Source: Cyanidioschyzon merolae (taxonomy: Eukaryota). Taken from it: a stretch of 64,000 bases of DNA. The notes under the pieces are model-generated. The model was not told the origin of the DNA, searched no databases, and saw only the letters and a program-made list of their open reading frames with translations. The stretch lies in assembly GCA_000091205.1 (NCBI GenBank), contig AP006495.2. The stretch is one strand, 5' to 3'. Both the position numbers and the translations under genes were made by a program. Positions within the stretch are counted from its first letter, which is position 1. Each line of letters starts with the position of its first letter. This document shows, piece by piece, positions 1 through 64,000 of this stretch.

Positions 1-1163
1 TGGGGCTCCTCACGGACGAACGCTTCGGCGATTAGCTTGTCCCCTGTACGAGCAAGCGCATGGTGTTCCATTCGATACGGGATTTGTGAAACGCGATGTT
101 GCTCATAATTAACGAACTGCCGGGAGGAAAATCCAGCCTGGAGACCGACTCACGAAATTTTTCGTCCATCCACGCTCGCTTCGTTCAAAGCGATAACGCA
201 ATCTCCACCGACGACGATCGCTTCGATACCTCGAGTCCAAGAGTGCTTGCCATAAAAAGAGAGCAGACCGCAGCCTTTCGGAGGATATCCGGTAAGACGA
301 ATGATGCTGCACTGGAATCCCATTTTCGTGACGGCCACAAAGAACGGAGGATTCGACTTTCGAACGGAATCGATATTTCGACTTGACGACTTCAATGAAT
401 GTTCGCTATAGACTTGTGAAGAACCCGTCAAGACGAAGTCGATTTTTTTTCGTCATCAATCCAGCAGTACGAGTTGCTGTGCAAACGCGATGAAGCAGAA
501 ACATCCAAAAAATGAAGAATCTGTGATTTGAACATCCTTCACATACGTAAAACTAGAATAGTCGAGGTTACTGCAGCGTCATTGATACAATGATAACGGT
601 TGTTTTACGAACCCTTGTTGGAAAGCGTCGCGACTCCTCTTGATGACAGTGACGTAATGAGTTGCAGCGAAAACGCGTTGAAATAGCCTTTCCGATAAGA
701 CGACCGATCATGCCAAACCGACGTATGATTCCATAAAACCCCTGTTGCTGTACTTCGAATATCGAAGCTGTAAATCCGAAAAAATTTGGAGAAAATGGCG
801 CAAGGCAGGGACATAGCAACGCATCCAGTGTTCCGCTTCAACCTGACAGACGCGTAGCGCGCGCAGTACTGCGCAGCGTCTGGTGCACAGCAAGCGCAGG
901 CGAAACGCACTGCGAATCCTTCGCTCCTGCTTGGTGTATGTGTATCGTGCTTCGCTCGAAAGGCAGTTTGCCCAGAACCCGCTCTTTAGGGCAAAGTTTG
1001 GCAGACTGCCGTGTAGAAGCGTCCACAGCGTACGCAAGCGTGCAGCGTTGGGTTCCTTTTTGACTCAATAGAACAAGTGGTGGAGAGAAGGACTGGGCAC
1101 AGCGAACGTCGTTTCGAGCAAGCGTCTCCGCTCTGCACGAGCGCGGTTTGTCCTGGGCGGACC

Positions 1164-3080
1164 ATGTCGGAAGTGACACTGATGAACGGTGTAAACTCGG
1201 CCCTGGTCGACGAACTGGTTGAAGAACACGTACAAGTACGGAAAGAGTACGGATCGCAACCAAAGTGTACAGTGCTAGAGCGAGTTCGTCAAGCGCTGCA
1301 GCAGGTCGATGTCGATGAACTTTGCCATGGCGAGCTTGCTCGAACCAGAGTTGGCGAGCGAGCTCTTCGTGTTTTCCATAACGAGCCGAATCTTTTGATG
1401 GGTTTACGAAAAGCGGCTCTAGCGGATCTGATACAACGGGAGCAGAAACGCGAGCGTCTTGCAGCGAGCGGGGATATCCAGAACCCGGTGCCGTGGACGA
1501 AAGTGCTCGAGTATTTGCGGCGCCCGACGCTGCTTGAGGAGGCGCTCGAGCTACACCCGGACGCTTTCGGCCACTTTAAGCAGATGCTACGCTTGATTCT
1601 GGATGATGCGGCGGTCGCGCGTACGCTCAGTCAGGAGAAGGATGCGATTGTTGAAAGCGTAACGGAGTTGTATCGTTGTTGCACGCCGATCCAGGTCTGC
1701 TCGCCAACGACGCTTGATGGCGATCATCGAGTGATGAAGGAATCCCTAGGCTATGATTGCATCCCACTGACACGACTTGAGGCTGTTCTCTACTATCTGG
1801 AACGCTATCGGGGGCGTGACTACCACCCAGACCAGGCGGCGGCGGCGGCGGCAGCAGCAGCTGGTGGTGGTGGTGGTGGTGGTGGTGACTCGACCCCGGT
1901 CCGGCGCATCGAGGCTCCACGCAAAGCCGAGCGTGTCGCCCCCGACAGCGACGTCATCAGCAAGGAAGAGAAGAAAGCGCTCCAGATCTGTCACGATGCG
2001 CTGGGAATATCTCAGTACTCTCTGGAATTGCTTCGATCTTATGTGAATGATTGGTGGGAAAGACCTCCCTCTGTCCGAGAGGCCCTGCCTCAGGTAGTTC
2101 TGCTGGAGTCCACGCGAACCGCTTTGCAACCTGAACTCCAGTCCGCGATCAAGACGTATGCACAGGAGCGACTTGGGCTCTTGAAGCGGGTCCGCGCACT
2201 CATCGAGCGTGGCGACTGGGCAGGGGTCGCGGAAATTACGCCCGCACACGATGCGGAACATATATTACCCATGCCGGGGTTACGAATAGAAACGCCCAGG
2301 TCTCCCTGGATTCTGAATTTTGTGCTGCTGTACATTCAGGCGCTACACGAGTTATCACTTGGTGAGTATGTTTCTCGACTTGCCTCGATAGCCCTGAACT
2401 CGCCAATGCTGTGGGCGATGTTTCGGCGCCTCGTAAGATTTCTCGTTCTTGCAGAGTACGAACGGGGCGCTGTGGCGGCCGACTCCGTACCCCGTCAGTG
2501 CCAGGTGCACGAGCGCCTTCCGCAGGACTTGTGCGTTGCCATTGCGAGCGCCGTCTGTTCGAGGGCATTAGGGACGAACTCCCCGCTTCGCACTCGCCTC
2601 GAATCTGATCTAGCCATGCGGCACGAGTGGTTGCAAAAAAGCGCACTGCGCACCGAGGAGCCGCTTTGGCATGAACAATGCTTACTCATTAGTGAAATAG
2701 AGCAGATTAATGTATTAGAAATGCCAATCCTCGATGAGCGACAGCTCTCTGCCGCAATACGCACATCCTATTGCTCCAGACTGGGCTGGTTGCAAGCGCG
2801 CTTAAGTTACCTCCTGAGCGATTCCGAGGCACCAGAACCGCTTCTGGTATCAAATCGCCTCGAGCTGATCCCCGACGACTCGAGAGATCACCAGGGTGCC
2901 CTGCATACGTCCGACTCGGAAACGAGTGCCGACATTGACGAGGAATTAGTTTCCGTGATTATGGAGTTTACTGACGTGACGCGCGCAGGAGCCATCTTCA
3001 TTCTGCAAGAGTACATGCGCCAGAATCCCGGCGGACGCATGTCCAACGCTCAGGAGATCCTCGACCGCCTCTTTCCCTAA
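1164..3080 (+). CDS. Hypothetical protein with a poly-Ala/poly-Gly tract and a C-terminal UBA-like helical domain.
   Basis: Long ORF 1077..3080; the likely start is the ATG at 1164 (MSEVTLMNG). A GCG/GCA/GGT repeat at 1835-1890 encodes AAAAAAAAAGGGGGGGG. The C-terminal segment EFTDVTRAGAIFILQEYMRQNPGGRMSNAQEILDRLF resembles a UBA/CUE-like three-helix module. No family could be assigned from sequence alone. Confidence 0.5.
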   Translation: MSEVTLMNGVNSALVDELVEEHVQVRKEYGSQPKCTVLERVRQALQQVDVDELCHGELARTRVGERALRVFHNEPNLLMGLRKAALADLIQREQKRERLAASGDIQNPVPWTKVLEYLRRPTLLEEALELHPDAFGHFKQMLRLILDDAAVARTLSQEKDAIVESVTELYRCCTPIQVCSPTTLDGDHRVMKESLGYDCIPLTRLEAVLYYLERYRGRDYHPDQAAAAAAAAAGGGGGGGGDSTPVRRIEAPRKAERVAPDSDVISKEEKKALQICHDALGISQYSLELLRSYVNDWWERPPSVREALPQVVLLESTRTALQPELQSAIKTYAQERLGLLKRVRALIERGDWAGVAEITPAHDAEHILPMPGLRIETPRSPWILNFVLLYIQALHELSLGEYVSRLASIALNSPMLWAMFRRLVRFLVLAEYERGAVAADSVPRQCQVHERLPQDLCVAIASAVCSRALGTNSPLRTRLESDLAMRHEWLQKSALRTEEPLWHEQCLLISEIEQINVLEMPILDERQLSAAIRTSYCSRLGWLQARLSYLLSDSEAPEPLLVSNRLELIPDDSRDHQGALHTSDSETSADIDEELVSVIMEFTDVTRAGAIFILQEYMRQNPGGRMSNAQEILDRLFP

Positions 3081-3929
3081 GTCTTCCGAATATATCGCAT
3101 GCTTCAGAGGTACCCGGCATCGCTCGAAATTTCGATTATATCGCCTCTTTCTGAGACGCATTATACCGTTGAAGGTATGTGCGCTGCTGTCCCGGTGCGG
3201 CGCGAGGCGACCGCGTATCCCACGGTGTACGGCGGGTTCTCGCGACGGCGCAACCGCGTCGCGAGAAGATGAACACAGCGGATATGCTGCATATTCTTCC
3301 GGGTATCTGAATGCAACGACCGAGGCGTTTGTATCTGCTATATTTGCTAATACTGCAAATCATCAGCAGAGGCACACAGCATCTGGCTCCATTCCTCGTC
3401 GTTATCGTCGTCGCTGTTGTATTCAGGGCATGCAAGAGTGCAAAGCTTGCTCCGAGCATACATTGACGCCACCGTGCCTGTGTGTGACGAAGCGTCTACA
3501 TCCGATACGAAATTTTCTTCTACATGACGACCTGCTTCTTTTGATAACTGGTTCAGCTCTGGAGAGCTGCGTATGCCTTGAGCTCCTGGATCGGAAGCAC
3601 TGGCGCTTGCTCGAACTCGTTAAAGCGCGCTCGCCGATGCTCGTCAGCGGTGATGATGGTAAAACTTGCCAAGGGATAGCCAATAGTTCCAGATGCTTCC
3701 ATCATAGCTTTCTTGAGCTGAAAGCAACTCGCTATCCGCTGTTGGTTGAATATCCCTGCTGAAGATGCCAAGGCTAGCGCTTTCCGTGGATAGATTCGGA
3801 CGGGAGAGATAGCGGTTTGCAGTCGCAATGCGCTCGGTGAAACCAAGCACTCGGGTATTCGTCGGTTCAGTGCAAGCTCCACTGGCTACTCTATTGTCTG
3901 TCAGCGTGACGGACTCTTTAACTGATATC

Positions 3930-4110
3930 GTAAAGCGAGCCGCTATTCAAACGCTTTTCCGTGTTTCTGCGATTGGCTACTTTTTCCAACCGTCGGTCTG
4001 GAATACGAAAGCAAGCCGCTACACACACGCTTTTCGTGCAAGTGCGAACGGCTTTTTTCCCGCCTGCCCGCTCGACACGGGAAAGCGAGCCGCTGTAAAG
4101 ACGCATTCCA
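3930..4110. repeat. Three imperfect tandem units of ~75 bp sharing an aaagcgagccgct...acgctttt core.
   Basis: Units begin near 3933, 4008 and 4082 and were read directly from the sequence. The array is intergenic. Confidence 0.4.
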
Positions 4111-4209
4111 TACTTGTGCCCAGTGCTCGTGCTGCGTTAAACCTCCAGGGCAACGTCCCGTACCGAGGAAAGTTTCCGCAAGAGAGCCAGGTCTATTATG
4201 CCTGCTCAC

Positions 4210-4479
4210 TCACAGTTGAACGAACCAGTCTTTCTGCTTGCTAGGTTTTGAGGGGTCCTCGGCGTCGCGAGTTCCACGCCAGACTGAGAGCCTTTGGAGC
4301 TCGCATACCGCGAGTCGAAGCTGCTCTTCGGTTGCCTTTGGGTCTAGGTGACGGTTTCGCCGAAACTCCTCCCTTATAGCTTGGTATACAGCCTGGCGTC
4401 GGATGGAGGGATAGTGACTTGCCGCCCGGAGTAGCTTCCGATACAGTTCAAGGACCACTAGGCGCTGTGTCGAGCTCAT
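4210..4479 (-). CDS. LYR-motif (Complex1_LYR family) small protein.
   Basis: 89-aa ORF whose N-terminus LVVLELYRKLLRAASHYPS...RRQAVYQAIREEFRRNR contains the L-Y-R tripeptide followed by downstream basic and Phe residues, as in the LYRM/ISD11/SDHAF family. The size fits that family. Confidence 0.55.
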   Translation of the reverse strand: MSSTQRLVVLELYRKLLRAASHYPSIRRQAVYQAIREEFRRNRHLDPKATEEQLRLAVCELQRLSVWRGTRDAEDPSKPSKQKDWFVQL

Positions 4480-5224
4480 TCACCACCCAAGGAACCCCGT
4501 GGCTTCACAGCATTGGTAGCTTCCAGACTTGACCGAGGTGTAAAAGGAATGTGCGCACGGCAGACGGGGCGCTGACGCCGCACGAGTTCGCACACGAACG
4601 AGCGAGACGGAAATAGGAATTCGTTGCGCTGGAATGTGGATAAATGTTTTCGGTTTTCGCACTGCGACGCGGATGATCTTGAAGTATGTTGCAACATCTC
4701 ATGGAGTGTAGAAGAAGTTTATGGAGCTACCGGTTTTCCCGGTCGGTGGACCACGGTTCATGGTGGTTACGAACACGCGGTCGCTCACCGATACCTATGG
4801 CGGTATCAAATGGAACAGGACCACTTGACTAGCTCTGGCTTACACCGTATACCCATTTCAGAAAGACAGATAACAGCTGCTCTAACATGGGCGTGCATGC
4901 TGCACTTCTGGTGGCATCCAGATGGCATCAGCACAAGCCTTTATTGGCTTTTTCTCTGACTGGTTCCTTTTCGTGTTCTTTTTTGTCTCGAGTTTTAATT
5001 CGACGGTCAGGCCTGTCCATCCCGCTCCGTTTCCAAAAGTCGAATGATGTTCACAGCAGCGTTAGAGATCCGACTGCGCTGCCTCGGGCTGTTGTCGACG
5101 CAGTTCACGCAGAAGCCAGATTTGCGATCAACGCTTCGATAGCCATTGGTCATCTTCTGTGTGTACACAGCCTTGATGCATCCTTCGCAGCGGTGATAGT
5201 TGGCTCTAGTCAGATGTTCCTATA

Positions 5225-5480
5225 AATGCAGCATCGTCCATCTTAAGAAAGGCCTCCCTGTGGCGTGCGAACGCTCGCCTTCTCGCTCGGTACATGCCCT
5301 CTTCGCGTACAGAAGGCTAACCTGCCTGCATTCCTACGTGTTTGCGCCCGGCGCTGCATCCCACTGTAAGGGGCTTCTGCAGGGCGTATCCCTTTGACGA
5401 GTACGCTGTCCGCTGCACGAGCAAGCGCATGCTGTTCCATTCGATGCTGCATGATCCGAATCTTCGCGCGCTCCTCTTTT
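5225..5480. repeat. Dispersed repeat family; related copies at 1..100 and 46345..46500.
   Basis: ccctgtggcgtgcgaa at 5256 matches 46381, with ~70% similarity over the flanking ~80 bp. acgagcaagcgcatg(g/c)tgttccattcgat is shared between 40-95 and 5417-5465. The window start therefore lies inside a copy. Confidence 0.4.
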
Positions 5481-7037
5481 CTGTGCACTCTTCCAATAAA
5501 TCATGTCGATTATCGTGCCGGGCTTCGAGGTATCTTAATCACCACTTTGCATCCTTTTCATACGTTCTATCCACTCATGGCAATGTGTCCTGGGGTTCTG
5601 CGACGCTGTTCTTCTTCCCTTGCTCGCTGGTCGGACACTTTTCTCATTTGTTCGCTTCCGCTGATGCAAAGATGACTTGCGTTTCAGTGGAACTTACGAC
5701 TGAAGGTCCAAGCAGCAGTTTCCAGGCTCGTAACTCGAGAGCACCGTCGCTTACCACATGGAGATTGGACTTCTCTTCGGATCTTACTGAAGCACAGGTG
5801 TAGATGTTTGCTCTCCACAGAACCTAGCAGATGCAGGTCACATTTCGGAGCAAACTCTCCAGGGCATGCGTCTTAACTGCTCGTTGTTTCTCCATGTATT
5901 GCCTCTGATGGTCAGGGGTGCATTAGCGATCTGAAACGGTGATGAACTGTGTAGTTAGTTCGCTAACGATGCTGATGGATACCCCAACAATACAGTCTCA
6001 ATGGAAAACAATAAATCTCCAAGCCGTTACAAAAAAAATTGAATATCTAACCTTTTCCTACATCTGTACATCTGTTTTTGCATTCAGTCGCTTGTCGCTC
6101 CTATGGTGCTTCATGAGTTCCTTCGAATCTTGGTACGGAAGCAGCATGGCTCGCTTCGGGAGCTCGATATTGGGATCAGCTCTTCTTCTTCAGCAGTTTC
6201 GTAATCCACGGGACGAATCGACTTCGCCTTTCCGAGGCCGTATGCCTTCTCAGCGAAGAAAAAACAGAACGATCAAAAACTTGAAAATCTGTGGTTTAGA
6301 CATACGCTCCGTAGGAGAAGCAGAAAGTTGGAAGCATGTGCATTCGATTTGGATCATGACGTTGGTTATTTCGTGAACCCCTGGTCGCGGCGTTGCGAGT
6401 CATCCTGATTCTGGTGATGTCACGAAATCCAGCGGCAAAGCGTCGAAGGCGTCACCCAGAAAAGTCAGTTGGGAATCTTCACGCTACAGAGATGTTTGTG
6501 AGCTCTGGCTGCCACACGTCGAGCGTCGAGACGACGCGTCTAAAAAAATTCGCAAGGGTCAGTGTGAGTGGTTTAGTGTTCCTTTCTAGTCTGGCAGAGG
6601 CGTAGGCCGGTCAGCTACGGGAAGCACCGTCCCTGAACACACACCCGATCCCGACTGCAGGGACTGCCGTCAGAGAGCCCCAAGCCAGAGCTCGCGCATG
6701 GACGGTAGGTTTGATCGGCCTAGTGTCCCGCTACAGGTCGTACGGATACAGGACGGCTTTTCATTGCGATGAAGGACCTGGTTTCATGTCACCTGTGAAG
6801 CAACGCAAGCCGATAAACAAGTAACGAGCAAACGGCGCCGTCGTTGTTGATTGCCACACGGACCTAATCGCAGACTGAAATCGGCAACCAGGACACAGTT
6901 CTTGCTCCGGTTATCAGCAGCGCTTGTGGACACGGTAGCGTCCGATCAAATTCGCGGAACTCTGTCGTTAAAAGGCACCAAAGCTCGACGCGGGACACAC
7001 GCCTCTGCGTTGGTGCACGCGAAGAGCTTGGCGCTTG

Positions 7038-7067
7038 AGCTGCTGCTGCTGCTGCTGCTGCTGCTGC
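7038..7067. repeat. (CTG)9 microsatellite.
   Basis: Direct read: gagctgctgctgctgctgctgctgctgctgctgcc. Confidence 0.8.
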
Positions 7068-7748
7068 CCGCCACTTGCTTTGGATTTCAGAGAAATAATA
7101 CCTTCCGTTTATATATGCTGGTTGTGAACGTACCAGATATGCCCTACGGCAAAACCGAACTTTCCGTCCCCTGTCAAGTGGAAACCGCCATTCCGGCAAC
7201 TACGCTGCTTATCGATAGCTCGAAGTTGCCTCCTTCGTGCTTCTTTCCGCAGGGGCCACAGCGCACCGCAGTACGGGGAATGCAGCGGTGCGGGTATGAC
7301 GCGCCTCTGTTCAAGGTGGGTTGTGTGCGCAGAGCAGCCCGCGCCACGCTTCACCCTCTCGCGTTAGCGGTTAGACTACATTGAGGGCGGGTATTGGGTG
7401 AGCGTGCACCCCGCATTCCCCCTGTGTCTCCGACTCAGTAACGCTTCCATGCTTGCGCCAGTTTCACATGTGCGTGCCGCCGCCTTCCGCATTGCACTGC
7501 AATCTCACGGCTCGTTTTGTTATGCAGATGGCATCTCGCCGGCGTAACGATAATCGAAATGACTCGCGCACTCGATGTGATACGACTCTGGGAGAGATGC
7601 AGCCCCGACTTGACAGAGGCGCGCCCCCAACATCAGCACGGCGGAATCAGCGGGCCAACGTCTTAGCTTGTCTGCCCATGAGGCGCCCGCTTGCACCTGT
7701 CCTTCCTTTCCGGTTGCGCCGCTGTACACCAGCTCGAATCGTCGTTAT

Positions 7749-9050
7749 CTAATGCATCATCGCAGCAGCTTCTTGCATCACCAGTCTGGAGCCGGTGCCG
7801 CTGCCCACCACCACGGTGGAGGGGCCAGAGCTCGCCATCGGAGAGGCGACTGGACCCACTACCGTCGTTCCATCTGTAGAGGTCGTCGATCCACTCGAGG
7901 AAGATCCGTATGAGCTGCCGCTGCTGCCGGTAACGACGATGCCACCGCTGCTGCCGCTGCTGCCGCTGCTGCCGCTGCTGCCGGTAACGACGATGCCACC
8001 GCTGCTGCTGCTGCTGCTGCTGCTGCTTCCTGAAGACGGCTCCAGCTCAGTTTGAACCGGCTGCTGCTGGCCAGAGTTCTGGCTGTAAGGGTTGAACGGC
8101 TGCACCTGCTGCTTCGGGTAGTACTTCTTGTAATAACTCTTGTTGTAGTTGAACGGCCCAAAGACAGCAGTTGCGTTCCATCCGCTGGGAAAGTTGACCA
8201 CCGGATTCTTGTAGTAGCACCATGGAATATCCTGAGTCTGATACTTTTGCTGGAGGTACGGAGGCAGCAATATGGGATCGAAGCAGCAGTTACGCTCCAA
8301 GCACTGTTGCTCAGAAATGCCTGGGAAACCGCAGTTCTGGCGCTCCCGATAGGTGACGTTGCAGGTCATGAGCGGTTGATAGCAGAAGCCGTAGCTGTTG
8401 CCGAAGAAATTCACCTTCTGCTGCTTCTGCAGAGACTGACTGCTCGGGATAGAATCCTCATATGTCAGGTTCGGGTTCTGCTCCCAGCAGCAGCCCTGTG
8501 CCTCGCAATCCAGCTGGTTCATGTTATTCCAGCCGGAGTAGCATGGAACCTTGTAGTCGCCAACATTACAGCTCACATTGGGAAGTTGCTGCTGCGGTGG
8601 AGGCGAGTAGCCCACTGGAGCATAGCACCAGGGCCCGACCTCCGTCGGTGGAAGGGGATTCCAGCAGCCACCCTGCTGCAGACACTCTGCCGGAGTGATC
8701 TGCGGATAGCCGATCGCGACACGGTCGGCTGCGGAAATATTACAGATGGAGGTCGGCTCGTACGAGACGCAAACACCGTCTCCATTGTAGTTGAATCCCC
8801 AGTTCACCTGAGTCTGCCAGCAGCACTGGTAGTCGAAGCACTTCTGCTGGTCATTGCCAGCGTCACCACAGAGATAGATCGAGCAGGTTGTTCCAATATA
8901 GGTCGAGTTCAGGGAGCTCCACCGCTCCAGGTTGGAGTCCACCAGCATGGACGGCGCTGCGTTGACGCCGCCCATGGCGGCCACCATACACAGCAGCGCG
9001 AGCACTGCTGCTGCTGCCGCCGCTGAGATGAAAGAGAATAACTTACGCAT
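7749..9050 (-). CDS. Secreted multi-trefoil (P-domain) protein with a C-terminal Ser/Gly-rich mucin-like tail.
   Basis: 433-aa ORF. The N-terminus MRKLFSFISAAAAAAVLALLCMVAAMGGVNA is signal-peptide-like. Four Cys-rich modules are present; RERQNCGFPGISEQQCLERNCCFD...PWCYY fits the trefoil signature [KRH]-x2-C-x-[FYPSTV]-x3-[ST]-x3-C-x4-CC-[FYWH] exactly, and the others are CCW/GCW variants (CFDYQCCWQ, ECLQQGGCWNP, CEAQGCCWEQ). The tail SSGSSSSSSSSSGGIVVTGSSGSSGSS is encoded by GCT/CTG repeats at 7915-8035. Confidence 0.7.
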   Translation of the reverse strand: MRKLFSFISAAAAAAVLALLCMVAAMGGVNAAPSMLVDSNLERWSSLNSTYIGTTCSIYLCGDAGNDQQKCFDYQCCWQTQVNWGFNYNGDGVCVSYEPTSICNISAADRVAIGYPQITPAECLQQGGCWNPLPPTEVGPWCYAPVGYSPPPQQQLPNVSCNVGDYKVPCYSGWNNMNQLDCEAQGCCWEQNPNLTYEDSIPSSQSLQKQQKVNFFGNSYGFCYQPLMTCNVTYRERQNCGFPGISEQQCLERNCCFDPILLPPYLQQKYQTQDIPWCYYKNPVVNFPSGWNATAVFGPFNYNKSYYKKYYPKQQVQPFNPYSQNSGQQQPVQTELEPSSGSSSSSSSSSGGIVVTGSSGSSGSSGSSGGIVVTGSSGSSYGSSSSGSTTSTDGTTVVGPVASPMASSGPSTVVVGSGTGSRLVMQEAAAMMH

Positions 9051-9954
9051 GGGTAATTGATACGTTCTGTTACGAGATGTGCACTAGGTTTCCCTGTTGA
9101 ATGCAGAGGTTTCCCAAAACGATGAAACGAGCGCTTGCTTGATTCTTTGCAGCGTCACTTGCAGTTCACGATGTGCTGGTATGCGCGAGAGCGAACGACG
9201 AGCACTTCACGTACTGAGTCACAGACACTGAAAAAGAGGCGCTTCTCAAGAGATATGATTCGGCTTGCAGTCGATCGAGCAGATGAAACCGGTCGTTTTC
9301 GATCTGGATTCAGCTTCGCTCGTAAGTGCACACGAACACTCTCGACGACGAGAAAAAACAACACACGAATGCGGAAATCCCCGCGCGCTAAGTTGAGAAC
9401 GAATAATGAAAACGATTAGCACCCTTCGAAATGGAGTGCGCGCACGACGTGTATATGGTTCCAACGGTACCCAGATACACACACACACACCGATATATCG
9501 TCACGGGAGATCTGCGATCGAGAAGAGCACAGAGCCCAAGCGCTAAATGACGACCTGCTTAGAACGCTACACGCTACAACGAAATGCTAGATGCAGCAGC
9601 TGTGGAGAGCAGAGCGTGCACAGTTCCACACACACACTCACTCACGCGATGTTTAACGACAACAACAATACCTTCTCCGCATGAATTGCTGCAACATAGA
9701 CGGATTCATGCCGTGCAAGCGGTAGCATCACGAATGGGGCCGGCCGGTCCAAAACGTATCCATAGCAGGGCCGGCGTCACCAGTTTGGCCGCGTTGCAGT
9801 GCCGGCTGCGGCCCTGCGTCGGATCCAGCGCTGGGCCAAATGGCGTTACGCGCGATCGCGCGGGTGCGATGCGCAGCGTGCGATCGATCGCGAATGGCAT
9901 GCGCAGCGCCACCCGCGACTGGTGCGCGCAGCGCTGGAGCGGGATGATCATCTT

Positions 9955-10405
9955 TCACCTGAATGGTGTTCCAGTGCAGGTGCGTGTTATCAAATGCTTT
10001 TTCGGCGGTTTACGGCAATGCGTTCCAAGTGCGTTCGTTTTGGAGACATAGATAATCCAAGGGAAAGGTATGGACAGAAAATTCGGGGATCCTGGGTAAT
10101 GTCATCGCCAGTTGCGGGAGAGAAACAAAAAAATCCTGTTCTCCCTAAACACCGAGTGAAGAAGAGCAAGTGGCGAAGAGCTAGAAGAGGCAGAACGGGG
10201 ATCGAAGGATGCGGAAAGGATTTTTCGCCCTCTTTTGGCAGACGGCTACACCAGGCACCCAGTATCCCCGAATTTTCTGTCCATACCTTTCCCTCGGGTT
10301 TCTCTAGTTCTTCGCAGGAACGCACTTCGAATGCGTCTGCCGTAAACCGCGAAAAAGCATTTCATAACGCGCACCTCGGATGAAGCACAGTGCAGATAAA
10401 AGAGT
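9955..10405. mobile_element. Palindromic (MITE-like) element made of two inverted copies of the 5' end of the Fanzor-like family.
   Basis: The left arm 9960-10100 (aatgctttttcggcggtttacggcaatgcgttccaagtgcgttcg...ggaaaggtatggacagaaaattcggggatcctggg) and the right arm 10260-10400 read as reverse complements of each other; each arm is >=140 bp. Both arms match the 5' UTR plus the first codons of element A (15560-15650) and element D (58412-58520). Confidence 0.45.
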
Positions 10406-12320
10406 ATAACGACGCAGGTACCTGGCCTGCTGCACGAGTGCATCCCGTAGCGGGCAGATGCTGAACCCGTCGCAAGAACGCGACATGTGCCCGCTCGGCA
10501 TGCAGAGCAGAGACGATGCGTGCGCGGGTATCTGAATGCCACCGCGCGCACGGCGGCCCAGCGCAACGAACAGGCCTGCGAACATCATTTTCGTGGATCG
10601 ATGTACGTTCCATAAAGACGTGCTATGCTCGTGAGCACTGGCAGTCTACAATGCGTACTCAAAACCTTCACGATGAAAATCCCGACAAAGTTCCCGTGTT
10701 TGCAATACCGAATCGACGGATTGTTGTCATTGGCATCGATGAACCTGAATGGACCCCATCATAGAGGTGTCCGCTTCAGGGCGTGGAATTCAAGTCTCGT
10801 TTGCATGACACATGTTCTCGTTCGCTGTTCACGACGAATTACTGGGGAATTCGGGACCATGTGGCCTCAAGAACAATATCTCATTCGGAAGACGCCAGCT
10901 TTAGACGTATCCGCGGGTCAAGGTACGCAGTTGATTATCCTCTCACCATAAATGCCGGTCCGCTCGCACATGCTTCCTCGCATGCGCAGGTGTAGTTACA
11001 TGCCTTGGCACCGCTCGGTGCATATGCCAATTGGTTGTACAGCTGTCCTCGTGGCATGCACCTGCATCCCATGATGAGCGCTCGCTTCCCCGGCCAGAGA
11101 AGCGACCATGTGACTGGCATCTAAAACATCTGACCCTGAGTGCCCTATCTGGAGAATCGTGTCAACGCGCTGCAGAGGTGCGCGAAAACGCGGAGCGATC
11201 GCTGCGAATCGGGTCCTCGCAACAAACCACGTATTCCTCAGGCTCAGTCGTAGCGCTCTCTCGGGACGGAGTGTGCAACTTGCCAAGGTTGTGCGGGCAA
11301 GATGATTTCAAATGACTCGCACTGAGCGCCACTTTTTCCGAAATGAACGGGGACGACGACGCGAAGCGCTCAGGGAAGCGGTTACCGGATCAACCCGCAA
11401 AGACACAGCGTACCAAAGGTCCCGTCTCCTTCCCTTCCACAGTCTCGCTTGCTAGTTTATGTGAAGAGGGCGCTACTGCGTCATCAAATCTGGACCTGCT
11501 TGCGTCCTGCTCGAGCGTTCAGGGCTCAGAGGACTGCGACTGCGAAGGACACCAGCCGGAGTCAGAACGCCGCTTGAAGAGGCCTCGCCAGGCTCCTTGG
11601 GCAGCGGAGCCAGCGAACCAGCGCCGGCCACCGTTCGATCACGGCAACTCTGAATCTATACCACCAGCCGGTGTGCAGTCGCAGGGGACTTCGGCAAGCA
11701 ACGGAACTGATTCCTCGGAGCGCAAGTCGACGGAAGCAACCTGGAGTAGGCAGTCCGTCGACTGCAGCACCGCGGAGAAGCTCGCTGGAAACCTGTGTGC
11801 AAACCAAGTGAGCGCTGAGCGCAGCGGCCAATTCTATACGAAAGTGAATGAGCTTCTCCATGATTTACACAAGGAAAGAGTCAGCCGACAATGCCGCTCG
11901 CCCCATGAATCCTAAGACTGCCCTGCGACATGGACTGACCCTATGCGGCCTGGCGGATGCTGAAACCCTCTTTTGCTGATTTTATCCCATGAGGCTGCCT
12001 TTCAGAGACGAAGCGGGAACCTGGCAATAGGCTACGAGGCCTGCATGCTCTGACCCTGTCATCGACAGGCCCCGTGCTCACGAGCAATGTCGGTATCGTG
12101 GTATGCCGCCAGGGCCGTTTCACTTCATTGCAACCGCAACTCCAAGCGAGGATCATCGCTCGATACCTACAAGCCGAAGTAAAACAAGGCCAATCTTTTT
12201 ACGATGCAAGTGAAGCGTCTCCGGTGGATCCGCGACGCATTCGCTCGCGTAGCAGTATCCTTATACCGGAAGGCAGCCTTGCTCTTCCGACTCCAGTGTA
12301 AAATCGAGATCTCGGAACAT

Positions 12321-13745
12321 CTAGGGTGCGCGGATGTGCACCAGGCCAGCTCGTATGAGCATGCGAACTTGGTCTAAAGTGCACCCACTCGCCTCCATGA
12401 GTTCACGAGTTCTTCGCCGATTCGACAGTGCCCCACCTGACGAAGCGTCAGCGACCATCTGCTTTGCAAAGGCGACTTGTGCCGCGCTCAGCGACACCGG
12501 CCTATAATCGCGATCGAGGACAAGTTCAGACGGGGCGCCGTACGCGCATTCGCTCCATTCGGGAATGCTGGCAGCGATTTCATCATCCGTGGGCTCTGTC
12601 GAGGGAAACGGGTCGCGCGCTAGGAAGAACTCAAAGTGCGTGATGCGCTCGGGATCGAGAAGTTCCACCAATCTCCACCGCTCCGCGTCGCTGAGCCCCT
12701 GAACAAGCTGACGTACCTCGGGATCGTTCCCCAGCAAGTGGTCTAGATCAAAGTTTCGAGCATTCGACCAGCCCAGGAATCGCAGACCGCTTTTCTCCGC
12801 CAACGCCAAGACGGACGGTACATCGAAGTCGTGTTCCAATGGATGGACATACATATCCGCGAATGTGGCATCGGAGCGGTTGTCGTGTGCCCATCGCTCA
12901 TTCTCTCGTTTCTTTAAGCGATTCTCGTCCGGAAGCGCCCTAAAGAGTGCCCGACCGAGGGCGACTCCCTTTTTATAATCCCCTTTGCTGCCGGTAGCCT
13001 CTTGGATCAGGGCAATCGCTGCCTGCATCCGACGAATTTCCCACCGACCTGCCTCGGCGTAGACGAAAACATGCAGGATGCCACCGGGGGCTAGTTTTCC
13101 CGCCAGCATCTGCAGCGCTCTGGCTGGGTCTGGTGTATGATGAATCACGCCGACACAATTGATCATGTCAAATCGACCGCTTATTTCTCCGTCCTCGAGA
13201 TCGAAAATGGACTTGCAGTACAGGCTGGTGCGATGCCGGGCATCGGGGACCGACAGCTCGAGGCGCTCACGTGCAGTCGCCAGGGCTGTCGGCGACAGGT
13301 CAAAAGCAACCACTTCTGCCTGCGGGTTCAAGTGAACCAGATACTCCGTGCCGCAGCCGGTTCCACAGCCGGCGTCCAGAATACGAACTTTCGTTGTCGC
13401 TGGAACGCGACCCTTGGCACAAAAAGCGTACGCCGTGGGGTAGTGCCAGCGCCAGTTATAGCCTGGTGGAGCCCCGCTCGTAGGCGGATCCGGCGGAAAC
13501 GGGTATGCGTTGTACAGCTTCTGGACAGCCTCTGTAGCGGAATCTAGCTTACGACCCGACTCGCGCTGCTCGAGCGAGGCTACAAGTGTCCAGACTCGAC
13601 TTGGGCGTTGGTGTACTCTGAAAGAAAGGCCTCGTCCGCCGTGAAGCAGCCTACGTAGTCTCGGCTGTGCGAGCGTTTTACCTGCAACAAAACTAGAAAC
13701 GCTCAAGAACGCAGTTGCCTGAGTCTTTTTCGTACCGGTATCCAT
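12321..13745 (-). CDS. Class I SAM-dependent methyltransferase.
   Basis: Glycine-rich SAM-binding motif I in VRILDAGCGTGCGTEYL, followed by the acidic motif II (VVAFDLS) and a conserved downstream fold. The ORF is 12321..13841; the start is placed at the ATG at 13745 (MDTGTKK), since there is no other Met before motif I. The first codons overlap the 3' tail of the adjacent Fanzor-like element. Confidence 0.65.
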   Translation of the reverse strand: MDTGTKKTQATAFLSVSSFVAGKTLAQPRLRRLLHGGRGLSFRVHQRPSRVWTLVASLEQRESGRKLDSATEAVQKLYNAYPFPPDPPTSGAPPGYNWRWHYPTAYAFCAKGRVPATTKVRILDAGCGTGCGTEYLVHLNPQAEVVAFDLSPTALATARERLELSVPDARHRTSLYCKSIFDLEDGEISGRFDMINCVGVIHHTPDPARALQMLAGKLAPGGILHVFVYAEAGRWEIRRMQAAIALIQEATGSKGDYKKGVALGRALFRALPDENRLKKRENERWAHDNRSDATFADMYVHPLEHDFDVPSVLALAEKSGLRFLGWSNARNFDLDHLLGNDPEVRQLVQGLSDAERWRLVELLDPERITHFEFFLARDPFPSTEPTDDEIAASIPEWSECAYGAPSELVLDRDYRPVSLSAAQVAFAKQMVADASSGGALSNRRRTRELMEASGCTLDQVRMLIRAGLVHIRAP

Positions 13746-15655
13746 CCAGGTTGAAACTCTCGCCTGTTGCGGCACAAAACAGCAGGCGTGGTTATCGGAA
13801 CAGAAGGATTTCACGACTAGAGGGTAAATGGATGCTGCCATGCTGACGCCTCACGGTCTTTTTGGGCCGGCCACCTGCTATCGACTTCATCTTCTTCCCG
13901 TAAAATTCCACACTGAGAGGCTGCTCCACAAAGTTGGCTCTCGTCAGCTCTTTGGGTCTCTTCTCCATTACGACACATCTCCGTATAGTGATGGCGGCAT
14001 GAAAGTCTCGGGTCACAGCCTCCATGCGTTTCTTGCCGCCGCTGGTTGTACTCACCAGTGCAGGGTGTCCTCGAACTCATGCCCTCTGTGGCATTTTCTG
14101 TTCCGCCAGCGCTCCGTACTTTTCGATATCCGCAGGGCTCCTGTGAAACTTTTCCATCTCGAACCTCTGAAGCGTACACCTCAGTTCGTGGTGCACATAC
14201 GATGTTCGGAACTCTTATGTATGTATTGTGAAAAAACGGTGTGCATACTCTTTGTACGCTCTTGTCGACGGAGCTGGTGCACATCCTTTTTTATGCGTCA
14301 AGCGCCCTGTTCCGAGTGCTATCACGAGTCGTTGACTCTTGTCCTCCTTGAGGGCGCTCAACTTATTGAACAAGTTGGCGAATGCACGCTGCTTCCCACA
14401 GTCCAAGTCGATACGCTGACGAGCGCACCGGCGCTTGGTGTACTCTTTCCACATCTCCTCGGAATGAGCAACGCGAATTTTCACGGACTCCTGAAAAGCT
14501 TGAAAGCTCGCACCTCGGCTCGTCACATTGCGGAACTCCTTCTTCCTGACATCGTACTCCAGACTGATCTCCCTCGTGATGCCGTAAAGGGCTCTGGAGC
14601 CAATTGTCACCAAGTGCGACTTGATGTTGCGTATGGGAACGACATTGAAGCGCTTCTCTAGTAGGGAAGCGTTCCGTTTCTCCGACTCTTCATTTGCTTC
14701 CACATCCTGCTCCATTGCGGCCTTGCGATCGAGTTGCCGGTTCAGGACCACAAAATAGCACAGCATCAGAGGATAACTTTTCTTAATCTCTGATACCTTT
14801 TCTGCTGGGTTGACCAGCCCCAAGACCGCCCGATGCTCTTAAATAGCCACACGGATCGCAGAAGCTTCATTCGTGCTTCTGCGTGATGTCTTCTTGTCGA
14901 CGAACTCGATCCCCTGTTCGTGCTGGGGATCGTTCATGATGCCATTGATGATGGCCCATGTTCCTTTGCGAGAGAGGCCTGGGTAGAGTGGAAGAATGGA
15001 GCGTATCATGAAACGTTTGAGGTTCACGATCATGTGGTTCTTCAGGCCCATGAGGTACTTGATTGCCCCTCATCCGTAAACGCACAAGTTACCCTTGTAT
15101 CGAGTACTGTTGAAGCGGAATTCGGGGTGATATTCGTGGCGGGCGTGCACTCGCTCATTTCTCCGCGAGGTTTCCCACGTGCTAACCTTCAGGTGGCTGA
15201 TGAAGCTCTAGTCGTAAAATTCTTCCGGAACCTCGACTGTTTTGATGGCCGTCACGTCGCGATACATCTCCCTCGCCAAATGCATTAGTCCTGACGACGC
15301 CTATGTAATACTCTTGGAGTACGAATCGACATGGTTTCTGATAGCGTCTCGCAGCTTTTGCTTGTACGGATTTTTGATATATTTAAGAAGACAGGCTTTC
15401 ACCACAGTCTCGTTGTACTGTGGTCTTTCTTGCAGCCATTGACGTCGGACCTCCTGCCTTCGCTTCTTCGTCTTCTCCAGTCCCTCTCTGCTTGGGACTG
15501 TTTTTCGTTTTTTTCCGCTAGCCGGCGACACGAATCCTCCAGGATCCTCCACTTGCTTCTAGATAAGTATCGTTTTTTATTTTTGAAAACGAACCCACTT
15601 CGAACGCTTCTCCTATAAACCACGAAAAAGCACTCGAATACACTAATGTGAGGGT
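13700..15655 (-). mobile_element. Fanzor/TnpB-like (OMEGA family) transposable element, copy A, near full length (~1.9 kb).
   Basis: The 5' end (plus-strand 15575-15650) is homologous to the 5' ends of copies C, D and the 10 kb palindrome. The 3' tail (ccggtacgaaaaagactcagg...) is a diverged version of the tail shared by B, C and D. The internal ORFs encode an NLS-rich N-terminus and the RuvC-III motif. Confidence 0.5.
13792..15552 (-). pseudogene. Fanzor/TnpB-like RuvC nuclease gene, apparently frameshifted.
   Basis: Colinear minus-strand ORFs: 15301..15552 (MEDPGGFVSPASGKKRKTVPSREGLEKTKKRRQEVRRQ, basic NLS-like), then 14839..15051, 14215..14823 and 13792..14055 (GGKKRMEAVTRDFHAAITIRRC, the D-x-N-A-A-x-N-I RuvC-III signature). 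The 150 bp before the motif is split over three frames, including a Cys/His-containing stretch (RKCHRGHEF) in a third frame. This indicates frameshifts or unrecognised introns. Confidence 0.5.
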
Positions 15656-16663
15656 TGGCACCCTACCGAACTGAAAGACTATACTTTGCTACAACTCGAA
15701 CGCTAGTACATCTTGTACAGCAGAACACCACGCTAATGATCAGGATCGCGTTTTCCTCCATAGGCGGCATTTGCGTCATCTCTCATGCCTGCCAGATATC
15801 GACGTGCATATATCGACGACGCTATAGAAAGAAGGAAAAGAAAAGAACCACGTACTAGCAACTCAATTAGAAATTCTTTCTTTCTGTGCGGTATACATTA
15901 GAAAGGGGAGCAAGCTTTCCGAACACTCGAACGTTTATCTTCTAGGCGGAAGGTTTCTCGAGCCTGACGAGTCTGCCGCGCTCGTGTTTCATGCTCCTCC
16001 TGGTGGCGGGTGCTGTACTGAGCTCCGAGCAGCTGTCCGTAACGCAGGTTATTCTGGGACTTGGAGCCGGTAAGCGGCATCTGGATATCGCCCTAGTCGC
16101 GGTGACCTCTTTGTATATCGCTTCGCGCTGTCGCAGGCCGTACGCTTTTCTACACAGTTTGCTGCCTCCGAGAATGATAGTGCATCCCGAATCCGTATTG
16201 AATGAAGCACGACTCGAGCCTTGACTCTCGGTGGTGTGGCAACGCCTTCTGTCTCTATGCTGCATCCGCACCTGCGGTATGGGTGCCATTGCGGTTGCTC
16301 ACGGCAGGCTCGTCGGTCGATACAACGTTTGAAACGACCACTATATCCGAGAAGAAGTATGACTCATGGAACTTGGTAGCAGGGTGTGTTACAAGCGATG
16401 CTTCATGGCGCTAATGTCAAGCGTACACTCGGCAAAAAACACTGGCCTGTCAACGTTCTATCAATGAAAAATAAAAATCATTCGGTTGTTCGACCTGCGC
16501 AATTCTGCCCGTCTACTCGCGCCCAGCACCAAGCAGCAGCGCACACCACACGCACCTGCTTCGAGCGAGACTTTTACCAGGCCAAAACACTGGTCCGTTC
16601 TCTATGGCGAGTTTATTGGAGCGTGAAGAATTAGAGTGATAGAGACGTGGTACCCGAGCTCAG

Positions 16664-17110
16664 ATGGCGCTCAGTGGCCGTGCCGAGGAAGGTCGCACCT
16701 TGATGGCAGTGGACTTGGCGCTTCAGCCAGCGCCGGCGTTGCCAAAGGATGGCGGCGCTGAGGTTACTGCAGCGATCGACCTATGCGCAGAGCAACTGCA
16801 GCTCATGATTCAGTGTTTACTCGAGCGTGAAGCGGACGAGTTTTGTCAAGAGTCGTTGCTGCTCTTCGCCGCTTGCAAAGAACGAAGGGACAACGCACTG
16901 CGAACCAGGATCCTGGGGTACGACAGGCGGCACGGTGTACAGGTATCAACGCTTGAGCGAGAGTCTCAGGAGGTGGCACAAGCGCTCGATCGGGAGAAAC
17001 AAAGACAAGGAGAGAGGGAAACGCTCGGCGTAGTCCACCTCACGTCGCGTCTGCAGGACTTGAGGGCGCGCATCAAGGCGCTCACCAACGGCACCGAATC
17101 AACGGACTGA
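16664..17110 (+). CDS. Hypothetical small coiled-coil protein.
   Basis: 148-aa ORF of non-repetitive composition with no recognisable domain. It lies in a gap between confident genes. Confidence 0.3.
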   Translation: MALSGRAEEGRTLMAVDLALQPAPALPKDGGAEVTAAIDLCAEQLQLMIQCLLEREADEFCQESLLLFAACKERRDNALRTRILGYDRRHGVQVSTLERESQEVAQALDREKQRQGERETLGVVHLTSRLQDLRARIKALTNGTESTD

Positions 17111-17681
17111 ACCGCCACAATATGCTGGGTTCGAGCCCGCCTCACCTGCGCCATGACGAGTAAAGCACCTGAGGCGGTCTTGGACGCGCACTGCGGAACA
17201 GCGGACTGCGCATCCTGTTCACTTGGATCAGTGGCCTCAGTCGGCTGCTCCTTCACCCTGCACGGTGTCCGTCATACACCCACGCAAACAGGGAGGTGGC
17301 GCGAATGCTGCCCGCTCGGCCAAGGCGGACTCGCACGTATCGACCCGTGTCGTTCGCGCCGTGCCGCTCTTAGTACGGTAAAAATCCCACAACGGTATCC
17401 ACGCCAGCACTCTGAAGCGCCCTGGTTGACATCGGGCATCAGACATTCGCGGTCGAGCGTCTCTGTCTTGGATTCCCGAGGTTTCATGCTGGCGCGGTAA
17501 CTCCAGCGTGGCGCTCTGACGGTATCCGCTGGTGACGACACATGCTCGCTCGAGCCGCTTCGCATGGATACGATCGCAACGAACTGCGGACTGGAGGTGT
17601 GTCCGCGAATTTCAACCAACGAAATGCAGCACCCGGACACATTCCAGTAGTCTTTGACTACTTCGTCTAGAGTTAAACCCT

Positions 17682-18446
17682 TTAAACATCTGAAGCGTAG
17701 CACTGTCGACAGTCGACCGGGGGCTCTGTATAATCAATGCCAGCATGCTGCATCCGAACGGCCATATCGAAAAGATAATCCAAGCACTCGGTCACTGTCT
17801 TGGCCTCGACATCGTCACGACCCCAAGCGTAGAGACCGTGACGTCGAACCAGAACTGCCGGTGATTTCGGATAGCGCTGCATGGCTTTGGCCATATCCCC
17901 TGCCAGCTCCTCTTCGTGCGCCGTATTGTCGATCACGGGAATAACCAGCGTGTCATGATACCCGTGCAAAGGGATCCCTTTTATCATTTCCAAATGGGTA
18001 ATTCTGAACTCCGCGTCTGCTTGCGTACGGGGCAGCAGCGTTACCATAACAGCGGCTGGAGAGTGCGTGTGAATGCACGCACCAGCATCCCGCAGTCGAA
18101 AAGCGTTGTAAAATAGAGGGCAACACTGCGAGACCCGTAGCGACGGCGTACTCACGGGACGCTGGAGGATCTCCCCCGTCTCCAGGTCGAGCACAAAGAT
18201 GTCTTGACGTCGAATTCGCTCCTTTTGTACTCCACTCGGCGCCATGTAGACGCAGCGACCCTGTCGCACGGAGATGCCCCCGCCAGTGCCAGTCACCCAG
18301 CCGAGCTGGTAAAACTGCCTACAGAGCCCAGTTATGACGGAAACCGGGTCCTCGTGACCTTCTTCATACATTCGGTCAAGAGGGCGCTCCGTGTCAACGT
18401 GACGATCGTCGCAGCAGCAGCAGCCCGCGCCGTTCGCCAGCTCCAT
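17682..18446 (-). CDS. mtnB: Methylthioribulose-1-phosphate dehydratase (MtnB/APIP, class II aldolase/adducin fold).
   Basis: CRQFYQLGWVTGTGGGISVRQG...YMAPSGVQKERI...DIFVLD...ACIHTHS...VIPVIDNTAHEEEL match conserved MtnB blocks. 254 aa. Confidence 0.75.
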   Translation of the reverse strand: MELANGAGCCCCDDRHVDTERPLDRMYEEGHEDPVSVITGLCRQFYQLGWVTGTGGGISVRQGRCVYMAPSGVQKERIRRQDIFVLDLETGEILQRPVSTPSLRVSQCCPLFYNAFRLRDAGACIHTHSPAAVMVTLLPRTQADAEFRITHLEMIKGIPLHGYHDTLVIPVIDNTAHEEELAGDMAKAMQRYPKSPAVLVRRHGLYAWGRDDVEAKTVTECLDYLFDMAVRMQHAGIDYTEPPVDCRQCYASDV

Positions 18447-18493
18447 AGTGCCTCAACCAGCGCCCTAGGCGGCACAGGGCAAAGTCGTGGTCG

Positions 18494-21400
18494 TTAGCGC
18501 GCACGCATCGCCGGCTGATCGACGGCACCCGCCGCTGGCAATTCGTCGATGCGCCCGTCGCCCTCGACACCGAAGCACACCGCGAGGAGCTTTCGGCGAT
18601 CTACGAATTGGAATCCGCGTTGTAAGTAGAGGATTTGTTTGTGAGAGGCTTCATAGTATTGCGAGAGTGCTTGAAATGCTCGCAGCTCTGAAACGGTGAT
18701 ACCGTTCGGAACACATACTAGAATGAGGTCGTGGTCGCGGAGTTGTGGGACGTTGGAGTTGGACGCCTGCGCTCCGCGTGACTCGCGTGGAAAGCCTATG
18801 ATTTCAGCGATCGCAGCGAGCGCGCTTCCTTTTCGTCGTGGGTGAAAACTCAGATTCGTGTTGGCACCCTCGAGTGAGGCAAATAATAAGGCCGGCAGGG
18901 TCAAGACGCCCATGCTTTGCGTCGCGTTTGCCGTGCCGCTCTGCACAGCCTCAACCAGTGTGCTATTGAGCCAGTTTGTCCAAACGCTTGCAACAGCTTC
19001 ATAATCCGGTCCATTGTGGGCTGAAATGCTGCTCAATTCAAAGAGGCGATCTACAAGCAGGTTTGCGGTGTCTCGTATCCAGGCATCCCCGGCTCGCGTC
19101 GCGGCAGCTTCAATAGCCCCGGACAAGCGGGTACGCTCGGCCTCGGATGCGTCCGCCTTCCAGTCCAGTACCGAGCACGTGTATGCAAGGAACGGTAGCA
19201 CCACTCGGTGGAGATTCTGGTTTGAAATGACATCAAGGAGCTCGTCCATGATGTGATGCAATGAAAAGCCGGCAGAGGCCCAGTTCCGAGCCAGCTGGAG
19301 CAGCGACTGCAGTCTTTGTTCATCGGTGCATGCCGCCTCGACGCTGGGGTCTGCATGCTGCTTCGTGTCCGCATCCTGGAGCATTGTCGCCGCGCACCAT
19401 ATCGCAGTGGCAGCGTAGATGAATAGGCCACTCTGGCGAACGCGCTGGCGAGGTTCCAGAGCATCCCAGACGCTTTCGATCAGCGTACGCATCTGCTCAA
19501 CCTGATCTCCAAGACTTGCGGTTTTTTCCACTGATGACGCATTTGCAATTTCCGTATCTGGATGAGACATCGCACTGGGTACCGCTTGTGAATTTTCTAC
19601 GCCAACGCCAGCGGTGGAAACGCGCCCCAGACGTGTGGCGCCCAGTTTTCGGCGTGGCGGACGTGGCGGCCCTGCTATCGATGAACAACGGACAGTCTCT
19701 GCAGGCCGTGTGTGCACCGCCTTGTTGGCTAAGGTCTGCTGCGGCGTCGCCAAAAAAGAAAGCTGCTTCTTCACAAAGGAAAGAAACGCTGCCACATCGT
19801 GCTGCCGCTCGAGCAACGCTTCGGTGAATTCACCAGTCGAGAGAAGCGCCCTTGTCCCGGAAACACCCCCCAGCGGCGCAATGAACCAGTCGAGATCAGA
19901 GCCAGCATCGGATTCAGAATATAGAAACCGACGAGATACCTTCTCCAATACGTGTCCCTGCGACGCCAATAGACATCCGAACCAGTCATGGATCGCTGGA
20001 TCCATGCCGTTCGCGTGTCGAACCGCTGACGCAACGTCCAACAGCCGATCCATAAACACTACACACATGCGCACGGGGGTAGCACTCAAATCCGACTCGA
20101 GGCGTTGAAGGTCATCGATCCGTAATCCTTCGTAATTCGCGAGTTCGAGGTCCGCCATTTCCGATTCTGCACATTCTAAAGATTCTACGAAGCGTTTCGC
20201 GATAGCATCTGCGACTGGAGCACGCCCGAGTACAAACGCTCCCGTGCACGAGCACTTCAACGCTGCGCATAGAGCAGCGACTTCGCGTGACACCCGTAGA
20301 GCGGCATCGGCGAGAGAATCCGTCAGACTTTGCTCAAAAAGTATCCTTGGATGGGTCCAGGGCTTAACGTCGTCCCCAAAGCCGATACATTGATACCAAG
20401 CACACGATCCTGGAGATAACACCCCCAAGTTCTGACTCGGAAAAGCCGAATACATCGCCAAAAGAGGTGCGTACAGTATCCAGCTCTGCACGTCAAGATC
20501 CCGTCGGTGACGCTGACAAGGAATCTCCCCTGGTGAACCGCGACACGCCGCACAGGTTGCGGTGTAGCGACGAAGCACCTCTCGCTCGATACGTGCCTTA
20601 AGCGCTGCGTAAGGAAAAAGTTCACCAAGGGATTCTCGCGAAGTTTCACCACGCCCGACATCGCGAGACAATTCAGAGGAATGGTGCATCTCGGAGGCGC
20701 TCCAGGACGTTGCAGACTGACGTACTCGCCAGGCTTGGGCGGCCTCGGCGTTCGTCCAAGTCGTAAAGAGCAACACCCGGAGCTGCAGTGCGTCTGCGAC
20801 GCTCGGGTCAGTGTCTCGTTCAGTGACGATACTGAGGGGCTCTATGACAGCGAGAACACGCTCGACAATAGCTGAGATTAGACCGTCCTCGAGCAAACTC
20901 GGCACCTCACACCCGATCAAAAATATGATGGGAATAACTGCTCCTACCTGGCTGGTCCAGAGTTCGCGCACTGCCAGCTCTCGCACGGGCGTTTCCCAGT
21001 CGTAGATCGCCGCTATGTCAACAGGCAGTTCTAAGAGCTCATGTAGCGGTAGAACACTCGACAGCGCCAGCCAACTCGATCTGTCTCCAAATATGACACT
21101 GCCCCTTTGCATGTATTGTCTACAGAAACTCCGAGCCAACTTTTTCAGTACCTCGTGTACTGTTCGACCGCCGCTGAAACGGCGCATTTCTGTGCCGGGT
21201 ACGGAAAGACGCAAAAAAAACACCAACCGAGGATCGAACCAGTGAAGGTTGTCCTCTACCGTGCAAAGGTTTCTGTACGCATCACCTGGAGAGATCGACT
21301 CGCAGCTCGTCGTCGGTAGACGTAGGTTCGGCTCCAGCGACCGCAGGCAGGTTTCGGGAATCCACCAGCGGGAATGAGCGGGTGGTGCATCCCATGCGCC

Positions 21401-21562
21401 CGGGCGGTTTTCAGCCAGCCAGCCGGCGTGCGCGCCATCCACCAGCGATCGCTTTCGCACGGAGCGCCCAGCGGCAGCTCCAGAGCATCCTCGGACTGCG
21501 GGACCTACGTCAGAACAAAATGAAACGGGGCCACCTGGCAAACTCGGGCGTACAGAATACAC
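18494..21562 (-). CDS. Large hypothetical protein (1022 aa).
   Basis: Uninterrupted 3 kb ORF of non-repetitive, helix-rich composition; no family recognised by eye. Antisense ORFs within it were ignored. Confidence 0.5.
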   Translation of the reverse strand: MYSVRPSLPGGPVSFCSDVGPAVRGCSGAAAGRSVRKRSLVDGAHAGWLAENRPGAWDAPPAHSRWWIPETCLRSLEPNLRLPTTSCESISPGDAYRNLCTVEDNLHWFDPRLVFFLRLSVPGTEMRRFSGGRTVHEVLKKLARSFCRQYMQRGSVIFGDRSSWLALSSVLPLHELLELPVDIAAIYDWETPVRELAVRELWTSQVGAVIPIIFLIGCEVPSLLEDGLISAIVERVLAVIEPLSIVTERDTDPSVADALQLRVLLFTTWTNAEAAQAWRVRQSATSWSASEMHHSSELSRDVGRGETSRESLGELFPYAALKARIEREVLRRYTATCAACRGSPGEIPCQRHRRDLDVQSWILYAPLLAMYSAFPSQNLGVLSPGSCAWYQCIGFGDDVKPWTHPRILFEQSLTDSLADAALRVSREVAALCAALKCSCTGAFVLGRAPVADAIAKRFVESLECAESEMADLELANYEGLRIDDLQRLESDLSATPVRMCVVFMDRLLDVASAVRHANGMDPAIHDWFGCLLASQGHVLEKVSRRFLYSESDAGSDLDWFIAPLGGVSGTRALLSTGEFTEALLERQHDVAAFLSFVKKQLSFLATPQQTLANKAVHTRPAETVRCSSIAGPPRPPRRKLGATRLGRVSTAGVGVENSQAVPSAMSHPDTEIANASSVEKTASLGDQVEQMRTLIESVWDALEPRQRVRQSGLFIYAATAIWCAATMLQDADTKQHADPSVEAACTDEQRLQSLLQLARNWASAGFSLHHIMDELLDVISNQNLHRVVLPFLAYTCSVLDWKADASEAERTRLSGAIEAAATRAGDAWIRDTANLLVDRLFELSSISAHNGPDYEAVASVWTNWLNSTLVEAVQSGTANATQSMGVLTLPALLFASLEGANTNLSFHPRRKGSALAAIAEIIGFPRESRGAQASNSNVPQLRDHDLILVCVPNGITVSELRAFQALSQYYEASHKQILYLQRGFQFVDRRKLLAVCFGVEGDGRIDELPAAGAVDQPAMRAR

Positions 21563-21740
21563 CTAGATCGGCGTTAAATATAAGCGTTCATGAAACACGG
21601 TCGTACACGCTGAAATGTGGGTCTCTTCCACCAGTCATGAACACCGGCGTTTGAGCGCCTCAAGTGCGACTGCCTTCATTTCCTGTCTCTAAATACGCTT
21701 GTTGACGAAGGCGGTCTCTCATGACTATCCAGCTCCGTTG

Positions 21741-22061
21741 TCAGTAGTCGAGCGATGGTGATGGCTGCGTTTCAGTGATAGCTTCTGAATTCTGGCTGCA
21801 GTCGACGCATATCATGCACAGACGCAGGTCGCGATCTGGGCTGCGCTCGCCGTTTCCCTGTTCCTTTTTGTACATAGACTCTGTGCACTCTCCGCAGCAA
21901 TGACACTTGACTCTGGTCGGGTGTTCCCATATGTCCACTACACCTCTTATTCCTCTGAGGGCCGCTCTGTGACGCGTGAACGCTTGCCTAATCGCTCGGT
22001 ACCTGTCCGTGTCGGGTACAGAAGTCTCCCCTTGGTGCCCGCCTCCGTTTCCGTGCCCCAT
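21741..22061 (-). CDS. Possible small Cys-rich (zinc-ribbon-like) protein.
   Basis: The 106-aa ORF contains CHCCGEC ... CMICVDC. Weak call. Confidence 0.2.
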   Translation of the reverse strand: MGHGNGGGHQGETSVPDTDRYRAIRQAFTRHRAALRGIRGVVDIWEHPTRVKCHCCGECTESMYKKEQGNGERSPDRDLRLCMICVDCSQNSEAITETQPSPSLDY

Positions 22062-23971
22062 GCCCTGCCCTACTGCAGTCAGGAGCCTCCTCTGAGAGAT
22101 TATCGTCTCGAGTACGCTGACCGCTGCGCTCGTAAGCGTACGTTGTTCCTTTCGATAGTGGATTTATAGAATGCGTTGCTGTCCATGATGAACAGGTACC
22201 GCACGGAAAATCCAGGTTATAGTACAAGCCGCGAATCTTCGATTCGTCTGCACGCGCTCCAAACGAATCCGAAACACAGTCCCCGCTGAAATCGATCGCA
22301 GTGGTGACTCATGACCGAGTACAAGACTCTACGCCATGCAAACACAGAGGTCGCGAGCCTCCGGCATCGAATTCCATGAGGAGTATCAAGCTGCGCTCGA
22401 ATACCGTCTCGTCGACGGCCACAGAGAGAGGAGGACATGCTCTTCGAACGAAATCTAATATTGGCATGGAGGAACATAGTGCATTCTGGGCATGATTTTG
22501 TGAAGATGTCGTCACGGGTCACGATCGCGTTGCATTTTCCCTGTCAACCCAGCAGGGAGCATTGCTGCGCCTATGAGTTGCCTCGGATCGGAAAAGTGGA
22601 AGACTTTAGAGATGGCTGATTTGAGCATGCTACACCTAAAGAAAGACAGAGCGTGGACGCTCGTACACAAGAATCGATTGATCATATTGGTTATTTAATA
22701 GACGCTTTTTCGATGGCGTCACAGATCATCCTGATGACGGTCATGCAACGAATTCCAGCGTCAAAGATTCCAAACCGCCACTAGGAAATGGTGCCCGAGA
22801 ACCCCAAATCTACGTGCCATACGATCGCACCTCCTCCTGCATGTCGAATGTCGAGGATCTACATCTAAAAAACACGCGGAAAGAAAATCGAAAAGTAGGA
22901 ATAGAGCAATCAGCCAAGTGTTTCCGTTCAGCCTAATACCGGTGTAGGGAACCGACGAGTCGGCACCGTTCAGCGCGCGAAAGTTTTCCTGGCTGCGGCT
23001 CGGTTCCCTGCGAGCCCTCTCAAGTCCACGACACTAAGAAACCTTCTTGCCATCATTTCCAAAAGCGACGTTGAATGCAGAATGTCTCGCGGGCTCGGGT
23101 AGTTCGCTTGGCGGTGCGTTGTGGTTCCAGGCAGGGCGAGCGCTGCAGCACCGCTCGAGCGCCCTCCACCAGTCCATGGACGATGCCGTGGGAAGCGCGC
23201 TCTGCGCTCAGGCCGCGTCCCCGTCGCCGAGTTCCTCCAGCGTATTGGCCTGCTCACCCAGCCATGGACCCGCTTGTACAGCCGTTCAGCGTCCGGATGG
23301 ACAAGGAGACTCACGGCAGTGGGCCGCATATAATGGACCGTACGAGCCAGCATCCGCAGAGGCAATGTGTACCCATTCTGTCGCTGTGCGGCGCCTGCGT
23401 GTTCGCTGGATCCATCAAGCCCTTACTCCATAGATCATCAATGCTCTAGGGCTCTTGGAACATAACGGCATCTGCGGAAGCGTCCAGCTTCATGTCCTGT
23501 TTACCAGCCGCACTCGCGTACGCACGAGAAGCGTATTCCATTCTGCTATCTGGCAGCATTGGAAAAAACGCAGTGCGGCCATAAAGTGTTTGTGCGTCGC
23601 ATAGCCCCCAGACGCGCCGACATTGGATATCACGCACCGACTCCGTTCCGTTAAGGTGCAATCGAATACTGAAGAGGTGACGTTTGCGCCTCCTGCCGAA
23701 AACCTGCCGAGTACAAGCAAACGGAATCGTTTGGTATGCAGAAGCCATCGGAGGCTCCGCTGAAGATTCAGGCGCCTGGCCAGCGCTCGCTCATCACCGT
23801 CATGTCTTCGTATGCCTCTGGACGAGCGGATACGTCGCGAGATTCCTCGACGACGTTGCAACGGTGAAAAAAATGCGATCAAGCGACGCTTCAGCTGGCC
23901 GAGACGCGGTGCCTGCTGCATTAATGATCCTGCTCGCACTCGTGTACTGCGCTGTGCCGTACTCTGCCTGA

Positions 23972-25795
23972 TTAAGACTTTTGTCTCGTCCAACTGAAGA
24001 CGGATAGGGACTCTGGAGCCACAGCCGCGAAAACGCCCAGCCTCTCATCCGCAACCACGTTCGGTACGAACCGCTGTTCTGAACCGCGCTCACACGCAAC
24101 GCCGAGGTTCAGGCAAAAGGATTCTGAAATAACTCCTGGCGCCCAACAGCGGAGCGCTCCAGGCGATTTCGCGTCACCGGACAGGAGCAGAGGCACAGGA
24201 TCGTCCTCGGGTGCCTGTCGGTTCGGCAACATCGCGAAATCCGTGCTGCAGAGCTGAGGACCGGGCTGGAAGCCACTCGCTCTGTGTACGACGAGCGGTT
24301 GTCCACTGGGATGGTCAACGTCCACGAGCACGTGCTCTCCATCGGAGGCCAGGCCGCGGCGTCCCGAAAGAAGCATGAAGCGCCTGTGGACTCGCATGCA
24401 ATACATCTGTGTCGGGCTTGAAAACAAGTCAGGGAAGCGATACGCCTCGACAGCATGATTCCCGGAAAGCGTGCTCCACGAAAACTCTACCGTATGTAAC
24501 GATTGCAGCGTGCAAAAGTTAAGTTGCTCGCTGCAGGAGTCTCCCACAGAATCCAAATGCATCGAGTGGATACCGCCAGAAGGGACAGCGCAGCGGAAAA
24601 TACCGAGTGGCTCCAGCGTTTTGCGCAGATCAAAGAGTCGCAGGAGACCACGTTGCGATCCGACAGCAATTCCGTGTTCCCACGAATTCGCGAACTTAAC
24701 GGACCACAGCGGCTCTCCGACGAAAATCTTTGCGGCAAACAGACGCGTTTGCATATCCACGAGGGACACATTACCGTCCAGCGACGCAGATGCGAGCAGC
24801 TGTCCGTTTGAAGTGACGTCTCGAATGGGGCCTCGATGGAGGTCCGGATCCAACGCGGGCACCACCGGAGACGACATGAGCTCTAGTGGAATCTCTTTCA
24901 GCGTATAGGTTTGCGCATCGTGGACTCCCTTCATGTCCGATACCGCTGTCGATACGTAAATGCTTGCGCGATCGGCATGAATGTACGCAATGCGAGCTCG
25001 ATCGAGCAGACAACGCGTCTGGCCGCAGAATCGAATATTCAAACGTTCGAGCATCGAGTAATCTGACGAGGCGGCAGCACGCTCTCTGGGGTCTACACTC
25101 ACCATTGCAGGGGGCAGTTCTGCCGTACCCGCTGCCCCTGGTATCTGGGCACTAGTGCACAATCGCTCTGGCTCTGATTTTCGCTGTTCGCGTCCTGATG
25201 ATGCTTGAAGCGTGCGCAATTCATTCCTCACACGACAGAGCTCTAGCTCCATCCTGACCCGCCTTTTACGCTCCACCCGCAATGCATTGCGAAGCTCTTC
25301 GCATTCATCCACCTCTCTTGTAACAAGCTGAACGGTAGCAGGGTCTCTCTGAACGTGACTGAGCTGACGCTCGTCTGCAGCTCCGGTGCGATTTCCACCT
25401 GGTCGAGCGTCACGCTCCATGTGCGTACCTGGTACGTAGAGGAGACGGATATCGCAGAGCTGTGCCCGCTGCTTGCACTGTGGACAGCAACGGTCACTTG
25501 CGCGCCGTTGCTGACGCAGCCATCGTTCCAGACACGAGCGCCCGAAGATATGGCCACAACGCAAGCAGCATATCTGGTGGGCACCAGCGCTGGCAAGCTG
25601 CTCGAAACAGATGGGGCACTCTGAGGCACAAATAATGGCGCTGGGTCTCGAGACTGCCTCGAGGTCAGGTTCGGGGGCCTCGCGCAGACCGGGGTGCGTC
25701 GGGCTCACCCCAGAACCCTGAGCACTGAGGTCCATTAGCGCGTAGTTCCGGGCGATCCCGCCATGGTACAACCGGGGGCGTAAACCCGCTCGCAC
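23972..25795 (-). CDS. RING-finger plus WD40 E3 ligase-like protein (RFWD3-like architecture).
   Basis: N-terminal C3HC4-type RING (CPICFEQL...CGHIFGRSCLERWL...CPQC), a central coiled coil (RNELRTLQASSGREQ) and a C-terminal WD40-like region (LLASASLDGNVSLVD, GIAVGSQRGLLRLFD). 607 aa. Confidence 0.6.
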   Translation of the reverse strand: MRAGLRPRLYHGGIARNYALMDLSAQGSGVSPTHPGLREAPEPDLEAVSRPSAIICASECPICFEQLASAGAHQICCLRCGHIFGRSCLERWLRQQRRASDRCCPQCKQRAQLCDIRLLYVPGTHMERDARPGGNRTGAADERQLSHVQRDPATVQLVTREVDECEELRNALRVERKRRVRMELELCRVRNELRTLQASSGREQRKSEPERLCTSAQIPGAAGTAELPPAMVSVDPRERAAASSDYSMLERLNIRFCGQTRCLLDRARIAYIHADRASIYVSTAVSDMKGVHDAQTYTLKEIPLELMSSPVVPALDPDLHRGPIRDVTSNGQLLASASLDGNVSLVDMQTRLFAAKIFVGEPLWSVKFANSWEHGIAVGSQRGLLRLFDLRKTLEPLGIFRCAVPSGGIHSMHLDSVGDSCSEQLNFCTLQSLHTVEFSWSTLSGNHAVEAYRFPDLFSSPTQMYCMRVHRRFMLLSGRRGLASDGEHVLVDVDHPSGQPLVVHRASGFQPGPQLCSTDFAMLPNRQAPEDDPVPLLLSGDAKSPGALRCWAPGVISESFCLNLGVACERGSEQRFVPNVVADERLGVFAAVAPESLSVFSWTRQKS

Positions 25796-26794
25796 TGCGA
25801 CGACTCACGCCGGTGTTCTCTCCAAGGTAAAGGCCCTGGGAGCGCCCTCGTCCCGAAGACCAACTGGACCCGCACCGCTGAACGCACAAGTCGCCGCCTG
25901 AAGAAGGTACCTTGAGGGGCTGCTTTCGAATATCGAGACTGCTTTTGGAATGCGGTGCACAGCAGCTCTATCCAAAGCGGCAACTTTCCACAGTGCCAGC
26001 AGTTCAAGTGTATGTACAGCGCCGTCGACTAAAACAGGCACGGAACGGCGAACGCCCACAGTTCAAATACCGCTTCGGAAATGCAGCTTGGAATCAATTT
26101 TTCGTTGACGAAACGATTACGTTGATCTTGGATCCCAGACTGAACGATGAATTTTGGTATCCTGGTATGCGTTCATCGAGCTATACCCTACCTTCAAGTT
26201 CCATTACTTATACGTTGTTCCGGATGTACCGACTGTTTTGTACGTTCCACTGTGTACCAAGCCCGCCGTGAGCACCCCCAACAGCGATTATACTGCTGGT
26301 GCATATGTATGACGGAGACAGAGCGGCTTTGCCATTCCACTGCGGGCGTCGGATGGAGGAATGCTATGCCTGACACGGAATCAGGGCTAATGGTCATTCT
26401 GGGAACCTGAAATATGCGCAGAGAAACTTACTGCCTGCGGCAGCGCCAAGCGATATGCTAGGAGATAACTGCAACATGGGCGATGCCCAGACGCAGCCTA
26501 CCCGCTCCTAGTCCCAGAATAACCCGCGTTGCGGACGAGTCGCTCAGGTCTCATTACAACATCCGCCACTGGAGGGGACGCGAAGCACGGGCCTGGTAGA
26601 CAAGTTCGGCTCGCGGGACCTTCCGCCTGGGAGATAAGCTTTCGAGAATACGGAAAATTTTTCCCTTTCAAAGGTTACCATGAAGGTGGCACCAGAATGC
26701 TATCGAGTTGCTCGTTAATGGATATTTTCTGTTCTTTTTACACATTTGCAGCTAGTACGTCACGTGTTTCTGTTGTTACCACCACGGATACTTC

Positions 26795-27019
26795 GTGGAA
26801 CCCTTGAAGACTTTTCCCTGGCGTCAGGCGACATCCTTCTTTTTCACAACATGGCATTTCACCCTTCGAGTTCGAACTTTTACCGATTCTATATGGGTAG
26901 ACCTGCATTTCATTCCGCCATATTCGCCGTACTTCAACCGCATCGAAGAATTCTTTTCTATGTTGAAACGTAATGATCGCTCAGATGGAAGAATCGCTGA
27001 AGATTTCAGCGCACGGTGA
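26795..27019 (+). pseudogene. Tc1/mariner-type (DDE_3) transposase C-terminal remnant.
   Basis: IWVDLHFIPPYSPYFNRIEEFFSMLKR matches the hallmark ...D..(L/F)PPYSPDLNPIE..W..LK C-terminal block of Tc1/mariner/IS630 transposases. No upstream catalytic region is left. Confidence 0.45.
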
Positions 27020-27079
27020 CACACCGGACCATATGTCGTCTCTCTTCCGCGGGTCCTTCTCCCTCTGGGAAGGTCCCTA

Positions 27080-27482
27080 CCTCAGGGCATTAGCACGTGC
27101 GTTCATTTAAAGAAATAAAAAATCCAAGCGATGAGCTGCGCTGTACACTGCAGAGGGTCGAGATGCAGAAGGGCCGGCAGAGCGCTCAGTGGATTGAAAA
27201 GTACGCAACGCTGACAGAGCAGAAACTGGCGCAAAGGGCATGAGTTTTAGCAATCCTTGCAATAATGCGTTCTAGTAGAGGCAAGAAGCGCATGGAGTTC
27301 GTGAACCGAACCTTGAACGCCGCCATCAATATCAGACGATTTGCGATGCTGGGGAGAGAAAGCCCAGGAGTTGACGCGAGCCAACGTTGTGGAGCAGCCT
27401 CTCAGGTTCAAAGTATACAAGGAAAATCTATAACCAGTAACATGCGGCCGGTCAAAAAAGGCTAGGAGGCGTCTGTGAGTGG
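27080..27482 (+). mobile_element. Fanzor-like family, copy B: short internally deleted derivative (~0.4 kb).
   Basis: 5' end tagcacgtgcgttca..taaagaaataaaaaatcca is homologous to the D/A/C 5' ends. ORF 27265..27465 encodes GKKRMEFVNRTLNAAINIRR (RuvC-III motif). 3' tail gcagcctctcagg...ccggtcaaaaaaggctaggaggcgtctgtgagtgg. Confidence 0.55.
27385..27482 (+). ncRNA. Candidate omega-RNA scaffold: the conserved 3' tail of copy B.
   Basis: Homologous to 58818-58934 (D) and 48958-49043 (C, minus strand). Contains the conserved hairpin agcct-ctc-aggct/aggtt and the terminal GGCGTCTGTGAGTGG block. Sequence diverges immediately downstream. Confidence 0.3.
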
Positions 27483-27823
27483 TTTCCAGGGTACCCTCTC
27501 GAGCCGATGCCCTCTGCGATATGGCAACGCCGACCTCTGTCCGTGCCATGACCGCACCGGCACTACAGGCGCTATTCCGGACATTCAGGCCATGCACTAC
27601 GCCCGAGGTAGAACGTCTGAAGCGGCCAGTATATCCGGGAAGGGTTAGAAGTTATGGAACTTGGGAGTAGAGCGCGCAATGATGGATGCTTCACTGTGCC
27701 CTGATATCGAGCGCCCAGTCGCAGAACGCTGGTCTAGGTCCAGGTTTCATGGAATTCAAGAATGCAACATTTCACGCCGACTCTGTCGGAAACCGCGCCC
27801 GCGCAATACCTCTTCGATAGCTT

Positions 27824-28561
27824 GTGGAGCTCGCTTCTGTATTGAAGCTGGGACACGCACTCGAAATGGACGTGGCAAATATGAAAGTTGCCGAGCTACG
27901 CTGCGAGCTCGAGAGAAGAGGCCTCGATACCACGGGGAAAAAGCAGGAGTTACAGGAGAGACTTCAGAAAGCGCTTGAGCAGGAGGCGCACGGAGAAACT
28001 TCCGCAGCAGAAGCAGTGCCTTCGAAAGGCGACAAAGAGGCCGAGGCGGAGTCTGCTGAGCATGGCACCAGACCAGAACGTGGAGATCAGCAAAGTGCTT
28101 CGAACCAGGAGCAGGGCGCTCTGGAGGCGGGCGCAGAGGACACAGGAACCGGGAACCTCGACACTACGAGTGCGCCAAGAGCATCAGCGCCCGCACCGGA
28201 AAACTCCTCTTCACCTGAGAAGGAAACAAGAAAACTTACGGACGAAGAACTTGAGCAGTTTCTCACGCCCGCCGAGCGAGAGGAAGTTGCGAAAACCATG
28301 GCGCGAGCTGCTCGGTTTGGGGTGCCCTATGGGGGTCTGCCGGCGGAGCTCCGGCGCGCCGCTCTCAACCGGTACCGCAAACGAAGGCGTTTCGAGAAAG
28401 CACTAGAGAAACACGGAGGCCTCGTCCCGGTTGATGAGGCGGAAGAGGAACGGCGGCGGAAACGCATGGAACGTTTCGGCCTGTCCAAGCCAGTACTTGA
28501 ACTCGAAGCGGAGGAACGCGAGCGGAAGCGTTATGAGAACAAGCCGGAAAAGACCAGATAG
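27824..28561 (+). CDS. SAP-domain ribonucleoprotein (SARNP/CIP29/Tho1-like).
   Basis: N-terminal SAP motif MKVAELRCELERRGLDTTGKKQELQERLQKAL. The C-terminal region has the repeated RAARFG / RMERFG motifs typical of Tho1/CIP29. 245 aa; acidic low-complexity middle. Confidence 0.7.
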   Translation: MELASVLKLGHALEMDVANMKVAELRCELERRGLDTTGKKQELQERLQKALEQEAHGETSAAEAVPSKGDKEAEAESAEHGTRPERGDQQSASNQEQGALEAGAEDTGTGNLDTTSAPRASAPAPENSSSPEKETRKLTDEELEQFLTPAEREEVAKTMARAARFGVPYGGLPAELRRAALNRYRKRRRFEKALEKHGGLVPVDEAEEERRRKRMERFGLSKPVLELEAEERERKRYENKPEKTR

Positions 28562-28953
28562 ATACGTCATTCCGAAAAATATTACAACAACACGAAAAGA
28601 CAACACTTTATCCTCGCCAAGCGGCACAGAACATGAGCAACAATGCGGTGCAAGTTCCCCTGACACGCGAGTCAGTTATGGAAGCAACCAGCATGGCGTC
28701 GTGGCATCCTACGTTCGAATGCATCCTCACGGATGACACACTTGGAAGCGTCATCGTGCCTGGGTGTGGACGCCATGCCTTCGCGTTGCGCGGCCAAAGG
28801 GCGATGATCCGTCGTTGACCCTGGGCACCCAGGTCGCGTCTACTGTATCCTCCAACCCTCCATTGTCGAGCGCCCGTCCACGGAAAATCCCTTTAAAGTT
28901 CCTGGTCACCTTGAGAAGTATCGGCAATGACTTCGCACAGCACCGCTAGCAAA

Positions 28954-29295
28954 CTAGTGGCGATCCTCTCGCACGTAGATTTGACGGCCGTCCAAAGTGG
29001 TTTCGTTCAACTCACGTATCGCCCGTTGCGCTGAGGCCTCGTCCTCATATTCCACCACCCCACAACCCCTCGAGCGCCGCGTCTCTTTGTCTAAGTAAAC
29101 GTCTGCGTAGGTGACTTCGCCGGCGCTGCGCATGTGGTCCTTCAGACCGCGCCACGTCGTCCGCCAGGCGAGGTTACTAACGTAGACCCGGCACGCAGGG
29201 TTCCGCTGGTGGCGTTTATCCGATTTGAGCTCCTGCGCCGCCACCTCCTCCGTCTTCAGATCTCCCTCAAGCTCGCTCTCCTGATACCCGTTCAT
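28954..29295 (-). CDS. Small RRM-domain RNA-binding protein (Aly/REF-like RRM).
   Basis: RNP-2 VYVSNL and RNP-1 RGCGVVEY, ending ...LDGRQIYV. Only the last 113 codons of ORF 28954..30150 look coding (start MNGYQESELEGD at 29295); the upstream 285 codons are Arg/Ser-rich junk. Confidence 0.6.
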   Translation of the reverse strand: MNGYQESELEGDLKTEEVAAQELKSDKRHQRNPACRVYVSNLAWRTTWRGLKDHMRSAGEVTYADVYLDKETRRSRGCGVVEYEDEASAQRAIRELNETTLDGRQIYVREDRH

Positions 29296-30535
29296 AACGG
29301 AACACGAACGTGCGACACAACGCGAACTCTTCCGCACTACACTACCTGCCGAGTGCTGGATGCGATCAGCCCTGCGATCGCTTGCGCGATATTGTACACT
29401 GCGCGGGGACGAATGCGTCAGCGCGCACGCAGATAGACACGTGCCGTTGATGCTGCACGATGCGCCACGTGGCGCGCTGTGCGATGCGATGACGCATCGA
29501 GTGCTCACCCATGCAGCGGTTGTAGCGGCGGCGCTGTGCCGTCTGCGCATGCGTCCGCTGATTCGGTGCTGGCCGGTGCTGTGCGCGCGTATCGCACTGG
29601 GAACGGCGCGCCGCTGGGGCTGCGGAGCGATACGCTCCTCGGTGCAGCGGGGAGAGATGGTCGCTCGCGTGGCGTCCATGTCGCTGTGTATGTGTCTGGA
29701 TGTTATCTGATTAGGGTGCAGCCTGTACAAACGTTTGATCCGTGTCCGTATGCCTTGCAGACGATCGTCTCGACCGTAGATAATGCAGCGTGAGCGAATA
29801 GTCGGCGGGAGACAAAGGCCTGTGCGACACTGGCGTTTCGCTTGTGAACAGAAATAGACGAAGCGCGATGCATGGCGGTACCGAACTGGTGTCGAATGGA
29901 CGCTCGGTTTCGCACAGAGCGATCCAGCATGGAACCATGTATGCTCGGTGTTTGGGTGTATGGAGAGTATGCGTGCTTCCGGAGCAACGATACGGAACCT
30001 TGGGATGCATGCTCGTCGCTGAACGATAGCACTCTTGGAGGTGCCGATCTTTTCTGGATACCTGACTTTTGATGTTGTCCGGATGCTCTCCAGAGACGTG
30101 TGCGTTGAACCTGTCCGATGTACTTGCCAGACCGGCTCGGCACGGGCCATGCACTCGCACTGACAGCAGAGTGTAGGGCAAAACGACTATAGAATCGGAC
30201 TCGAAGTGTTCCGTCTCCAAGGTTTCCGCCCCCCGATGTTTGGAGCGGTACTTCTAGGCGAAGCTCATCATGCATCACTTGCGGTAGCCCAAAAGGGCAA
30301 CGCGAAGCTGTCTCGCATGCTTGTGAGGCAGCAGCAAAGCCTCCAATGCCAAAGAAAAAGCATCCCCAGGAGAATCTGGTACCCAGGTGGGCGCTGAATC
30401 GATTCGGTCCAAGTCGTCTTAAGTGAGGCTCGCTTCGAATGGCGCATCTTGGAAGCGACCGGTACAACACGCCAATGGCTTGCGTGGTAAACCAAGAATC
30501 ACATTGGCAAATCCGATGGGATCTGGTTAGGCGTG

Positions 30536-32420
30536 CAGCGACGAATGCTGGAAGGGACATTCGGACGTGATCTTGCTAATATTACTTGTTTCTCTCACAG
30601 ACGTTCAACAAAAGAAACGGATCCTGCAGATTCGACAGACATAGCAGATACACTCTACACAAGCGCTGCTAACATGCGAATCAATGGGGCTTACCTCTAG
30701 CGTGCAGGCATTCTACGTTCAGCACTTTGGTGAACCAGTACTCTCTAGGGCCGTGCGCTAAACGTCGAGCACCCGAACAGAGCCTCTGCAACGCCGTCAA
30801 CGCGACAGTCGTCCGAGCAGTCCATTCCGCTCCATCCATGCGTGCCGCACCAAATACGACCAGACAAGCCACAGAATATGAATGCTCCGCCCAGGTGCGA
30901 CGGACGCTCCTGAGGCGACGCCCCCGGGGAAAGCAAAAAGCACGCCGAACAACACAGACCGGTGACTTCCGACTGAGACGCGAACGCTGCGTGCAGCAAG
31001 CACGGGTTCCCGCCGCACTCGGCACGACTGTATCCGGGCGAGACGCCACACCGCCTCCACAAGGGCATTCAAAGAGCGAGCAACATGCCGCTGGGCGTCT
31101 ACAGAAGACCAGCCAGCATGCCGACTGCATCAGCCACTGCGGCGATTCGGTCGAGCGGTCGCTTGCAACTCGCCAAACGCGCGAAATCCTTCTAGAGCCG
31201 GTCCTTCGTCGGTGCACGCTTCGTCGCTTCTCCTTCACACATGCCGCTGCCCTGCCCCGAGACAACGACGACGCCCATCACTGAAAATCAGCGGAGGAGT
31301 GCGCAGCTTGTCTGGCGTTCCCGCCCCTCATTCCGAGAACGTTGCTAGGCGTTCCAGACGCGGGGCTGCCAGCGGTCCGCGTCCCTCAGAGAGCCTGCGA
31401 TCCAACGTTCGTGGGGCACTGCAGCTGACGCTCGGCACCCCAGGGACAATACGAGTTCATTCTTCCAGGGCGTGGTAGCATCGGGAGTCGGGCGCGACGG
31501 ATGCCACCAGGCCTATCGACGAGCGGAGTGACGGCCCCAGGACCCGTGTGGACGCGCTGAGAGTGCCGTATCGAGCAGCGCGGGATGCGCTTCACGCTTC
31601 GCTCAGGGAGTACGCGAGACTCTGGATGACTCACGCGGACAGTCTATTGATCGAGTCCACGAGACAGCGCAATGGAGTCGCCGGCCGTTGCGGCCGTACG
31701 GGGCCAGTGAGCGTGCCCTCGCCAACATGTTCCATGACCACGAAGGGCAACTGGCCGATATATCGTTTCGCTCGATGGTGGTGATGGCGGTGGGCGTAGC
31801 GGCACCCGCTGGCACTGGGCGTGCCGGGGCACCCAAGCGCTGCACGCCTCTGCTCCCTCGACGAGCGTTTCCAACGAGTGCAGGACTCGATGCCATGCGA
31901 TTCCCGTGATTGGCTTTCCGACGACATCCACGCGTCACGGGCTCGGGTGCTCGCTGATCCCCAGGTAGCGAAGAAGCACATGAAGCAGAGACGGATGCAC
32001 GGCATGGTGTGCGGCAAGCCGATCGGACGTCAGCGGGCGAGACAATCGAAGACGACCGGCTCGCGATGTGGCGTGCTTGCACCACGAACAACGCGTGTGA
32101 GGAGTTTCTGCACGCGGTATCGAACGCGTCGTTCAACACCCGGACCTGCCTGGTGCATCCGGTGCGTCCAGGAGCTCTGTGTTGAGCGGACATTCAAGGG
32201 AACGTTTGTTTCGTAACGCAGCCGAGGTACTGTACGAAAGGCGCTGCAGTGTTTTGATGAACAGAAATCCGTGCCCAGGCGAGAGCGAGAACGGGATATT
32301 CGCCTAGCGTCATTCACTGGCAGGTTATGGTTCAGCGATCCGGATAGACGTCAGAAGTGCATCGATAACGGTTTGCCGGGGCATTTACTGAGCGACCATG
32401 GTGCTCCATGGTTCAACATC
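30536..32420. repeat. Copy 1 of a ~1.9 kb near-identical direct duplication (copy 2 at 39358..41242).
   Basis: Colinear identity read directly from the sequence, with a constant offset of 8822 bp. Translated ORFs in the two copies differ at only a few residues. Boundaries are where the flanks diverge (agcgacgaat... on the left, ...ggtgctccatg.ttcaacat on the right). No convincing coding content. Confidence 0.85.
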
Positions 32421-32587
32421 ATGGACGATAAGCGCTCCGCGATCCACCGCTGTCAAATCACGGAACGCACGACGCCAGTCGGCGGATTCGCGCTCTTGGA
32501 CGCGCACCTACCCATCAGGCTGGCTCTTGGGACCCGCGTCGCACCTCAAGTGCAGCTGGCCGCCAAAATACAGTTCGGGTATGCGTC

Positions 32588-33700
32588 ATGTCGTTTTCTT
32601 TCGGTTCAGGGTCTACACCGGCTTTCGGTAGCTATAATAGGGGACTCGCTACGCAGTCCAATGCAGCGCAGCCTAGTTTTGGCGTCGGCGGTGTCGGTTC
32701 TGGTGACCCCACGAGTGTCGGCAGCGTCGGAGGCAACGCACCCAGGCCTGGTGCCGGTAGTGCACTGGCCGCGCAGGGCTTCGCGGGTACACCGAACCCA
32801 CCAATGGATGCTTCTCGGCTACCGGAGGCTCTCGAGCTCTGCTACTATGCACTGGATCCAACAAGTCCGGACTATCCCTTCGCTTTTTATTCCTACAATC
32901 GGCGTGAGGACGCAGATGCGCCGCAGCCAGGCGCGGAGACGGTACAGGCACCACCCTGCCCACCGAGACCTCTCGCTCAGTTGTGGATCGAAGCTGTAGA
33001 GTCTAATCCGGATCCGAAAAAATATGCCGTGGTAAGAATCGCAGGGTTCCCAGGCCTGCAAGAGCGTGCAGCCCTGCAAACCCGTCGCCTGGAAGAGCTC
33101 CGACGTGCCACCGAGGACATCGAACAGCGGATATCTCGACTACGTGTCACGTTTGAGCAGCATATCGTCAACAGGTTGGAACGAATTCGAGCACAGCACT
33201 CTCTGTTGGAGACAAAGTTTCTCACTGTTGTGGCGCTCCTGGAATGCACGCTTGTATCCAGGACGGCTGTTGAGACGGCCACCGGAGCGGTGCCGCCGAG
33301 CGCCGCAGGTCGAAGCGCGCTCGTCCTCAAACGAGACAGTGTAGCGGAGTCGCGTCTCCGCGCACGGCTAGATGCCGTGCGGAAACAGCTTGACGGTGCG
33401 AATGGTACGCGCGCTCGCGCGTTGAGGGCGCTTGAGGCCACCGCCACAGTCCTTGGACTAGATATCAGTAGCAGTCCAGAATCGATTCCAGCGGCGTCAG
33501 CTTCGGGGAAGAGCGGTGGCCAATCCTCCACTATAGGGCGGATCCGCCCCGCGGATACTGTTTCTGAGCGACATCTGCTCGAGATCCTGGAGCGTGAACG
33601 TCAGGGTATGGAGCATGTGTTCGAAGTATTGGAACACGATAGGCGGGAAACGGAGACACTTTGGAGAGCGGCTCGTGAGCTGATCGGCCCCACGCGCTGA
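32588..33700 (+). CDS. FG-repeat plus coiled-coil protein, possibly a nucleoporin (Nup54/57-like).
   Basis: N-terminus MSFSFGSGSTPAFGSY...SFGVGG with FG/GS repeats, then a long predicted helical region (LEELRRATEDIEQRISRLRVTFEQH...). 370 aa. Family assignment is tentative. Confidence 0.45.
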   Translation: MSFSFGSGSTPAFGSYNRGLATQSNAAQPSFGVGGVGSGDPTSVGSVGGNAPRPGAGSALAAQGFAGTPNPPMDASRLPEALELCYYALDPTSPDYPFAFYSYNRREDADAPQPGAETVQAPPCPPRPLAQLWIEAVESNPDPKKYAVVRIAGFPGLQERAALQTRRLEELRRATEDIEQRISRLRVTFEQHIVNRLERIRAQHSLLETKFLTVVALLECTLVSRTAVETATGAVPPSAAGRSALVLKRDSVAESRLRARLDAVRKQLDGANGTRARALRALEATATVLGLDISSSPESIPAASASGKSGGQSSTIGRIRPADTVSERHLLEILERERQGMEHVFEVLEHDRRETETLWRAARELIGPTR

Positions 33701-35639
33701 CACGCACATGGAGCGGCGTTCTCCGCATCATCTGTTTTAAGTGTCTGCTGAAACTTGCCGAAATTTGGAGAATATCATACGCAGAGCGCGACTTCTCTTT
33801 TGTGAATCTTCAGCGGCGAGTCCACAGCGCCTTGGAGGTGCACGATATTTGCGGATGATAACCCGGTCTCAATGTTTACCGATCGCCATGTCGTTGCTGC
33901 GAGTGATGCACCCACGAAATGAAAAACTGTCTATGAAGATTAGAGGACCCTGTAGAGGATATCCGTAGGCAAATGTAGGCATCGAGTTCGGTTTGCATGA
34001 GGGCCCTGGAGCGCGCCGCACCTATTGCTTCCTATTCTCGGACTTGATGTCGACGTGCATGAACTGCAAGTGGTGTTCGCAGGAGGCGTCCATTTGCTCC
34101 ATCGGCATCCCAGATACATGCCGCCGTTCCGAGTTCGATACTACGGAGAAGTGATGGGCGTCGACCTCTGCGTTAATCTATTTCGCTTGTTGCAAGTCGT
34201 CTCGCGCGATGTGATAACGAAACTGATGGATTCAGGGCGGTAGGATTATCACCTATCTGTCGTAGACTTGGCGACGAACTGGCATGCAAAGCGACTACTG
34301 CGTGTAACTCGGACACTTCGAACGCGTAAGCGAGGTTTCGGAATCTCTGGGCGGCACTGGCGATCAACCGTACTCCGCCTGACTCGTGTTCTGTACCTCT
34401 CCGGAACAGCATTTCCAGCTTTGTTTCAGTGGCGGCGTTTTCCGGCGATCCGGATCGCGCAATGAGCCGTATGCCGCAGAAAGCCATCCGAGCATGATAC
34501 GATTTTGAACAATAGAGGATCGATGCATTTGTCCGCATCCCACCGAAAGCGCGGAGAATGTCGGTGATCAGGCAAGGATAAACGTGCCTGACACAGGGAG
34601 AAACGCTCTCGGCGAACACTTGTTGGAGTGTTCTCTCTATCTGCCGGACTTGATGCAAGAAAGGAAGTACACGTCCCGCGAGACGATCCATGCGCGCCGC
34701 AGACCGAGGCACAGCGGTCTCGTGAGCGTCTGGCTCAAAGCGCATTCGCCACCCTACCCCAGTCACATTGTAAAGCGTGCAACTGGCGACGTATTGAATT
34801 GGGCAGCATACGGAATGATCGACGCTTTCTCTCTCTATCTCCCTCAAGCATCCATAGAGTCCAGAGAGGTATCCTGCTGAGCGATGACAACGATCATCGC
34901 GCCGTAGTTGTTGCAGTTGCGACGAATACGCCCGCGAGATGCTAAGCCTCATCACTGGTTTCGGGCACGACGCAAACGCTGCGGTGAGCTTGCGGCGCGT
35001 GCACCTCGGCTCTCTCCGAGCGCCGCTGTAACCTATACGTTGTGCCGTCCAAACAAATACGTACGGAGCCCAGCTGCCGATGCCTGTCCACATAGTTGCC
35101 GCTCACCTGAATGCCATCGAAATAGCTCGGAGCACCCGAGCTCAAGTCGAGAGTCGCGCTTGTGTTATGACGCTCGAACCTAGGTACCGCGGGCGCCTGT
35201 AAACCTTGCTTACCCGGGAAACCTCTCATAGACGCTATCGCACAAAAGTGCTTTCAGTCTTCGAACATCTGAGTATTGGCGGAAACCAACGCGCTGTCTC
35301 CTTGGTCCGTCATGTCTCCGTTTCCACGACAGCCTTGATGAGACGAACCCACGATCCATGCGCCATGCGCCGTGAGGAAGTACGCTGAAGCGCGGGCAGG
35401 CTCTTTGAAAGTCACCTGTGCACGCACATACGCACAAAGGCACACAGGCACAGTAGCGTGGATACTGATGCCGCGCGCTTCCGCCGCTATCGATAAGGAG
35501 CGTAGCAGGCGAGTCCTTCCCCCAGTGTCGATGCATGTACGGTGTGGGCTGGTGGTGCTTTCGATGCACAGGGAGCGGCGTGCGCGGAGCCGCTCCAGAA
35601 GCACGTGAGGTAGGCTCGGCACTAGGAATGCCGCTGGAG

Positions 35640-36110
35640 TGTACCGCTATCACGATGGTAATACTTGCCTGGGGCTGGTCGATTCTTGTTGTAGGTCTGG
35701 AGCGAGGCGTGATCGTCATGTCGCTGGACCAAAATGCGATTCCAATGGTAAGACTTGCCTGGGGCTAAACGATTCTCGTTATGTGTCTAGACCGAGGCGT
35801 GATCGTCATGTCGCTGGACCAAAATGCGATTCCAATGGTAAGACTTGCCTGGGGCTAAACGATTCTCGTTATGTGTCTAGACCGAGGCGTGATCGTCATG
35901 TCGCTGGACCAAAATGCGATTCCAATGGTAAGACTTCCCTGGGGCTGGTCGATTCTCGTTATGTGTCTAGACCGAGGCGTGATCGTCATGTCGCTGGACC
36001 AAAATGCGATTCCAATGGTAAGACTTGCCTGGGGCTAAACGATTCTCGTTATGTATACGGAGCGAGGCGTGATCGTCATGTCGCTGGCTTTCGTACCGAT
36101 CACGCATCCA
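35640..36110. repeat. 90-bp minisatellite, about 5.2 units.
   Basis: Unit tgtcgctggaccaaaatgcgattccaatggtaagacttgcctggggctaaacgattctcgttatgtgtctagaccgaggcgtgatcgtca. Full units start at 35719, 35809, 35899 and 35989, with partial units at both ends. It produces artefactual repeat ORFs on both strands. Confidence 0.85.
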
Positions 36111-36973
36111 CCTGGCTTCGTAGCGATATATGCAGCCTTCATTGAGCACAAGTACGGCGGGTGTCGAGCTTGCCCCTAGCCGCCACTACATCTCGCCGAG
36201 TGCGGTGGCGCTTTGGACTTCGAACTTGGTCAGCGTCGTTTCGAGGCGATCGCCGGCTGAGCGGCGATTCGTCGTCAAGGTGAGCGCGTCGCTTCTCAGG
36301 TGCGTGCCTGAGGCAGCAACCGACCGAAACGGGAAATCGCTTCTTGGGAGCCAGCATCTGGGATCGACCACGAGAGTTACGAGCAAAAGCTACGGCACTA
36401 CTACGGGACGTGAAACCTCTCCGTTCAATCGAGTCGGCGTTACCCCATTCGAAGGTTTCGGTGAGTGCCTGTCACTGATACTTTCGAGTTCCCAGAGGTT
36501 ACCTGTTCGCGGACGACCGAGAAGCGTGTGGAGGCTCTGACACCGACCTCAGGTGTATGCTCTGACATTGTTCCCAAAACTTGGTAACTGATCGCGCAAC
36601 CTCTAGTAGGCTTTTGGTTCGCCCATGCACTGCGCACGAGTTGGCTGTAGCTTCTAAGATGCTGGTTATGTTAGGCTCTAGTTTCCTGCACCCTGGGCAA
36701 GAGCCTTTTCATGGTAGCATTGCTGATTCATCACACTGGATCTCAAGTGGCAGTGGGTATAGGTGGGAGCTAGGTCCCGCGCTTTCCCTCAACGTTATGA
36801 TTGCGAGTCCAACGCACACGCACTCCGATTCCGGCGTCCGACAGACGACTTCAGCGGTCCCCGAACGAGCGCGACTAGTGACGCTCAGTAAAGGGAGCTC
36901 TAGCACAGGCTGGTGTGTTTCTCGTCGCAACATTACTTGCGAGCACGTCGCGTTCGTCGCCGTATCCAAACCC

Positions 36974-38017
36974 ATGAACGAGCACGATGAAACACAGCGC
37001 ACGGAAGTAGATATTCATACCACGCAGGCTGCAGTGCTTTCAAGCCTCAATCATCGCAAGCAGCTGGCTTCGCTCATGGCAGGTGGCTTCGCTGGCACCT
37101 TTGCTTCCACGATTACGTGCCCACTCGAAGTCATCAAAACAAAGCTTCAATCGATTTCGTCCGTAGGGAGCGGAGGAAAGCACGCCACCTTTCTCTCCGT
37201 GGCGAGAAATATTGCGCGCCAGGAGGGCGTTCGTGGATTTTTCCGGGGCCTGTTGCCGACATGGGTCGGTATCCTGCCGGCGCGTGCCACCTACTTCTGG
37301 GCATACTCTACCACGAAATCAGTATTGGCGCACGTTTTCGGGGAGTCAGATGCACGAACCCATGTGGCATCTGCGGCGATGGCGGGCGTGGTATCGAATG
37401 CCCTCACGAACCCCATATGGATGGTCAAGACGCGTATGCAGCTCGATACCGGTGGATCCAATGGGTTTCATTACCGGGGCTATGGTGACGCGTGCCGGCG
37501 CATTCTGGCCGAGGAAGGTATCGCAGGCTTCTACAAGGGACTCACTGCGAGTTTCTGGGGCGTTTCTGAGGGCGCCATCCATTTTTTGGTTTATGAGCGT
37601 TTGAAGAAATTTCTCCAGCAACGTCAACGGGCGAAGCTCGATGAGGGCGTCGATCAACATGAAGCCGACAAGCTTCCTGCCGTGCAGTACCTTCTGGCCG
37701 CGGGCTTCAGTAAGCTCGTAGCGAGCACCCTCACCTACCCACACGAAGTCGTGCGAACGCGTCTCAGAGAGCAACGGCCCGTCTATCCGGGGGGCCCCCT
37801 CAAATATCGATCCGTGCCGCACGCCTTATGGGTCATAGGTCGCGAGGAAGGACGACGCGGCCTGTACTGCGGTATGGGCACACACTTACTGCGCGTGGTC
37901 CCGAATACCGCGCTCATGTTCCTCGCATATGAACTAGTGTCCCGTTGGATAGAGAAGTATTATGCACAGCGTGATGAAGAGCGCACACAAAAGGCTGCCC
38001 GGATCTCGACTTCGTGA
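36974..38017 (+). CDS. Mitochondrial carrier family protein, possibly a pyrimidine-nucleotide carrier (Rim2/SLC25A33/36-like).
   Basis: Three carrier repeats with signature motifs: ITCPLEVIKTKLQ, NPIWMVKTRMQL and TYPHEVVRTRLREQ. FAGTFASTITCPLEVIKT is close to SLC25A33/36. ORF 36581..38017; start placed at the ATG at 36974 (MNEHDE), giving ~347 aa. Confidence 0.7.
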   Translation: MNEHDETQRTEVDIHTTQAAVLSSLNHRKQLASLMAGGFAGTFASTITCPLEVIKTKLQSISSVGSGGKHATFLSVARNIARQEGVRGFFRGLLPTWVGILPARATYFWAYSTTKSVLAHVFGESDARTHVASAAMAGVVSNALTNPIWMVKTRMQLDTGGSNGFHYRGYGDACRRILAEEGIAGFYKGLTASFWGVSEGAIHFLVYERLKKFLQQRQRAKLDEGVDQHEADKLPAVQYLLAAGFSKLVASTLTYPHEVVRTRLREQRPVYPGGPLKYRSVPHALWVIGREEGRRGLYCGMGTHLLRVVPNTALMFLAYELVSRWIEKYYAQRDEERTQKAARISTS

Positions 38018-38756
38018 AGAGCCTCCTGCTTGACCAGTAAATGCAGTTGTTTCGGAGCATGTTTGGTGCATTCTGTGGCTCGATCGAACGCCAGCACCGC
38101 TGTCCATCATATTGAATGCCGCACCGGATGGAAGCGTGCGTTGATGATCGCGCATATCAGGGACTTTTGGCGGTGTTTTGGAAGATACCACAGCGTACTG
38201 GAAGGCGTGGTCATGGATGCCCGAAGCGGCTGCATCCGGACCCGGATCAGCAAACAACGCTAGGCGACGTTGGGGCGCCCAGGCACTCAAGTCGCATACG
38301 ACCCGTTTCTGGATATCTGGGTACGCATTCACGGCAAAATGTCGAACATCTATCATTTACTTGTTCGTCATGTTGCCGCGTCGGCCGGATCTTCGACCAT
38401 GGGATCACGCTCTCGAGGCTGAGCAGCACAGACGGAGCAGCATACCGGGTCTTTCGTCGCGGTCCATGGATACTGCCCTTCAGTTATCGTAGCATGTGCG
38501 GGCGGTGCGCGTATCTCGGTACGAAGGATCGTTGAACGTTCCGAGTCCAGGGCTCACGACCCGTCACGCTGACAATGCTCGCTGTACAGCACGATGCACT
38601 CGTTTAGGGCAGAACCTCTCTTCGCTATGCAACGTGAACGCGCTGGTACGGCTGCGGCTACTGAGCACCTTCTCTTCCATGCCTCTATGCTGCCGCTGCT
38701 ATCCAGGTTCACCCCTATGGTTGTGTGTTTTGGCGCTCCGTCGAGGCGCGTCCGGC

Positions 38757-39263
38757 TCAGTACCCAGAAGGGTCCACAATACCGGTTTTGAACGCCCACG
38801 CTATGAAAAGAATCGGCAAAAGTATACTCAGAATTGCGACAACGAGCCAGATGTCGGGACCTTTGTTCCCGGCGATGTAGCGAAACTTTCGACTACCTTC
38901 GATGGACTCTAACCGTTTCGGAGTCGCGCCAGAGGAGCCGTACGTTTTGGACGCGGGCCGCGAGCCCTCTCCAAGCTGGTTTTTCGCTCGCGTTGGACCC
39001 TTCTTCGATTCTGTTTCCTGACGGTTCAGGTTGCACGCAACTGCGCGACGCGCTGCAGCGCGTGCTAAGCGGCTACGACAACATTCGCGGAAACGCGTGC
39101 GCTTGAGCGGGAACTCGGCTTGCCGCCCTAGAACGCTCCCGGTCGCGAGACTAACAAAGGCACTGACATCGTCGTGGAGGCGTCTGTTTGGCATTGCAAC
39201 CTCCTGGCGCAATAAGGTGCTGTAAGGAGTACTTGACGCACCCAAGGTGAAACACAGAACCAA
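38757..39263 (-). CDS. Possible tail-anchored membrane protein.
   Basis: The ORF ends with a single hydrophobic helix, IWLVVAILSILLPILFIAWAF, followed by a short tail. The upstream part is basic and low-complexity. Weak call. Confidence 0.3.
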   Translation of the reverse strand: MVLCFTLGASSTPYSTLLRQEVAMPNRRLHDDVSAFVSLATGSVLGRQAEFPLKRTRFRECCRSRLARAAARRAVACNLNRQETESKKGPTRAKNQLGEGSRPASKTYGSSGATPKRLESIEGSRKFRYIAGNKGPDIWLVVAILSILLPILFIAWAFKTGIVDPSGY

Positions 39264-39357
39264 TTCGGAGGGTTAGCATTGCGGCACTAGGCGAGAACGG
39301 CGCTTGTATGCGCTGCGCTTCGCGGCCGCAGGTTCGTGTTTCCTGGTGTTTATACGT

Positions 39358-41242
39358 AGAGCGACGAATTCTGGAAGGGACATTCGGACGTGATCTTGCT
39401 AATATTACTTGTTTCTCTCACAGACGTTCAACAAAAGAAACGGATCCTGCAGATTCGACAGACATAGCAGATACACTCTACACAAGCGCTGCTAACATGC
39501 GAATCAATGGGGCTTACCTCTAGCGTGCAGGCATTCTACGTTCAGCACTTTGGTGAACCAGTACTCTCTAGGGCCGTGCGCTAAACGTCGAGCACCCGAA
39601 CAGAGCCTCTGCAACGCCGTCAACGCGACAGTCGTCCGAGCAGTCCATTCCGCTCCATCCATGCGTGCCGCATCAAATACGACCAGACAAGCCACAGAAT
39701 ATGAATGCTCCGCCCAGGTGCGACGGACGCTCCTGAGGCGACGCCCCCGGGGAAAGCAAAAAGCACGCCGAACAACACAGACCGGTGACTTCCGACTGAG
39801 ACGCGAACGCTGCGTGCAGCAAGCACGGGTTCCCGCCGCACTCGGCACGCCTGTATCCGGGCGAGACGCCACACCGCCTCGACAAGGGCATTCAAAGAGC
39901 GAGCGACATGCCGCTGGGCGTCTACAGAAGACCAGCCAGCATGCCGACTGCATCAGCCACTGCGGCGATTCAGTCGAGCGGTCGCTTGCAACTCGCCAAA
40001 CGCGCGAAATCCTTCTAGAGCCGGTCCTTCGTCGGTGCACGCTTCGTCGCTTCTCCTTCACACATGCCGCTGCCCTGCCCCGAGACAACGACGACGCCCA
40101 TCACTGAAAATCAGCCGAGGAGTGCGCAGCTTGTCTGGCGTCCCCGCCCCTCATTCCGAGAACGTTGCTAGGCGTTCCAGACGCGGGGCTGCCAGCGGTC
40201 CGCGTCCCTCAGAGAGCCTGCGATCCAACCTTCGTGAGGCACTGCAGCTGACGCTCGGCACCCCAGGGACAATACGAGTTCATTCTTCCAGGGCGTGGTA
40301 GTATCGGGAGTCGGGCGCGACGGATGCCACCAGGCCTATCGACGAGCGGAGTGACGGCCCCAGGACCCGTGTGGACGCGCTGAGAGTGCCGTATCGAGCA
40401 GCGCGGGATGCGCTTCACGCTTCGCTCAGGGAGTACGCGAGACTCTGGATGACTCACGCGGACAGTCTTTTGATCGAGTCCACGAGACAGCGCAATGGAG
40501 TCGCCGGCCGTTGCGGCCGTACGGGGCCAGTGAGCGTGCCCTCGCCAACATGTTCCATGACCACGAAGGGCAACTGGCCGATATATCGTTTCGCTCGATG
40601 GTGGTGATGGCGGTGGGCGTAGCGGCACCCGCTGGCACCGGGCGTGCCGGGGCACCCAAGCGCTGCACGCCTCTGCTCCCTCGACGAGCGTTTCCAACGA
40701 GTGCAGGACTCGATGCCATGCGATTCCCGTGGTTGGCTTTCCGACGACATCCACGCGTCACGGGCTCGGGTGCTCGCTGATCCCCAGGTAGCGAAGAAGC
40801 ACATGAAGCAGAGACGGATGCACGGCATGGTGTGCGGCAAGCCGATCGGACGTCAGCGGGCGAGACAATCGAAGACGACCGGCTCGCGATGTGGCGTGCT
40901 TGCACCACGAACAACGCGTGTGAGGAGTTTCTGCACGCGGTATCGAACGCGTCGTTCAACACCCGGACCTGCCTGGTGCTTCCGGTGCGTCCAGCAGCTC
41001 TGTGTTGAGCGGACATTCGAGGGAACGTTTGTTTCGTAACGCAGCCGAGGTACTGTACGAAAGGCGCTGCAGTGTTTTGATGAACAGAAATCCGTGCCCA
41101 GGCGAGAGCGAGAACGGGATATTCGCCTAGCGTCATCCACTGGCAGGTTATGGTTCAGCGATCCGGATAGACGTCAGAAGTGCATCGATAACGGTTTGCC
41201 GGGGCATTTACTGAGCGACCATGGTGCTCCATGATTCAACAT
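39358..41242. repeat. Copy 2 of the ~1.9 kb direct duplication.
   Basis: See copy 1; same orientation. Confidence 0.85.
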
Positions 41243-41847
41243 GACTGCGTATTCTTCGGCCTACTCGGACGAATCACGTTAACTATCCTCGATTTCATCA
41301 TGATCATCGTGTAGGCGTGTTTCTGCTCGACCATCACAAGCCATGCGTTCGAGCCCTGCAATGTAAAGCGTTCACGCCATAGAGTACCACACACAACAGC
41401 TTGGGCGCGAGGGCCCTTGGTTGCGTCTGAAACATGCTCCCTCGCGCTTCCGAAACAGCTCACAACTTGTTCCCGAGATACTCGTTCATGTTCAAAACGA
41501 CTAGGCAGGCCAGTGTCAGTGGGCATTGCAGCATCGATTGCCGTGCAGCTGAGTGACGCGCAGACTAGAGACGATTCGGCGCTGGAGTGTTGACGGCATT
41601 GACACAAGCGGAGCGAGGCGCTCCTGCATCACTTGAGCGTCCAGCCTCGACGCGAAGGCTGGTCTTCAGAGAGCGGCCCTCGGGAGCGCCTTCAATGGAA
41701 CTTCGGTCATTTTCTTGACTACAATCCACTAAAAGCGTACAGAAACCGCTGGATAGATGTTTCAGTGCTGTGTTGCAAAAGGCGCGACCCGACATCAACT
41801 GTCACGTCGGAATGCTTGACGGCGTTCAGGCCGCGAAGCGTCCGTCA

Positions 41848-42275
41848 CACCAGCAGCACCATCTCACAACGCATGGACGATGGAAGTATATCTGTCCCAT
41901 GATCACTGCAGCGCAGCAGTGCGCTGTACAAACAGCACCATCTCACAACGCATGGACGATGGAAATATATCTTGACCCATGATCACTGCAGCGTAGCAGT
42001 GCGCTGTACAAACAGCATCGCCAGTGCGATTGGACGATGGAAATATATCTTGACCCATGATCACTGCAGCGTAGCAGTGCGCTGTACAAACAGCATCGCC
42101 AGTGCGATTGGACGATGGAAATATATCTTGACCCATGATCACTGCAGCGTAGCAGTGCGCTGTACAAACAGCACCATCTCACAACGCATGGACGATGGAA
42201 ATATATCTGACCCATGATCACTGCAGCGTAGCAGTGCGCTGTACAAACAGCATCGCCAGTGCGATTTTTTACATC
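41848..42275. repeat. 78-bp minisatellite, about 5.5 units, with two alternating variants of a ~16-bp sub-block.
   Basis: Unit gacgatggaaatatatcttgacccatgatcactgcagcgtagcagtgcgctgtacaaacagca followed by either ccatctcacaacgcatg or tcgccagtgcgattg. Read directly from the sequence. Confidence 0.85.
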
Positions 42276-42665
42276 ACGCACCTCCGGTGAATCGAATCAG
42301 GCTCCCTCTGAATGCCACCACGGACTGGAGCAAAGTCAGCGTGTTGTGCTAGGGTGAGCTGTCGCAGCGGTCTCGCGTTTTCATTGGAGTCTCGCCAGAT
42401 TCCAGCTAGTCATCTTTTGAATTGCGGTGAATAGCAGTAACCGGCGCCTGCTTTCGGGCGCGTCCCAAACGCGTATCGTTGTCTCATTGGCGAACGAGCG
42501 TGCAAAAGGACTTTACCCAGTTACCTGAACCTCTTCAGCGGCACGCAAACGACGTAGACACTCCGACTCGTCCAGGCCGCTTTTCCCTCGAAAGAGTGCA
42601 TAGATCACCGACGCATACTAATCCTGAAAAATATGCGAATACCAAGATGGGCGTAACGGAGTCGA

Positions 42666-45092
42666 TCATGGTATCTGAAGGTTGGGCTCCGACGAGCAAC
42701 GACGTATACCAGAGTGCTTCGGGTGACTACTGCCGCTCGCAGGAGCACTGGTTTTCGCTACAGGTGCTTCCGGCGACATGGAACGGCGCGCAGCAATCAT
42801 ATCCATGAGACTCTGGACGGAACCTGACTCGGCAACGGAGTTGGTGCCTGGCGCACTCTGCTTCAGCCTTTCGATTTCGATCGTAAGGCGTTTGGAGAGG
42901 TACTTGCAGAAAAACGGCGATTCCAGTGCGCAGATGGGCACTAAATCCGCTTCGGCGTCATCGAAACAGTGGAACATACCCTGCGTCTTGTTCGATGGCG
43001 TTTCCGCGTCGGCAGAGGTATTGCGTGGTTGTTGGTGCTCTTGGTGCTGTTGCTCGGGCCCAGCGATGGCTGTGGATACTGTTATCGGTCCACTTGATGT
43101 TGATGTCGCTATTGCTGCCTGAAGCTGCTCCTCAAACGCAAAGACTCCATAATCGTCATCCACAAGCGGTACGTAGAGTGACCCAACAGGTTTCGTAGGA
43201 CGCTCGCAAAATAACGACTGTAGCCGCTTGTCTCGTGCAGCACAAACGCGTTCCGCTTCCAGAACGGCAGTTTCCAGTTTGCTTCGACCTTCAAAACGAC
43301 TCTGTTCCGCTCGACCGTAATCCTCAGGAGACGAGTCCTGTGTTCTGTGCGAACGGGCAGCACGAGTTGATTGCCAAGACTCTGCAGAGCGGGTCGAGGA
43401 TGCGTCTCCGTACACAAGCAGACCGATTTGGTAGAGTGTGAGCCCTGCTTGGATTCCAAGCTTCAAAAGCAGGGTGCCAACACAGAGGCTGCGCAAGCTG
43501 CCCTTGCGAAGCGCACGTGGTCCAAGTTCGCGCGTCAGCAACTTCACATCCGCGAATGAGTCCAGTCCCAAGACGTAGCGCCGAACCGAGTCCAACACAG
43601 CCTCCTGGGATTGCGTCCAATCCATCCAGCATGCCCGAGGAACGGTCGGCACCTGCTCTGGCAAAATGTACGCATGATCGATCGCGACAAGTTGCATTTG
43701 GGTTCGCTGCGAGGCCTGTTTGCATTCCTTTTCGCATGATTCCGAGTCCTTCAAAAGGCCTCGGTGCCGAAGCAGCTCTGAAGTGTCACACACGAGCACA
43801 TTCGATGCGTTCCGATCGCACTGCAGCACTCGTATATCAAAAGCGGCGATGCGTTGGACTGATTCAGTATCGAAAACACCAGGGCCAAAGTCTTCGGCGT
43901 CGCCGCGGTTCCTGTAGTACACTTGAAATGCACCGCATTTGGTCTTCCTCGTCATTGTGTCGCCGCAGTTGTCCACAAGCTCACATTTTGCGAGAGCTGT
44001 TTGCGGAATATTCGCAAAGTGCCCGTGATCCAGTAAATACGCTGCACATTCCTTAAATGCACCCTCGGCGGGATGGAAATACATGCGCGCTGGTTGCAAA
44101 GGCAGCTCCGTACCAGCAGTTTCCTCGTCAAACGGTTTGAATATTCCCAACACGCTCTGCGTGCCTGTGGCATTCCGAATGAGATAGGCACCCGATGCAC
44201 CCGATCGGTAGGGTCGCTCGAGACGAGCCCCACCGTTTGTGATCGCTTTTGAGGCACGCTCTGCAGCATCGATGACTTCTTCGAGTTCTACGCGCTCCGC
44301 TACGGCAGCATATAGAGAAAACCCCTGATCGCTACTACGTTCATTGTAATCATTGCGATGGCAGCCATGACGGCGGGTAGATTCCAAAAGAGCTCGGGAA
44401 GACTGCCAAAGCTTGTGCCCCTGCTGCGCACCCATTTCTGTCGGATTCTCTCCGCGTAGAGGTAGCAACGCGATCTCTGCGTCCGCCGCCTCTATAGTAC
44501 CCTGCGATGCCTTTGCGCAGTTGCGCGAAGATGCAACTTTGCCTGGCGCTGAACGCGCGCAGCTGCGACTCGCGTACCCAAAGAGATCGAAGCTCTCACA
44601 AACCGAGCTATACGGGTCTGATCGATCGCCGTTTTCGGGAAACTTACTCACATTTGCTTTCACCTCTGTCGTACTAGAGTGACCAAGGCACGACTCATGT
44701 ATAAGGTTCAGCGCAGAACGAGCCTCAAGACTCCGGAGCCAATTGCTACTTGCAGTCGGGGTTCCGCTTGTCAATGGGCTAAGCTGTATCGACAAATCAT
44801 CGTAGACGGTCTTGTTCAAGGCGTTTGCGACTTGATCATCCATGCTCTTGCTCTCTTCGATGATTGAAACGCCCTTGCTCAAGTCCGCACCTGGTCTCGA
44901 AGTCTGATTTTCATCATCTGATTCACTGTCGGACAAGTCAGCCCAGGAGAAGCAACTTACCATAGTATACGGCAAAGACGATGACCCTTTCCACGCAGCT
45001 GGTACCGCATGGCGCGTCAGCGTTACGCTGTTCGTCGACACGTTCCCATTGTCTTCATTTTCAAAATGCGTACCTGCTTTCATCGATGCCAT
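42666..45092 (-). CDS. Phosphatidylinositol 4-kinase, type II / plant PI4K-gamma-like (PI3_PI4_kinase fold).
   Basis: SGASGAYLIRNATGTQSVLGIFKPFDEE, GAFKECAAYLLDH and CGAFQVYYRNRGDAEDFGPGVFDTESVQRIAAFDIRVLQCDRNASNVLV match the conserved blocks of type II PI4K / PI4K-gamma (GS.GSYF, FKP.DEEP, AAY.LDH, DIR..N.DRH.GN.L). Long low-complexity N-terminal half. Confidence 0.7.
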   Translation of the reverse strand: MASMKAGTHFENEDNGNVSTNSVTLTRHAVPAAWKGSSSLPYTMVSCFSWADLSDSESDDENQTSRPGADLSKGVSIIEESKSMDDQVANALNKTVYDDLSIQLSPLTSGTPTASSNWLRSLEARSALNLIHESCLGHSSTTEVKANVSKFPENGDRSDPYSSVCESFDLFGYASRSCARSAPGKVASSRNCAKASQGTIEAADAEIALLPLRGENPTEMGAQQGHKLWQSSRALLESTRRHGCHRNDYNERSSDQGFSLYAAVAERVELEEVIDAAERASKAITNGGARLERPYRSGASGAYLIRNATGTQSVLGIFKPFDEETAGTELPLQPARMYFHPAEGAFKECAAYLLDHGHFANIPQTALAKCELVDNCGDTMTRKTKCGAFQVYYRNRGDAEDFGPGVFDTESVQRIAAFDIRVLQCDRNASNVLVCDTSELLRHRGLLKDSESCEKECKQASQRTQMQLVAIDHAYILPEQVPTVPRACWMDWTQSQEAVLDSVRRYVLGLDSFADVKLLTRELGPRALRKGSLRSLCVGTLLLKLGIQAGLTLYQIGLLVYGDASSTRSAESWQSTRAARSHRTQDSSPEDYGRAEQSRFEGRSKLETAVLEAERVCAARDKRLQSLFCERPTKPVGSLYVPLVDDDYGVFAFEEQLQAAIATSTSSGPITVSTAIAGPEQQHQEHQQPRNTSADAETPSNKTQGMFHCFDDAEADLVPICALESPFFCKYLSKRLTIEIERLKQSAPGTNSVAESGSVQSLMDMIAARRSMSPEAPVAKTSAPASGSSHPKHSGIRRCSSEPNLQIP

Positions 45093-46305
45093 TGATCGTA
45101 ATATGCACGGCTATGTGATTAAGAGTGTAGCGATCGTTCCAGATTGCCCCACGGCCAGAGTTTGGAGCTAAGAGACGCTTTCAGGGACGCTCAAAATGTG
45201 CTGCGACGTGAATCTCGAGGTCGTGCCACCCCAAGGTGAATCCCGGTGTCCCCGAACTATATTGTCCACTGTGCAGACAAAGACCAAACCCGTAACTGCT
45301 CCGCGCAAGAGAGCGCGTTTGCACGCGCTGGGCCGAACCTGGCCGCAAGTGCGTCCGCGAAGAGAATTCAGTCGTTCAACTTGAAAGCTGCGGTGTGGGA
45401 GACGTATTCGTGAATGCAGTTTGTGTTTCACCTCGAGTCAAAACAATAAAATGTACGTGCCCGGTTCTCAGCTTTAAGGAACACCCAGAACCCCACCTCT
45501 CAAGTCTCCAGCTTGCGTTTGTGAAGCGTTCACGACTCGTGCGCAGCTCGCACGTCGCGTCGCTAACACAAGTCACGCTATGCAGTGGAACTCAGGTGCG
45601 TTACGCTCACCGCTCGGCGCTCTTGACTGCACAAACTTCAGCGCAGCTGGATAGAACGCGTCTGTTTCAAAAACAGCGCTAAACAGAAAACAAACCAGTG
45701 AGCGGACACGGAAGTAACCCCTTGTCTATGTAAACGTCGGAACGACACGAACGAAAGTTCTGACGCCACCTATAACGGAGGCATCGAAATCGGACTATCT
45801 GCGGGCCGAGCTCGGACACGGTCTCGCTCGCGAAGATTCCGGCCTGTAACGTGACACAGAGGGCAACGGACCGGTCGCGTGATCAGCGTCTGCCGTTCAG
45901 GAGCGCCACCGTATGATCACATTCTAGACATAACTGTATATACATGGTCGTGGTGCGTTTCCGCGCATTGCAAGTGCCACGTTTCGCACTGATGCGAGGC
46001 AACTGGAAAACAAGCATACGCAGCGTACTGTCGCGTACTCACTAACGTACGGGTCTTTTCCAGTAGTCGTGAACACTAGTATTTGCGAAATTTTTTTTAG
46101 TGAATGCTTTATTTTGCTGTGTGGTATTGGGCGCTAAATACGCTGGGATCTCCTGTTTCTCCAGCTTCGTCACTAGGAGTCGAAGGATATGACGTCAGCG
46201 TTGGAGTCCCGAAATCGCTGCTTCCGGCTGCTGTTGACGCACTCTAAGAGCAAGCAAAAGTTGCGATACACAATTTATTTGCTTTAGATCTTCTCTATAC
46301 ACAGC

Positions 46306-46665
46306 CTATTTGCGCCATCCGCGGCTTGGACACGAGACTGCGGTCGTGCAACTCATACGTCCCCCGCTCCTGCTCTTCAGAGTGCCGCCCTGTGGCGTGC
46401 GAATCCTTGCTTCTTGGCTGGATATACGCTCTTGACAGGTACTGGAGGGACTGCTTGATGTACGCCCCGTTGCTGCGCCGCGTATGCAGTGCCCGATGAT
46501 CACGGGCATTTTTTTGGGCGATCCCGGCGCCGTCTGCGCTACCTGCGGCATACACAATCGCACGTTGTTCCGTTCTTTAGAGCGTTTGTGGAACCCAGTA
46601 TCGTCCATCATAACACAAGCACCGTCGCCGAGCATCCGACAGAGTACTTTGTGTCCGAGATCCAA
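46306..46665 (-). pseudogene. Possible degenerate DDE (Tc1/mariner-like) transposase fragment.
   Basis: ACVMMDDTGFHKRSKERNNVRL resembles the first-D block (V.FSDES.F......R.RVWR), and MPVIIGHCIRGAATG resembles the GGSVMVWGC block. The fragment overlaps the dispersed repeat at 46345-46500. Weak call. Confidence 0.3.
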
Positions 46666-46953
46666 AGCTCCAGCATTCCTGTTCTCACTGATTCGAGCGA
46701 GCTAGCGACCTGAGGCCCGTCCGCACCTCCGTTGATGATGTTTCCGTCGACGCCACTGTGAAAACCTGGATTTCTCCGAATATCCTATGAAATCGGAGAC
46801 GTATCCGCCGAAACTTTTCGAAGCTTTGCTTTACAACCCACGTATCAAAATCCCCATCAAACACGAAACGCTTGCGCTTCACGTAGATTCAACCTAGGAA
46901 ACCCGTGCCCACACCACGACCAAACCTGTACAGTCTTGTAGTGTCACAGTCTA

Positions 46954-48216
46954 TCACTGATCCTGTTTCGCATAGGTGTCCAAGGCGAAACGAGCGGTCT
47001 TCGCCACGTTCTCGTTCGGGTCCAACAGAAGTGATTCAACCGCCGCGCGTGCCTTGGACGAGTGCCTGCACCAGTGCCCGAGCGACTCGGTCACGGAAAT
47101 ACGCACAAGAACATCCTCGCTTCGGGTAAAGCGCTCGATCGCTCGAACTGAGCGCTGAAGCAGTTCCTGGTCCATCTCCGACTGCGAATAGTCTGCGTAC
47201 GCGAGGTCACCAAGAGCGCATATCACCGTCTGAACAAGGAGCGATTTCCCAGACTCACTGTTCACTTCATGACTGTTCAGTTCCTCGATAAACAGGAGCA
47301 GCGCTTCACGTGCGCGTACCAGCCCAAGGCTCGCCGCCGCGCTCAACCTCACAATCCAGTCCTCGCTCTGTTTCTCAAAACACCCAAGCAAAGGACTCAC
47401 CAACATCGGTTTGAATTGTTCACATCGGCTGCCAACATGGCCAAGAGCGCCTGCAGAAGCTGCACGGGCAGCCGGGTCAAGGTCCTCCTGAAGTACCTCA
47501 ATGAGGGCCTCGACAGCCATCTGGCGCCACTCTTCGACAGCTGCCTCTGACGTCGCCTGACCCTGGCCCAGAAGAATAGCCAGGGAAAAGGCTGCCTGAG
47601 AGCGTGACATTTCATCGAAAACTCGATCCGGTAGCACCAGGGTCGACAGGTTCTTCGGCCGCGAGGAGTCCGCCGCACTTGGTCCGGTTCCTTCGAGTCG
47701 GTTGCGCTCACGAGCGTGCTCAACAGCAGAGCGGAGCACCTGCAATAGCACCGGCACGACGAGGGATCTTGGGTAGAAGTGCGCTTCTTGCATTGCGGTG
47801 AGACGACTTCTCATATTCCCGTTCGCGATGGCTTCCCGCAGCTTTTCGAAACGGCTCTGTGCCTGGGGAATGCCGCCCTCAGTGCGGCACTGTTCTGCAA
47901 CCGTTGCAACCCGGGCTGGCAGCGACAGCAGCTCGCGTACGGCGACACCAAACGGCGTCGCCAACTCAACCCTCTCGTCCCAGTTCCTGCTAGCGCCGGC
48001 GGAAGATGGTTGATTGCGCCCCGATGCTGGGGTGCTACCGCCTGCTCCCGGCGCGAGCTGGGCACGAAGCGTGAAGCGCGCGCTACCTCGTCGTTTCCTC
48101 ACCTCCGAACAAAAGCAGTCGTAACCGATAGTGTTCGTCTTGAGCGTAGTTCTTGTCGATGTGCTTCTATCATAGACGCAAAAATTCGTGATGCTTGGTA
48201 CAAACATTGTGGGCAT
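46954..48216 (-). CDS. HEAT/ARM-repeat protein (PBS-lyase-type HEAT repeats).
   Basis: Recurrent E..VR..A..ALG-type repeats (DVLVRISVTESLGHWCRHS, NENVAKTARFALDTYAKQ, DWIVRLSAAASLGLV, DPAARAASAGALGHVGS). 420 aa. Confidence 0.6.
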   Translation of the reverse strand: MPTMFVPSITNFCVYDRSTSTRTTLKTNTIGYDCFCSEVRKRRGSARFTLRAQLAPGAGGSTPASGRNQPSSAGASRNWDERVELATPFGVAVRELLSLPARVATVAEQCRTEGGIPQAQSRFEKLREAIANGNMRSRLTAMQEAHFYPRSLVVPVLLQVLRSAVEHARERNRLEGTGPSAADSSRPKNLSTLVLPDRVFDEMSRSQAAFSLAILLGQGQATSEAAVEEWRQMAVEALIEVLQEDLDPAARAASAGALGHVGSRCEQFKPMLVSPLLGCFEKQSEDWIVRLSAAASLGLVRAREALLLFIEELNSHEVNSESGKSLLVQTVICALGDLAYADYSQSEMDQELLQRSVRAIERFTRSEDVLVRISVTESLGHWCRHSSKARAAVESLLLDPNENVAKTARFALDTYAKQDQ

Positions 48217-48957
48217 TCACTAGTTTCTGAAAACTGGTACTCCGATAAGGTGAAGTAAGATTGTCGAAGCAGTAACTGTTCATTGCAGGCTTTGCTGCGC
48301 CGCCTCCAGCGCCGATCTGCAACGCTTGTCCAGTGATTTAGAAATGGACGGTCAGCGCGATTTGCTTTGTGTTTCATAGACGCTTACCTTGATCGGGGAT
48401 CCCAGATTGCGGTACGGATGGTACCATTCAGAGATGCGTCCAGCATTTCCATTCCAAGTTCCATAACCCATACTTCTTCTTTGATGTGCTGGTGGTTTTT
48501 TACGTTCTGTCGTGCGCCGAGTGCCTGCCCTGATCGTCCGTGATAGCGCCTGTGCCGCCAGTTTGGATGCATCACAGCGACAGAACCACTTTGCCATACC
48601 GCAGAGGGCGTCGGCTCGGGGCGCGGTTCACTCGCCACAGAATCGAGCCTCAAATTCGATTCGTGCTCAGCCGGTTTGTGGATGCAGACTTGCCTTCGGT
48701 GCACTGCGCGTTGGAGAAATTTGGCTGTTAGGATGTATCCTGGGGGCCGCTTCTCTCTTGCGCGATCGTGTGTGAAATTCGTGTGCGGCTCGCAACACGG
48801 ACTTGTGCTTGGCACCCACCAGTGGGTAGGTGCCCAAAGCGCTGGGCCGACCCGCAATGAACGGTAGTTCAGCGAGAGGCGTTGCGCAAAGGCATGCTCG
48901 CAGCGTCGGCACGCTCAACGCAGCGAAAACGTACCGCTCCAATGAGGTATATGAAGA

Positions 48958-49497
48958 CCCATCAGCAGACGCCTGCCAGCCTTTTCCGACCAGCCGCATG
49001 CTATCGATTTCGGCTTCTCCCTATACATTTCGAGCCTGAGAGGCTACCCCACAGAGGGCGTGCGCGCCAGCTCCCCGGGGCTCCTCTCCGGCGCAGCACA
49101 TCTCCTGATGCTCGTTGCAGCATGAAAGTCTCGGTTCACGAATTCCATTCGTTTATTGCCTCCGTTTGCACTCACCAATGCAAGGAGCACTCGAACTCGT
49201 GCCCTCTGCGCCAATACAACCTCGTCATCGTTCCGTCTCGCAAACACCCTTGCTCGCCTATCTCGCCTTTTCTTCGTCTTCTTCTTCATCGTCGAATGCT
49301 CTACTTTGCTCGATGGTTGGCAAGAGGATAATTTTTTCGTTTGCTTCAAGCATCCGGAAATAACGGCCATCAAGGATCACCCATTTCCACATCCATACCT
49401 TTCCCTTGAATTTTTCGTTTTTTGAAAATGAACGCACTTCGAACGCGTCTGCTATGAGCCTCGACAGAGCATTTGCTGACGCTCGCCCGCTGCGGCT
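48958..49497 (-). mobile_element. Fanzor-like family, copy C: short internally deleted derivative (~0.54 kb).
   Basis: ORF 49044..49373 fuses the N-terminal homology KTKKRRDRRARVFARRNDDEVV (cf. copy A KTKKRRQEVRRQWLQERPQYNETVV) to NKRMEFVNRDFHAATSIRRC (RuvC-III). Plus-strand 49414-49497 is the reverse complement of the family 5' end. The 3' tail (minus strand) tgtggggtagcctctcaggctcg...gaaaaggctggcaggcgtctgctgatggg is ~85% identical to copy D. Confidence 0.55.
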
Positions 49498-49512
49498 TGG
49501 ACTACAATTCAT

Positions 49513-50973
49513 GTGACAAACGGGAACGAGCGTCGATCACCGGCACCGAGCGCGGCGCGTGTTAGGCGCGTGTCCGGCGCGTGTCCGGCGCGTGTCCGGC
49601 GCGTGTCCGGCACGCGTGCAGCGCGCAGACACCTGCCGTCGACGCGGGCATCGGTGAGCATCACGCTCATCACAGGAACGGTAACCGTGGCATGCGCGCT
49701 CCTGCTTGCTCCAGAGCAGGGCTTTGGACTCCTGGTCATCCAAAAGCTGGGAGCTTGTTGCGTGGTTGTCGCAACCACGGTTGTTCGGCACGTTTGGCGC
49801 CAGCAAAGGCCAGGAACAATGGCCTTCGTTCAGCTCGCTTCGAGGAGAACCGGCGGACGAAACCAGTTCCGGGGTCGCGCTGTGGATAGAACGTTAGCGG
49901 GAGGTGTCAGACACCCGAGCGAACGTGGAACTGTAAAGTTTTCCTCAGGTCTGAGGCTGCAACTTACACCGGGGTTCCCTCATTCCAAGGACACTGGGAG
50001 ATCGGGCCGTAGCGACCGGGAGCCTGCATTTTCCGGGGATGCGGATGCGCTGCGCCTTCCTGCCTTGACCAGGGCAGCGCTATCCTTAGCGCCAGCGCTT
50101 GTAACTGTCAGCGCGCAAGACACGTCTGTATCGAGATCAAAAGCTGGAGGCGCCTCTGGAACAAGTCCGATGAATAGTTCTGCGGTCGCATCGTGGCCCA
50201 GAACTGAGCTCACAACCGCAGCGTTTCGATATACGTTCTATTCACTCGGTTCTAACGATAACTTGTACAAGCAAACGCTACAAGCGGAGATACAATCCAA
50301 ATTAATCCACGTGGGCACGGAGGGCGCAGCCCTGATTGTTCGAGTGGATCCAAGCTATGTAGCCTGGGTAGATGACGCACAAATTACAGAGCCGCGAATG
50401 CCCGGGACGCTCGCGGACAGGGTTGGCGGTCGACCGCTGTCCGCCGATGCGCATCTCAGGGGCGGCTCACCAGGGCCGTACCACGCCACAGAATCGATGC
50501 GCAGTGAATTCGTTGCAGATGTCGAACATGGAACTGGAAGGAAACCACATTTCGACCGAGCAGCGTACAAGCGCCTTGACGAGAACCAACGATCGTCGCG
50601 TCCATGCCCTCGGGCGTTGACGTCACCGTACATTGCGGGCGGTGCGCTCCCTTCGGATGAAGAGGGACTCGCTCAAAGATGCCGACTGTATATCGAAGGC
50701 GAAGTTACGCACGCTCTCCCATGTAATGCATCATTCCATGGCCCAAGTCCGCCCGAGTGTTTTATTGTGCGAGTTTTACGAAGGTGCCAGAACGTGTTTC
50801 GACAGTTTGCGGGAAGCGAACCATGCAGCGCATCTCCAACCACCATCGAGGAGTCTGTCGAGGATTTCTGCATTATGTGTTCAGCCCAGAGAGGGAGTGC
50901 AGAGTGCCGCTCTTTTCCTGCGACGCTGGGTACCGGCATTAACGTGGCGTTGAATGCGCTTAGCGCTACATAG
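49513..50973 (+). CDS. Hypothetical ORF; only the C-terminal ~260 codons look protein-like.
   Basis: The first ~200 codons run through the 11-bp microsatellite and Arg-rich GC-skewed sequence. From MNSSAVASWPRTELTT onward the composition is balanced, with a Cys-rich C-terminus. No family recognised. Confidence 0.2.
   Translation: MTNGNERRSPAPSAARVRRVSGACPARVRRVSGTRAARRHLPSTRASVSITLITGTVTVACALLLAPEQGFGLLVIQKLGACCVVVATTVVRHVWRQQRPGTMAFVQLASRRTGGRNQFRGRAVDRTLAGGVRHPSERGTVKFSSGLRLQLTPGFPHSKDTGRSGRSDREPAFSGDADALRLPALTRAALSLAPALVTVSAQDTSVSRSKAGGASGTSPMNSSAVASWPRTELTTAAFRYTFYSLGSNDNLYKQTLQAEIQSKLIHVGTEGAALIVRVDPSYVAWVDDAQITEPRMPGTLADRVGGRPLSADAHLRGGSPGPYHATESMRSEFVADVEHGTGRKPHFDRAAYKRLDENQRSSRPCPRALTSPYIAGGALPSDEEGLAQRCRLYIEGEVTHALPCNASFHGPSPPECFIVRVLRRCQNVFRQFAGSEPCSASPTTIEESVEDFCIMCSAQRGSAECRSFPATLGTGINVALNALSAT
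49555..49600. repeat. (GGCGCGTGTCC)4 microsatellite, 11-bp unit.
   Basis: Direct read. Confidence 0.75.
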
Positions 50974-53900
50974 GTTGTAATAGGCTAGGATGTTATGTGT
51001 ATTGTATTTAAAGCGTAACGTTCTTCAGGGGAGTTTGAAGGACGTGGCTTCTTTGGCCCCTTTTCGAATCGAATCAAATACAATGCCGGAATGCGCTTCA
51101 GAAAGCAGGACGAGCCAGTAGAAGCAGCGCAGGTGCTGTGGAATGGTGCGTTATCCGGAATTGCATACTAGCGGCTGAAGAGCTCTGAGCTCGAAACCCG
51201 TGCGAGATTGGAATGAGCTACTGAAAAGCTCGATCTGTTCCTGCCTTTCGATTTTTCATCTACCTCTTCTTTAGACGTACCACGCTGGATATTCGAAGCG
51301 CATGAAGAGGGGCTCTCGGATTCACTGTTGGGTTCAGGAGTCTCGAGTGTGTTTCCAGAGTCGATCCGTCGGCGCTTTGACGCTGGCATTCGTTACGTCA
51401 CTGGGAGCAAGATGATTCGCGACGCCATCGGATAAGGGTTCGTAATATAACAGATATCATTATCCAGTGCATAGGTGGAAGCCGCCATGCTTCTCGTGTT
51501 TTAGTTGGTACAGCATACTTGAATCGCTTGTGCGTCGAGCTTCCGATTCTTTGGTTTCAAGGCGACGCGTGGTCGCAGCAGTTCGCTCCAATAGAACGAC
51601 GTCGAAAAATATTGGATATCGTCCATTGGCGACTTGTTCACAAGCTCCTGCCGATAATTCGCCGGACTTGTCGCGTGAAACATTCGATTTCATGCTAAGG
51701 ACAAAACCTGCGCCTGATGCGGTCATGAACGAAACGACATTCGACACCAGCTTGATACCTCCGACAAGATATGCCCTCGAGACTTCTTTCTCTTCCAGTG
51801 GCATGGAAACCGATCGTAGACTCTGACACTAGTCGTCGTGGCGACTTGTTTCAGTAAAGCGTGCGTCAACGCTTGGAACGGAGGGAGCGCAGGCCGATCG
51901 ATATCTGTCGACTTGTTTTGCGGTATGGATTTCATATCTGGTACCTGTTTCATCGTTGGCCACATTTCGTTACAGAAGTGCTCCACGAAATGGAACGACA
52001 CGGGCTTGTGTGTGCAGCGGACAAGATCACTTGCCGAGGGATCGCCCAGAAGAAGCGCGTTATCGTAGTGTCGGGCATTGAGCGCGGAAACAGAATGGTC
52101 CATCGAGCGAGGCCTCGTCTACCCGTCAATGAAAAGTATCGAGCGCTAAAGAGAGTGCTCTGTCGCGACAGAGCGGCCTTCAGAGGAGCACGAGCCGAGG
52201 TGGATATAGGGGAGCGTCTGACCTCAACCAAGTGTTGCATAGCTCTGAAGCGCACACCGTGCCTGTTACGGTAGCAGATTCTTTGATCGAGACTTGCGTC
52301 TGTGAATGAGGTGTGTCCATAACAGCCGGCAGATGTGAAATCAGGTCTCTAGCAGAGCCCTCAGCATCATTCGACTACAGGGAACGAAGCATGGAGGAAC
52401 GGAGAGACTGGCGTACCTGGAGAAAGAGCTGGGGTAGCGGAAAAGGAAGCAGTCGCCGAAGAAGCCCGCATAGGCACGTATCGATGACATTGGGAAGAGA
52501 CTCAAAATTTAGAGCGGATGCTCGAATTAGGTACTGTACCCGCTCCATTTCAGTATGACACGGGTGTACCACTGTACTGATTTCTATGAATGTACCAAAC
52601 CGCTGAGCACCTGAGACCATCTCGTGTCTCTTCGTGGGCACCAGCTGATTCCAGTGCAAGTGCATGAGTGTTTTGGGCCACTGCCCATACGCGTCGCTAT
52701 ATCCAGTCTGCCTTGGCGCTCTCAAAGGTCGTTTCCAATAACGTAAGGTTGTTGAACCTGATCAGCGTGTCCCGGATGCAAGATTATTAGCAGCAACACG
52801 GTACAAGTTGCACGTTCCTCTCGGAATCTGATGACATGCCGTTGACTTCAGACCAATCATCTGACCGTGAATTGTGGTTAAATGAATCCAGTGACTATAC
52901 GGGTGCCGAGCTTGCCATGGATGACCCTGGGAAAATTCGCTCAAGGTGCTTTCTCAGACGCCGCAAGCGCTCCAGCGAAGTCATGAAGACATGCTCGCTG
53001 CTGGACAATGCCGCTTTCGAGATCGCGCAGAATACCGTCCGCTCGCTTGCAGGACCCACTTGATACAGCCTTTGTGTCAACACTGCAGCAGTTCAGCTGC
53101 ACTGTTCAGTGCCAGGCCGGAGCGCTCTCGCAGAATTTATACACATGCAGTAGACGTCCACTGGTCGGAGAGCAGAGGCCTCATGCGCCATGGCGCCTCT
53201 GTCCGGTGCTTGCACCCCAACAAGTGCCGCTGGAGAACACAGAGGAACCAGAGTGGAACGAGCCCGACAGCTTATGCCGCATCGTACGCATCTGGGTTTC
53301 TGAGAAACCTAATTCGCAACAATATTCCCAAATCAAACACCTGATGGAGGCGCTTACGAGCAGTGCTGATGCAGGATTAACGAGTCGCAGCCTTCATTCT
53401 CTTCGATCACAAAGCGAGCAGTGCCCTCTGCTGATCGTTCAAAGACAGTATCGTGGTATCCGTGGCCACGCCAGCATGCGTTTGCGCGTGGATAGCGCAT
53501 CTGACTCCACAATCCGTAGTTCATGGGATAGAGCATGCGGGATCACCATGACAAAGCTCAGCAGCGCGTGGCAGTCTATTCACGAAGCGATGCACCGGAA
53601 AGCTCATCCTCAACACGACGCCCGTAAGTGTTGATTGGAGTCAGGCAATCCGCAAATGGCGCCGCAACATGATGAACCCCTCAATCGATGGATGCTGTGT
53701 TTCACCGAGTGGCGCTGCTCGAGCACTGCAAGGCAGTACTAGTTATACAGGTAAGGCGACCGGAAGCTGAACAATTGGAAGAGGTTTGCGCACCCCGAGG
53801 TGCGTCTTCGGGACGAGGCCGTTGGACGAGCTGCTACCGCTGCAGGTGCGCCGCGGTATATCCATCGACAGGGCTCGTTTATTGTACATGTCTTGTGAAA

Positions 53901-54304
53901 CGTATGGACTCAGGAAGAGGCAGCTTGAAAACGCGACGCAACAACCTGAAGAGAGAAGCAGGTGTTGCGACGACGCTCATAACTAATGACGCCATGATGC
54001 AAAATCTTGCATCATTGGGTACAGGGCCTCTTCCCTCGCTGATACCGGAAACGTCGAGCCGCCGCCACACAGCATTCTGCAGTTCCAAACACCATCAAGT
54101 GCTGCAAAGGATACGCATCTATCGAGGGGCCATGAAGGACATTCAAGATCGTTGCAACAGGTTCATGAACACAACCCGCCCTCGGTGGCGGACTCTGCGG
54201 GAGTTCCTGCGCACCGGCGCATTCCGCCTGCGGGGCATCCAGTGTGACTGCCTCTGCACGCGCATCCGGAAACGTCTCTATGGCGGGCGCCTCGCACGCT
54301 TTCG

Positions 54305-64000: not shown

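Follow-up and report, generated by a model that had tools for sequence, protein, structure and literature searches.

The closest described relative of the sequence considered here is CMe-1A, a Fanzor1 element of Cyanidioschyzon merolae with about 150 copies that individually show about 80% identity to the 3169-bp consensus (Bao and Jurka, 2013, Mobile DNA 4:12; PMC3627910). The element encodes a 734-aa Fanzor1 protein and has neither terminal inverted repeats nor a recognisable target-site duplication, and its 5' 635 bp correspond to a second element, TE-N2_CMe (PMC3627910). Fanzor derivatives devoid of the coding region have been described in Spizellomyces, where "ghost" loci of about 550 nt comprise both transposon ends and the omega-RNA region, without an Fz ORF; these loci have 30-nt inverted repeats, and their omega-RNA has been demonstrated (Saito et al., 2023, Nature 620:660; PMC10432273).

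The window analysed here, a stretch of 64,000 nucleotides, is part of chromosome 13 of C. merolae 10D (four of its proteins match BAM81072, BAM81057, BAM81068 and BAM81056 exactly), and was mapped onto the CMe-1A consensus taken from Additional file 2 of PMC3627910. The window contains intron-less genes, including those for isopropylmalate dehydrogenase, 6-phosphogluconate dehydrogenase, a PI3/4-kinase, a RING-WD40 protein and a trefoil protein. A kinetoplastid origin, suspected from the scarcity of introns and the location of most genes on one strand, is rejected by the exact protein matches. There is a single 5S rRNA gene at 62308-62428 (+; 94.3 bits), and no tRNA genes were found in the 64 kb. 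The window also contains a direct segmental duplication of 1.9 kb with 98.7% identity (30524-32419 and 39347-41242, about 8.8 kb apart) and two tandem arrays with units that are 90-97% identical, one at 35655-36087 (~90 bp period), which overlaps ORFs on both strands, and the other at 41854-42266 (~79 bp).

The subject of this analysis is an imperfect palindrome that sits in the 2.3-kb spacer between the trefoil-domain gene (7749-9050, -) and CMM208C (11343-11915, +). GC-rich imperfect short repeats (CGCG..GCGCAGCG, three copies; period 14 in Tandem Repeats Finder) are located at 9852-9934, immediately to the left of the palindrome.

The palindrome and the two CMe-1 fragments that compose it

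The palindrome at 9948-10409 is real and far above chance. Its arms form an ungapped inverted repeat in which 9951-10097 (left arm) pairs with 10257-10403 (right arm) in the register x + y = 20354, as seen with the repeat finder and in the complementarity profile and, for the right arm, also with BLAST. Applied to the window, the repeat finder delineates two blocks of ungapped reverse complementarity in identical register, namely, 86 nt with 71% identity (9951-10036 with 10318-10403) and 44 nt with 93% identity (10054-10097 with 10257-10300), which are separated by a less similar stretch at about 10037-10053. The 44-nt patch surrounds the start codon and includes a perfect match at 10061-10090. 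When the region is compared to the window by BLAST, 9978-10097 matches 10376-10257 with 84.4% identity over 122 bp (E 2e-29). As a single strand, 9948-10409 is predicted to fold into one long imperfect hairpin, with an energy of -132 kcal/mol as DNA and -238 kcal/mol as RNA (z-scores of -16.9 and -16.4, respectively), and none of 100 shuffled sequences folds equally well. These results confirm what a previous, sequence-only reading of this DNA had proposed, that is, arms of at least 140 bp (9960-10100 and 10260-10400) that are reverse complements of each other, an internal divergent patch within them, and a long hairpin in the single-stranded form.

Both arms are 5' fragments of a short, non-autonomous derivative of CMe-1, in opposite orientations. 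A profile search with nhmmer places the left copy at 9948-10218 on the + strand (E 2e-49, model positions 5-271) and the right copy at 10217-10409 on the - strand (E 1.4e-32, model positions 2-197). In BLAST comparison with the published consensus, the left arm (9953-10218, +) corresponds to CMe-1A 793-1045 and the right arm (10408->10221, -) to CMe-1A 786-969, with an E value of 1.5e-18 in each case; the consensus ATG is at position 906. The arms accordingly map around this ATG, and the earlier description of each arm as the 5' UTR of the family followed by a degenerate ORF start holds. In the left copy, the 5' UTR is followed by a dead ORF start and by about 120 bp that once coded for the N-terminus; the ATG of this copy, at 10070, reads MDRKFGDPG*, with the stop at 10097-10099, and the ATG of the right copy (10284->10282, -) reads MDRKFGDTGCLV*, with a TAG stop at 10248->10246. 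The coding content of the palindrome is limited to these two dead ORF starts, of 9 and 12 codons, and the palindrome is therefore a non-coding family fragment rather than an autonomous member of the family. None of the ORFs that overlap the palindrome is an annotated C. merolae protein. The arm-specific diagnostic states are TTTACGGCA and GGACAGAAAATTCGGGGAT.

The left and right copies meet directly at 10217/10218, with an overlap of about 36 bp (10202-10238) between their alignment envelopes. Because of this direct contact, the ~160 bp between the paired arms, previously taken for a unique segment, are the diverged continuation of both copies, with no foreign DNA between the two profile alignments. 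The unpaired centre proper (~70 bp, about 10146-10216, +) is part of the left copy only, which it continues over model positions about 198-271 in the short-family alignment and profile; nothing in the right copy corresponds to it. Both outer ends of the palindrome coincide with the left terminus of the short family, TTAY..CTTTCAC. Model positions 272-601 are absent from both arms, and the short-family profile detects no homologous sequence within 600 bp on either side. The missing 3' half comprises the part coding for the Fanzor C-terminus and the right end, and is kept by every other non-autonomous copy. Given that the 5' ends are outside and the truncated bodies meet centrally, the arrangement is convergent (tail-to-tail). 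Thus, of the suggestion that the locus is a head-to-head rearrangement of two left ends, the presence of two inverted left ends of one family stands, but the head-to-head orientation does not, the left ends being directed outward.

CMe-1 copies in the window and the short derivative without an ORF

When the window is compared to itself, diverged sequences related to the arms are detected at 15.6 kb, 49.3 kb and 58.4 kb. Copy A (13835-16383, -) is a near full-length CMe-1A that is aligned by BLAST with consensus positions 84-1949 and 2395-3091. It has a single reading frame with six in-frame stops and the motifs EFRTS and RDFHAAITIRR, and its translation agrees with the published CMe-1 protein, which starts with MEKEVEDPGGPVSPAAGKKRKTV... 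An in-frame internal deletion of 445 bp (consensus 1950-2394) in this copy has eliminated the RuvC-I DPG aspartate. The same deletion is carried by P0001, an intact environmental ORF of 562 aa. A Fanzor variant with an incomplete catalytic site has therefore spread to two or more loci and, in at least one case, has stayed open.

Public relatives of the copy A frame include intact proteins with the motifs DPGNTN, DEFRTS and NRDFNAAINIRR, and in an alignment of 34 family proteins, the residues D484, E656 and R724-D725-x-N727-x-A729-x-N731 are invariant. Searches of Pfam and PDB with a single element protein or with a shallow profile yielded no matches; only the 34-sequence profile reached the solved Fanzor1 structures, those from Parasitella (9cf0, 2e-22), Spizellomyces (8gkh, 3.8e-13) and Guillardia (9cer, 1.9e-8). 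The AlphaFold model of P0002, built from a shallow alignment, has a mean pLDDT of 30.6 and is unusable.

The other copies in the window are of the short type. Copies B and C are complete ~600-bp derivatives, located at 58390-58973 (+; model 2-600, profile E 1.3e-160) and at 48924-49526 (-; model 2-598, profile E 6.9e-158), respectively. In BLAST comparison with the consensus, copy B (58414-58926, +) corresponds to positions 810-1070 and 2855-3083, and copy C (49521->48965, -) to positions 790-969 and 2809-3084. Copy D is partial: the profile aligns 27097-27484 (+) with model positions 87-161 and 306-562, and BLAST aligns 27122-27475 (+) with consensus 2728-3083.

Copies B and C and both arms of the palindrome all begin at about 786-793 of the consensus rather than at position 1. 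The arms, which start at about 786, therefore belong to a ~600-bp deletion derivative. This derivative joins consensus positions about 786-1070 (5' UTR and N-terminal codons) to about 2810-3140 (RuvC-III coding part and 3' tail), starts with TTAY/TTGY..CTTTCAC and ends with ..CGTTTCAYTGAC. Its profile HMM comprises 601 positions, and the arms align with 10 independent ~600-bp copies. Outside the window, the short derivative was found in loci L025, L026/L078, L034, L041, L046, L088, L106 (12719-13325) and L136 (14773-15372). Public metagenomes were scanned once with the conserved core motif GCRTTCNAAGTGNGTTC, and among the matches listed, which comprise 120 DNA stretches, at least nine are real family copies from hot-spring samples, with the same 5'-plus-3' structure in at least seven; the other stretches (all but 9 of the 120 listed) have no homology to the family and presumably are chance matches from unrelated metagenomes. 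At the junctions of nine complete short copies, there are no inverted termini and no duplicated flank. A quick RNAalifold run on the 3' 185 nt of the short family gave a consensus fold of -5.3 kcal/mol, with negligible covariation and no supported omega-RNA-like structure. The derivative is not described by Bao and Jurka (2013), who mention only CMe-1A and TE-N2_CMe.

Three pieces of TE-N2 were identified by BLAST, at 26103-26737 (+; consensus 1-636), 27747->27498 (-; consensus 9-255) and 48380-48652 (+; consensus 11-287). The repeat that flanks copy A ("fam2") was considered as the long terminal inverted repeats of a carrier element, and this was rejected: the repeat is actually the 5' 635 bp of CMe-1A, i.e., TE-N2_CMe. 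Only copy D has TE-N2 on both sides in inverted orientation, a diverged pair that was missed by the repeat finder. Inverted 5' fragments of TE-N2_CMe (consensus about 10-255/287) are located directly downstream of the 3' ends of the short copies D and C, and another inverted fragment lies directly upstream of the long copy in L139 (7409-7593). In a family described as lacking inverted repeats, the bracketing of copy D by TE-N2 might represent either a rearrangement that recurs or a composite not described before.

Conservation within the 5' UTR is highest in the block GCGTTCGAAGTGCGTTC, found at 10020-10036 of the window and at the same position in every family copy (consensus about 863-879). 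It is a direct repeat of GCGTTC with 5-nt spacing and contains the palindrome TTCGAA; the block is a candidate for a promoter motif of the element or for a site of protein binding. Some intact copies, such as that in L005 (744-2387; P0008), have the conserved 5' UTR and the Fanzor ORF in one frame (MVDAFEPRSFSKIKIMNTKFEDPGG...), and therefore some members of the family may translate the "UTR" as an N-terminal extension.

Origin of the inverted pair

The similarity between the arms was assessed against that between other members of the family, with the two arms and nine other short copies aligned to the same model (55 pairs). The full ~197-bp arms are only 71% identical when gaps are counted and 74-80% identical when they are not, which qualifies the sequence-only reading; over 197 columns, the value is 74%, and the left arm is equally close (74%) to the copies in L025, L034 and L046. 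In 187 gap-free columns, the identity between the arms is 73.8%, compared with a mean of 67.7 +/- 3.9% and a maximum of 75.3% for unrelated pairs. When model positions 121-150 are left out, the arms are 69.4% identical vs 67.8% for the family, and within these positions, the identity between the arms is 0.93-1.0 vs 0.56-0.71 for family pairs. The near-identity patch at 10054-10097 is thus the sole segment in which the arms are more similar to each other than unrelated copies are, and the perfect 30-nt match that it contains is in a family-variable segment; the best 44-nt windows between unrelated copies show 91-93% identity. In the conserved core (model 33-152), the arms are 84% identical, the highest value among the 55 pairs, with a mean of 73.3 +/- 3.7% and a best value of 82% for unrelated copies. 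An arm identity of 84% was considered as proof of duplication and rejected as such, this value being family-typical when unrelated copies are compared. The arms have six rare states in common, compared with a maximum of five for other pairs, and they are sisters in the neighbour-joining tree with 50% bootstrap. Arm identity follows family conservation, at 90% in conserved, 75% in intermediate and 61% in variable columns (Fisher p 0.002; Spearman rho 0.25, p 4e-4).

We lean towards the interpretation that the palindrome is a non-functional relic produced from two separate old, truncated left ends of the short CMe-1 derivative, placed tail-to-tail, and one deletion. Under this scenario, two separate old family copies would have come to lie tail-to-tail, and a single deletion, possibly at short microhomology around 10202-10238, would then have removed both 3' halves. 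The ~44-bp patch around the start codons might have been homogenised later by short-tract gene conversion or might reflect a common sub-lineage, and the locus would have drifted neutrally afterwards, its hairpin potential being a probable passive consequence of the conservation of the 5' region in the family rather than a selected feature. Two separate truncated insertions, the outcome against which the sequence-only reading had weighed its own proposal, make the better-supported reading, the arms outside the patch being as unlike as unrelated copies. That the arm differences fall at family-variable positions favours two source elements, since uniform decay after a duplication would erode all columns alike; differences in mutation rate from site to site could mimic this correlation. 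Against two source copies, the arms are nearest relatives in the tree, with the top core identity and the most rare states in common; the perfect match at 10061-10090 needs an extra assumption, be it gene conversion or a common sub-lineage; and three events are needed (two insertions and one deletion), with both end points of the deletion inside the elements. The same sisterhood, core identity, rare states and perfect match within a variable segment count in favour of a tentative alternative to which we give appreciably less credence, an ancient fold-back (inverted) duplication of a single short CMe-1 copy, the arms of which have since diverged about as much as the family has. Here, DNA synthesis (in replication, gap repair or a transposition intermediate) would have switched strand near model positions 271/197 and copied the 5' ~200 bp back to the left terminus, replacing the 3' half. 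One such event would suffice for the a-b-c-d-c'-b'-a' layout with an asymmetric centre (left copy to model position 271, right copy to 197) and no filler DNA, and the overlap of the alignment envelopes at the junction is compatible with microhomology. A fold-back duplication does not, however, sit well with arms that outside model positions 121-150 differ like unrelated copies, nor with the concentration of their differences at lineage-variable positions, which is not what uniform decay predicts; the bootstrap of the sisterhood is only 50%, and an in-situ chromosomal event is not expected to stop exactly at the left terminus of the element.

The palindrome is present on contigs from all 10 environmental strains (10/10), with 97.9-99.9% identity over 751 bp and no indel. 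Among 11 sequences of the orthologous locus, there are 19 variable sites, 14 in the 458-bp palindrome vs 5 in 293 bp of flank. None of the 14 variable sites in the palindrome has a variable pairing partner, so that there is no compensatory change among them; at seven sites, one of the alleles disrupts or weakens a pair, and at three sites, one of the alleles creates a pair. The lack of compensatory variants, together with the pair-breaking alleles, points to neutral drift rather than maintenance of the stem.

A functional hairpin, giving rise to small RNAs that target the family or serving as a structured regulatory or cruciform element within a divergent promoter region, would be suggested by the strong predicted fold (z about -17), the retention in all 10 strains and the position between two divergently oriented genes, but we consider it highly improbable. 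The complementarity equals family-level similarity, polymorphism is denser in the palindrome than in the flanks, several alleles break pairs with no compensating change, an Rfam scan of the palindrome locus gave no match, and retention among strains that differ by only 1-2% says little. The production of siRNA against the family, as envisaged in the sequence-only reading, is not supported, as C. merolae has been reported to lack Argonaute and Dicer (PMC11376382). The further proposal, that the whole 460-bp unit moves as a foldback or MITE-like element with the two left ends as terminal inverted repeats and with further genomic copies, is unlikely. The coincidence of both outer ends with the family left terminus fits such an element, as do the recurrent inverted juxtapositions of family parts (the TE-N2 fragments beside copies C and D and in L139). 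Nevertheless, a sample of about 20 distinct 5' ends of the family, taken from the window and from L004-L005, L025-L106 and L136-L142 (roughly two dozen Cyanidioschyzon-like metagenome contigs, from the same strain and related ones), includes no second inverted left-end pair, and all matches to the palindrome itself come from the orthologous locus. The flanks contain no direct repeat indicative of a target-site duplication (the left flank ends with ...GAGCGGGA and the right flank begins with GACGCAGG...). The unit is also devoid of the right end that all other non-autonomous copies retain. The family lacks terminal inverted repeats, both as reported and as seen here. Tandem Repeats Finder detected no tandem subrepeats in the arms within 9948-10409. 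It is similarly unlikely that the palindrome with its two left ends is, rather than a chance juxtaposition, a scar of the element's own propagation mechanism or a copy of a small foldback subfamily mobilised via two left ends. A scar of this kind could have arisen by aberrant fold-back repair of a break beside the left end (the transposon-adjacent site) during Fanzor-guided homing or, alternatively, by self-priming of a single-stranded transposition intermediate. If true, such a scar or subfamily would be the first structural clue to the movement of CMe-1-type Fanzor1 elements, which have neither terminal inverted repeats nor a transposase.

Comparison with known systems

The palindrome is a decayed, rearranged member of an already published Fanzor1 family, with no sign of selection or activity. 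It matters little because the repeat family was described in 2013, the Fanzor1 class is well characterised and the locus is decayed and non-coding. Its value is mainly in annotation: the analysis accounts for a conspicuous palindrome of 460 bp on chromosome 13 of C. merolae and argues against the tempting siRNA reading in an organism reported to lack RNAi components. The multi-copy ~600-bp derivative is a somewhat more useful by-product; it could help to locate the cis-acting ends of CMe-1 and its guide-RNA region, both of which it may mark.

Both arms are homologous to CMe-1A consensus positions about 786-1045, that is, the 5' UTR and the ORF start, and the host, C. merolae, is the same. Like the copies in the window, CMe-1A is old and lacks terminal inverted repeats and a clear target-site duplication, and the flanks of the palindrome also differ from each other. 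However, whereas CMe-1A encodes a Fanzor1 protein (RuvC-like D...E...RD), the palindrome cannot encode a Fanzor protein and lacks a right end. The ghost loci of Spizellomyces resemble the short family (copies B and C and at least nine metagenome loci) in being multi-copy and ORF-less and in keeping the 5' and 3' Fanzor1 ends, but unlike them, the short family has no inverted repeats, and its consensus 3' fold is unsupported. The palindrome differs from the ghost loci in the loss of the 3' part, whereas copies B and C retain both ends.

Two inverted copies of one transposon end are also present in maize "double Ds" and in rearranged P-element derivatives, and foldback (FB) elements of the Drosophila type have arms made of tandem subrepeats. 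As in these cases, the same end occurs twice in inverted orientation at the C. merolae locus, resulting in a long imperfect palindrome. Unlike them, the palindrome lacks tandem subrepeats, a target-site duplication and signs of mobility or, among the about 20 sampled 5' ends, of further copies, and its arms look independently diverged rather than duplicated.

Follow-up and report, generated by a model that had tools for sequence, protein, structure and literature searches.

The RNA-guided nuclease activity of Fanzors was demonstrated in 2023. A CCCC zinc finger in the NUC/TNB domain is found in the Fanzor1 protein SpuFz1 and in TnpB, and it is common, though not universal. For SpuFz1 (PDB 8GKH, 9CEU-9CEZ), the activity, the omega-RNA, and the adjacent motif are known, its elements carry terminal inverted repeats (TIRs), and its active-site positions are D383, E541, and D606 (PMC10432273). 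The catalytic Glu of RuvC-II is relocated in Fanzors, and N-terminal NLSs have been shown for these proteins (PMC10530073). The closest described family is CMe-1A, a Fanzor1 family of Cyanidioschyzon merolae with ~150 copies, ~80% identity to the consensus, a length of ~3 kb, and no TIRs (Bao & Jurka 2013, Mobile DNA 4:12; Repbase; PMC3627910). Its 5′ 635-bp module is common to TE-N2_CMe (PMC3627910).

The window, i.e., the whole 64-kb stretch of DNA that was analyzed, belongs to chromosome 13 of C. merolae 10D, and six of its open reading frames (ORFs) are identical to C. merolae 10D proteins encoded on the 866,983-bp CMM chromosome. Copy A, the subject of this analysis, is intergenic, with a methyltransferase gene on one side and a small DUF7803 gene on the other. 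With high confidence, it is a DNA transposon that carried Fanzor1 and is now a dead insertion, most likely of the CMe-1A family of C. merolae. The copy A family and CMe-1A share the C. merolae host, a multicopy nature (four copies in 64 kb), ~80% identity to the consensus, a complete length of ~3 kb, a ~0.6-kb 5′ module that also stands alone, the lack of TIRs, a Fanzor1 protein, and the absence of a transposase. Some differences were apparent. First, copy A carries a 675-bp internal deletion and lacks the ~90-nt 3′ module of most metagenome copies. Second, all four copies in the window end at the same point. The copy A family is most likely CMe-1A, the two being equated through organism, copy structure, and divergence; nothing contradictory was found. 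Likewise, the 5′ leader of copy A is probably the TE-N2_CMe-like module reported by Bao & Jurka at the 5′ end of CMe-1A, matched by description.

Comparison with 80+ related loci placed the ends of copy A approximately, similarity beginning at ~16376-16411 and ending at 13835-13845. In agreement with CMe-1A, the element has a 0.58-kb leader and a 2.6-kb core. Copy A shows 77 to 80% identity to a consensus built from metagenome copies (contigs of related algae, strain 10D not being the source), and has a GC content of 0.51 compared to 0.56-0.57 in the flanks. The earlier note on this DNA had placed the element at 13700-15655, which is too short because the element reaches upstream to ~16412, and had called it near full length, which is wrong in that the copy lacks ~225 codons, with RuvC-I among them, as well as its 3′ end. 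Its features, all on the minus strand, are as follows.

13835-16412, minus strand: the whole recognizable relic of a Fanzor1 transposon, most likely of the CMe-1A type, comprising 5′ leader, 5′ untranslated stretch, and pseudogene, with the 3′ end truncated
15830-16412, minus strand: 5′ leader of ~0.58 kb, found immediately before the core at many loci; pieces of it also stand alone, in either orientation
13795-15567, minus strand: Fanzor1 pseudogene in a single reading frame, aligning residue by residue with relatives; the last ~15 codons (13795-13840) are flanking DNA past the element end
15559-15564, minus strand: lost start codon, the consensus ATG having become ATC (Ile) with a TAG immediately next (consensus MKKQVDDPGG, copy A I*KQVEDPGG)
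15442-15516, minus strand: N-terminal basic clusters GKKRKT ... KTKKRRQEVRR, NLS-like, with KKRK and KKRR runs; the family consensus is also K/R-rich here
15301-15303, minus strand: in-frame TAG where the aligned consensus has AAG (Lys)
15208-15210, minus strand: in-frame TAG where the aligned consensus has AAG (Lys)
15070-15072, minus strand: in-frame TGA where the aligned consensus has TAC (Tyr)
14839-14841, minus strand: in-frame TAA where the aligned consensus has CAA (Gln)
14526-14533, minus strand: junction of the ~675-bp in-frame deletion (225 codons, residues 327-551 of P0002, a near-intact relative)
14200-14217, minus strand: RuvC-II remnant *EFRTS, with the Glu kept; the preceding codon, TAA, is CAA in related strains
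14077-14079, minus strand: in-frame TGA (consensus AAA, Lys), inside the stretch that had been taken as frameshifted
13975-14013, minus strand: RuvC-III motif TRDFHAAITIRRC, which retains the Asp; His and Thr replace two conserved Asn

Further analysis of the pseudogene bore out that the coding pieces are colinear on the minus strand (13795-15567), and the strings quoted in the earlier note (GKKRKT, KTKKRRQEVRR, and GGKKRMEAVTRDFHAAITIRRC) are all present. However, its picture of a frameshifted locus did not hold: copy A contains no frameshift over 1.76 kb, and its defects are seven nonsense codons and the lost ATG, all in one frame. The 150 bp before the RuvC-III motif, thought to be spread across three frames, stays in a single frame throughout, interrupted by one TGA (14079-14077). 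Similarly, the supposed zinc-finger remnant RKCHRGHEF comes from reading out of frame a stretch whose actual translation is ALAEQKMPQRA*VRGH; a strain with 99.3% identity has RKWHRGHEF there. The K/R clusters proposed as Fanzor-like N-terminal NLSs are present in copy A and in the consensus, as in many Fanzors, and are putative NLSs. The 675-bp deletion cuts into WED and removes the 25-aa tandem repeats together with the DPGNTN-bearing RuvC-I strand, so that the catalytic Asp of RuvC-I, invariant in the family (D484 of P0002), is gone. This loss inactivates the copy; it does not exclude it from the Fanzor1 family. RuvC-III reads TRDFHAAITI (14013-13984). Since the 3′ end is ~90 nt short, copy A has neither a stop codon of its own nor the structured 3′ module. 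With the start codon lost, seven nonsense codons, RuvC-I deleted, and the 3′ end truncated, copy A is unable to act.

Environmental strains that are 99.3% identical have the same relic at this locus, with one of the stops still CAA. Copy A is an old relic, fixed and still in decay. The description of it as a decaying master copy fails on the missing RuvC-I and 3′ end and on the fixation of the same relic in related strains.

Searches placed copy A in a large family. It matched 37 relatives, the closest with E=4e-192 and 59% identity over 94% of the length; 288 related stretches were found in metagenome contigs, and 1714 cluster representatives matched at E<=1e-3. A repeat protein search with a broad alignment yielded almost exclusively members of the close family already found, and a single new diverged protein. 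Copy A alone (phmmer) and a narrow 36-sequence family profile (hmmsearch) gave no Fanzor or TnpB match in the PDB, and Pfam gave a chance DUF4845 match only for stop-masked copy A and nothing relevant for seven close relatives. The Fanzor1 link needs a broader profile or a structure model. The broad family profile matched the Fanzor1 proteins of Parasitella (E=5e-21), Spizellomyces (3e-13), and Guillardia (4e-9) in the PDB, with the DPG, DEFRTS, and NRD motifs aligned (D383, E541, and D606 of SpuFz1). The Glu of DEFRTS aligns with E541 of SpuFz1 and is retained in copy A (*EFRTS), as is the RuvC-III Asp (R-D-x-N-A-A-x-N-I), which aligns with D606.

The structural comparison with SpuFz1 and TnpB that had been proposed was made with P0002, for which AlphaFold gave a model with pLDDT 82 and pTM 0.80 (pLDDT 38 when run with a narrow alignment). 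In Foldseek against the PDB, the top seven matches were all Fanzor1 (E=4e-16; TM 0.72 on the target, SpuFz1, on which the model superposes), and these were followed by Cas12, Fanzor2, and TnpB. The family RuvC-III motif lies within a full RuvC fold in this model. The Fanzor1 fold is established on the P0002 model, of which copy A lacks residues 327-551. Profile and model together support the earlier claims of a Fanzor1/TnpB-superfamily element in a eukaryotic chromosome and of D-x-N-A-A-x-N-I as a true RuvC-III motif. Copy A belongs to a real, multicopy Fanzor1 family.

The family shares with SpuFz1 and with the Parasitella and Guillardia Fanzor1 proteins the overall fold, the WED-REC-RuvC-NUC order, and the aligned active-site Asp/Glu/Asp, with the Glu in a DE(F/Y)xTS motif. 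However, sequence identity to the solved Fanzor1 proteins is only 13 to 15%, and unlike these, the C. merolae family carries 2 to 7 disordered 25-residue tandem repeats just before RuvC-I. The four zinc-finger Cys of the NUC domain in SpuFz1 also appear unconserved: the family region reads TSYTHHELGC...EKCQ...RGLLALVSTT and keeps at most two of the four Cys positions, and the broader clade retains RGLLWC there. Unlike SpuFz1 elements, the C. merolae family shows no TIRs. Compared to bacterial TnpB of IS200/IS605, the family has the RuvC core, the RuvC-III motif, and a presumed 3′-end guide RNA logic in common. The structural match to ISDra2 TnpB (PDB 8H1J) is, however, far weaker (Foldseek E=0.06, ~270 aligned columns), there is no Pfam OrfB_IS605 match and no TnpA partner among the sequences scanned, and the protein is ~2 times as long, with a eukaryote-type basic N-terminus. 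For PF01385, no match was obtained at E up to 1 (copy A), 0.1 (17 relatives), or 0.01 (57-member set), and PF07282 (TnpB/Cas12f TNB domain) gave sub-threshold matches in 13 of the 57 broad-family members, none of them of the C. merolae type. The ten largest ORFs of the window were scanned and showed no transposase/recombinase (TnpA-like) domain, and neither did the precomputed Pfam annotation of contig L001, which has the best copy.

The protein encoded by intact family members has ~760 residues, with an N-terminal K/R-rich tail, REC, WED, the 25-residue tandem repeats, and a split RuvC, in which Asp (DPGNTN), Glu (DEFRTS), and Asp (NRDFNAAINI) match the active site of Fanzor1 proteins of known structure. 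If it works as those proteins do, it would bind an omega-RNA made from the element's own 3′ end and would cut guide-matching DNA beside a short adjacent motif, which would help the element to persist or spread.

The three further motif loci named in the earlier note are real, with VNRTLNAAINIRR at ~27316 (plus strand), VNRDFHAATSIRRC at ~49130 (minus strand), and VTRHFNDAIGIRRC at ~58761 (plus strand). They correspond to the following pieces of copies B, C, and D.

26260-26679, plus strand: 5′ leader piece of copy B, 71% identical to the copy A leader
27131-27475, plus strand: C-terminal RuvC-II/III fragment of copy B with VNRTLNAAINIRR; the catalytic Asp is Thr and the ~2-kb interior is absent
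27498-27721, minus strand: leader-like piece, inverted, directly after copy B, recognized by similarity to the leader
48965-49206, minus strand: C-terminal fragment of copy C with VNRDFHAATSIRRC; 49333-49455 is a further, small N-terminal piece
48454-48842, plus strand: leader-like piece adjoining the 3′ end of copy C and inverted relative to it, recognized by similarity to the leader
58436-58926, plus strand: copy D, a small N-terminal piece (58436-58578) and a C-terminal fragment (58739-58926) with VTRHFNDAIGIRRC; the catalytic Asp is His

As claimed earlier, this is a family and not a chance match: tblastn joins the four loci with E values of 1e-11 to 1e-19. The four motif loci are far beyond chance, the RuvC-III pattern (composed after the four copies were seen) occurring four times in the window and not once in 50 shuffles. 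The inverted leaders after copies B and C raised the idea of long TIRs, which was rejected: the leader shows no complementarity to the 3′ module, other copies have leaders of either orientation upstream, and no long or terminal inverted repeat was found in the copy A region. In addition, no target-site duplication or adjacent motif was recognizable at the element ends, and an Rfam search of the element gave no matches.

In most metagenome relatives, the stop codon is followed by a conserved ~90-nt 3′ module that contains a long G-U-rich hairpin and is joined to the ORF end by a predicted long-range stem. Support for the structure is weak: pairing was seen in 86% of cells, compared to 39 to 59% in slid controls, but with few compensatory changes; RNAalifold on the 3′ region gave no consensus structure, one appearing only with RIBOSUM scoring. 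We regard this module as a candidate omega-RNA region. All four copies in the window stop ~20 nt before the consensus stop codon, and none has the structured module. Its absence from these copies and presence in most metagenome copies may be a hint of two element types that differ at the 3′ end and hence in guide-RNA arrangement.

The least improbable alternative to a dead insertion is that copy A was recently inactivated within a Fanzor lineage that lacks RuvC-I and is kept by selection for a nuclease-independent role, such as RNA-guided DNA binding or help with transposition. Copy A and a metagenome locus (L002, encoding P0001) have the identical 675-bp in-frame deletion and have both lost the canonical ATG in the same way, and copy A groups with P0001 (quartet sites 50 versus 31 and 17). 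P0001-type alleles keep an open frame of 562 to 602 codons, the branch dN/dS is 0.44 to 0.48 on both branches, and copy A, as shown above, is free of frameshifts. However, among the codon changes between alleles now found at the P0001 locus, 9 are nonsynonymous and 1 is synonymous; these alleles also carry a C-terminal frameshift, have Met or Lys in place of the catalytic Glu, and appear neutral. Full-length copies also show a dN/dS of ~0.4, so the value may be no more than a legacy of source copies that were active; moreover, the outgroup is the consensus and no true ancestor, only two members were found, and copy A itself is plainly dead. L002 was also considered as an orthologue of copy A and rejected, the flanks being unrelated. 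Shared descent of copy A and P0001/L002 from a Fanzor1 lineage that lost RuvC-I by one 675-bp in-frame deletion and long kept its frame open is unlikely, and selection for a nuclease-independent role until a recent inactivation of copy A is clearly less likely than that.

A still smaller probability is given to copy A being a live Fanzor gene whose apparent defects are spliced out as unrecognized short introns, an alternative that the earlier note had raised. C. merolae has only ~27 introns in its whole genome. The absence of frameshifts over the full reading frame would fit splicing, and Fanzor genes of other eukaryotes have gained introns (PMC10530073), but each of the seven stops replaces one sense codon within gapless in-frame blocks shared with relatives. 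This means that splicing would delete conserved residues, and introns offer no rescue. In addition, the start codon is lost, RuvC-I is missing from the genomic DNA of copy A, and one of the stops is simply polymorphic (CAA/TAA) between strains. The least probable reading is that the motif matches stem from a bacterial source, either a TnpB/IS605-type insertion sequence or contamination, or from an unrelated repeat that has D-x-N-A-A-x-N-I by chance. It draws on the occurrence of the RuvC-III motif in TnpB, Fanzor, and Cas12 and on the sub-threshold TNB matches in 13 of 57 broad-family members, but it is hardly credible given that copy A is flanked by C. merolae nuclear genes and occurs as the same insertion in related strains, that eukaryotic Fanzor1 proteins, well before TnpB, are what sequence and structure match best, that neither PF01385 nor a TnpA-like gene was found among the sequences scanned, and that the motif lies in a full RuvC fold.

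With copy A read as a dead Fanzor1 transposon insertion, the idea of a frameshifted or near-intact locus is corrected, and the 2.6-kb stretch directly upstream of the methyltransferase gene is transposon debris. Fanzor1 elements in C. merolae have been known since 2013 (PMC3627910), and copy A adds little as a discovery. The shared lineage without RuvC-I, if true, would suggest a nuclease-independent job, e.g., omega-RNA-guided DNA binding or a role in the propagation of the element. For this Fanzor1 family of a thermo-acidophilic alga, the analysis provides a protein consensus, a structure model of good confidence, and a candidate RNA module at the 3′ end, which could interest those seeking heat- or acid-tolerant genome editors.

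Copy A, the degenerate transposon relic on the minus strand at 16412-13835, is a real Fanzor1 element, and it is dead. The analysis establishes its membership in a multi-copy family, the fold of that family, the catalytic motifs in the relatives, the lesions that copy A carries, and its presence as a fixed insertion in related strains. All of the peptide strings quoted in the earlier note were found, on the minus strand between 13795 and 15567, and the three further motif loci reported there are real, near 27316 (plus strand), 49130 (minus strand), and 58761 (plus strand). The motif pattern, which was written after the four copies had been seen, occurred four times in the window and in none of 50 shuffles, and tblastn linked the four loci with E values of 1e-11 to 1e-19.

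Transposon-derived features in the window
16412-15830, minus strand: leader of copy A, its first 0.58 kb, found elsewhere also as separate pieces in either orientation
26260-26679: leader of copy B
27131-27475: C-terminal fragment of copy B, catalytic Asp changed to Thr
27498-27721: inverted leader-like (TE-N2-like) piece beside the 3′ end of copy B
49333-49455 and 48965-49206, minus strand: copy C
48454-48842: inverted leader-like (TE-N2-like) piece beside the 3′ end of copy C
58436-58578 and 58739-58926: copy D, catalytic Asp changed to His

In two metagenome loci (L018, ∼1310-1600, and L007, ∼4590-4880), a leader begins right where the 3′ hairpin of a different copy ends. Such arrangements suggest that leader and Fanzor repeats insert side by side or have a common target.

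Similarity of copy A to more than 80 related loci sets in near 16376-16411 and breaks off abruptly at 13835-13845. Past the leader, copy A is 77 to 80% identical to a 2.6-kb core; its GC content is 0.51, compared to 0.56 to 0.57 in the flanks, and no terminal inverted repeats were found in it. Comparison with the 759-codon consensus ORF revealed several defects. First, the start codon has changed from ATG to ATC and is followed directly by TAG (15564-15559). Second, there are six more nonsense codons, at 15303, 15210, 15072, 14841, 14217, and 14079. Third, two in-frame deletions have occurred, one of 12 nt and one of ∼675 bp with its junction at 14533/14526. Finally, the match stops at consensus position 2524 of 2615, which means that the element's own stop codon and last ∼90 nt are absent and the frame continues into flanking DNA to 13795. 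No frameshifts were found in copy A against this ORF. The ∼150 bp before the motif, once thought to be spread over three frames, are interrupted only by a TGA at 14079-14077; the whole pseudogene lies in one frame, colinear with its relatives. RKCHRGHEF, taken for a possible zinc-finger remnant, arises when the segment encoding ALAEQKMPQRA*VRGH is read out of frame. This segment aligns with PLTEEQMERRAKVRGL in the relatives, and the out-of-frame string becomes RKWHRGHEF in a 99.3%-identical strain. The structural details of the earlier note do not hold.

Its assignment to the Fanzor family does stand. Copy A alone had no sequence match in Pfam or the PDB. It matched 37 metagenome proteins, the best with an E value of 4e-192 and 59% identity over 94% of its length, and the longer relatives carry DPGNTN, DEFRTS, and NRDFNAAINIRRC. 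A narrow profile of these relatives found no PDB match. An exhaustive profile search yielded 1714 cluster representatives, many of them 600 to 700 residues long and 30 to 40% identical, and in an alignment of 57 representatives the DPG Asp, the DEFRT Glu, and the R-D-x-N-A-x-N core were invariant or nearly so. The profile of these 57 sequences matched the solved Fanzor1 structures of Parasitella parasitica (E=5e-21), Spizellomyces punctatus (E=3e-13), and Guillardia theta (E=4e-9), with all three motifs aligned in each case. The metal-binding residues of the Spizellomyces enzyme, SpuFz1, are D383, N385, E541, and D606 (PMC10432273); as we read the profile alignment, the family motifs DPG, DEFRTS, and NRD fall opposite these residues. 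The Glu in the DE(F/Y)xTS motif fits the relocated RuvC-II glutamate reported for Fanzors (PMC10530073).

A confident AlphaFold model of P0002, a near-intact metagenome member of the family, was obtained from the broad alignment (pLDDT 82, pTM 0.80); no long stretch of it is disordered except residues 374-469. In a Foldseek search of the PDB, the first seven chains were Fanzor1 (E=4e-16 to 1e-13; TM 0.72 on SpuFz1), followed by Cas12 variants, Fanzor2, and ISDra2 TnpB. Both in HMM and structural similarity and in the RuvC fold surrounding the motif, the outcome thus favors Fanzor. The 675-bp deletion of copy A corresponds to P0002 residues 327-551. According to the model, the lost segment would comprise a beta-hairpin, the tandem repeats (disordered), RuvC strands one to three with the catalytic Asp, and then helices; by its position, the hairpin is assigned to the WED domain. 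In full-length members, 75-bp units of 25 residues each form a tandem array in the ORF just before the RuvC-I strand (for example, L001 11149-11449), and the repeat segment ranges from 437 to 830 bp between copies in steps of ∼75 bp. This array is the part predicted to be disordered (P0002 residues 374-469), and it is gone from copy A with the deletion.

The copy A relic occupies the same site in two metagenome contigs that share 99.3% identity with the window across 6.2 kb. Its deletion and 3′ end are unchanged there, and of its seven stops six are present, the codon at 14217 still reading CAA. Copy A thus represents a fixed insertion that is slowly decaying, not the master copy that had been proposed. 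Among ∼80 related loci, only L001 has a nearly complete frame and all three catalytic motifs, and it has lost its ATG and ends early.

The deletion of copy A was found, with an identical junction, at only one other locus (L002, L091, and L092), which has likewise lost the canonical ATG. This locus, conserved in several metagenomes and adjoining an ABC-transporter gene, encodes the protein P0001 and its alleles (L091 6001-7803 and L092 3988-5790) in open frames of 562 to 602 codons. Copy A and L002 group together (50 quartet sites compared to 31 and 17), and their branch dN/dS values are 0.48 and 0.44, respectively. The shared deletion and ATG loss, these ratios, and the open frames could mean that selection kept a protein lacking RuvC-I. 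However, this is unlikely, given that the P0001 alleles differ by nine nonsynonymous codon changes and one synonymous change, have Met or Lys at the position of the catalytic Glu, and are distinguished by a C-terminal frameshift, and that full-length copies likewise show a dN/dS of ∼0.4. The allele pattern looks neutral today.

In most relatives, a conserved ∼90-nt module follows the stop codon and ends in a long imperfect G-U-rich hairpin, of which there are two sequence variants, TTCGAC...TCGAA and TTTTTC...GAAAGG. In RIBOSUM-scored folding, the end of the ORF (CAGTAGT..GGTGGC) is also predicted to pair with GCCACTACTG of the module in a long-range stem. Paired cells made up 86% of the predicted structure compared to 39 to 59% with slid partners; compensatory changes were few, and their observed count was reached in 26 of 500 shuffles. 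Weak covariation is to be expected because most copies are decaying relics. The module is a candidate omega-RNA scaffold. Copy A is without it, and all four window copies cease to match the consensus at 2516-2524, whereas nearly all metagenome copies reach ∼2600. The shared stop point (13835-13845, 27475, 48965, and 58926) lies ∼20 nt before the consensus stop codon, and the hairpin module, present in ∼85 of 86 metagenome copies, is absent from all four. Near the C terminus, the EAVVGG of the other copies is replaced by K(S/R)IAGG in those of the window. The window copies may represent an older subfamily whose 3′ end differs.

Six single-exon ORFs in the window match annotated C. merolae 10D proteins (CMM locus tags, chromosome 13) at every residue, among them the following.

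Window ORFs identical to annotated proteins
12324-13841, minus strand: methyltransferase BAM81057
17685-18446: methylthioribulose-1-phosphate dehydratase BAM81059
34176-35093: CMM221C

Domains common in eukaryotes (mitochondrial carrier, PI3/PI4 kinase, and 6-phosphogluconate dehydrogenase) are encoded by other ORFs. For BAM81057, the start codon as annotated (minus-strand ATG, 13839-13841) is the exact point where copy A ceases to match other copies. Judging from weak similarity between the copies in the window, the first ∼10 codons of this ORF may be transposon derived, and the real start is perhaps further downstream. A 148-residue ORF at 16664-17110 (plus strand), upstream of copy A and divergent to the methyltransferase gene, probably corresponds to the gene annotated between BAM81057 and BAM81059; its orthologue in the metagenome contig L081 has a DUF7803 match. 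In the metagenome protein P0031, a Fanzor C-terminal fragment was fused by the gene caller to an unrelated ubiE/COQ5-type methyltransferase that follows immediately downstream and is oriented the same way. The layout resembles that of copy A and its adjoining methyltransferase, probably by coincidence. The window also holds a full-length 5S rRNA gene at 62308-62428 (plus strand; Rfam RF00001, 94 bits) and a 433-residue ORF at 7749-9050 (minus strand) with three trefoil (P-type) domains.

The family of copy A is already published. One Fanzor1 family, CMe-1A, has been described in C. merolae, with ∼150 copies that are each ∼80% identical to a consensus of ∼3 kb; it lacks terminal inverted repeats, its target-site duplications were undetermined, its 5′ 635 bp are 95% identical to the separate element TE-N2_CMe, and some copies are still intact (Bao & Jurka 2013, PMC3627910). 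Later surveys also found Fanzors in Rhodophyta. Compared with the published description, copy A agrees with CMe-1A on all points tested, from which we infer that it belongs under that name. No transposase domain was seen in the 10 largest window ORFs or in the precomputed Pfam annotation of the contig that carries the best copy. Known Fanzor1 enzymes associate with an omega-RNA that comes from the transposon end, recognize a short adjacent motif, and cut the matching double-stranded DNA with their RuvC site (PMC10432273, PMC10530073, PMC11423790). Many Fanzors have N-terminal nuclear localization signals (PMC10530073). Intact members of this family would act in the same way, with the RNA presumably supplied by the family's 3′ module.

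Follow-up and report, generated by a model that had tools for sequence, protein, structure and literature searches.

A decayed Fanzor1 transposon copy upstream of a methyltransferase gene of Cyanidioschyzon merolae holds the annotated, but probably not the original, start codon

The methyltransferase gene on the minus strand of the window, the 64,000-nucleotide stretch of Cyanidioschyzon merolae DNA analyzed here, adjoins a Fanzor element on the same strand (element A), as a sequence-only reading of this DNA had proposed. This element is a dead copy of the transposon CMe-1A (Table 1). In the reading that we favor, with a probability of roughly 0.6, the ancestral start of the gene would lie at about ATG13745, the 32-residue extension at the N terminus of the public protein would be a leader or an annotation artifact, and the gene would have been cut off from its former upstream region.

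Table 1. Positions in the window of the features at the methyltransferase locus, with the basis of each assignment
Feature	Position	Strand	Basis
Class I SAM-dependent methyltransferase CDS, 474 aa from M33 (probable native start)	12321..13745	-	Pfam, homologs, N-terminal alignment
ORF-end block look-alike TGGATGGATACCGGTACGAAAAAGACTCAGGCAACTGC, spanning ATG13745	13711..13748	-	String match; source of the resemblance noted in the sequence-only reading
Unique 89-nt spacer, from the end of detectable homology to ATG13745	13746..13834	-	Homology searches (see text)
32-codon in-frame extension MAASIYPLVVKSFCSDNHACCFVPQQARVSTW, part of BAM81057.1/XP_005537093.1	13746..13841	-	100% identity of the ORF to the public protein
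Fanzor1 pseudo-ORF, 586 codons, single frame, without an ATG start	13792..15552	-	Frame translation
Element A, decayed and internally deleted CMe-1A copy	13835..16468	-	blastn against the 3,169-bp consensus
ATG of the public model BAM81057.1	13839..13841	-	Consensus comparison: ACG (GGCGTCTGCACGTCAG) in the consensus, GGCGTCAGCATGGCAG in element A
True ORF-end block of element A, GGTGGCCGGCCCAAAAAGACCGTGAGGCGTCAG (GGRPKKTVRRQ)	13842..13874	-	Alignment to copies B, C, and D; consensus match
Junction of the 450-bp internal deletion (consensus 1950-2399)	14527..14532	-	Meeting point of two blastn segments
DUF7803 gene, divergent neighbor, 148 aa	16664..17110	+	ORF list; syntenic in L001, L003, and L084

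The minus-strand open reading frame from 13841 to 12321 encodes 506 amino acids, with M1 at 13841 and M33, the first residue of MDTGTKK, at 13745, and is 100% identical to BAM81057.1 (XP_005537093.1) of C. merolae 10D. As had been claimed, no Met intervenes between M33 and SAM motif I, which was read directly as ILDAGCGTGCG. Residues 148 to 273 of the 506 matched the Pfam families Methyltransf_12, Methyltransf_11, Methyltransf_25, Methyltransf_31, and Methyltransf_23, with E values from 6e-20 to 3e-12. Among 1,978 homologs, the cyanobacterial ones have ∼398 amino acids and align from residue ∼100 of the window protein; the N-terminal extension is restricted to algae, the red-algal methyltransferases carrying 40 to 100 residues more than the cyanobacterial ones, with M-x-AF at the start of the added part. 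The protein is predicted to be a cyanobacterial-type methyltransferase with an N-terminal plastid transit peptide; no named enzyme or substrate was obtained from NCBIfam, in which every equivalog match was far under its cutoff. On the other side of element A, the divergent DUF7803 gene, which matched PF25086 in L001, L003, and L084, has its ATG ∼185 to 195 nt from the 5′ end of the element.

Element A is, by alignment, a copy of CMe-1A, a Fanzor1 transposon already described in the literature; the assignment to Fanzor1 depends on Bao and Jurka (2013; PMC3627910). When compared by blastn with the 3,169-bp consensus (Additional file 2 of PMC3627910), consensus positions 91 to 1949 matched window positions 16376 to 14533 with 80.7% identity, and positions 2400 to 3091 matched 14526 to 13835 with 78.6% identity. 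The family has ∼150 copies in the C. merolae genome, ∼80% identical to the consensus and without terminal inverted repeats (PMC3627910). Element A resembles it in its 79 to 81% identity over ∼2.5 kb, in the product of its pseudo-ORF, which matches the published CMe-1 protein, and in its lack of terminal inverted repeats, whereas it differs from the consensus in a 450-bp deletion, six stop codons, and an unrecognizable last 78 nt. Its 5′ end at 16468 is extrapolated, and would be 16481 if a common 5′ extension, GATTTTTATTTTT, also present in 18 other CMe-1A copies, were counted; comparison of the flanks suggests that the published consensus may be a few to ∼12 nt short at both ends.

The pseudo-ORF showed 54 to 65% identity to Fanzor-like proteins from metagenomes and is interrupted in frame at TAG 15303, TAG 15210, TGA 15072, TAA 14841, TAA 14217, and TGA 14079. 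It contains a RuvC-III-like motif, RDFHAAITIRRC; near the C terminus, RMEAVTRDFHAAITIRRC aligns with RMEFVNRDFNAAINIRRC of intact relatives (RuvC-III, xRDxNAAxNI), and the motif is degenerate in element A, with N changed to H and N to T. RuvC-I (GADPGNTNI, consensus ∼2190 to 2225) was lost with the internal deletion. For the last 78 nt of the consensus (3092 to 3169, ending in ...CACCGCTGGCGGCAGCGTTTTTCTTTTGAAAGGCG), blastn, local alignment, nhmmer, and a covariance model all failed to find a match in element A. Pfam-A gave no match with the pieces of element A or with intact relatives, although precomputed tables do list PF26935, and a PDB sequence search gave no match. With its six nonsense codons, no start, RuvC-I deleted, and the 3′ tail unrecognizable, element A is a dead copy.

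The sequence-only reading had placed both candidate start codons inside the RuvC-III ORF and the conserved 3′ tail of the element. This holds for ATG13841, which lies in the pseudo-ORF, in another frame, 47 nt before the stop codon at 13792-13794, but not for ATG13745, which lies 47 nt past that stop. Detectable homology to the CMe-1A family ends at 13835, with ATG13745 90 nt beyond, and the stretch from 13834 to 13746 matched neither the consensus, in either orientation, nor the ∼90 copies compared. Similarly, the proposed equivalence of atggataccggtacgaaaaagactcagg (13745-13718) with the ccggtcaaaaaaggctagg block that copies B and D carry failed: in the four-copy alignment, this block falls in element A at 13853-13872, CCGGCCCAAAAAGACCGTGAGG, encoding GRPKKTVR, within the 14526-13835 match to the consensus.

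In the four-copy alignment, an ATG at the position of ATG13841 is missing from copies B, C, and D. The ACG-to-ATG difference from the consensus would be explained by a C-to-T change while this copy decayed. The frame of the methyltransferase is open only from 13853, and ATG13841 is in frame with the gene by happenstance, over 32 stop-free codons; the public model may begin there by taking the longest ORF. The start codon of BAM81057.1 lies in debris of the transposon and probably was not the original start.

The order Aldolase_II, DUF7803, methyltransferase is kept in orthologous loci without the element, in Cyanidiococcus (L003) and in a metagenome (L001). Blastn homology of these loci to the window starts only inside the CDS, at 13573 or 13532, and an attempt to obtain the empty site from a nucleotide alignment of the L001 and L003 upstream regions was abandoned, the loci being too diverged. 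At the protein level, the N terminus is collinear with the orthologs from ∼T40, with AF followed by GK-x5-R-x5-HGG at the same spacing in Cyanidiococcus. The orthologs start as M-x4-5-AF, and codon 39 of the window (AAG) is aligned to their ATG; the first seven residues from M33, MDTGTKK, have no counterpart in them. Since the syntenic, element-free loci keep a collinear transit-peptide N terminus, the native start is probably ATG13745 or near it, and the ancestral start would be this ATG or one in its immediate vicinity. Element A would supply at most these seven species-specific residues. The earlier proposal that the element provides the start codon and the promoter-proximal DNA of the gene stands for the ATG of the public model and in part for the promoter-proximal DNA; as for the first codons, the comparison with L003 and L001 largely contradicts it.

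Element A occupies a formerly short divergent intergenic region between the DUF7803 and methyltransferase genes. Because the ∼2.6-kb element parts the methyltransferase gene from its divergent neighbor, the promoter-proximal DNA must, on the present map, now include the 3′ part of the element plus the spacer. With the gene removed by the element from its former upstream region, the methyltransferase would be transcribed from a start site within the 89-nt spacer or the 3′ part of the element, or by read-through from deeper inside it. Outward transcription from CMe-1A is a reasonable idea given the family-wide pattern described below, copy A itself being dead. No usable transcription-start data for C. 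merolae were obtained from the literature. Contigs that carry the 506-aa protein and end 80 to 200 nt upstream of ATG13841 were considered as transcript ends and rejected; as they are multigene contigs, not transcripts, their ends were read as assembly breaks in the repeat.

The spacer could be either a remnant of the native upstream region or the tail of the element decayed past recognition. It ends in a hairpin, CGCCTGCTG/CAACAGGCG, whose last position is 13761, plus AGGCG, and so resembles the tail of the consensus; the hairpin ends at +82, and the terminal hairpin of the consensus (...GAAAGGCG) at +86. The distance from the GGCGTCAG anchor to ATG13745 is 97 nt, within the cluster shown by intact copies (92, 100, 103, 103, 105, 121, 124, and 128 nt, with 99 nt in P0151), and weak positional similarity to the variant tails carried by D and L007_5926 reaches ∼+55. 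Given this modal ATG offset (+92 to +128) and the hairpin/AGGCG end, the tail may be present, decayed but still collinear with the consensus, in which case element A would end at ∼13761, only ∼15 nt before ATG13745, and the whole 5′ untranslated region (UTR) and core promoter would be element derived. We regard this as possible but unlikely, because a significant match was obtained by none of the methods, even though element A is otherwise 79% identical and the tail of copy C is detectable at ∼70%: local alignment to the consensus tail scored 19 against a background of 22.8 ± 4.5, nhmmer found nothing, the covariance model found nothing past the block, and no relative appeared among the ∼90 tails of other copies. 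Moreover, the spacer folds worse than shuffled sequence (z = +1.8), whereas the consensus tail gives z = −1.5. An ACAGGCG common to copies A and B was dropped as evidence, since that of B was traced to an inverted (reverse-complemented) 5′ fragment. A tail of this inverted kind in element A was also tried and set aside, its score of 41.5 not being significant against a background of 35.5 ± 8. An element-derived 5′ UTR and core promoter appears to hold for many intact CMe-1A copies.

If the public 506-aa model were right, translation would begin at the element-derived ATG13841, and the transit peptide would have been extended by recruiting 32 residues encoded out of frame by transposon sequence. 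The frame from this ATG is indeed open, with a good context (A at −3 and G at +4, by direct reading); it would be the first AUG met by a scanning ribosome if transcription initiated inside the element, and the extension is open in all of the C. merolae strain contigs (12/12 full-length variants). A run of 36 open codons is expected by chance in ∼18% of cases, (61/64)^36, and the ATG exists only because the ACG of the consensus reads ATG in this copy. The extension is missing from the Cyanidiococcus, Cyanidium, Porphyridium, Chondrus, and Gracilariopsis models, and the prokaryote-style gene call in L001 has an upstream extension of its own that does not align with that of C. merolae. Among the strain variants, nonsynonymous polymorphisms numbered 3 in the 32 extension codons versus 2 in the 406 mature codons, a comparison of very few sites. 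The DNA of the 12 strain contigs showed no variation over 13700-13900, so that a test at this level has no power. Overall, translation from ATG13841 seems doubtful, and the 32-codon extension is most likely a 5′ leader or a longest-ORF annotation artifact.

The resemblance that had suggested a tail at ATG13745 traces to the look-alike of the ORF-end block, which matches at 23 of 28 core positions and ranks 6th among ∼8,500 scored segments, being exceeded in the stretch only by true copies and one other site. Either way, it would represent a second copy of this block and not the tail of element A itself. ATG13745 and the first dozen codons could then derive from an older, second CMe-1A 3′ fragment, the family having supplied the present start codon, and the look-alike does cover the residues that are extra relative to the orthologs. 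Extended to ∼112 nt, it scored 57.5, above a background of 31.3 ± 5.9, and the orthologous regions at its position scored 25.5 to 27.5. This is nevertheless no better than chance, as the L003 control locus gave 57.5 and 55.5 and L001 gave 51.5. The same alignment also claims the bases from G54 on, although the peptide that they encode lines up with the transit peptide of Cyanidiococcus in the same spacing, and the geometry would be odd, with the ORF-end block rather than the terminus of an element adjoining the gene. Such an origin of the start codon is, in our estimation, very improbable.

Finally, a spliced 5′ exon elsewhere, with neither ATG used, is hardly credible: its sole hint is a Logan contig (L086) that departs from the window over its first 30 nt, upstream of 13780, a 30-mer that is absent from the window and all loci and whose length of k−1 for a k=31 assembler suggests a graph artifact, and the intron-containing 5′ end once offered as an option is not needed, given an N terminus collinear from M33 with single-exon orthologs in an almost intron-free alga that reportedly has only ∼27 introns.

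On the preferred reading, a dead CMe-1A copy upstream of a gene that starts near ATG13745, this locus is an ordinary one, except that members of the family tend to lie directly in front of host genes. Of 49 unique CMe-1A sites, 21 (43%) have, on the same strand, an ORF of 150 amino acids or more that starts 60 to 200 nt past the GGCGTCTG anchor, from which ATG offsets were counted, against 5.9% at random intergenic points (binomial P of ∼1e-13); this interval corresponds roughly to within 110 nt of the 3′ end of the element. The ORFs that follow the insertions are housekeeping genes and include those for ATP synthase beta and FtsZ. PMC3627910 does not discuss the position of CMe-1A relative to host genes. 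We tentatively propose that CMe-1A insertion is nonrandom, with the sense, omega-RNA-like 3′ end placed ∼10 to 110 nt before the starts of host genes, essential ones included, which would be transcribed from inside the element. The family may then be a mobile donor of promoter and leader or may target start-proximal sites, the methyltransferase locus being a decayed case.

The omega-RNA arrangement is known from the TnpB of IS200/IS605 elements and is reportedly shared by Fanzor. CMe-1A resembles it in having a conserved noncoding stretch that overlaps the 3′ end of the ORF and runs to the terminus, directly followed by flanking DNA, where a guide would lie. A hand-drawn four-hairpin structure of the family tail had 80.7% of cells paired, compared to 32 to 51% in slid controls. 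Covariation gave this structure no support, RNAalifold found next to no structure in 34 family tails, the matches of covariance model R1 were no more than marginal and were driven by the coding block, and an Rfam search matched no family. Copy A differs from the TnpB/Fanzor arrangement, its conserved stretch being unrecognizable and its RuvC-I region deleted, and thus no RNA-guided activity would be expected from it.

Transposon insertions in promoters and 5′ UTRs that supply host genes with a promoter, a leader, or a start codon are general and well documented. The present locus is like these in that a same-orientation transposon precedes the host start, the annotated ATG lies in the transposon, and the gene is cut off from its upstream region; it is unlike them in that element-driven expression is only a candidate and the ATG derived from the element probably does not function as the start. 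Similarly, BAM81057.1 is like longest-ORF artifacts in that its first codon is the earliest in-frame ATG following a stop, 32 codons ahead of the ortholog-supported site, whereas in plain cases the extra codons are not, as here, out-of-frame transposon plus spacer with an ATG that is ACG in the consensus. BAM81057.1 thus probably carries 32 spurious N-terminal residues, which bears on the prediction of plastid targeting and on tagged constructs in C. merolae. The genome is very compact and nearly intron-free, CMe-1A is its only Fanzor family, and copies of it lie immediately upstream of host genes far above chance. If this pattern held in transcripts, it would shed light on the choice of insertion sites by a eukaryotic RNA-guided-nuclease transposon, or on its survival there, and on the question of whether neighboring genes are driven by the outward-facing 3′ end of such elements.

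The space between the methyltransferase gene and the divergent DUF7803 gene was almost filled by a dead copy (element A) of CMe-1A, a Fanzor1 element of Cyanidioschyzon merolae (Bao & Jurka 2013, PMC3627910). This family was described as having ∼150 copies, each ∼80% identical to a ∼3 kb consensus, without terminal inverted repeats and with target-site duplications that could not be determined (PMC3627910). A blastn comparison of the 3169-bp consensus (Additional file 2 of PMC3627910) with the window placed element A from ∼16468 to 13835, in two segments; consensus positions 1950-2399, carrying the RuvC-I motif GADPGNTNI, were missing, and the last 78 nt of the consensus fell outside the match. 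The ATG of DUF7803 (16664) lies ∼185-195 nt from the 5' end of the element, and at most ∼90 nt of non-element sequence precedes the methyltransferase start. The Fanzor-like pseudo-ORF has no ATG start and, over 1.76 kb, contains six nonsense codons (2 TAG, 2 TGA, and 2 TAA) and no frameshift; the frame is also preserved across the 450-bp deletion (consensus 1950-2399). The sequence-only reading, in which a Fanzor-like element abuts the 5' end of the methyltransferase gene, was thus borne out. Its placement of both candidate start codons inside the element held for ATG13841, which lies within the pseudo-ORF in a different frame, and was not supported for ATG13745, which is found 47 nt past the pseudo-ORF stop, where the adjacent tail is unrecognisable.

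Coordinates of the features in the window
Feature	Position	Strand	Remarks
Element A, 5' segment	16376-14533	minus	consensus 91-1949, 80.7% (blastn)
Element A, 3' segment	14526-13835	minus	consensus 2400-3091, 78.6% (blastn)
Fanzor-like pseudo-ORF, 586 codons	15552 to TAA 13792-13794	minus	single-frame translation
Methyltransferase ORF, 506 aa	12321..13841	minus	M1 at 13841, second Met (MDTGTKK) at 13745
Inverted pair, CMe-1A 5'-region fragments	9984-10132 and 10221-10362	inverted	consensus ∼826-969
Copy B/C fragments	26103-26737, 27131-27475, 27498-27691; 48380-48645 with 48965-49475
Tandem repeat arrays	41849-42265 and 35628-36087		unrelated to element/gene finding

The 506-aa ORF was 100% identical to BAM81057.1/XP_005537093.1 (C. 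merolae 10D), and therefore the public model begins at ATG13841; public records thus already contain the element as well as the gene. Residues 148-273 correspond to methyltransferase domains (Pfam), and the substrate was left unassigned because the NCBIfam scan gave sub-threshold matches only. As anticipated, reading of the ORF revealed no Met between MDTGTKK and the SAM-binding motif ILDAGCGTGCG. Homologues number in the thousands; the cyanobacterial proteins are of ∼398 aa, and those of red algae are extended at the N-terminus, the added part starting with M-x1-5-AF.

The comparison with orthologous loci lacking the insertion, which had been proposed as a check, pointed to a start other than that of the public model. 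The closest orthologues were those of Cyanidiococcus (70% identity) and of a metagenome relative (67%). Both loci are syntenic (Aldolase_II, DUF7803, methyltransferase), and no Fanzor sequence was found between DUF7803 and the methyltransferase in either. This interval comprises 1,235 nt without a called gene in Cyanidiococcus, and in the metagenome relative (L001:8074-9252) it holds an unrelated, apparently membrane-anchored 392-aa ORF and no transposon. Both orthologues have N-termini (MGDCAAFVASTSVGKGFSSARVLCQRHGG in Cyanidiococcus and (E)MQTSIAFIGSAFHGKKLW in the metagenome relative) that align collinearly with window residues KKTQATAFLSVSSFVAGKTLAQPRLRRLLHGG; Cyanidiococcus and the window show the same GK-x5-R-x5-HGG spacing, and the orthologue ATG pairs with window codon 39 (AAG). 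The native start would therefore be ATG13745 or lie a few codons away. Nothing equivalent to the 32 upstream residues was present in the named red-algal models, and these residues did not align with the metagenome relative's own upstream extension. ATG13841 itself is ACG in the CMe-1A consensus (GGCGTCTGCACGTCAG in the consensus versus GGCGTCAGCATGGCAG in element A), and a C-to-T change in this copy would be the simplest account. Strain variants differed at 3 of the 32 residues of the extension, versus 2 of the 406 in the mature part, in a sample without power at the DNA level. An intron-containing 5' end, offered earlier as an alternative, need not be invoked. Judging from these alignments, the 506-aa public model is probably over-extended, initiation at ATG13841 being the less likely alternative; what is new here is small, namely, that the public start codon is transposon derived and probably not the native one.

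To delimit the 3' end of element A, ∼90 family 3' ends from ∼80 metagenome loci were aligned. Conservation reached ∼86-97 nt past the anchor GGCGTCTG and then ended, in agreement with the end of the published consensus (...GAAAGGCG). Past the anchor, between 13842 and 13746, element A had no recognisable tail. Local alignment with the consensus tail scored 19, versus a background of 22.8 ± 4.5, and the same procedure detected the tail of copy C (P ∼ 0.004). Neither nhmmer nor a covariance model gave a match past ∼13835, the reverse-complemented CMe-1A 5' region showed no significant match, no other copy shared the stretch, and its fold z-score versus shuffled sequences was +1.8 (worse), compared with -1.5 for the consensus tail. 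Element-derived sequence can therefore be demonstrated no further than 13835. The adjoining 89 nt (13834-13746) are either a remnant of the native upstream region or an element tail decayed beyond recognition; for the latter speak a hairpin ending AGGCG at +82 (13761) and an ATG offset of +97 that coincides with those at intact copies, both positional and not statistical evidence. Transcription of the methyltransferase would now arise from this spacer or the 3' part of element A; alternatively, read-through from inside the element may extend into the gene. On the minus strand, a Logan contig (SRR29605848_186795) matches the window without differences between 13780 and ∼12000; its first 30 nt (GCGCTCGATTTTCCTCGTCTTGTTGATCGG), joined at 13780, were absent from the window and all loci compared, and their possible origins are an assembly-graph artefact, strain rearrangement, a transgene junction, and a transcript end.

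The block CCGGTCAAAAAAGGCTAGG of copies B and D had been assigned to 13718-13745, a correspondence that did not hold up: the four-copy alignment paired it with element A at 13853-13872, as CCGGCCCAAAAAGACCGTGAGG, within the blastn match to the consensus. The block and the string around ATG13745 do share 23 of 28 core positions, and within the window this string was outscored only by the four true copies and a single further site. When the alignment was lengthened to cover the final 112 nt of the consensus, the score reached 57.5, versus a background of 31.3 ± 5.9; by chance, control loci gave equal (57.5 and 55.5, Cyanidiococcus) or nearly equal (51.5, metagenome relative) scores, and the orthologous N-terminal regions only 25.5-27.5. 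The resemblance is thus suggestive at most, and the string, whatever its origin, would represent an additional copy of the block, not the tail of element A.

Copies B, C, and D and an inverted pair near 10,000, the remaining CMe-1A sequences of the window, were all fragments. The central arms of the inverted pair (10054-10097 with 10257-10300) are 93% complementary, and a possible 3'-tail-like match lies just upstream, near 9721. Just past the 3' ORF end, B and C each bear an inverted CMe-1A 5'-region fragment, arrangements that look foldback-like or nested; the junction in B is ∼22 nt past GGCGTCTG. Upstream of the published consensus start (CGATGACAAAACG...), GATTT(C/G)(C/T)TTT was conserved (16469-16481 in the window) among the 5' junctions compared (L013, L023, L025, L035-L037, L053, L061, L062, L066, L069, L072, L077, and L080), which argues that the element is probably ∼11 nt longer at this end. 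Subsets of copies continued 3' as GGCG-TTG(A/T)TGGTG or GGCG-TTTGTTTTCAGG. One of the two tandem arrays consists of a ∼78-nt unit in five copies, and the other of four overlapping 190-nt copies with a 90-nt period.

Across the family, 21 (43%) of ∼49 unique CMe-1A sites had a same-strand ORF of ≥150 aa whose first ATG lay 60-200 nt past the anchor, that is, within ∼110 nt of the element 3' end, versus 5.9% expected at random intergenic points (binomial P ∼ 1e-13). Offsets clustered at +92 to +128, and in several copies the gap of non-element sequence was only ∼9-17 nt; a convergent ORF end at comparable distance was found at only ∼six sites. The downstream genes are ordinary genes of the host, encoding ATP synthase beta, FtsZ, an XPD-like helicase, a PPR protein, an HCO3 transporter, and a hydrolase. 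The abutment in the window therefore fits the family pattern and is not a one-off. Another case of an element directly abutting a host gene is a JGI metagenome protein (P0151, 581 aa; a prokaryote-style gene call), in which the Fanzor C-terminal third is fused in frame to a different plastid-type methyltransferase (MTQLNFVP...), whose Met lies 99 nt past the conserved GGRSEKTGRRL. Target choice, survival bias, and promoter donation are candidate causes of the position bias, which is unreported as far as the 2013 description (PMC3627910) goes and is the only part of these results that may be of interest to the specialist.

Follow-up and report, generated by a model that had tools for sequence, protein, structure and literature searches.

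Introduction

Few eukaryotic genomes are known to be as compact and as poor in repeats as that of Cyanidioschyzon merolae, and because its redundancy is very low the alga serves as a minimal model eukaryote. LTR retrotransposons carry 5'-TG...CA-3' termini, a 4-6 bp target-site duplication, and gag/pol or, failing that, a PBS and a PPT, while Helitrons have ends of the form 5'-TC...CTRR-3' and insert between A and T. Only non-LTR retroelements have been reported in C. merolae, with LTR elements reported absent (PMC1955436). Repeated DNA to compare with the present locus includes a novel interspersed element of 253 copies, 3.2 kb on average, whose truncated WSV486-like ORF (Nozaki et al., 2007; PMC1955436) has only a very weak similarity to the WSSV protein WSV486 (BLASTX E 1e-5 to 4e-2; PMC1955436). 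Gene targeting in the organism is based on its ready recombination of homologous DNA (PMC3764038).

Here we analyse a pair of direct repeats in a 64,000-nucleotide stretch of C. merolae DNA, referred to throughout as the window. We conclude that it is probably a genuine low-copy repeat with two non-coding copies, homogenised by gene conversion and not transposed.

Results

Two direct repeats enclose a conserved gene block

Self-comparison of the window by BLASTN bore out the two near-identical 1.9 kb direct repeats described in a sequence-only reading of the same DNA. Copies A and B (Table 1) share 98.99% identity over 1883 bp each, with 19 mismatches and no gaps, on the same strand. The location and orientation given by that reading stand, and its boundaries (30536-32420 and 39358-41242, 8822 bp apart) shift by 1-2 bases to an offset of 8823 bp. 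In an ungapped column comparison, identity per 100 bp is 97-100% within the repeat and ~20-26% beyond both ends, and a match of such length and identity cannot be due to chance. No third copy was found within the 64 kb window by BLASTN or nhmmer.

The repeat runs from AGCGAC to CAACAT (start AGCGACGAAT, finish (G/A)TTCAACAT), and the flanking bases read GGCGTGC/CATGGAC at copy A, ACGTAG/GACTGCG at copy B and GCGTGC/GACTGC around the whole unit. Beyond the left boundary, a 13-bp extension of the pair is only suggestive, the binomial estimate of ~0.006 applying to a match picked post hoc. Copy A occupies the spacer from which the RRM gene (-) and Nup54 (+) diverge, its right end 168 bp before the Nup54 ATG, and copy B has the start of the conserved small ORF (-) 97 bp away on one side and the 78-bp tandem array and the 3' end of the PI4K gene on the other. 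The GC profile places the repeat at ~63-64%, unlike the adjoining spacers; such a value is unusual for non-coding DNA of the window.

Table 1. Positions in the window of the repeat copies, the enclosed block and its neighbours
Feature	Position	Strand	Size and basis
Left neighbour, RRM-domain gene	28954..29295	-	~113 aa; Pfam PF00076; synteny L001, L002, L004
Possible degenerate extension or microhomology, left boundary	30524..30536 (partner 39347-39359)	+	13 bp; 8/13 positions match
Repeat copy A	30537..32419	+	1883 bp; self-BLAST, column comparison, GC profile
Nup54-type FG nucleoporin	32588..33700	+	370 aa; Pfam PF13874, E 3.5e-19
90-bp minisatellite	35655..36087	.	4.8 units; TRF
Mitochondrial carrier, SLC25A33/36 type	36659..38017	+	452 aa; Pfam PF00153, E 6.7e-71
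Conserved small ORF	38757..39263	-	168 aa in window; tblastn 48-52% identity, syntenic position, L001 and L002
Repeat copy B	39360..41242	+	1883 bp; self-BLAST
78-bp tandem array, 0.6 kb right of copy B	41854..42252	.	5.1 units; TRF and repeat search
Right neighbour, PI3/PI4-kinase-domain gene (PI4K)	42666..45092	-	808 aa; Pfam PF00454; synteny

The block between the copies (32420-39359, 6940 bp) holds the FG/coiled-coil gene, the 90-bp minisatellite and the mitochondrial carrier gene named in the sequence-only reading, all located there by Pfam and TRF. That reading counted four enclosed host genes; only three are conserved in relatives, namely Nup54, whose orthologues in Cyanidiococcus (L001) and a second cyanidiophyte (L002) are 47-49% identical, the carrier, which matches BAM81066.1 of C. 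merolae 10D at 100% identity, and the 168-aa small ORF, for which we found no Pfam family. For a 306-aa ORF at 34173-35093, neither a Pfam match nor a counterpart at the outgroup loci was found. The minisatellite differs in copy number among strains, being 270 bp (3 units) shorter in contigs L004 and L006, and the unit count of the 78-bp array varies among contigs.

The repeat originated within the C. merolae lineage

The gene order SAP, RRM, Nup54, carrier, small ORF, PI4K is the same in both outgroups, at whose loci BLASTN and nhmmer detect no homologue of the repeat and which have no comparable repeat of their own. The RRM-Nup54 spacer measures ~1.4 kb in Cyanidiococcus, 2.0 kb in the second cyanidiophyte and 3.3 kb in the window, and the spacer between the small ORF and PI4K measures ~0.6, 0.9 and 3.4 kb, respectively. 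Since the outgroups share the gene order without the repeat, the comparison shows it to be restricted to the C. merolae lineage, in which it arose. Within that lineage, the pair is kept at the same positions in all sampled populations.

Variants are shared between copies within lineages

Variants of the two copies form a mosaic. In the window, copies A and B differ at 5 of 560 positions on the left and 14 of 1323 on the right. In a JGI population, the counts are 21 of 560 (3.8%) on the left and 1 of 1116 on the right. Eight sites separate the window strain from this population as fixed differences yet are common to both copies within each (concerted-type), versus only two sites of the orthology type. 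These patterns rest on haplotypes from short-read metagenome contigs, in which bubble-popping or the path taken through an incompletely collapsed repeat can make chimeras; variants at the left end, lying no more than ~120 bp from unique flanks, are anchored reliably. Between the window and L004, copy A diverges by 1.49%, compared with 0.14-1.0% for other spacers and 0-1.0% for the other segments of the locus.

The sequence-only reading had described the pair as very recent or homogenised. Its presence in several C. merolae populations speaks against the first of these and the variants shared between copies within a lineage speak for the second, and for both reasons we favour patchy inter-copy gene conversion as the process that would have homogenised copies A and B.

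The repeat lacks signatures of a gene or RNA

Pfam searches of ten ORFs and of the six frames with stops masked revealed no domain in the repeat, the GC content by codon position is inconsistent, and a 3-base periodicity is absent from the 51 polymorphic columns (15/17/19), all in keeping with the earlier remark that the repeats lack convincing coding capacity. Searches for known RNAs gave no Rfam match at the gathering threshold or at E <= 1 and no tRNA, and folding of 200-nt segments of both strands gave z-scores of -2.2 to +1.8, which are not unusual. The telomerase template CCCCCCATT, a search prompted by PMC1955436, is absent from the window.

These results bear on the possibility of a functional non-coding element, such as a lncRNA gene or a regulatory or replication module, whose copies would be kept alike by selection together with gene conversion. 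Retention of the pair at the same positions in every sampled C. merolae population, a GC content of 63-64% that departs from the surrounding spacers, and the adjacency of one end of each copy to a gene start (Nup54, 168 bp from A; the small ORF, 97 bp from B) are consistent with such an element, and non-coding 'hypothetical transcripts' are annotated in the C. merolae genome (PMC1955436). We nonetheless regard it as unlikely, as no other segment of the locus diverges as fast between strains (1.49% for the repeat against 0-1.0%), and the repeat has no Rfam match, excess RNA structure or counterpart in related species, and sits at different positions relative to neighbouring genes in its two copies.

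The repeat lacks hallmarks of a mobile element

Reading of the ends and flanks revealed no TG..CA termini in either copy or in the whole 10.7 kb unit, and no target-site duplication, which the sequence-only reading had suggested looking for, flanks copy A, copy B or the unit. That reading's statement that there are no TIRs and no internal retroelement genes agrees with the ends, which bear no inverted repeats, and with Pfam analysis of the interior, which consists of Nup54, the mitochondrial carrier and the conserved small ORF. On either strand, ends and flanks fit no pattern of a TIR DNA transposon, MITE or Helitron, and there is no transposase domain; a non-LTR retrotransposon remnant is similarly unsupported, with no RT/endonuclease coding (six-frame Pfam, E <= 1) and no A-rich tail at either end. 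None of the six frames encodes an RT, integrase or transposase domain.

Scanned against metagenomes, a left-end 24-mer matched six stretches, each of which falls at the junction of copy A or of copy B and none in a third flank context; copies below ~90% identity or lacking the 24-mer could escape such a scan. The 236-aa and 185-aa ORFs of the repeat matched only their own clusters (5.8 billion proteins; 1.84 billion representatives; databases including NCBI nr), exact-protein look-up returned nothing for three repeat ORFs of the window, and two end patterns searched against IMG/VR for a viral origin had no matches. The window holds other dispersed repeats, 65-75% identical, to which the repeat has no similarity by BLASTN or nhmmer; a protein search with ORF 13828-14661, from the window's other repeat family, was without matches. 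Weak tblastn matches to 14170-14391 (E 0.02-0.05), unsupported by nhmmer or BLASTN, were treated as compositional.

A dispersed or mobile family (solo LTRs, the LTR pair of a degenerate element, a non-autonomous DNA element or the 253-copy element), inserted independently in two neighbouring spacers, would fit the length of both spacers, which exceed those of the outgroups by ~1.9 kb or more, as two insertions would give. Such a family would also have precedents in the 253-copy element, which makes up ~5% of the C. merolae genome (PMC1955436), and in the other 65-75% identical repeats of the window, and members of it may have been missed in metagenomes scanned with one 24-mer only. We judge this origin improbable given the lack of TG..CA ends, TIRs, target-site duplications, a poly-A tail, and RT, integrase and transposase domains, an interior that is an ancestral gene block in the same order in outgroups, only two flank contexts in metagenomes, the dissimilarity to the window's other dispersed repeats, ORFs without homologues outside their own clusters, and a finished C. 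merolae genome without LTR retrotransposons (PMC1955436). The two flank contexts and the missing target-site duplications likewise lend no support to the earlier alternative of many genomic copies with such duplications.

Metagenome contigs support two copies and join their flanks in all combinations

All four flank combinations are present in public metagenome assemblies. Contigs of the deletion type (RRM side, one repeat, PI4K side) come from four samples (L018-L021), and those of the circle/tandem type (small ORF, repeat, Nup54) are L028 and L006, the latter with an exact 121-bp terminal overlap. The earlier reading had anticipated unequal recombination, and contigs of the corresponding types do exist, but they are inseparable from mis-joins at a collapsed repeat; repeat collapse in assembly explains them most simply. 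It is highly improbable that they are instead real recombination products, in which case the pair would be a gene-conversion-maintained recombination cassette in natural C. merolae populations, yielding an excisable 8.8 kb circle or a tandem amplification with the nucleoporin and mitochondrial nucleotide-carrier genes. Deletion-type contigs were also considered as the ancestral state and rejected, as the outgroups carry the gene block between RRM and PI4K.

Both copies are real, because independent metagenome contigs span each of them with unique flanks. Copy A is spanned with unique flanks on both sides by L004, a 74-kb ENA contig from an independent assembly, and is entered from its left flank by L012, the locus of a 151-kb JGI contig; copy B is spanned with unique flanks from PI4K to the carrier gene by L010, a JGI contig from another independent assembly, and its left junction is present in L003, L007-L009 and L013-L016. 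Short-read assemblies do break or mis-join at the repeat, but the earlier suggestion of an assembly collapse or expansion artefact, with one copy a false expansion of single-copy sequence, has next to no chance of being right when L004 and L010, from different samples, give each copy its own unique flanks, both left junctions recur across many samples, the copies bear distinct variants, and the genome, if the window is the 10D reference, is finished telomere to telomere (PMC1955436).

Discussion

Our analysis suggests that an orphan, GC-rich, lineage-only sequence was copied once in direct orientation, so as to lie now on both sides of Nup54, the carrier and the small ORF. The second copy may have arisen through DNA repair or replication template switching, in which nearby sequence would be copied into a break, rather than through transposition, and is probably copy B, which sits in a spacer of only 0.6-0.9 kb in relatives. 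Tandem duplication of an 8.8 kb unit followed by loss of the second gene block could produce the same structure, and no junction feature separates this route from templated insertion. Patchy gene conversion between copies A and B would have followed, and would be the reason that the copies remain ~99% identical despite a duplication that predates the split between the sampled populations. A haploid cell that lost the enclosed block through inter-copy recombination would probably not survive, so selection would remove such deletions.

The repeat pair reveals no new kind of element; in a genome that is haploid and poor in repeats, it offers a small, clean case of concerted evolution. It also has practical consequences: where these spacers are the target, gene-targeting constructs can recombine with the unintended copy and PCR assays can prime there, and assemblies from short reads contain mis-joins at the pair.

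Among known systems, the 253-copy C. merolae element resembles the repeat in being C. merolae-specific repeated DNA of kilobase size with no intact gene; unlike that element, which occurs in hundreds of copies on all chromosomes, the repeat was found in two contexts only and has no similarity to the window's other dispersed repeats. Two of its ORFs gave no viral or other protein matches in database searches; the similarity to WSV486 published for the 253-copy element is a very weak one. The ~99% identical direct repeats around a 6.9 kb interior, 10.7 kb in total, resemble an LTR retrotransposon or a solo-LTR pair, from which the locus differs in having no TG..CA, target-site duplication, gag/pol, PBS or PPT and in an interior of ancestral host genes that relatives carry without the repeats. 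The pair falls among low-copy repeats, or segmental duplications, in its length (at least 1 kb), identity (at least 90%), low copy number and freedom from mobile-element features, although its unit is only 1.9 kb and gene-free. Its geometry predicts the deletion, duplication and circle products of low-copy repeats that mediate non-allelic homologous recombination, a class for which it would be a candidate. The pair is most like low-copy repeats with inter-locus gene conversion, as two direct copies of >1 kb and >98% identity lie a few kilobases apart and carry lineage-shared mosaic variants.

Structure and setting of the repeat pair

Our analysis shows a real direct duplication at this locus, in which a non-coding, C. 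merolae-restricted sequence occupies two contexts and the copies have mosaic variants in common. Self-BLAST of the window returned a single long direct match, between copies A and B, with 98.99% identity, 19 mismatches and no gaps over 1883 bp at an offset of 8823 bp, confirming the near-identical direct repeats of the sequence-only reading and placing its coordinates correct to within 1-2 bases. Identity per 100 bp is 97-100% within the repeat and ~20-26% outside it (ungapped column comparison), a drop that makes the edges sharp on both sides; 8/13 of the bases immediately left of the copies still match. BLASTN at word size 7 and nhmmer found no third copy in the 64-kb window. The unit, with ends AGCGACGAAT...TTCAACAT, has a GC content of 63-64% and a CpG observed/expected ratio >1 in surroundings of ~55% GC, and elsewhere in the window only the 6-phosphogluconate dehydrogenase gene is similarly rich in GC. 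A full-length 5S rRNA gene is located some 0.6 kb away from where that gene starts.

Four host genes had been proposed between the repeats; their enclosure holds, but the number falls to three supported genes plus a 90-bp minisatellite, since one small ORF (168 aa) is conserved in relatives and a 306-aa ORF is not. The gene previously described as FG/coiled-coil is Nup54, and the carrier protein matches BAM81066.1 from Cyanidioschyzon merolae 10D at 100% identity and a protein from Cyanidiococcus yangmingshanensis at 84%. The minisatellite, in the Nup54-carrier spacer, is polymorphic in copy number, with 270 bp (three units) missing from two metagenome contigs (L004 and L006), and a 168-aa ORF running through it is probably not a gene. 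A 78-bp tandem array 0.6 kb right of copy B also differs in length among metagenome contigs; each of its units contains CATGGACGAT, the 10-mer directly following copy A, which may be coincidence. The frame of the RRM gene is open for 398 codons, but conservation, and the gene call in relatives, is limited to the C-terminal ~113 aa, and the adjoining spacer up to copy A shows 2 differences (0.16%) between the window and L004, a divergence much below that of other spacers. Elsewhere, a 433-aa ORF encodes three Trefoil (P-type) domains, unexpected in a red alga, and a short motif recurs in direct and inverted copies.

Features of the window, with coordinates, strand and supporting details
Feature	Coordinates	Strand	Details
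Short repeated motif	7039-7068 / 8001-8030; near 62033-62061		last copy inverted
433-aa ORF	7749-9050	-	Trefoil, PF00088, E 1.2e-26
Dispersed fragments	9967-10376; 13842-16431; 26260-27721; 48454-49487; 58412-58935		65-75% identical
Inverted pair in dispersed fragments	9978-10097 / 10376-10257		84%
ORF of dispersed family	13828-14661
SAP-domain gene	27824-28561	+	Pfam
RRM gene	28954-29295	-	Pfam
RRM open frame	28954-30150	-
RRM-copy A spacer	29296-30536		1241 bp
Copy A	30537-32419		1883 bp
10-mer after copy A	32420-32429
Nup54	32588-33700	+	Pfam
306-aa ORF	34173-35093
90-bp minisatellite	35655-36087		4.8 units, 93% matches
Mitochondrial carrier	36659-38017	+	Pfam
168-aa ORF	38757-39263	-	conserved in relatives
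Copy B	39360-41242		1883 bp
78-bp tandem array	41854-42252		5.1 units
PI3/PI4-kinase-domain gene (PI4K)	42666-45092	-	Pfam
6-phosphogluconate dehydrogenase	59763-61742	-
5S rRNA gene	62308-62428	+	Rfam RF00001, 94.3 bits

Nature of the repeat unit

The view that the repeats lack convincing coding capacity and terminal inverted repeats was borne out. Six-frame translations with masked stops matched no Pfam family at E <= 1 bar one meaningless match at 0.31, and the longer repeat ORFs matched no Pfam family. Among 5.8 billion proteins a 236-aa ORF matched its own 90% cluster only, whose 30 members are all metagenome- or SRA-derived, with no NCBI annotation among them; for a 185-aa ORF, 1.84 billion representatives yielded a single match. 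Across the three phases the polymorphic columns of the copies, 51 in all, are split 15/17/19, and most of the nine variable sites of the 236-aa ORF occupy codon positions one and two, so that no sign of protein-coding constraint emerges. The repeat has no Rfam match at E <= 1 and no tRNA, on neither strand do its 200-nt windows fold better than dinucleotide shuffles, and it lacks the telomerase template motif that has been reported in a C. merolae transcript from chromosome 13 (PMC1955436). TG..CA ends, terminal inverted repeats and a poly-A tail are absent from each copy and from the whole 10.7 kb, as are target-site duplications, for which lengths of 4-6 bp had been envisaged at each copy.

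The finished C. merolae genome is reported to lack LTR retrotransposons and to carry 26 non-LTR elements, 8 class II elements and an interspersed element of 3.2 kb, present in 253 copies, whose WSV486-like ORF is truncated (PMC1955436). The window's own dispersed fragments, which are non-coding, occur in both orientations and include an ORF with no Pfam or protein-database match, may belong to this 253-copy element. The 1.9 kb unit has no significant similarity to these fragments (BLASTN, nhmmer), and a scan of the JGI metagenome collection with one 24-mer, 44-67 bp from the repeat's left end, found six stretches, all in copy A or copy B context; on this sequence evidence, membership of a dispersed family is not supported. 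Two end patterns of the repeat had no match in IMG/VR. Weak tblastn matches of the repeat to other DNA of the window were set aside, as nucleotide methods did not reproduce them.

Both copies in natural populations

The sequence-only reading had allowed for an assembly artefact, which is excluded because metagenome contigs from many samples, at 99.2-99.8% identity to the window, run through copies A and B. A 74-kb ENA contig (L004) covers copy A, passing from the SAP gene through it and Nup54 as far as 228 bp into copy B; L010 covers copy B, running from PI4K through the entire copy to the carrier gene; L012, a locus cut out of a 151-kb contig, runs across the left flank into copy A; and the left junction of copy B is present in many contigs.

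Other contigs carry unexpected joins. Four, from four JGI samples (L018-L021), run from the PI4K side through one repeat copy to the RRM/SAP side without Nup54, the carrier or the small ORF; L028 leads from the carrier and small ORF through one repeat copy to Nup54; and L006, 8671 bp long, has ends that overlap exactly over 121 bp and thus forms a cycle made up of the repeat and the block. The first joins are those expected of a deletion and the latter two those of a circle or tandem duplication, and real recombination products would look identical. Genuine excision or amplification of the block in natural populations would raise the interest of the repeat, but we consider it very improbable. 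Were the deletion genuine, a reportedly haploid genome would have lost conserved genes present in single copy, which may be essential. All four in/out flank combinations around one repeat copy occur in metagenome contigs, and anchored contigs mix A-type and B-type variants with differing switch points; the right 1.1-1.3 kb of the copies is identical in the JGI population, leaving a de Bruijn assembler unable to phase them. The odd contigs probably reflect mis-joining where the repeat had partly collapsed in assembly.

Lineage restriction and probable exchange between copies

The gene order SAP, RRM, Nup54, carrier, small ORF, PI4K is the same in a Cyanidiococcus locus (L001) and a second cyanidiophyte locus (L002), and neither contains repeat-like sequence (BLASTN word sizes 7-9; nhmmer) or a comparable repeat pair of its own. 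The RRM-Nup54 spacer measures 3.3 kb in the window versus ~1.4 kb (L001) and ~2.0 kb (L002), and the small-ORF-PI4K spacer 3.4 kb versus ~0.6 and ~0.9 kb. The repeat is, judged from these sequence comparisons, specific to the C. merolae lineage, and copy B is more likely the derived copy because its spacer is short in relatives. L002 has an unrelated 175-bp direct repeat (its positions 4255-4428 / 7860-8034, 79% identity) on both sides of its Nup54.

We aligned the repeat portions of contigs anchored by unique flanks. At eight columns (979, 1001, 1017, 1065, 1088, 1156, 1438 and 1582) both window copies have one base and the JGI population's copy A (L027) and copy B (L026, L010) have another in common; an orthology pattern appears at two columns only (491 and 522). 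Between the JGI copies (L027 vs L026), 21/560 positions differ in the left 560 bp (3.8%) and 1/1116 on the right (0.09%); between the window copies the counts are 5/560 and 14/1323. The metagenome haplotypes come from short-read contigs, in which phasing over long identical stretches is unreliable. At the left end, within ~120 bp of the unique flank, L004, L012 and L027 carry an A-type haplotype (columns 15, 18, 42 and 74), and copy A of the window has the B-type. The window and L004 diverge by 1.49% in copy A, versus 0-0.3% in genes and 0.14-1.0% in other spacers. Such a mosaic is the product that patchy gene conversion between paralogues would be expected to leave, and it implies that the duplication is older than the ~1% inter-copy divergence would indicate and predates the divergence of the sampled populations.

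Origin and comparison with known repeats

We infer that the pair arose by a non-transpositional copying event: either templated insertion into a break, which the left-edge similarity may have helped, or tandem duplication of the 8.8 kb unit, after which the second gene block was lost. Gene conversion between the copies would be ongoing, in keeping with the efficient homologous recombination on which gene targeting in C. merolae relies (PMC3764038), and selection would act against loss of the enclosed genes. The sequence-only reading spotted the pair correctly and interpreted it largely correctly. The pair belongs with ordinary low-copy repeats, as a further example of a kind already known.

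Follow-up and report, generated by a model that had tools for sequence, protein, structure and literature searches.

The window (the whole stretch of 64,000 nucleotides analyzed here, from Cyanidioschyzon merolae contig AP006495.2, assembly GCA_000091205.1) looks like a compact eukaryotic genome, with a GC content of about 55% and long intron-free ORFs (isopropylmalate dehydrogenase, 6-phosphogluconate dehydrogenase, PI3/4-kinase and others). The isopropylmalate dehydrogenase ORF at 56723-57991 was identical to C. merolae 10D BAM81072.1/XP_005537108.1, and metagenome contigs 98.6-99.7% identical to the window exist. By self-comparison of the window, a repeat family with five members was identified, and these were designated A (about 13842-15655 and somewhat beyond, minus), B (27094-27482, plus), C, D and E; the boundaries obtained with profiles are given below.

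Copies C (48935..49521, minus strand, about 590 bp) and D (58395..58957, plus strand) are short elements of one type, referred to as C/D-type minis. Copy C was matched by the mini profile at 49513-48935 (E 9e-172) and its 5' boundary at 49521 was taken from the profile of the full-length 5' region; across 8 copies, identity climbs at 49521 and drops past about 48960. Copy D was matched at 58401-58957 (E 3e-165), and nhmmer E-values for full-length minis ranged from 1e-112 to 1e-172. Both elements are real, and the profile searches made each slightly longer than the 48958-49497 and 58412-58934 assigned in an earlier note on this DNA. BLASTN of C (49487-48957) against D (58425-58935) gave a single collinear HSP of 534 nt with 65% identity, a similarity far beyond chance; in the flanks (±250-500 nt), no further similarity between C and D was found.

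From the translations, the deletion junction was placed at 49211..49212 in C (minus strand, between 49212 and 49211; …DDEVVL / AQRARV…) and between 58679 and 58680 in D (plus strand). It joins nuclease codon ~45-58 (…ETVV) to …AQRA.V, about 25 codons ahead of the RuvC-III motif NRDFNAA. The junction was gap-free in the 4-way and 8-way alignments, and the codon-level reading …E-(T/V/I)-V-V / A-Q-R-A-x-V… was common to all mini copies. The segment absent from the minis corresponds to 15399-14092 in copy A coordinates and to about 2 kb in a complete copy. The frame of C, open from MKKK for 81 aa, reads …KKKTKKRRDRRARVFARRNDDEVVLAQRARVRVLLALVSANGGNKRMEFVNRDFHAATSIRRC… and holds a RuvC-III remnant, NRDFHAA (49116..49136, minus strand), which aligns with NRDFNAAINI of the full-length proteins P0001 and P0002; the frame of D reads …GDLLGSASPAAGKTRRNP…VFAQRDDDEIVVAYMARV…ARMEFVTRHFNDAIGIRRC…. 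The peptides of the fused mini-ORFs described in the earlier note, in which N-terminal codons run into the RuvC-III region, were reproduced exactly, and the shared breakpoint that it proposed for C and D was confirmed by the identity of the junction and its gap-free alignment. The last strongly conserved motif, GGCGTCTG, lies at 48966..48973 in C (minus strand, with weaker homology for about 25-70 nt beyond) and, by sequence comparison, at 58919-58926 in D (plus strand).

Copy A (13814..15825, minus strand) is a Fanzor1 pseudogene with another deletion, the A-type, and can be read in one frame with 6 in-frame stops (TAG, TGA, TAA). Homology to the reference copy L001 was confined to 4679-5978 and 6654-7339, and the missing segment of about 190 aa (reference 5979-6650) bears RuvC-I, so the copy used as the reference in the earlier note is itself a deletion form. 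The A-type deletion was also found in L002/L069 (protein P0001, likewise without motif I). The conceptual product of copy A matched 37 JGI metagenome proteins (best, 58% identity over 94% of the query), the longest of which, P0002 (752 aa), has RuvC motifs I (GADPGNTNII), II (VDEFRTS) and III (NRDFNAAINI). Single-sequence searches of Pfam and PDB with family members gave no match. An exhaustive HMMER search gave 1232 relatives, and a profile made from 28 of them matched PDB entries for Parasitella PpFz1 (9cf0, E 1.5e-20), Spizellomyces SpuFz1 (8gkh, E 2.6e-14) and Guillardia GtFz1 (9cer, E 1.8e-8); Pfam Cas12f1-like_TNB was matched by 4 of the 28 profile members. The profile matches to solved Fanzor1 structures identify the nuclease as Fanzor1, and the motifs read from the sequences indicate that the parent nuclease of the family is a Fanzor1 with split RuvC motifs I (D), II (E) and III (D).

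Scanning of metagenome contigs yielded 386 family relatives. Among the best 80 of these 386, which were examined as loci, full-length copies were 75-86% identical to the reference and some were intact. Their dN/dS of 0.06-0.26 (C-terminal 66 codons) indicates strong purifying selection, in agreement with the remark of Bao & Jurka on long-lasting coding capacity (PMC3627910). A single Fanzor1 family has been described in C. merolae, CMe-1A, whose roughly 150 copies are about 80% identical to a ~3-kb consensus; it has no TIRs, its TSDs could not be determined and its class was given as unknown, and the 5' 635 bp of CMe-1A constitute a separate repeat, TE-N2_CMe, with about 70 copies (Bao & Jurka 2013, PMC3627910). 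The parent family matches this published description, and might also be a sister subfamily: the organism, the Fanzor1 ORF, the length of about 3 kb and the lack of TIRs or a determinable TSD are the same, and a 5' module of about 600 bp is also found as a standalone repeat. Both the scan and the published copy number bear out the earlier suggestion of an abundant family.

This TE-N2-like module sits 10-90 nt upstream of most full-length copies. In the window, it was detected with the U profile as the 5' module of copy A (15875..16405, minus strand, E 8e-147), upstream of copy B (26094..26739, plus strand, TE-N2_CMe-like, E 9e-172), as a partial, inverted copy abutting the 3' end of B (27485..27721, minus strand, profile positions 36-274, E 2e-34) and adjoining the 3' end of C, inverted relative to it (48378..48848, plus strand, E 9e-55). 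The junction of B with the inverted copy at 27485..27721 had a counterpart in L052. That this repeat (X/U) represents the TIRs of a host transposon was considered and rejected, full-length loci having no flanking inverted repeats; it is explained as the 5' module of the element by the published CMe-1A description.

The 5' reference for the mini ends was a profile built from the 5' regions of 24 long copies. The minis and both arms of structure E start at position 144-148 of this profile (146-147 for later-fetched copies), which places the mini start about 146 nt inside the region common to long copies and leaves out the ~600-bp TE-N2 module; the start reads TTnnnG/TCTTTCAC. At the other side, the sequence as far as GGCGTCTG is common to every window copy and every mini (structure E has 5' halves only). 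Past this motif, similarity among the minis is weaker; it covers about 25 nt (…GGGTAT….TACCC), to which another 45 nt may be added, the 3' terminus being uncertain by about 25-70 nt. The sampled full-length tails run for about 110 nt more, with two GC-rich hairpins that the minis are without, and end in …GAA(A/C)GGCGTT; a profile of the full-length tail gave no nhmmer match to the mini tails. A full-length 3' terminal motif, CTTTCGAAAGGCG, appeared by eye to be shared by D, L075m and L094m, and was dropped when nhmmer gave no support. In intact copies, the ORF continues through GGCGTCTG (…GGRSKKTGRRLHVSWRRFV, then stop), so the motif is coding in the parent. The statement that these derivatives retain both ends was half right: sequence is shared up to GGCGTCTG, and the minis differ from the parent in their internal 5' start without the TE-N2 module and in the tail past the motif.

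No inverted similarity was found between mini ends, and no terminal inverted repeats flank full-length copies either. No target-site duplication was consistent across 8 copies, whose termini are defined to within a few nt (5' side) or tens of nt (3' side). When the ends of 4 copies were folded as ssDNA, z-scores ranged from -1.6 to +0.6 and no hairpin was shared. The minis are like MITEs in being short, non-coding, multi-copy, intergenic deletion derivatives of a DNA transposon, but neither TIRs nor a TSD was detected and their 5' end differs from that of the parent. Comparison with MITEs or IS605-like elements, as made in the earlier note, fails because the defining features of these groups (TIRs, end hairpins, a consistent TSD) were not found. 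An empty-site comparison had also been suggested for defining the termini, and no contiguous empty sites occurred in 82 loci or in the window; on this basis, the possibility that the full-length 5' extension and 3' tail are the flanks of a repeated target was rejected.

Copy B (26991..27507, plus strand, core 27094-27507) is a B-type deletion derivative, in which the non-coding 5' untranslated region (…FKEIKNPS) is joined to …DELRCTLQRVEM…; by sequence comparison, GGCGTCTG lies at 27468-27475 (plus strand). Although it had been regarded as a further-deleted relative of C and D, copy B retains 27133-27220, which is absent in C/D, and lacks the N-terminal codons kept in C/D, and is thus an independent deletion. 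A counterpart of the B-type was found in L046/L067 at 306-785 (69% identity). Structure E (9949..10408) was resolved by profiles and self-comparison as two mini-type 5' halves that face each other head to head (9949-10220 on the plus strand, 10408-10214 on the minus strand) and lack a 3' part, the arms being 84% identical to one another. At least three deletion classes (A-type, B-type and C/D-type) have propagated, and other copies start at reference positions 5109, 5437, 6760 and 6919. The 3' ~280-390 nt are kept in all of these. This natural deletion series shows which Fanzor1 parts survive long-term propagation: the final ~280 nt, together with a short block at the 5' side, and these are the segments to examine for transposition signals and for the C. 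merolae Fanzor1 guide RNA.

Collinear minis were also present in L075 at 7246-7792 (L077 has the same sequence and seems to represent this locus in a second assembly) and in L052 at 1276-1862, both met by chance in the flanks of fetched loci. With a profile of four fused peptides, 120 short ORFs were obtained from public assemblies, where at least 13 distinct short-ORF clusters had the same junction. The DNA of four further minis (L089, L091, L093 and L094) was collinear with the mini profile (E 1e-112 to 1e-122). The junction was common to C, D and these six loci (L052, L075, L089, L091, L093, L094); junction and 5' start were both common to C, D, L052m, L075m, L089m, L093m and L094m, while L091m shared the junction only. 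The four further minis sit between differing host genes (MT-A70/ZZ; EamA and a proteasome subunit; MGMT and HSP70), no window genes were found near the other loci from the metagenome scan (including L052m and L075m), and there was no synteny between mini loci. The eight minis were star-like, with 62-70% identity in every pair. Derived residues common to the minis (…LKTRP.EL and GQPLRLE, vs. …LEKRPPES and GQPLKVE in full-length copies) argue for a single origin.

The same junction in copies with unrelated flanks and different neighbor genes indicates that one deleted derivative was amplified, as the earlier note had proposed from two copies; support now extends to 8 loci with unrelated flanks and at least 13 ORF clusters. 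C and D very probably represent a subfamily of the C. merolae CMe-1 Fanzor1 family that is non-autonomous and internally deleted. As far as checked, the mini subfamily is previously undescribed within a known family and is ordinary transposon biology; the published account of CMe-1A contains no description of a ~0.6-kb subfamily with the N-terminus fused to the RuvC-III region (PMC3627910).

Recurrent, independent deletion at a hotspot or by aberrant processing, with no spread of a single deleted master, could be suggested by the existence of other classes (A-type, B-type and the starts at reference positions given above) and by structure E, which breaks about 10-25 nt from the same 5' breakpoint. 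This is very unlikely, however, given that the minis have in common a codon-exact junction together with the 5' truncation point (L091m, junction only), a tail variant and derived residues, and that the breakpoints, as read in the copy A sequence, have no GT-AG boundaries or long microhomology. Segmental duplication, or retroposition of a spliced mRNA, would be consistent with the internal deletion itself and with nothing beyond it. The flanks of C and D were compared and are unrelated, and the two copies are not segmental duplicates with shared flanking sequence; unrelated flanks, the absence of a poly(A) tail and of GT-AG boundaries, and the presence in the copies of about 75 nt preceding the TATA-like box make both origins extremely improbable.

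The amplification of one derivative can be read from the sequences as follows. One ancestral copy lost about 2 kb, from codon ~45-58 (…ETVV) to …AQRA.V, including RuvC-I and RuvC-II, and it also had neither the TE-N2 module nor the initial ~146 nt of the 5' region found in full-length copies. This deleted copy then dispersed to many intergenic sites. Since no transposase candidate was linked to any family member, we can only infer that the minis were moved in trans, by the machinery that moves CMe-1/TE-N2 elements. To search for a transposase, non-Fanzor ORFs of 150 aa or longer were collected from the flanks of 82 loci (466 in all), and 148 cluster representatives were compared with Pfam. No flanking ORF in the 82 loci recurred beyond assembly redundancy, and no transposase or recombinase family was found among the recurrent or listed top Pfam matches of the 148 representatives. 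The partner enzyme expected in the earlier note (a Y1 TnpA or a Tc1/mariner transposase) did not recur beside family members in these flanks.

Two known systems were compared with the minis. Chlamydomonas CRe-1, CRe-2 and CRe-3 (Fanzor1, non-autonomous Helitron2) are likewise 5'-truncated and internally deleted with the 3' region intact, but their truncations vary by copy (one-ended transposition) and they have recognizable TSDs and Helitron ends (PMC3627910), whereas the minis have one truncated, deleted form across copies and no Helitron features were recognized at their loosely defined termini. The Helitron2 criteria applied were 5'-TC…CTRR-3' ends, end hairpins and insertion after T-rich tetranucleotides. 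Bacterial PATEs and minimal IS200-IS605 elements (PMC10055086) are, like the minis, protein-less derivatives of the TnpB family; they keep the guide-encoding end and depend on functions in trans, and the minis presumably do likewise. PATEs carry subterminal hairpins and rely on Y1 TnpA for mobilization (PMC10055086); for the minis, known from sequence alone, no hairpins were found and no TnpA was present in the flanks.

Conservation was compared between parts of the minis. The most conserved block (49420..49480, minus strand, by pairwise identity) contains a TATA-like GGTTTATAGCAGA and then GCGTTCGAAGTGCGTTC, upstream of the native ATG; its pairwise identity was 0.77-0.81 when 4 minis were compared and 0.66 for all 8, and it may correspond to a promoter or 5'UTR. 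The N-terminal remnant, at 0.32-0.47, was near saturation, and the whole 3' part was at 0.6-0.74. The saturation of the N-terminal remnant suggests that constraint acted on the conserved parts during propagation of the lineage. Candidates for the cis-acting parts needed for propagation would be the ~60-nt 5' block (TATA-like, then GCGTTCGAAGTGCGTTC) and the ~280-nt 3' part to GGCGTCTG.

For coding status, pN/pS in the minis was 0.77 (75 codons, 8 copies), against 0.88±0.08 in a neutral simulation on a star phylogeny (P about 0.04-0.08). In-frame stops occurred in 5 of 8 minis, and the minis retain RuvC motif III alone, with the catalytic Asp of that motif lost in D, L075m, L091m and L093m. The fused ORF does not encode a nuclease, and its evolution is nearly neutral. 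A domesticated or otherwise functional mini-protein, in which selection would maintain the fusion of a basic N-terminal region to the RuvC-III/C-terminal part, is highly improbable. The consensus frame of the 8 minis is open, 7 of 8 copies have no frameshift over 75 codons, some copies (e.g., P0238 and P0227) have intact ORFs of 81-127 aa from the native start, and pN/pS is slightly under the neutral simulation. These observations are opposed by the stops and the losses of the catalytic Asp, by a pN/pS near neutral vs. 0.06-0.26 in full-length copies and by the dispersal of the copies, with no single conserved locus.

Guide RNAs of Fanzor/TnpB are encoded overlapping the 3' end of the ORF and through to the right end (PMC10530073), and bacterial PATEs often encode omega RNAs used in trans (Meers et al., PMC10055086). 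The minis could similarly be satellites that persist through a promoter and a Fanzor omega/fRNA scaffold, with their guides used in trans by full-length Fanzor1; we regard this as unlikely. The retained 3' ~280 nt do coincide with the usual guide-encoding region (PMC10530073), the omega-RNA-encoding PATEs offer a precedent (PMC10055086), the 3' part is kept in the A, B and C/D deletion classes, and non-coding copies conserve this part and the TATA-like 5' block alongside a saturated N-terminal remnant. However, equal conservation is expected from cis-acting transposition signals. RNAalifold on 10 non-coding copies gave a covariation term of +1.34, with double changes in 2 of 39 pairs; 36 copies gave two small predicted hairpins only, with fold z-scores mostly not significant, and there was no Rfam match. 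A conserved fold thus received no support, although a protein-dependent RNA would be compatible with these results. The more specific proposal, that the minis would be dispersed promoter-plus-guide modules, each programming full-length Fanzor1 in trans through a guide that derives from the adjoining 3' flank, is doubtful and rather improbable on the sequences at hand. If true, guide-only minis would constitute the first analogue of omega-RNA-bearing PATEs in eukaryotes, and could explain why copies 62-70% identical retain the complete 3' segment as well as the 5' block.

For strain comparison, the site of copy D was occupied in all 4 near-identical strain contigs that span it (L083, L084, L086 and L088; 98.6-99.7% identity). 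For the genes beside copy C, exact-match look-ups for strain relatives gave no match. The mini copies are old and decaying, show a star-like pattern (62-70% identical) and are fixed among strains. For annotation, the minis, copies A and B, structure E and the adjoining TE-N2-like pieces are relics of one known Fanzor1 family and not genes. The 5' extension of a methyltransferase ORF at 13841 falls within the tail of copy A.

The 3' ends of four short derivatives of the Fanzor1 element are directly adjoined by copies resembling TE-N2, the ~600-bp 5' module of full-length copies that also occurs as a separate repeat (TE-N2_CMe). These derivatives are the independently deleted copy B (TE-N2-like copy at 27485-27721), the mini-element C (48378-48848), and two minis on other contigs, L052m (L052 1096-1289) and L094m (L094 1333-1571). 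The internal deletions of B and L052m differ, but both are joined to an inverted TE-N2, at TE-N2 position ~262-274, by an identical junction (…TACCC|CTCG(A/T)GCCGA), which points either to site preference or to an old composite. Inverted TE-N2 termini were also found on both sides of the whole of B (26186… and …27664).

Structure E (9949-10408) consists of two mini-type 5' halves arranged head to head, one on the plus strand (9949-10220) and one on the minus strand (10408-10214). The arms are 84% identical to each other, lack the 3' part, and both start at the 5' boundary of C and of D, the second mini in the window. The plus arm ends within ~10-25 nt of the 5' breakpoint of the deletion shared by C and D. 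Among long copies, comparable head-to-head pairs were seen in L039 and L053.

An internal deletion corresponding to ~5979-6650 of the full-length reference L001 is common to copy A (13814-15825), L002 199-2229 and L069 2286-4317, and removes RuvC-I together with a 75-nt tandem repeat. In L002 and L069 the ORF without RuvC-I is intact (P0001, 562 aa; its cluster has 18 sequences), which suggests that a nuclease-dead form of Fanzor1 was either propagated or retained. The full-length ORF carries three to four of the 75-nt repeats (25 aa, acidic) immediately 5' of RuvC-I (L001 6146-6450, and most full-length loci), their number differing by locus. Beside copy A lies a methyltransferase ORF of 506 aa (12321-13841, minus), whose first ATG (13841) falls within the 3' tail of copy A; the tails of the minis can be aligned with it as far as ~13772-13790. 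The true start of the ORF is probably a downstream Met, e.g., near 13745. A comparable chimeric model, in which an unrelated methyltransferase is joined to a Fanzor C-terminus, is present in the public protein set (P0031).

Full-length copies (L003-L082; e.g., L004 4262-4369) have a 3' tail of ~110 nt with two GC-rich hairpins, GGAGACGTTTCGTCT and GGGCG…CGCC, and the terminus …TTCGAA(A/C)GGCGTT. Apparent compensatory variants were observed in the hairpins, e.g., GGACACGTCTTGTCC in L072. The conserved 5' block of the minis (49420-49480 in C) also contains GCGTTCGAA, a motif of this tail.

Other repeats in the window include a 1.9-kb direct duplication (30524-32419 and 39347-41242), which, at 98.7% identity, is much more recent than the transposon copies, and tandem arrays of ~5 copies each with units of 90 nt (35628-36087) and 78 nt (41849-42266). 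A third array, (GCGCGTGTCCG)n at 49548-49610, immediately adjoins the 5' end of C; the alignment of the near-identical strain contig L083 to the window ends at 49727, short of this array. Two repeat pairs were of low identity (66-76%), 5084-5445 / 21791-22156 and 589-677 / 51373-51461; the latter additionally matches L001 11457-11760, and a further old repeat family is therefore present. A 5S rRNA gene lies at 62308-62428 (Rfam RF00001, 94 bits).
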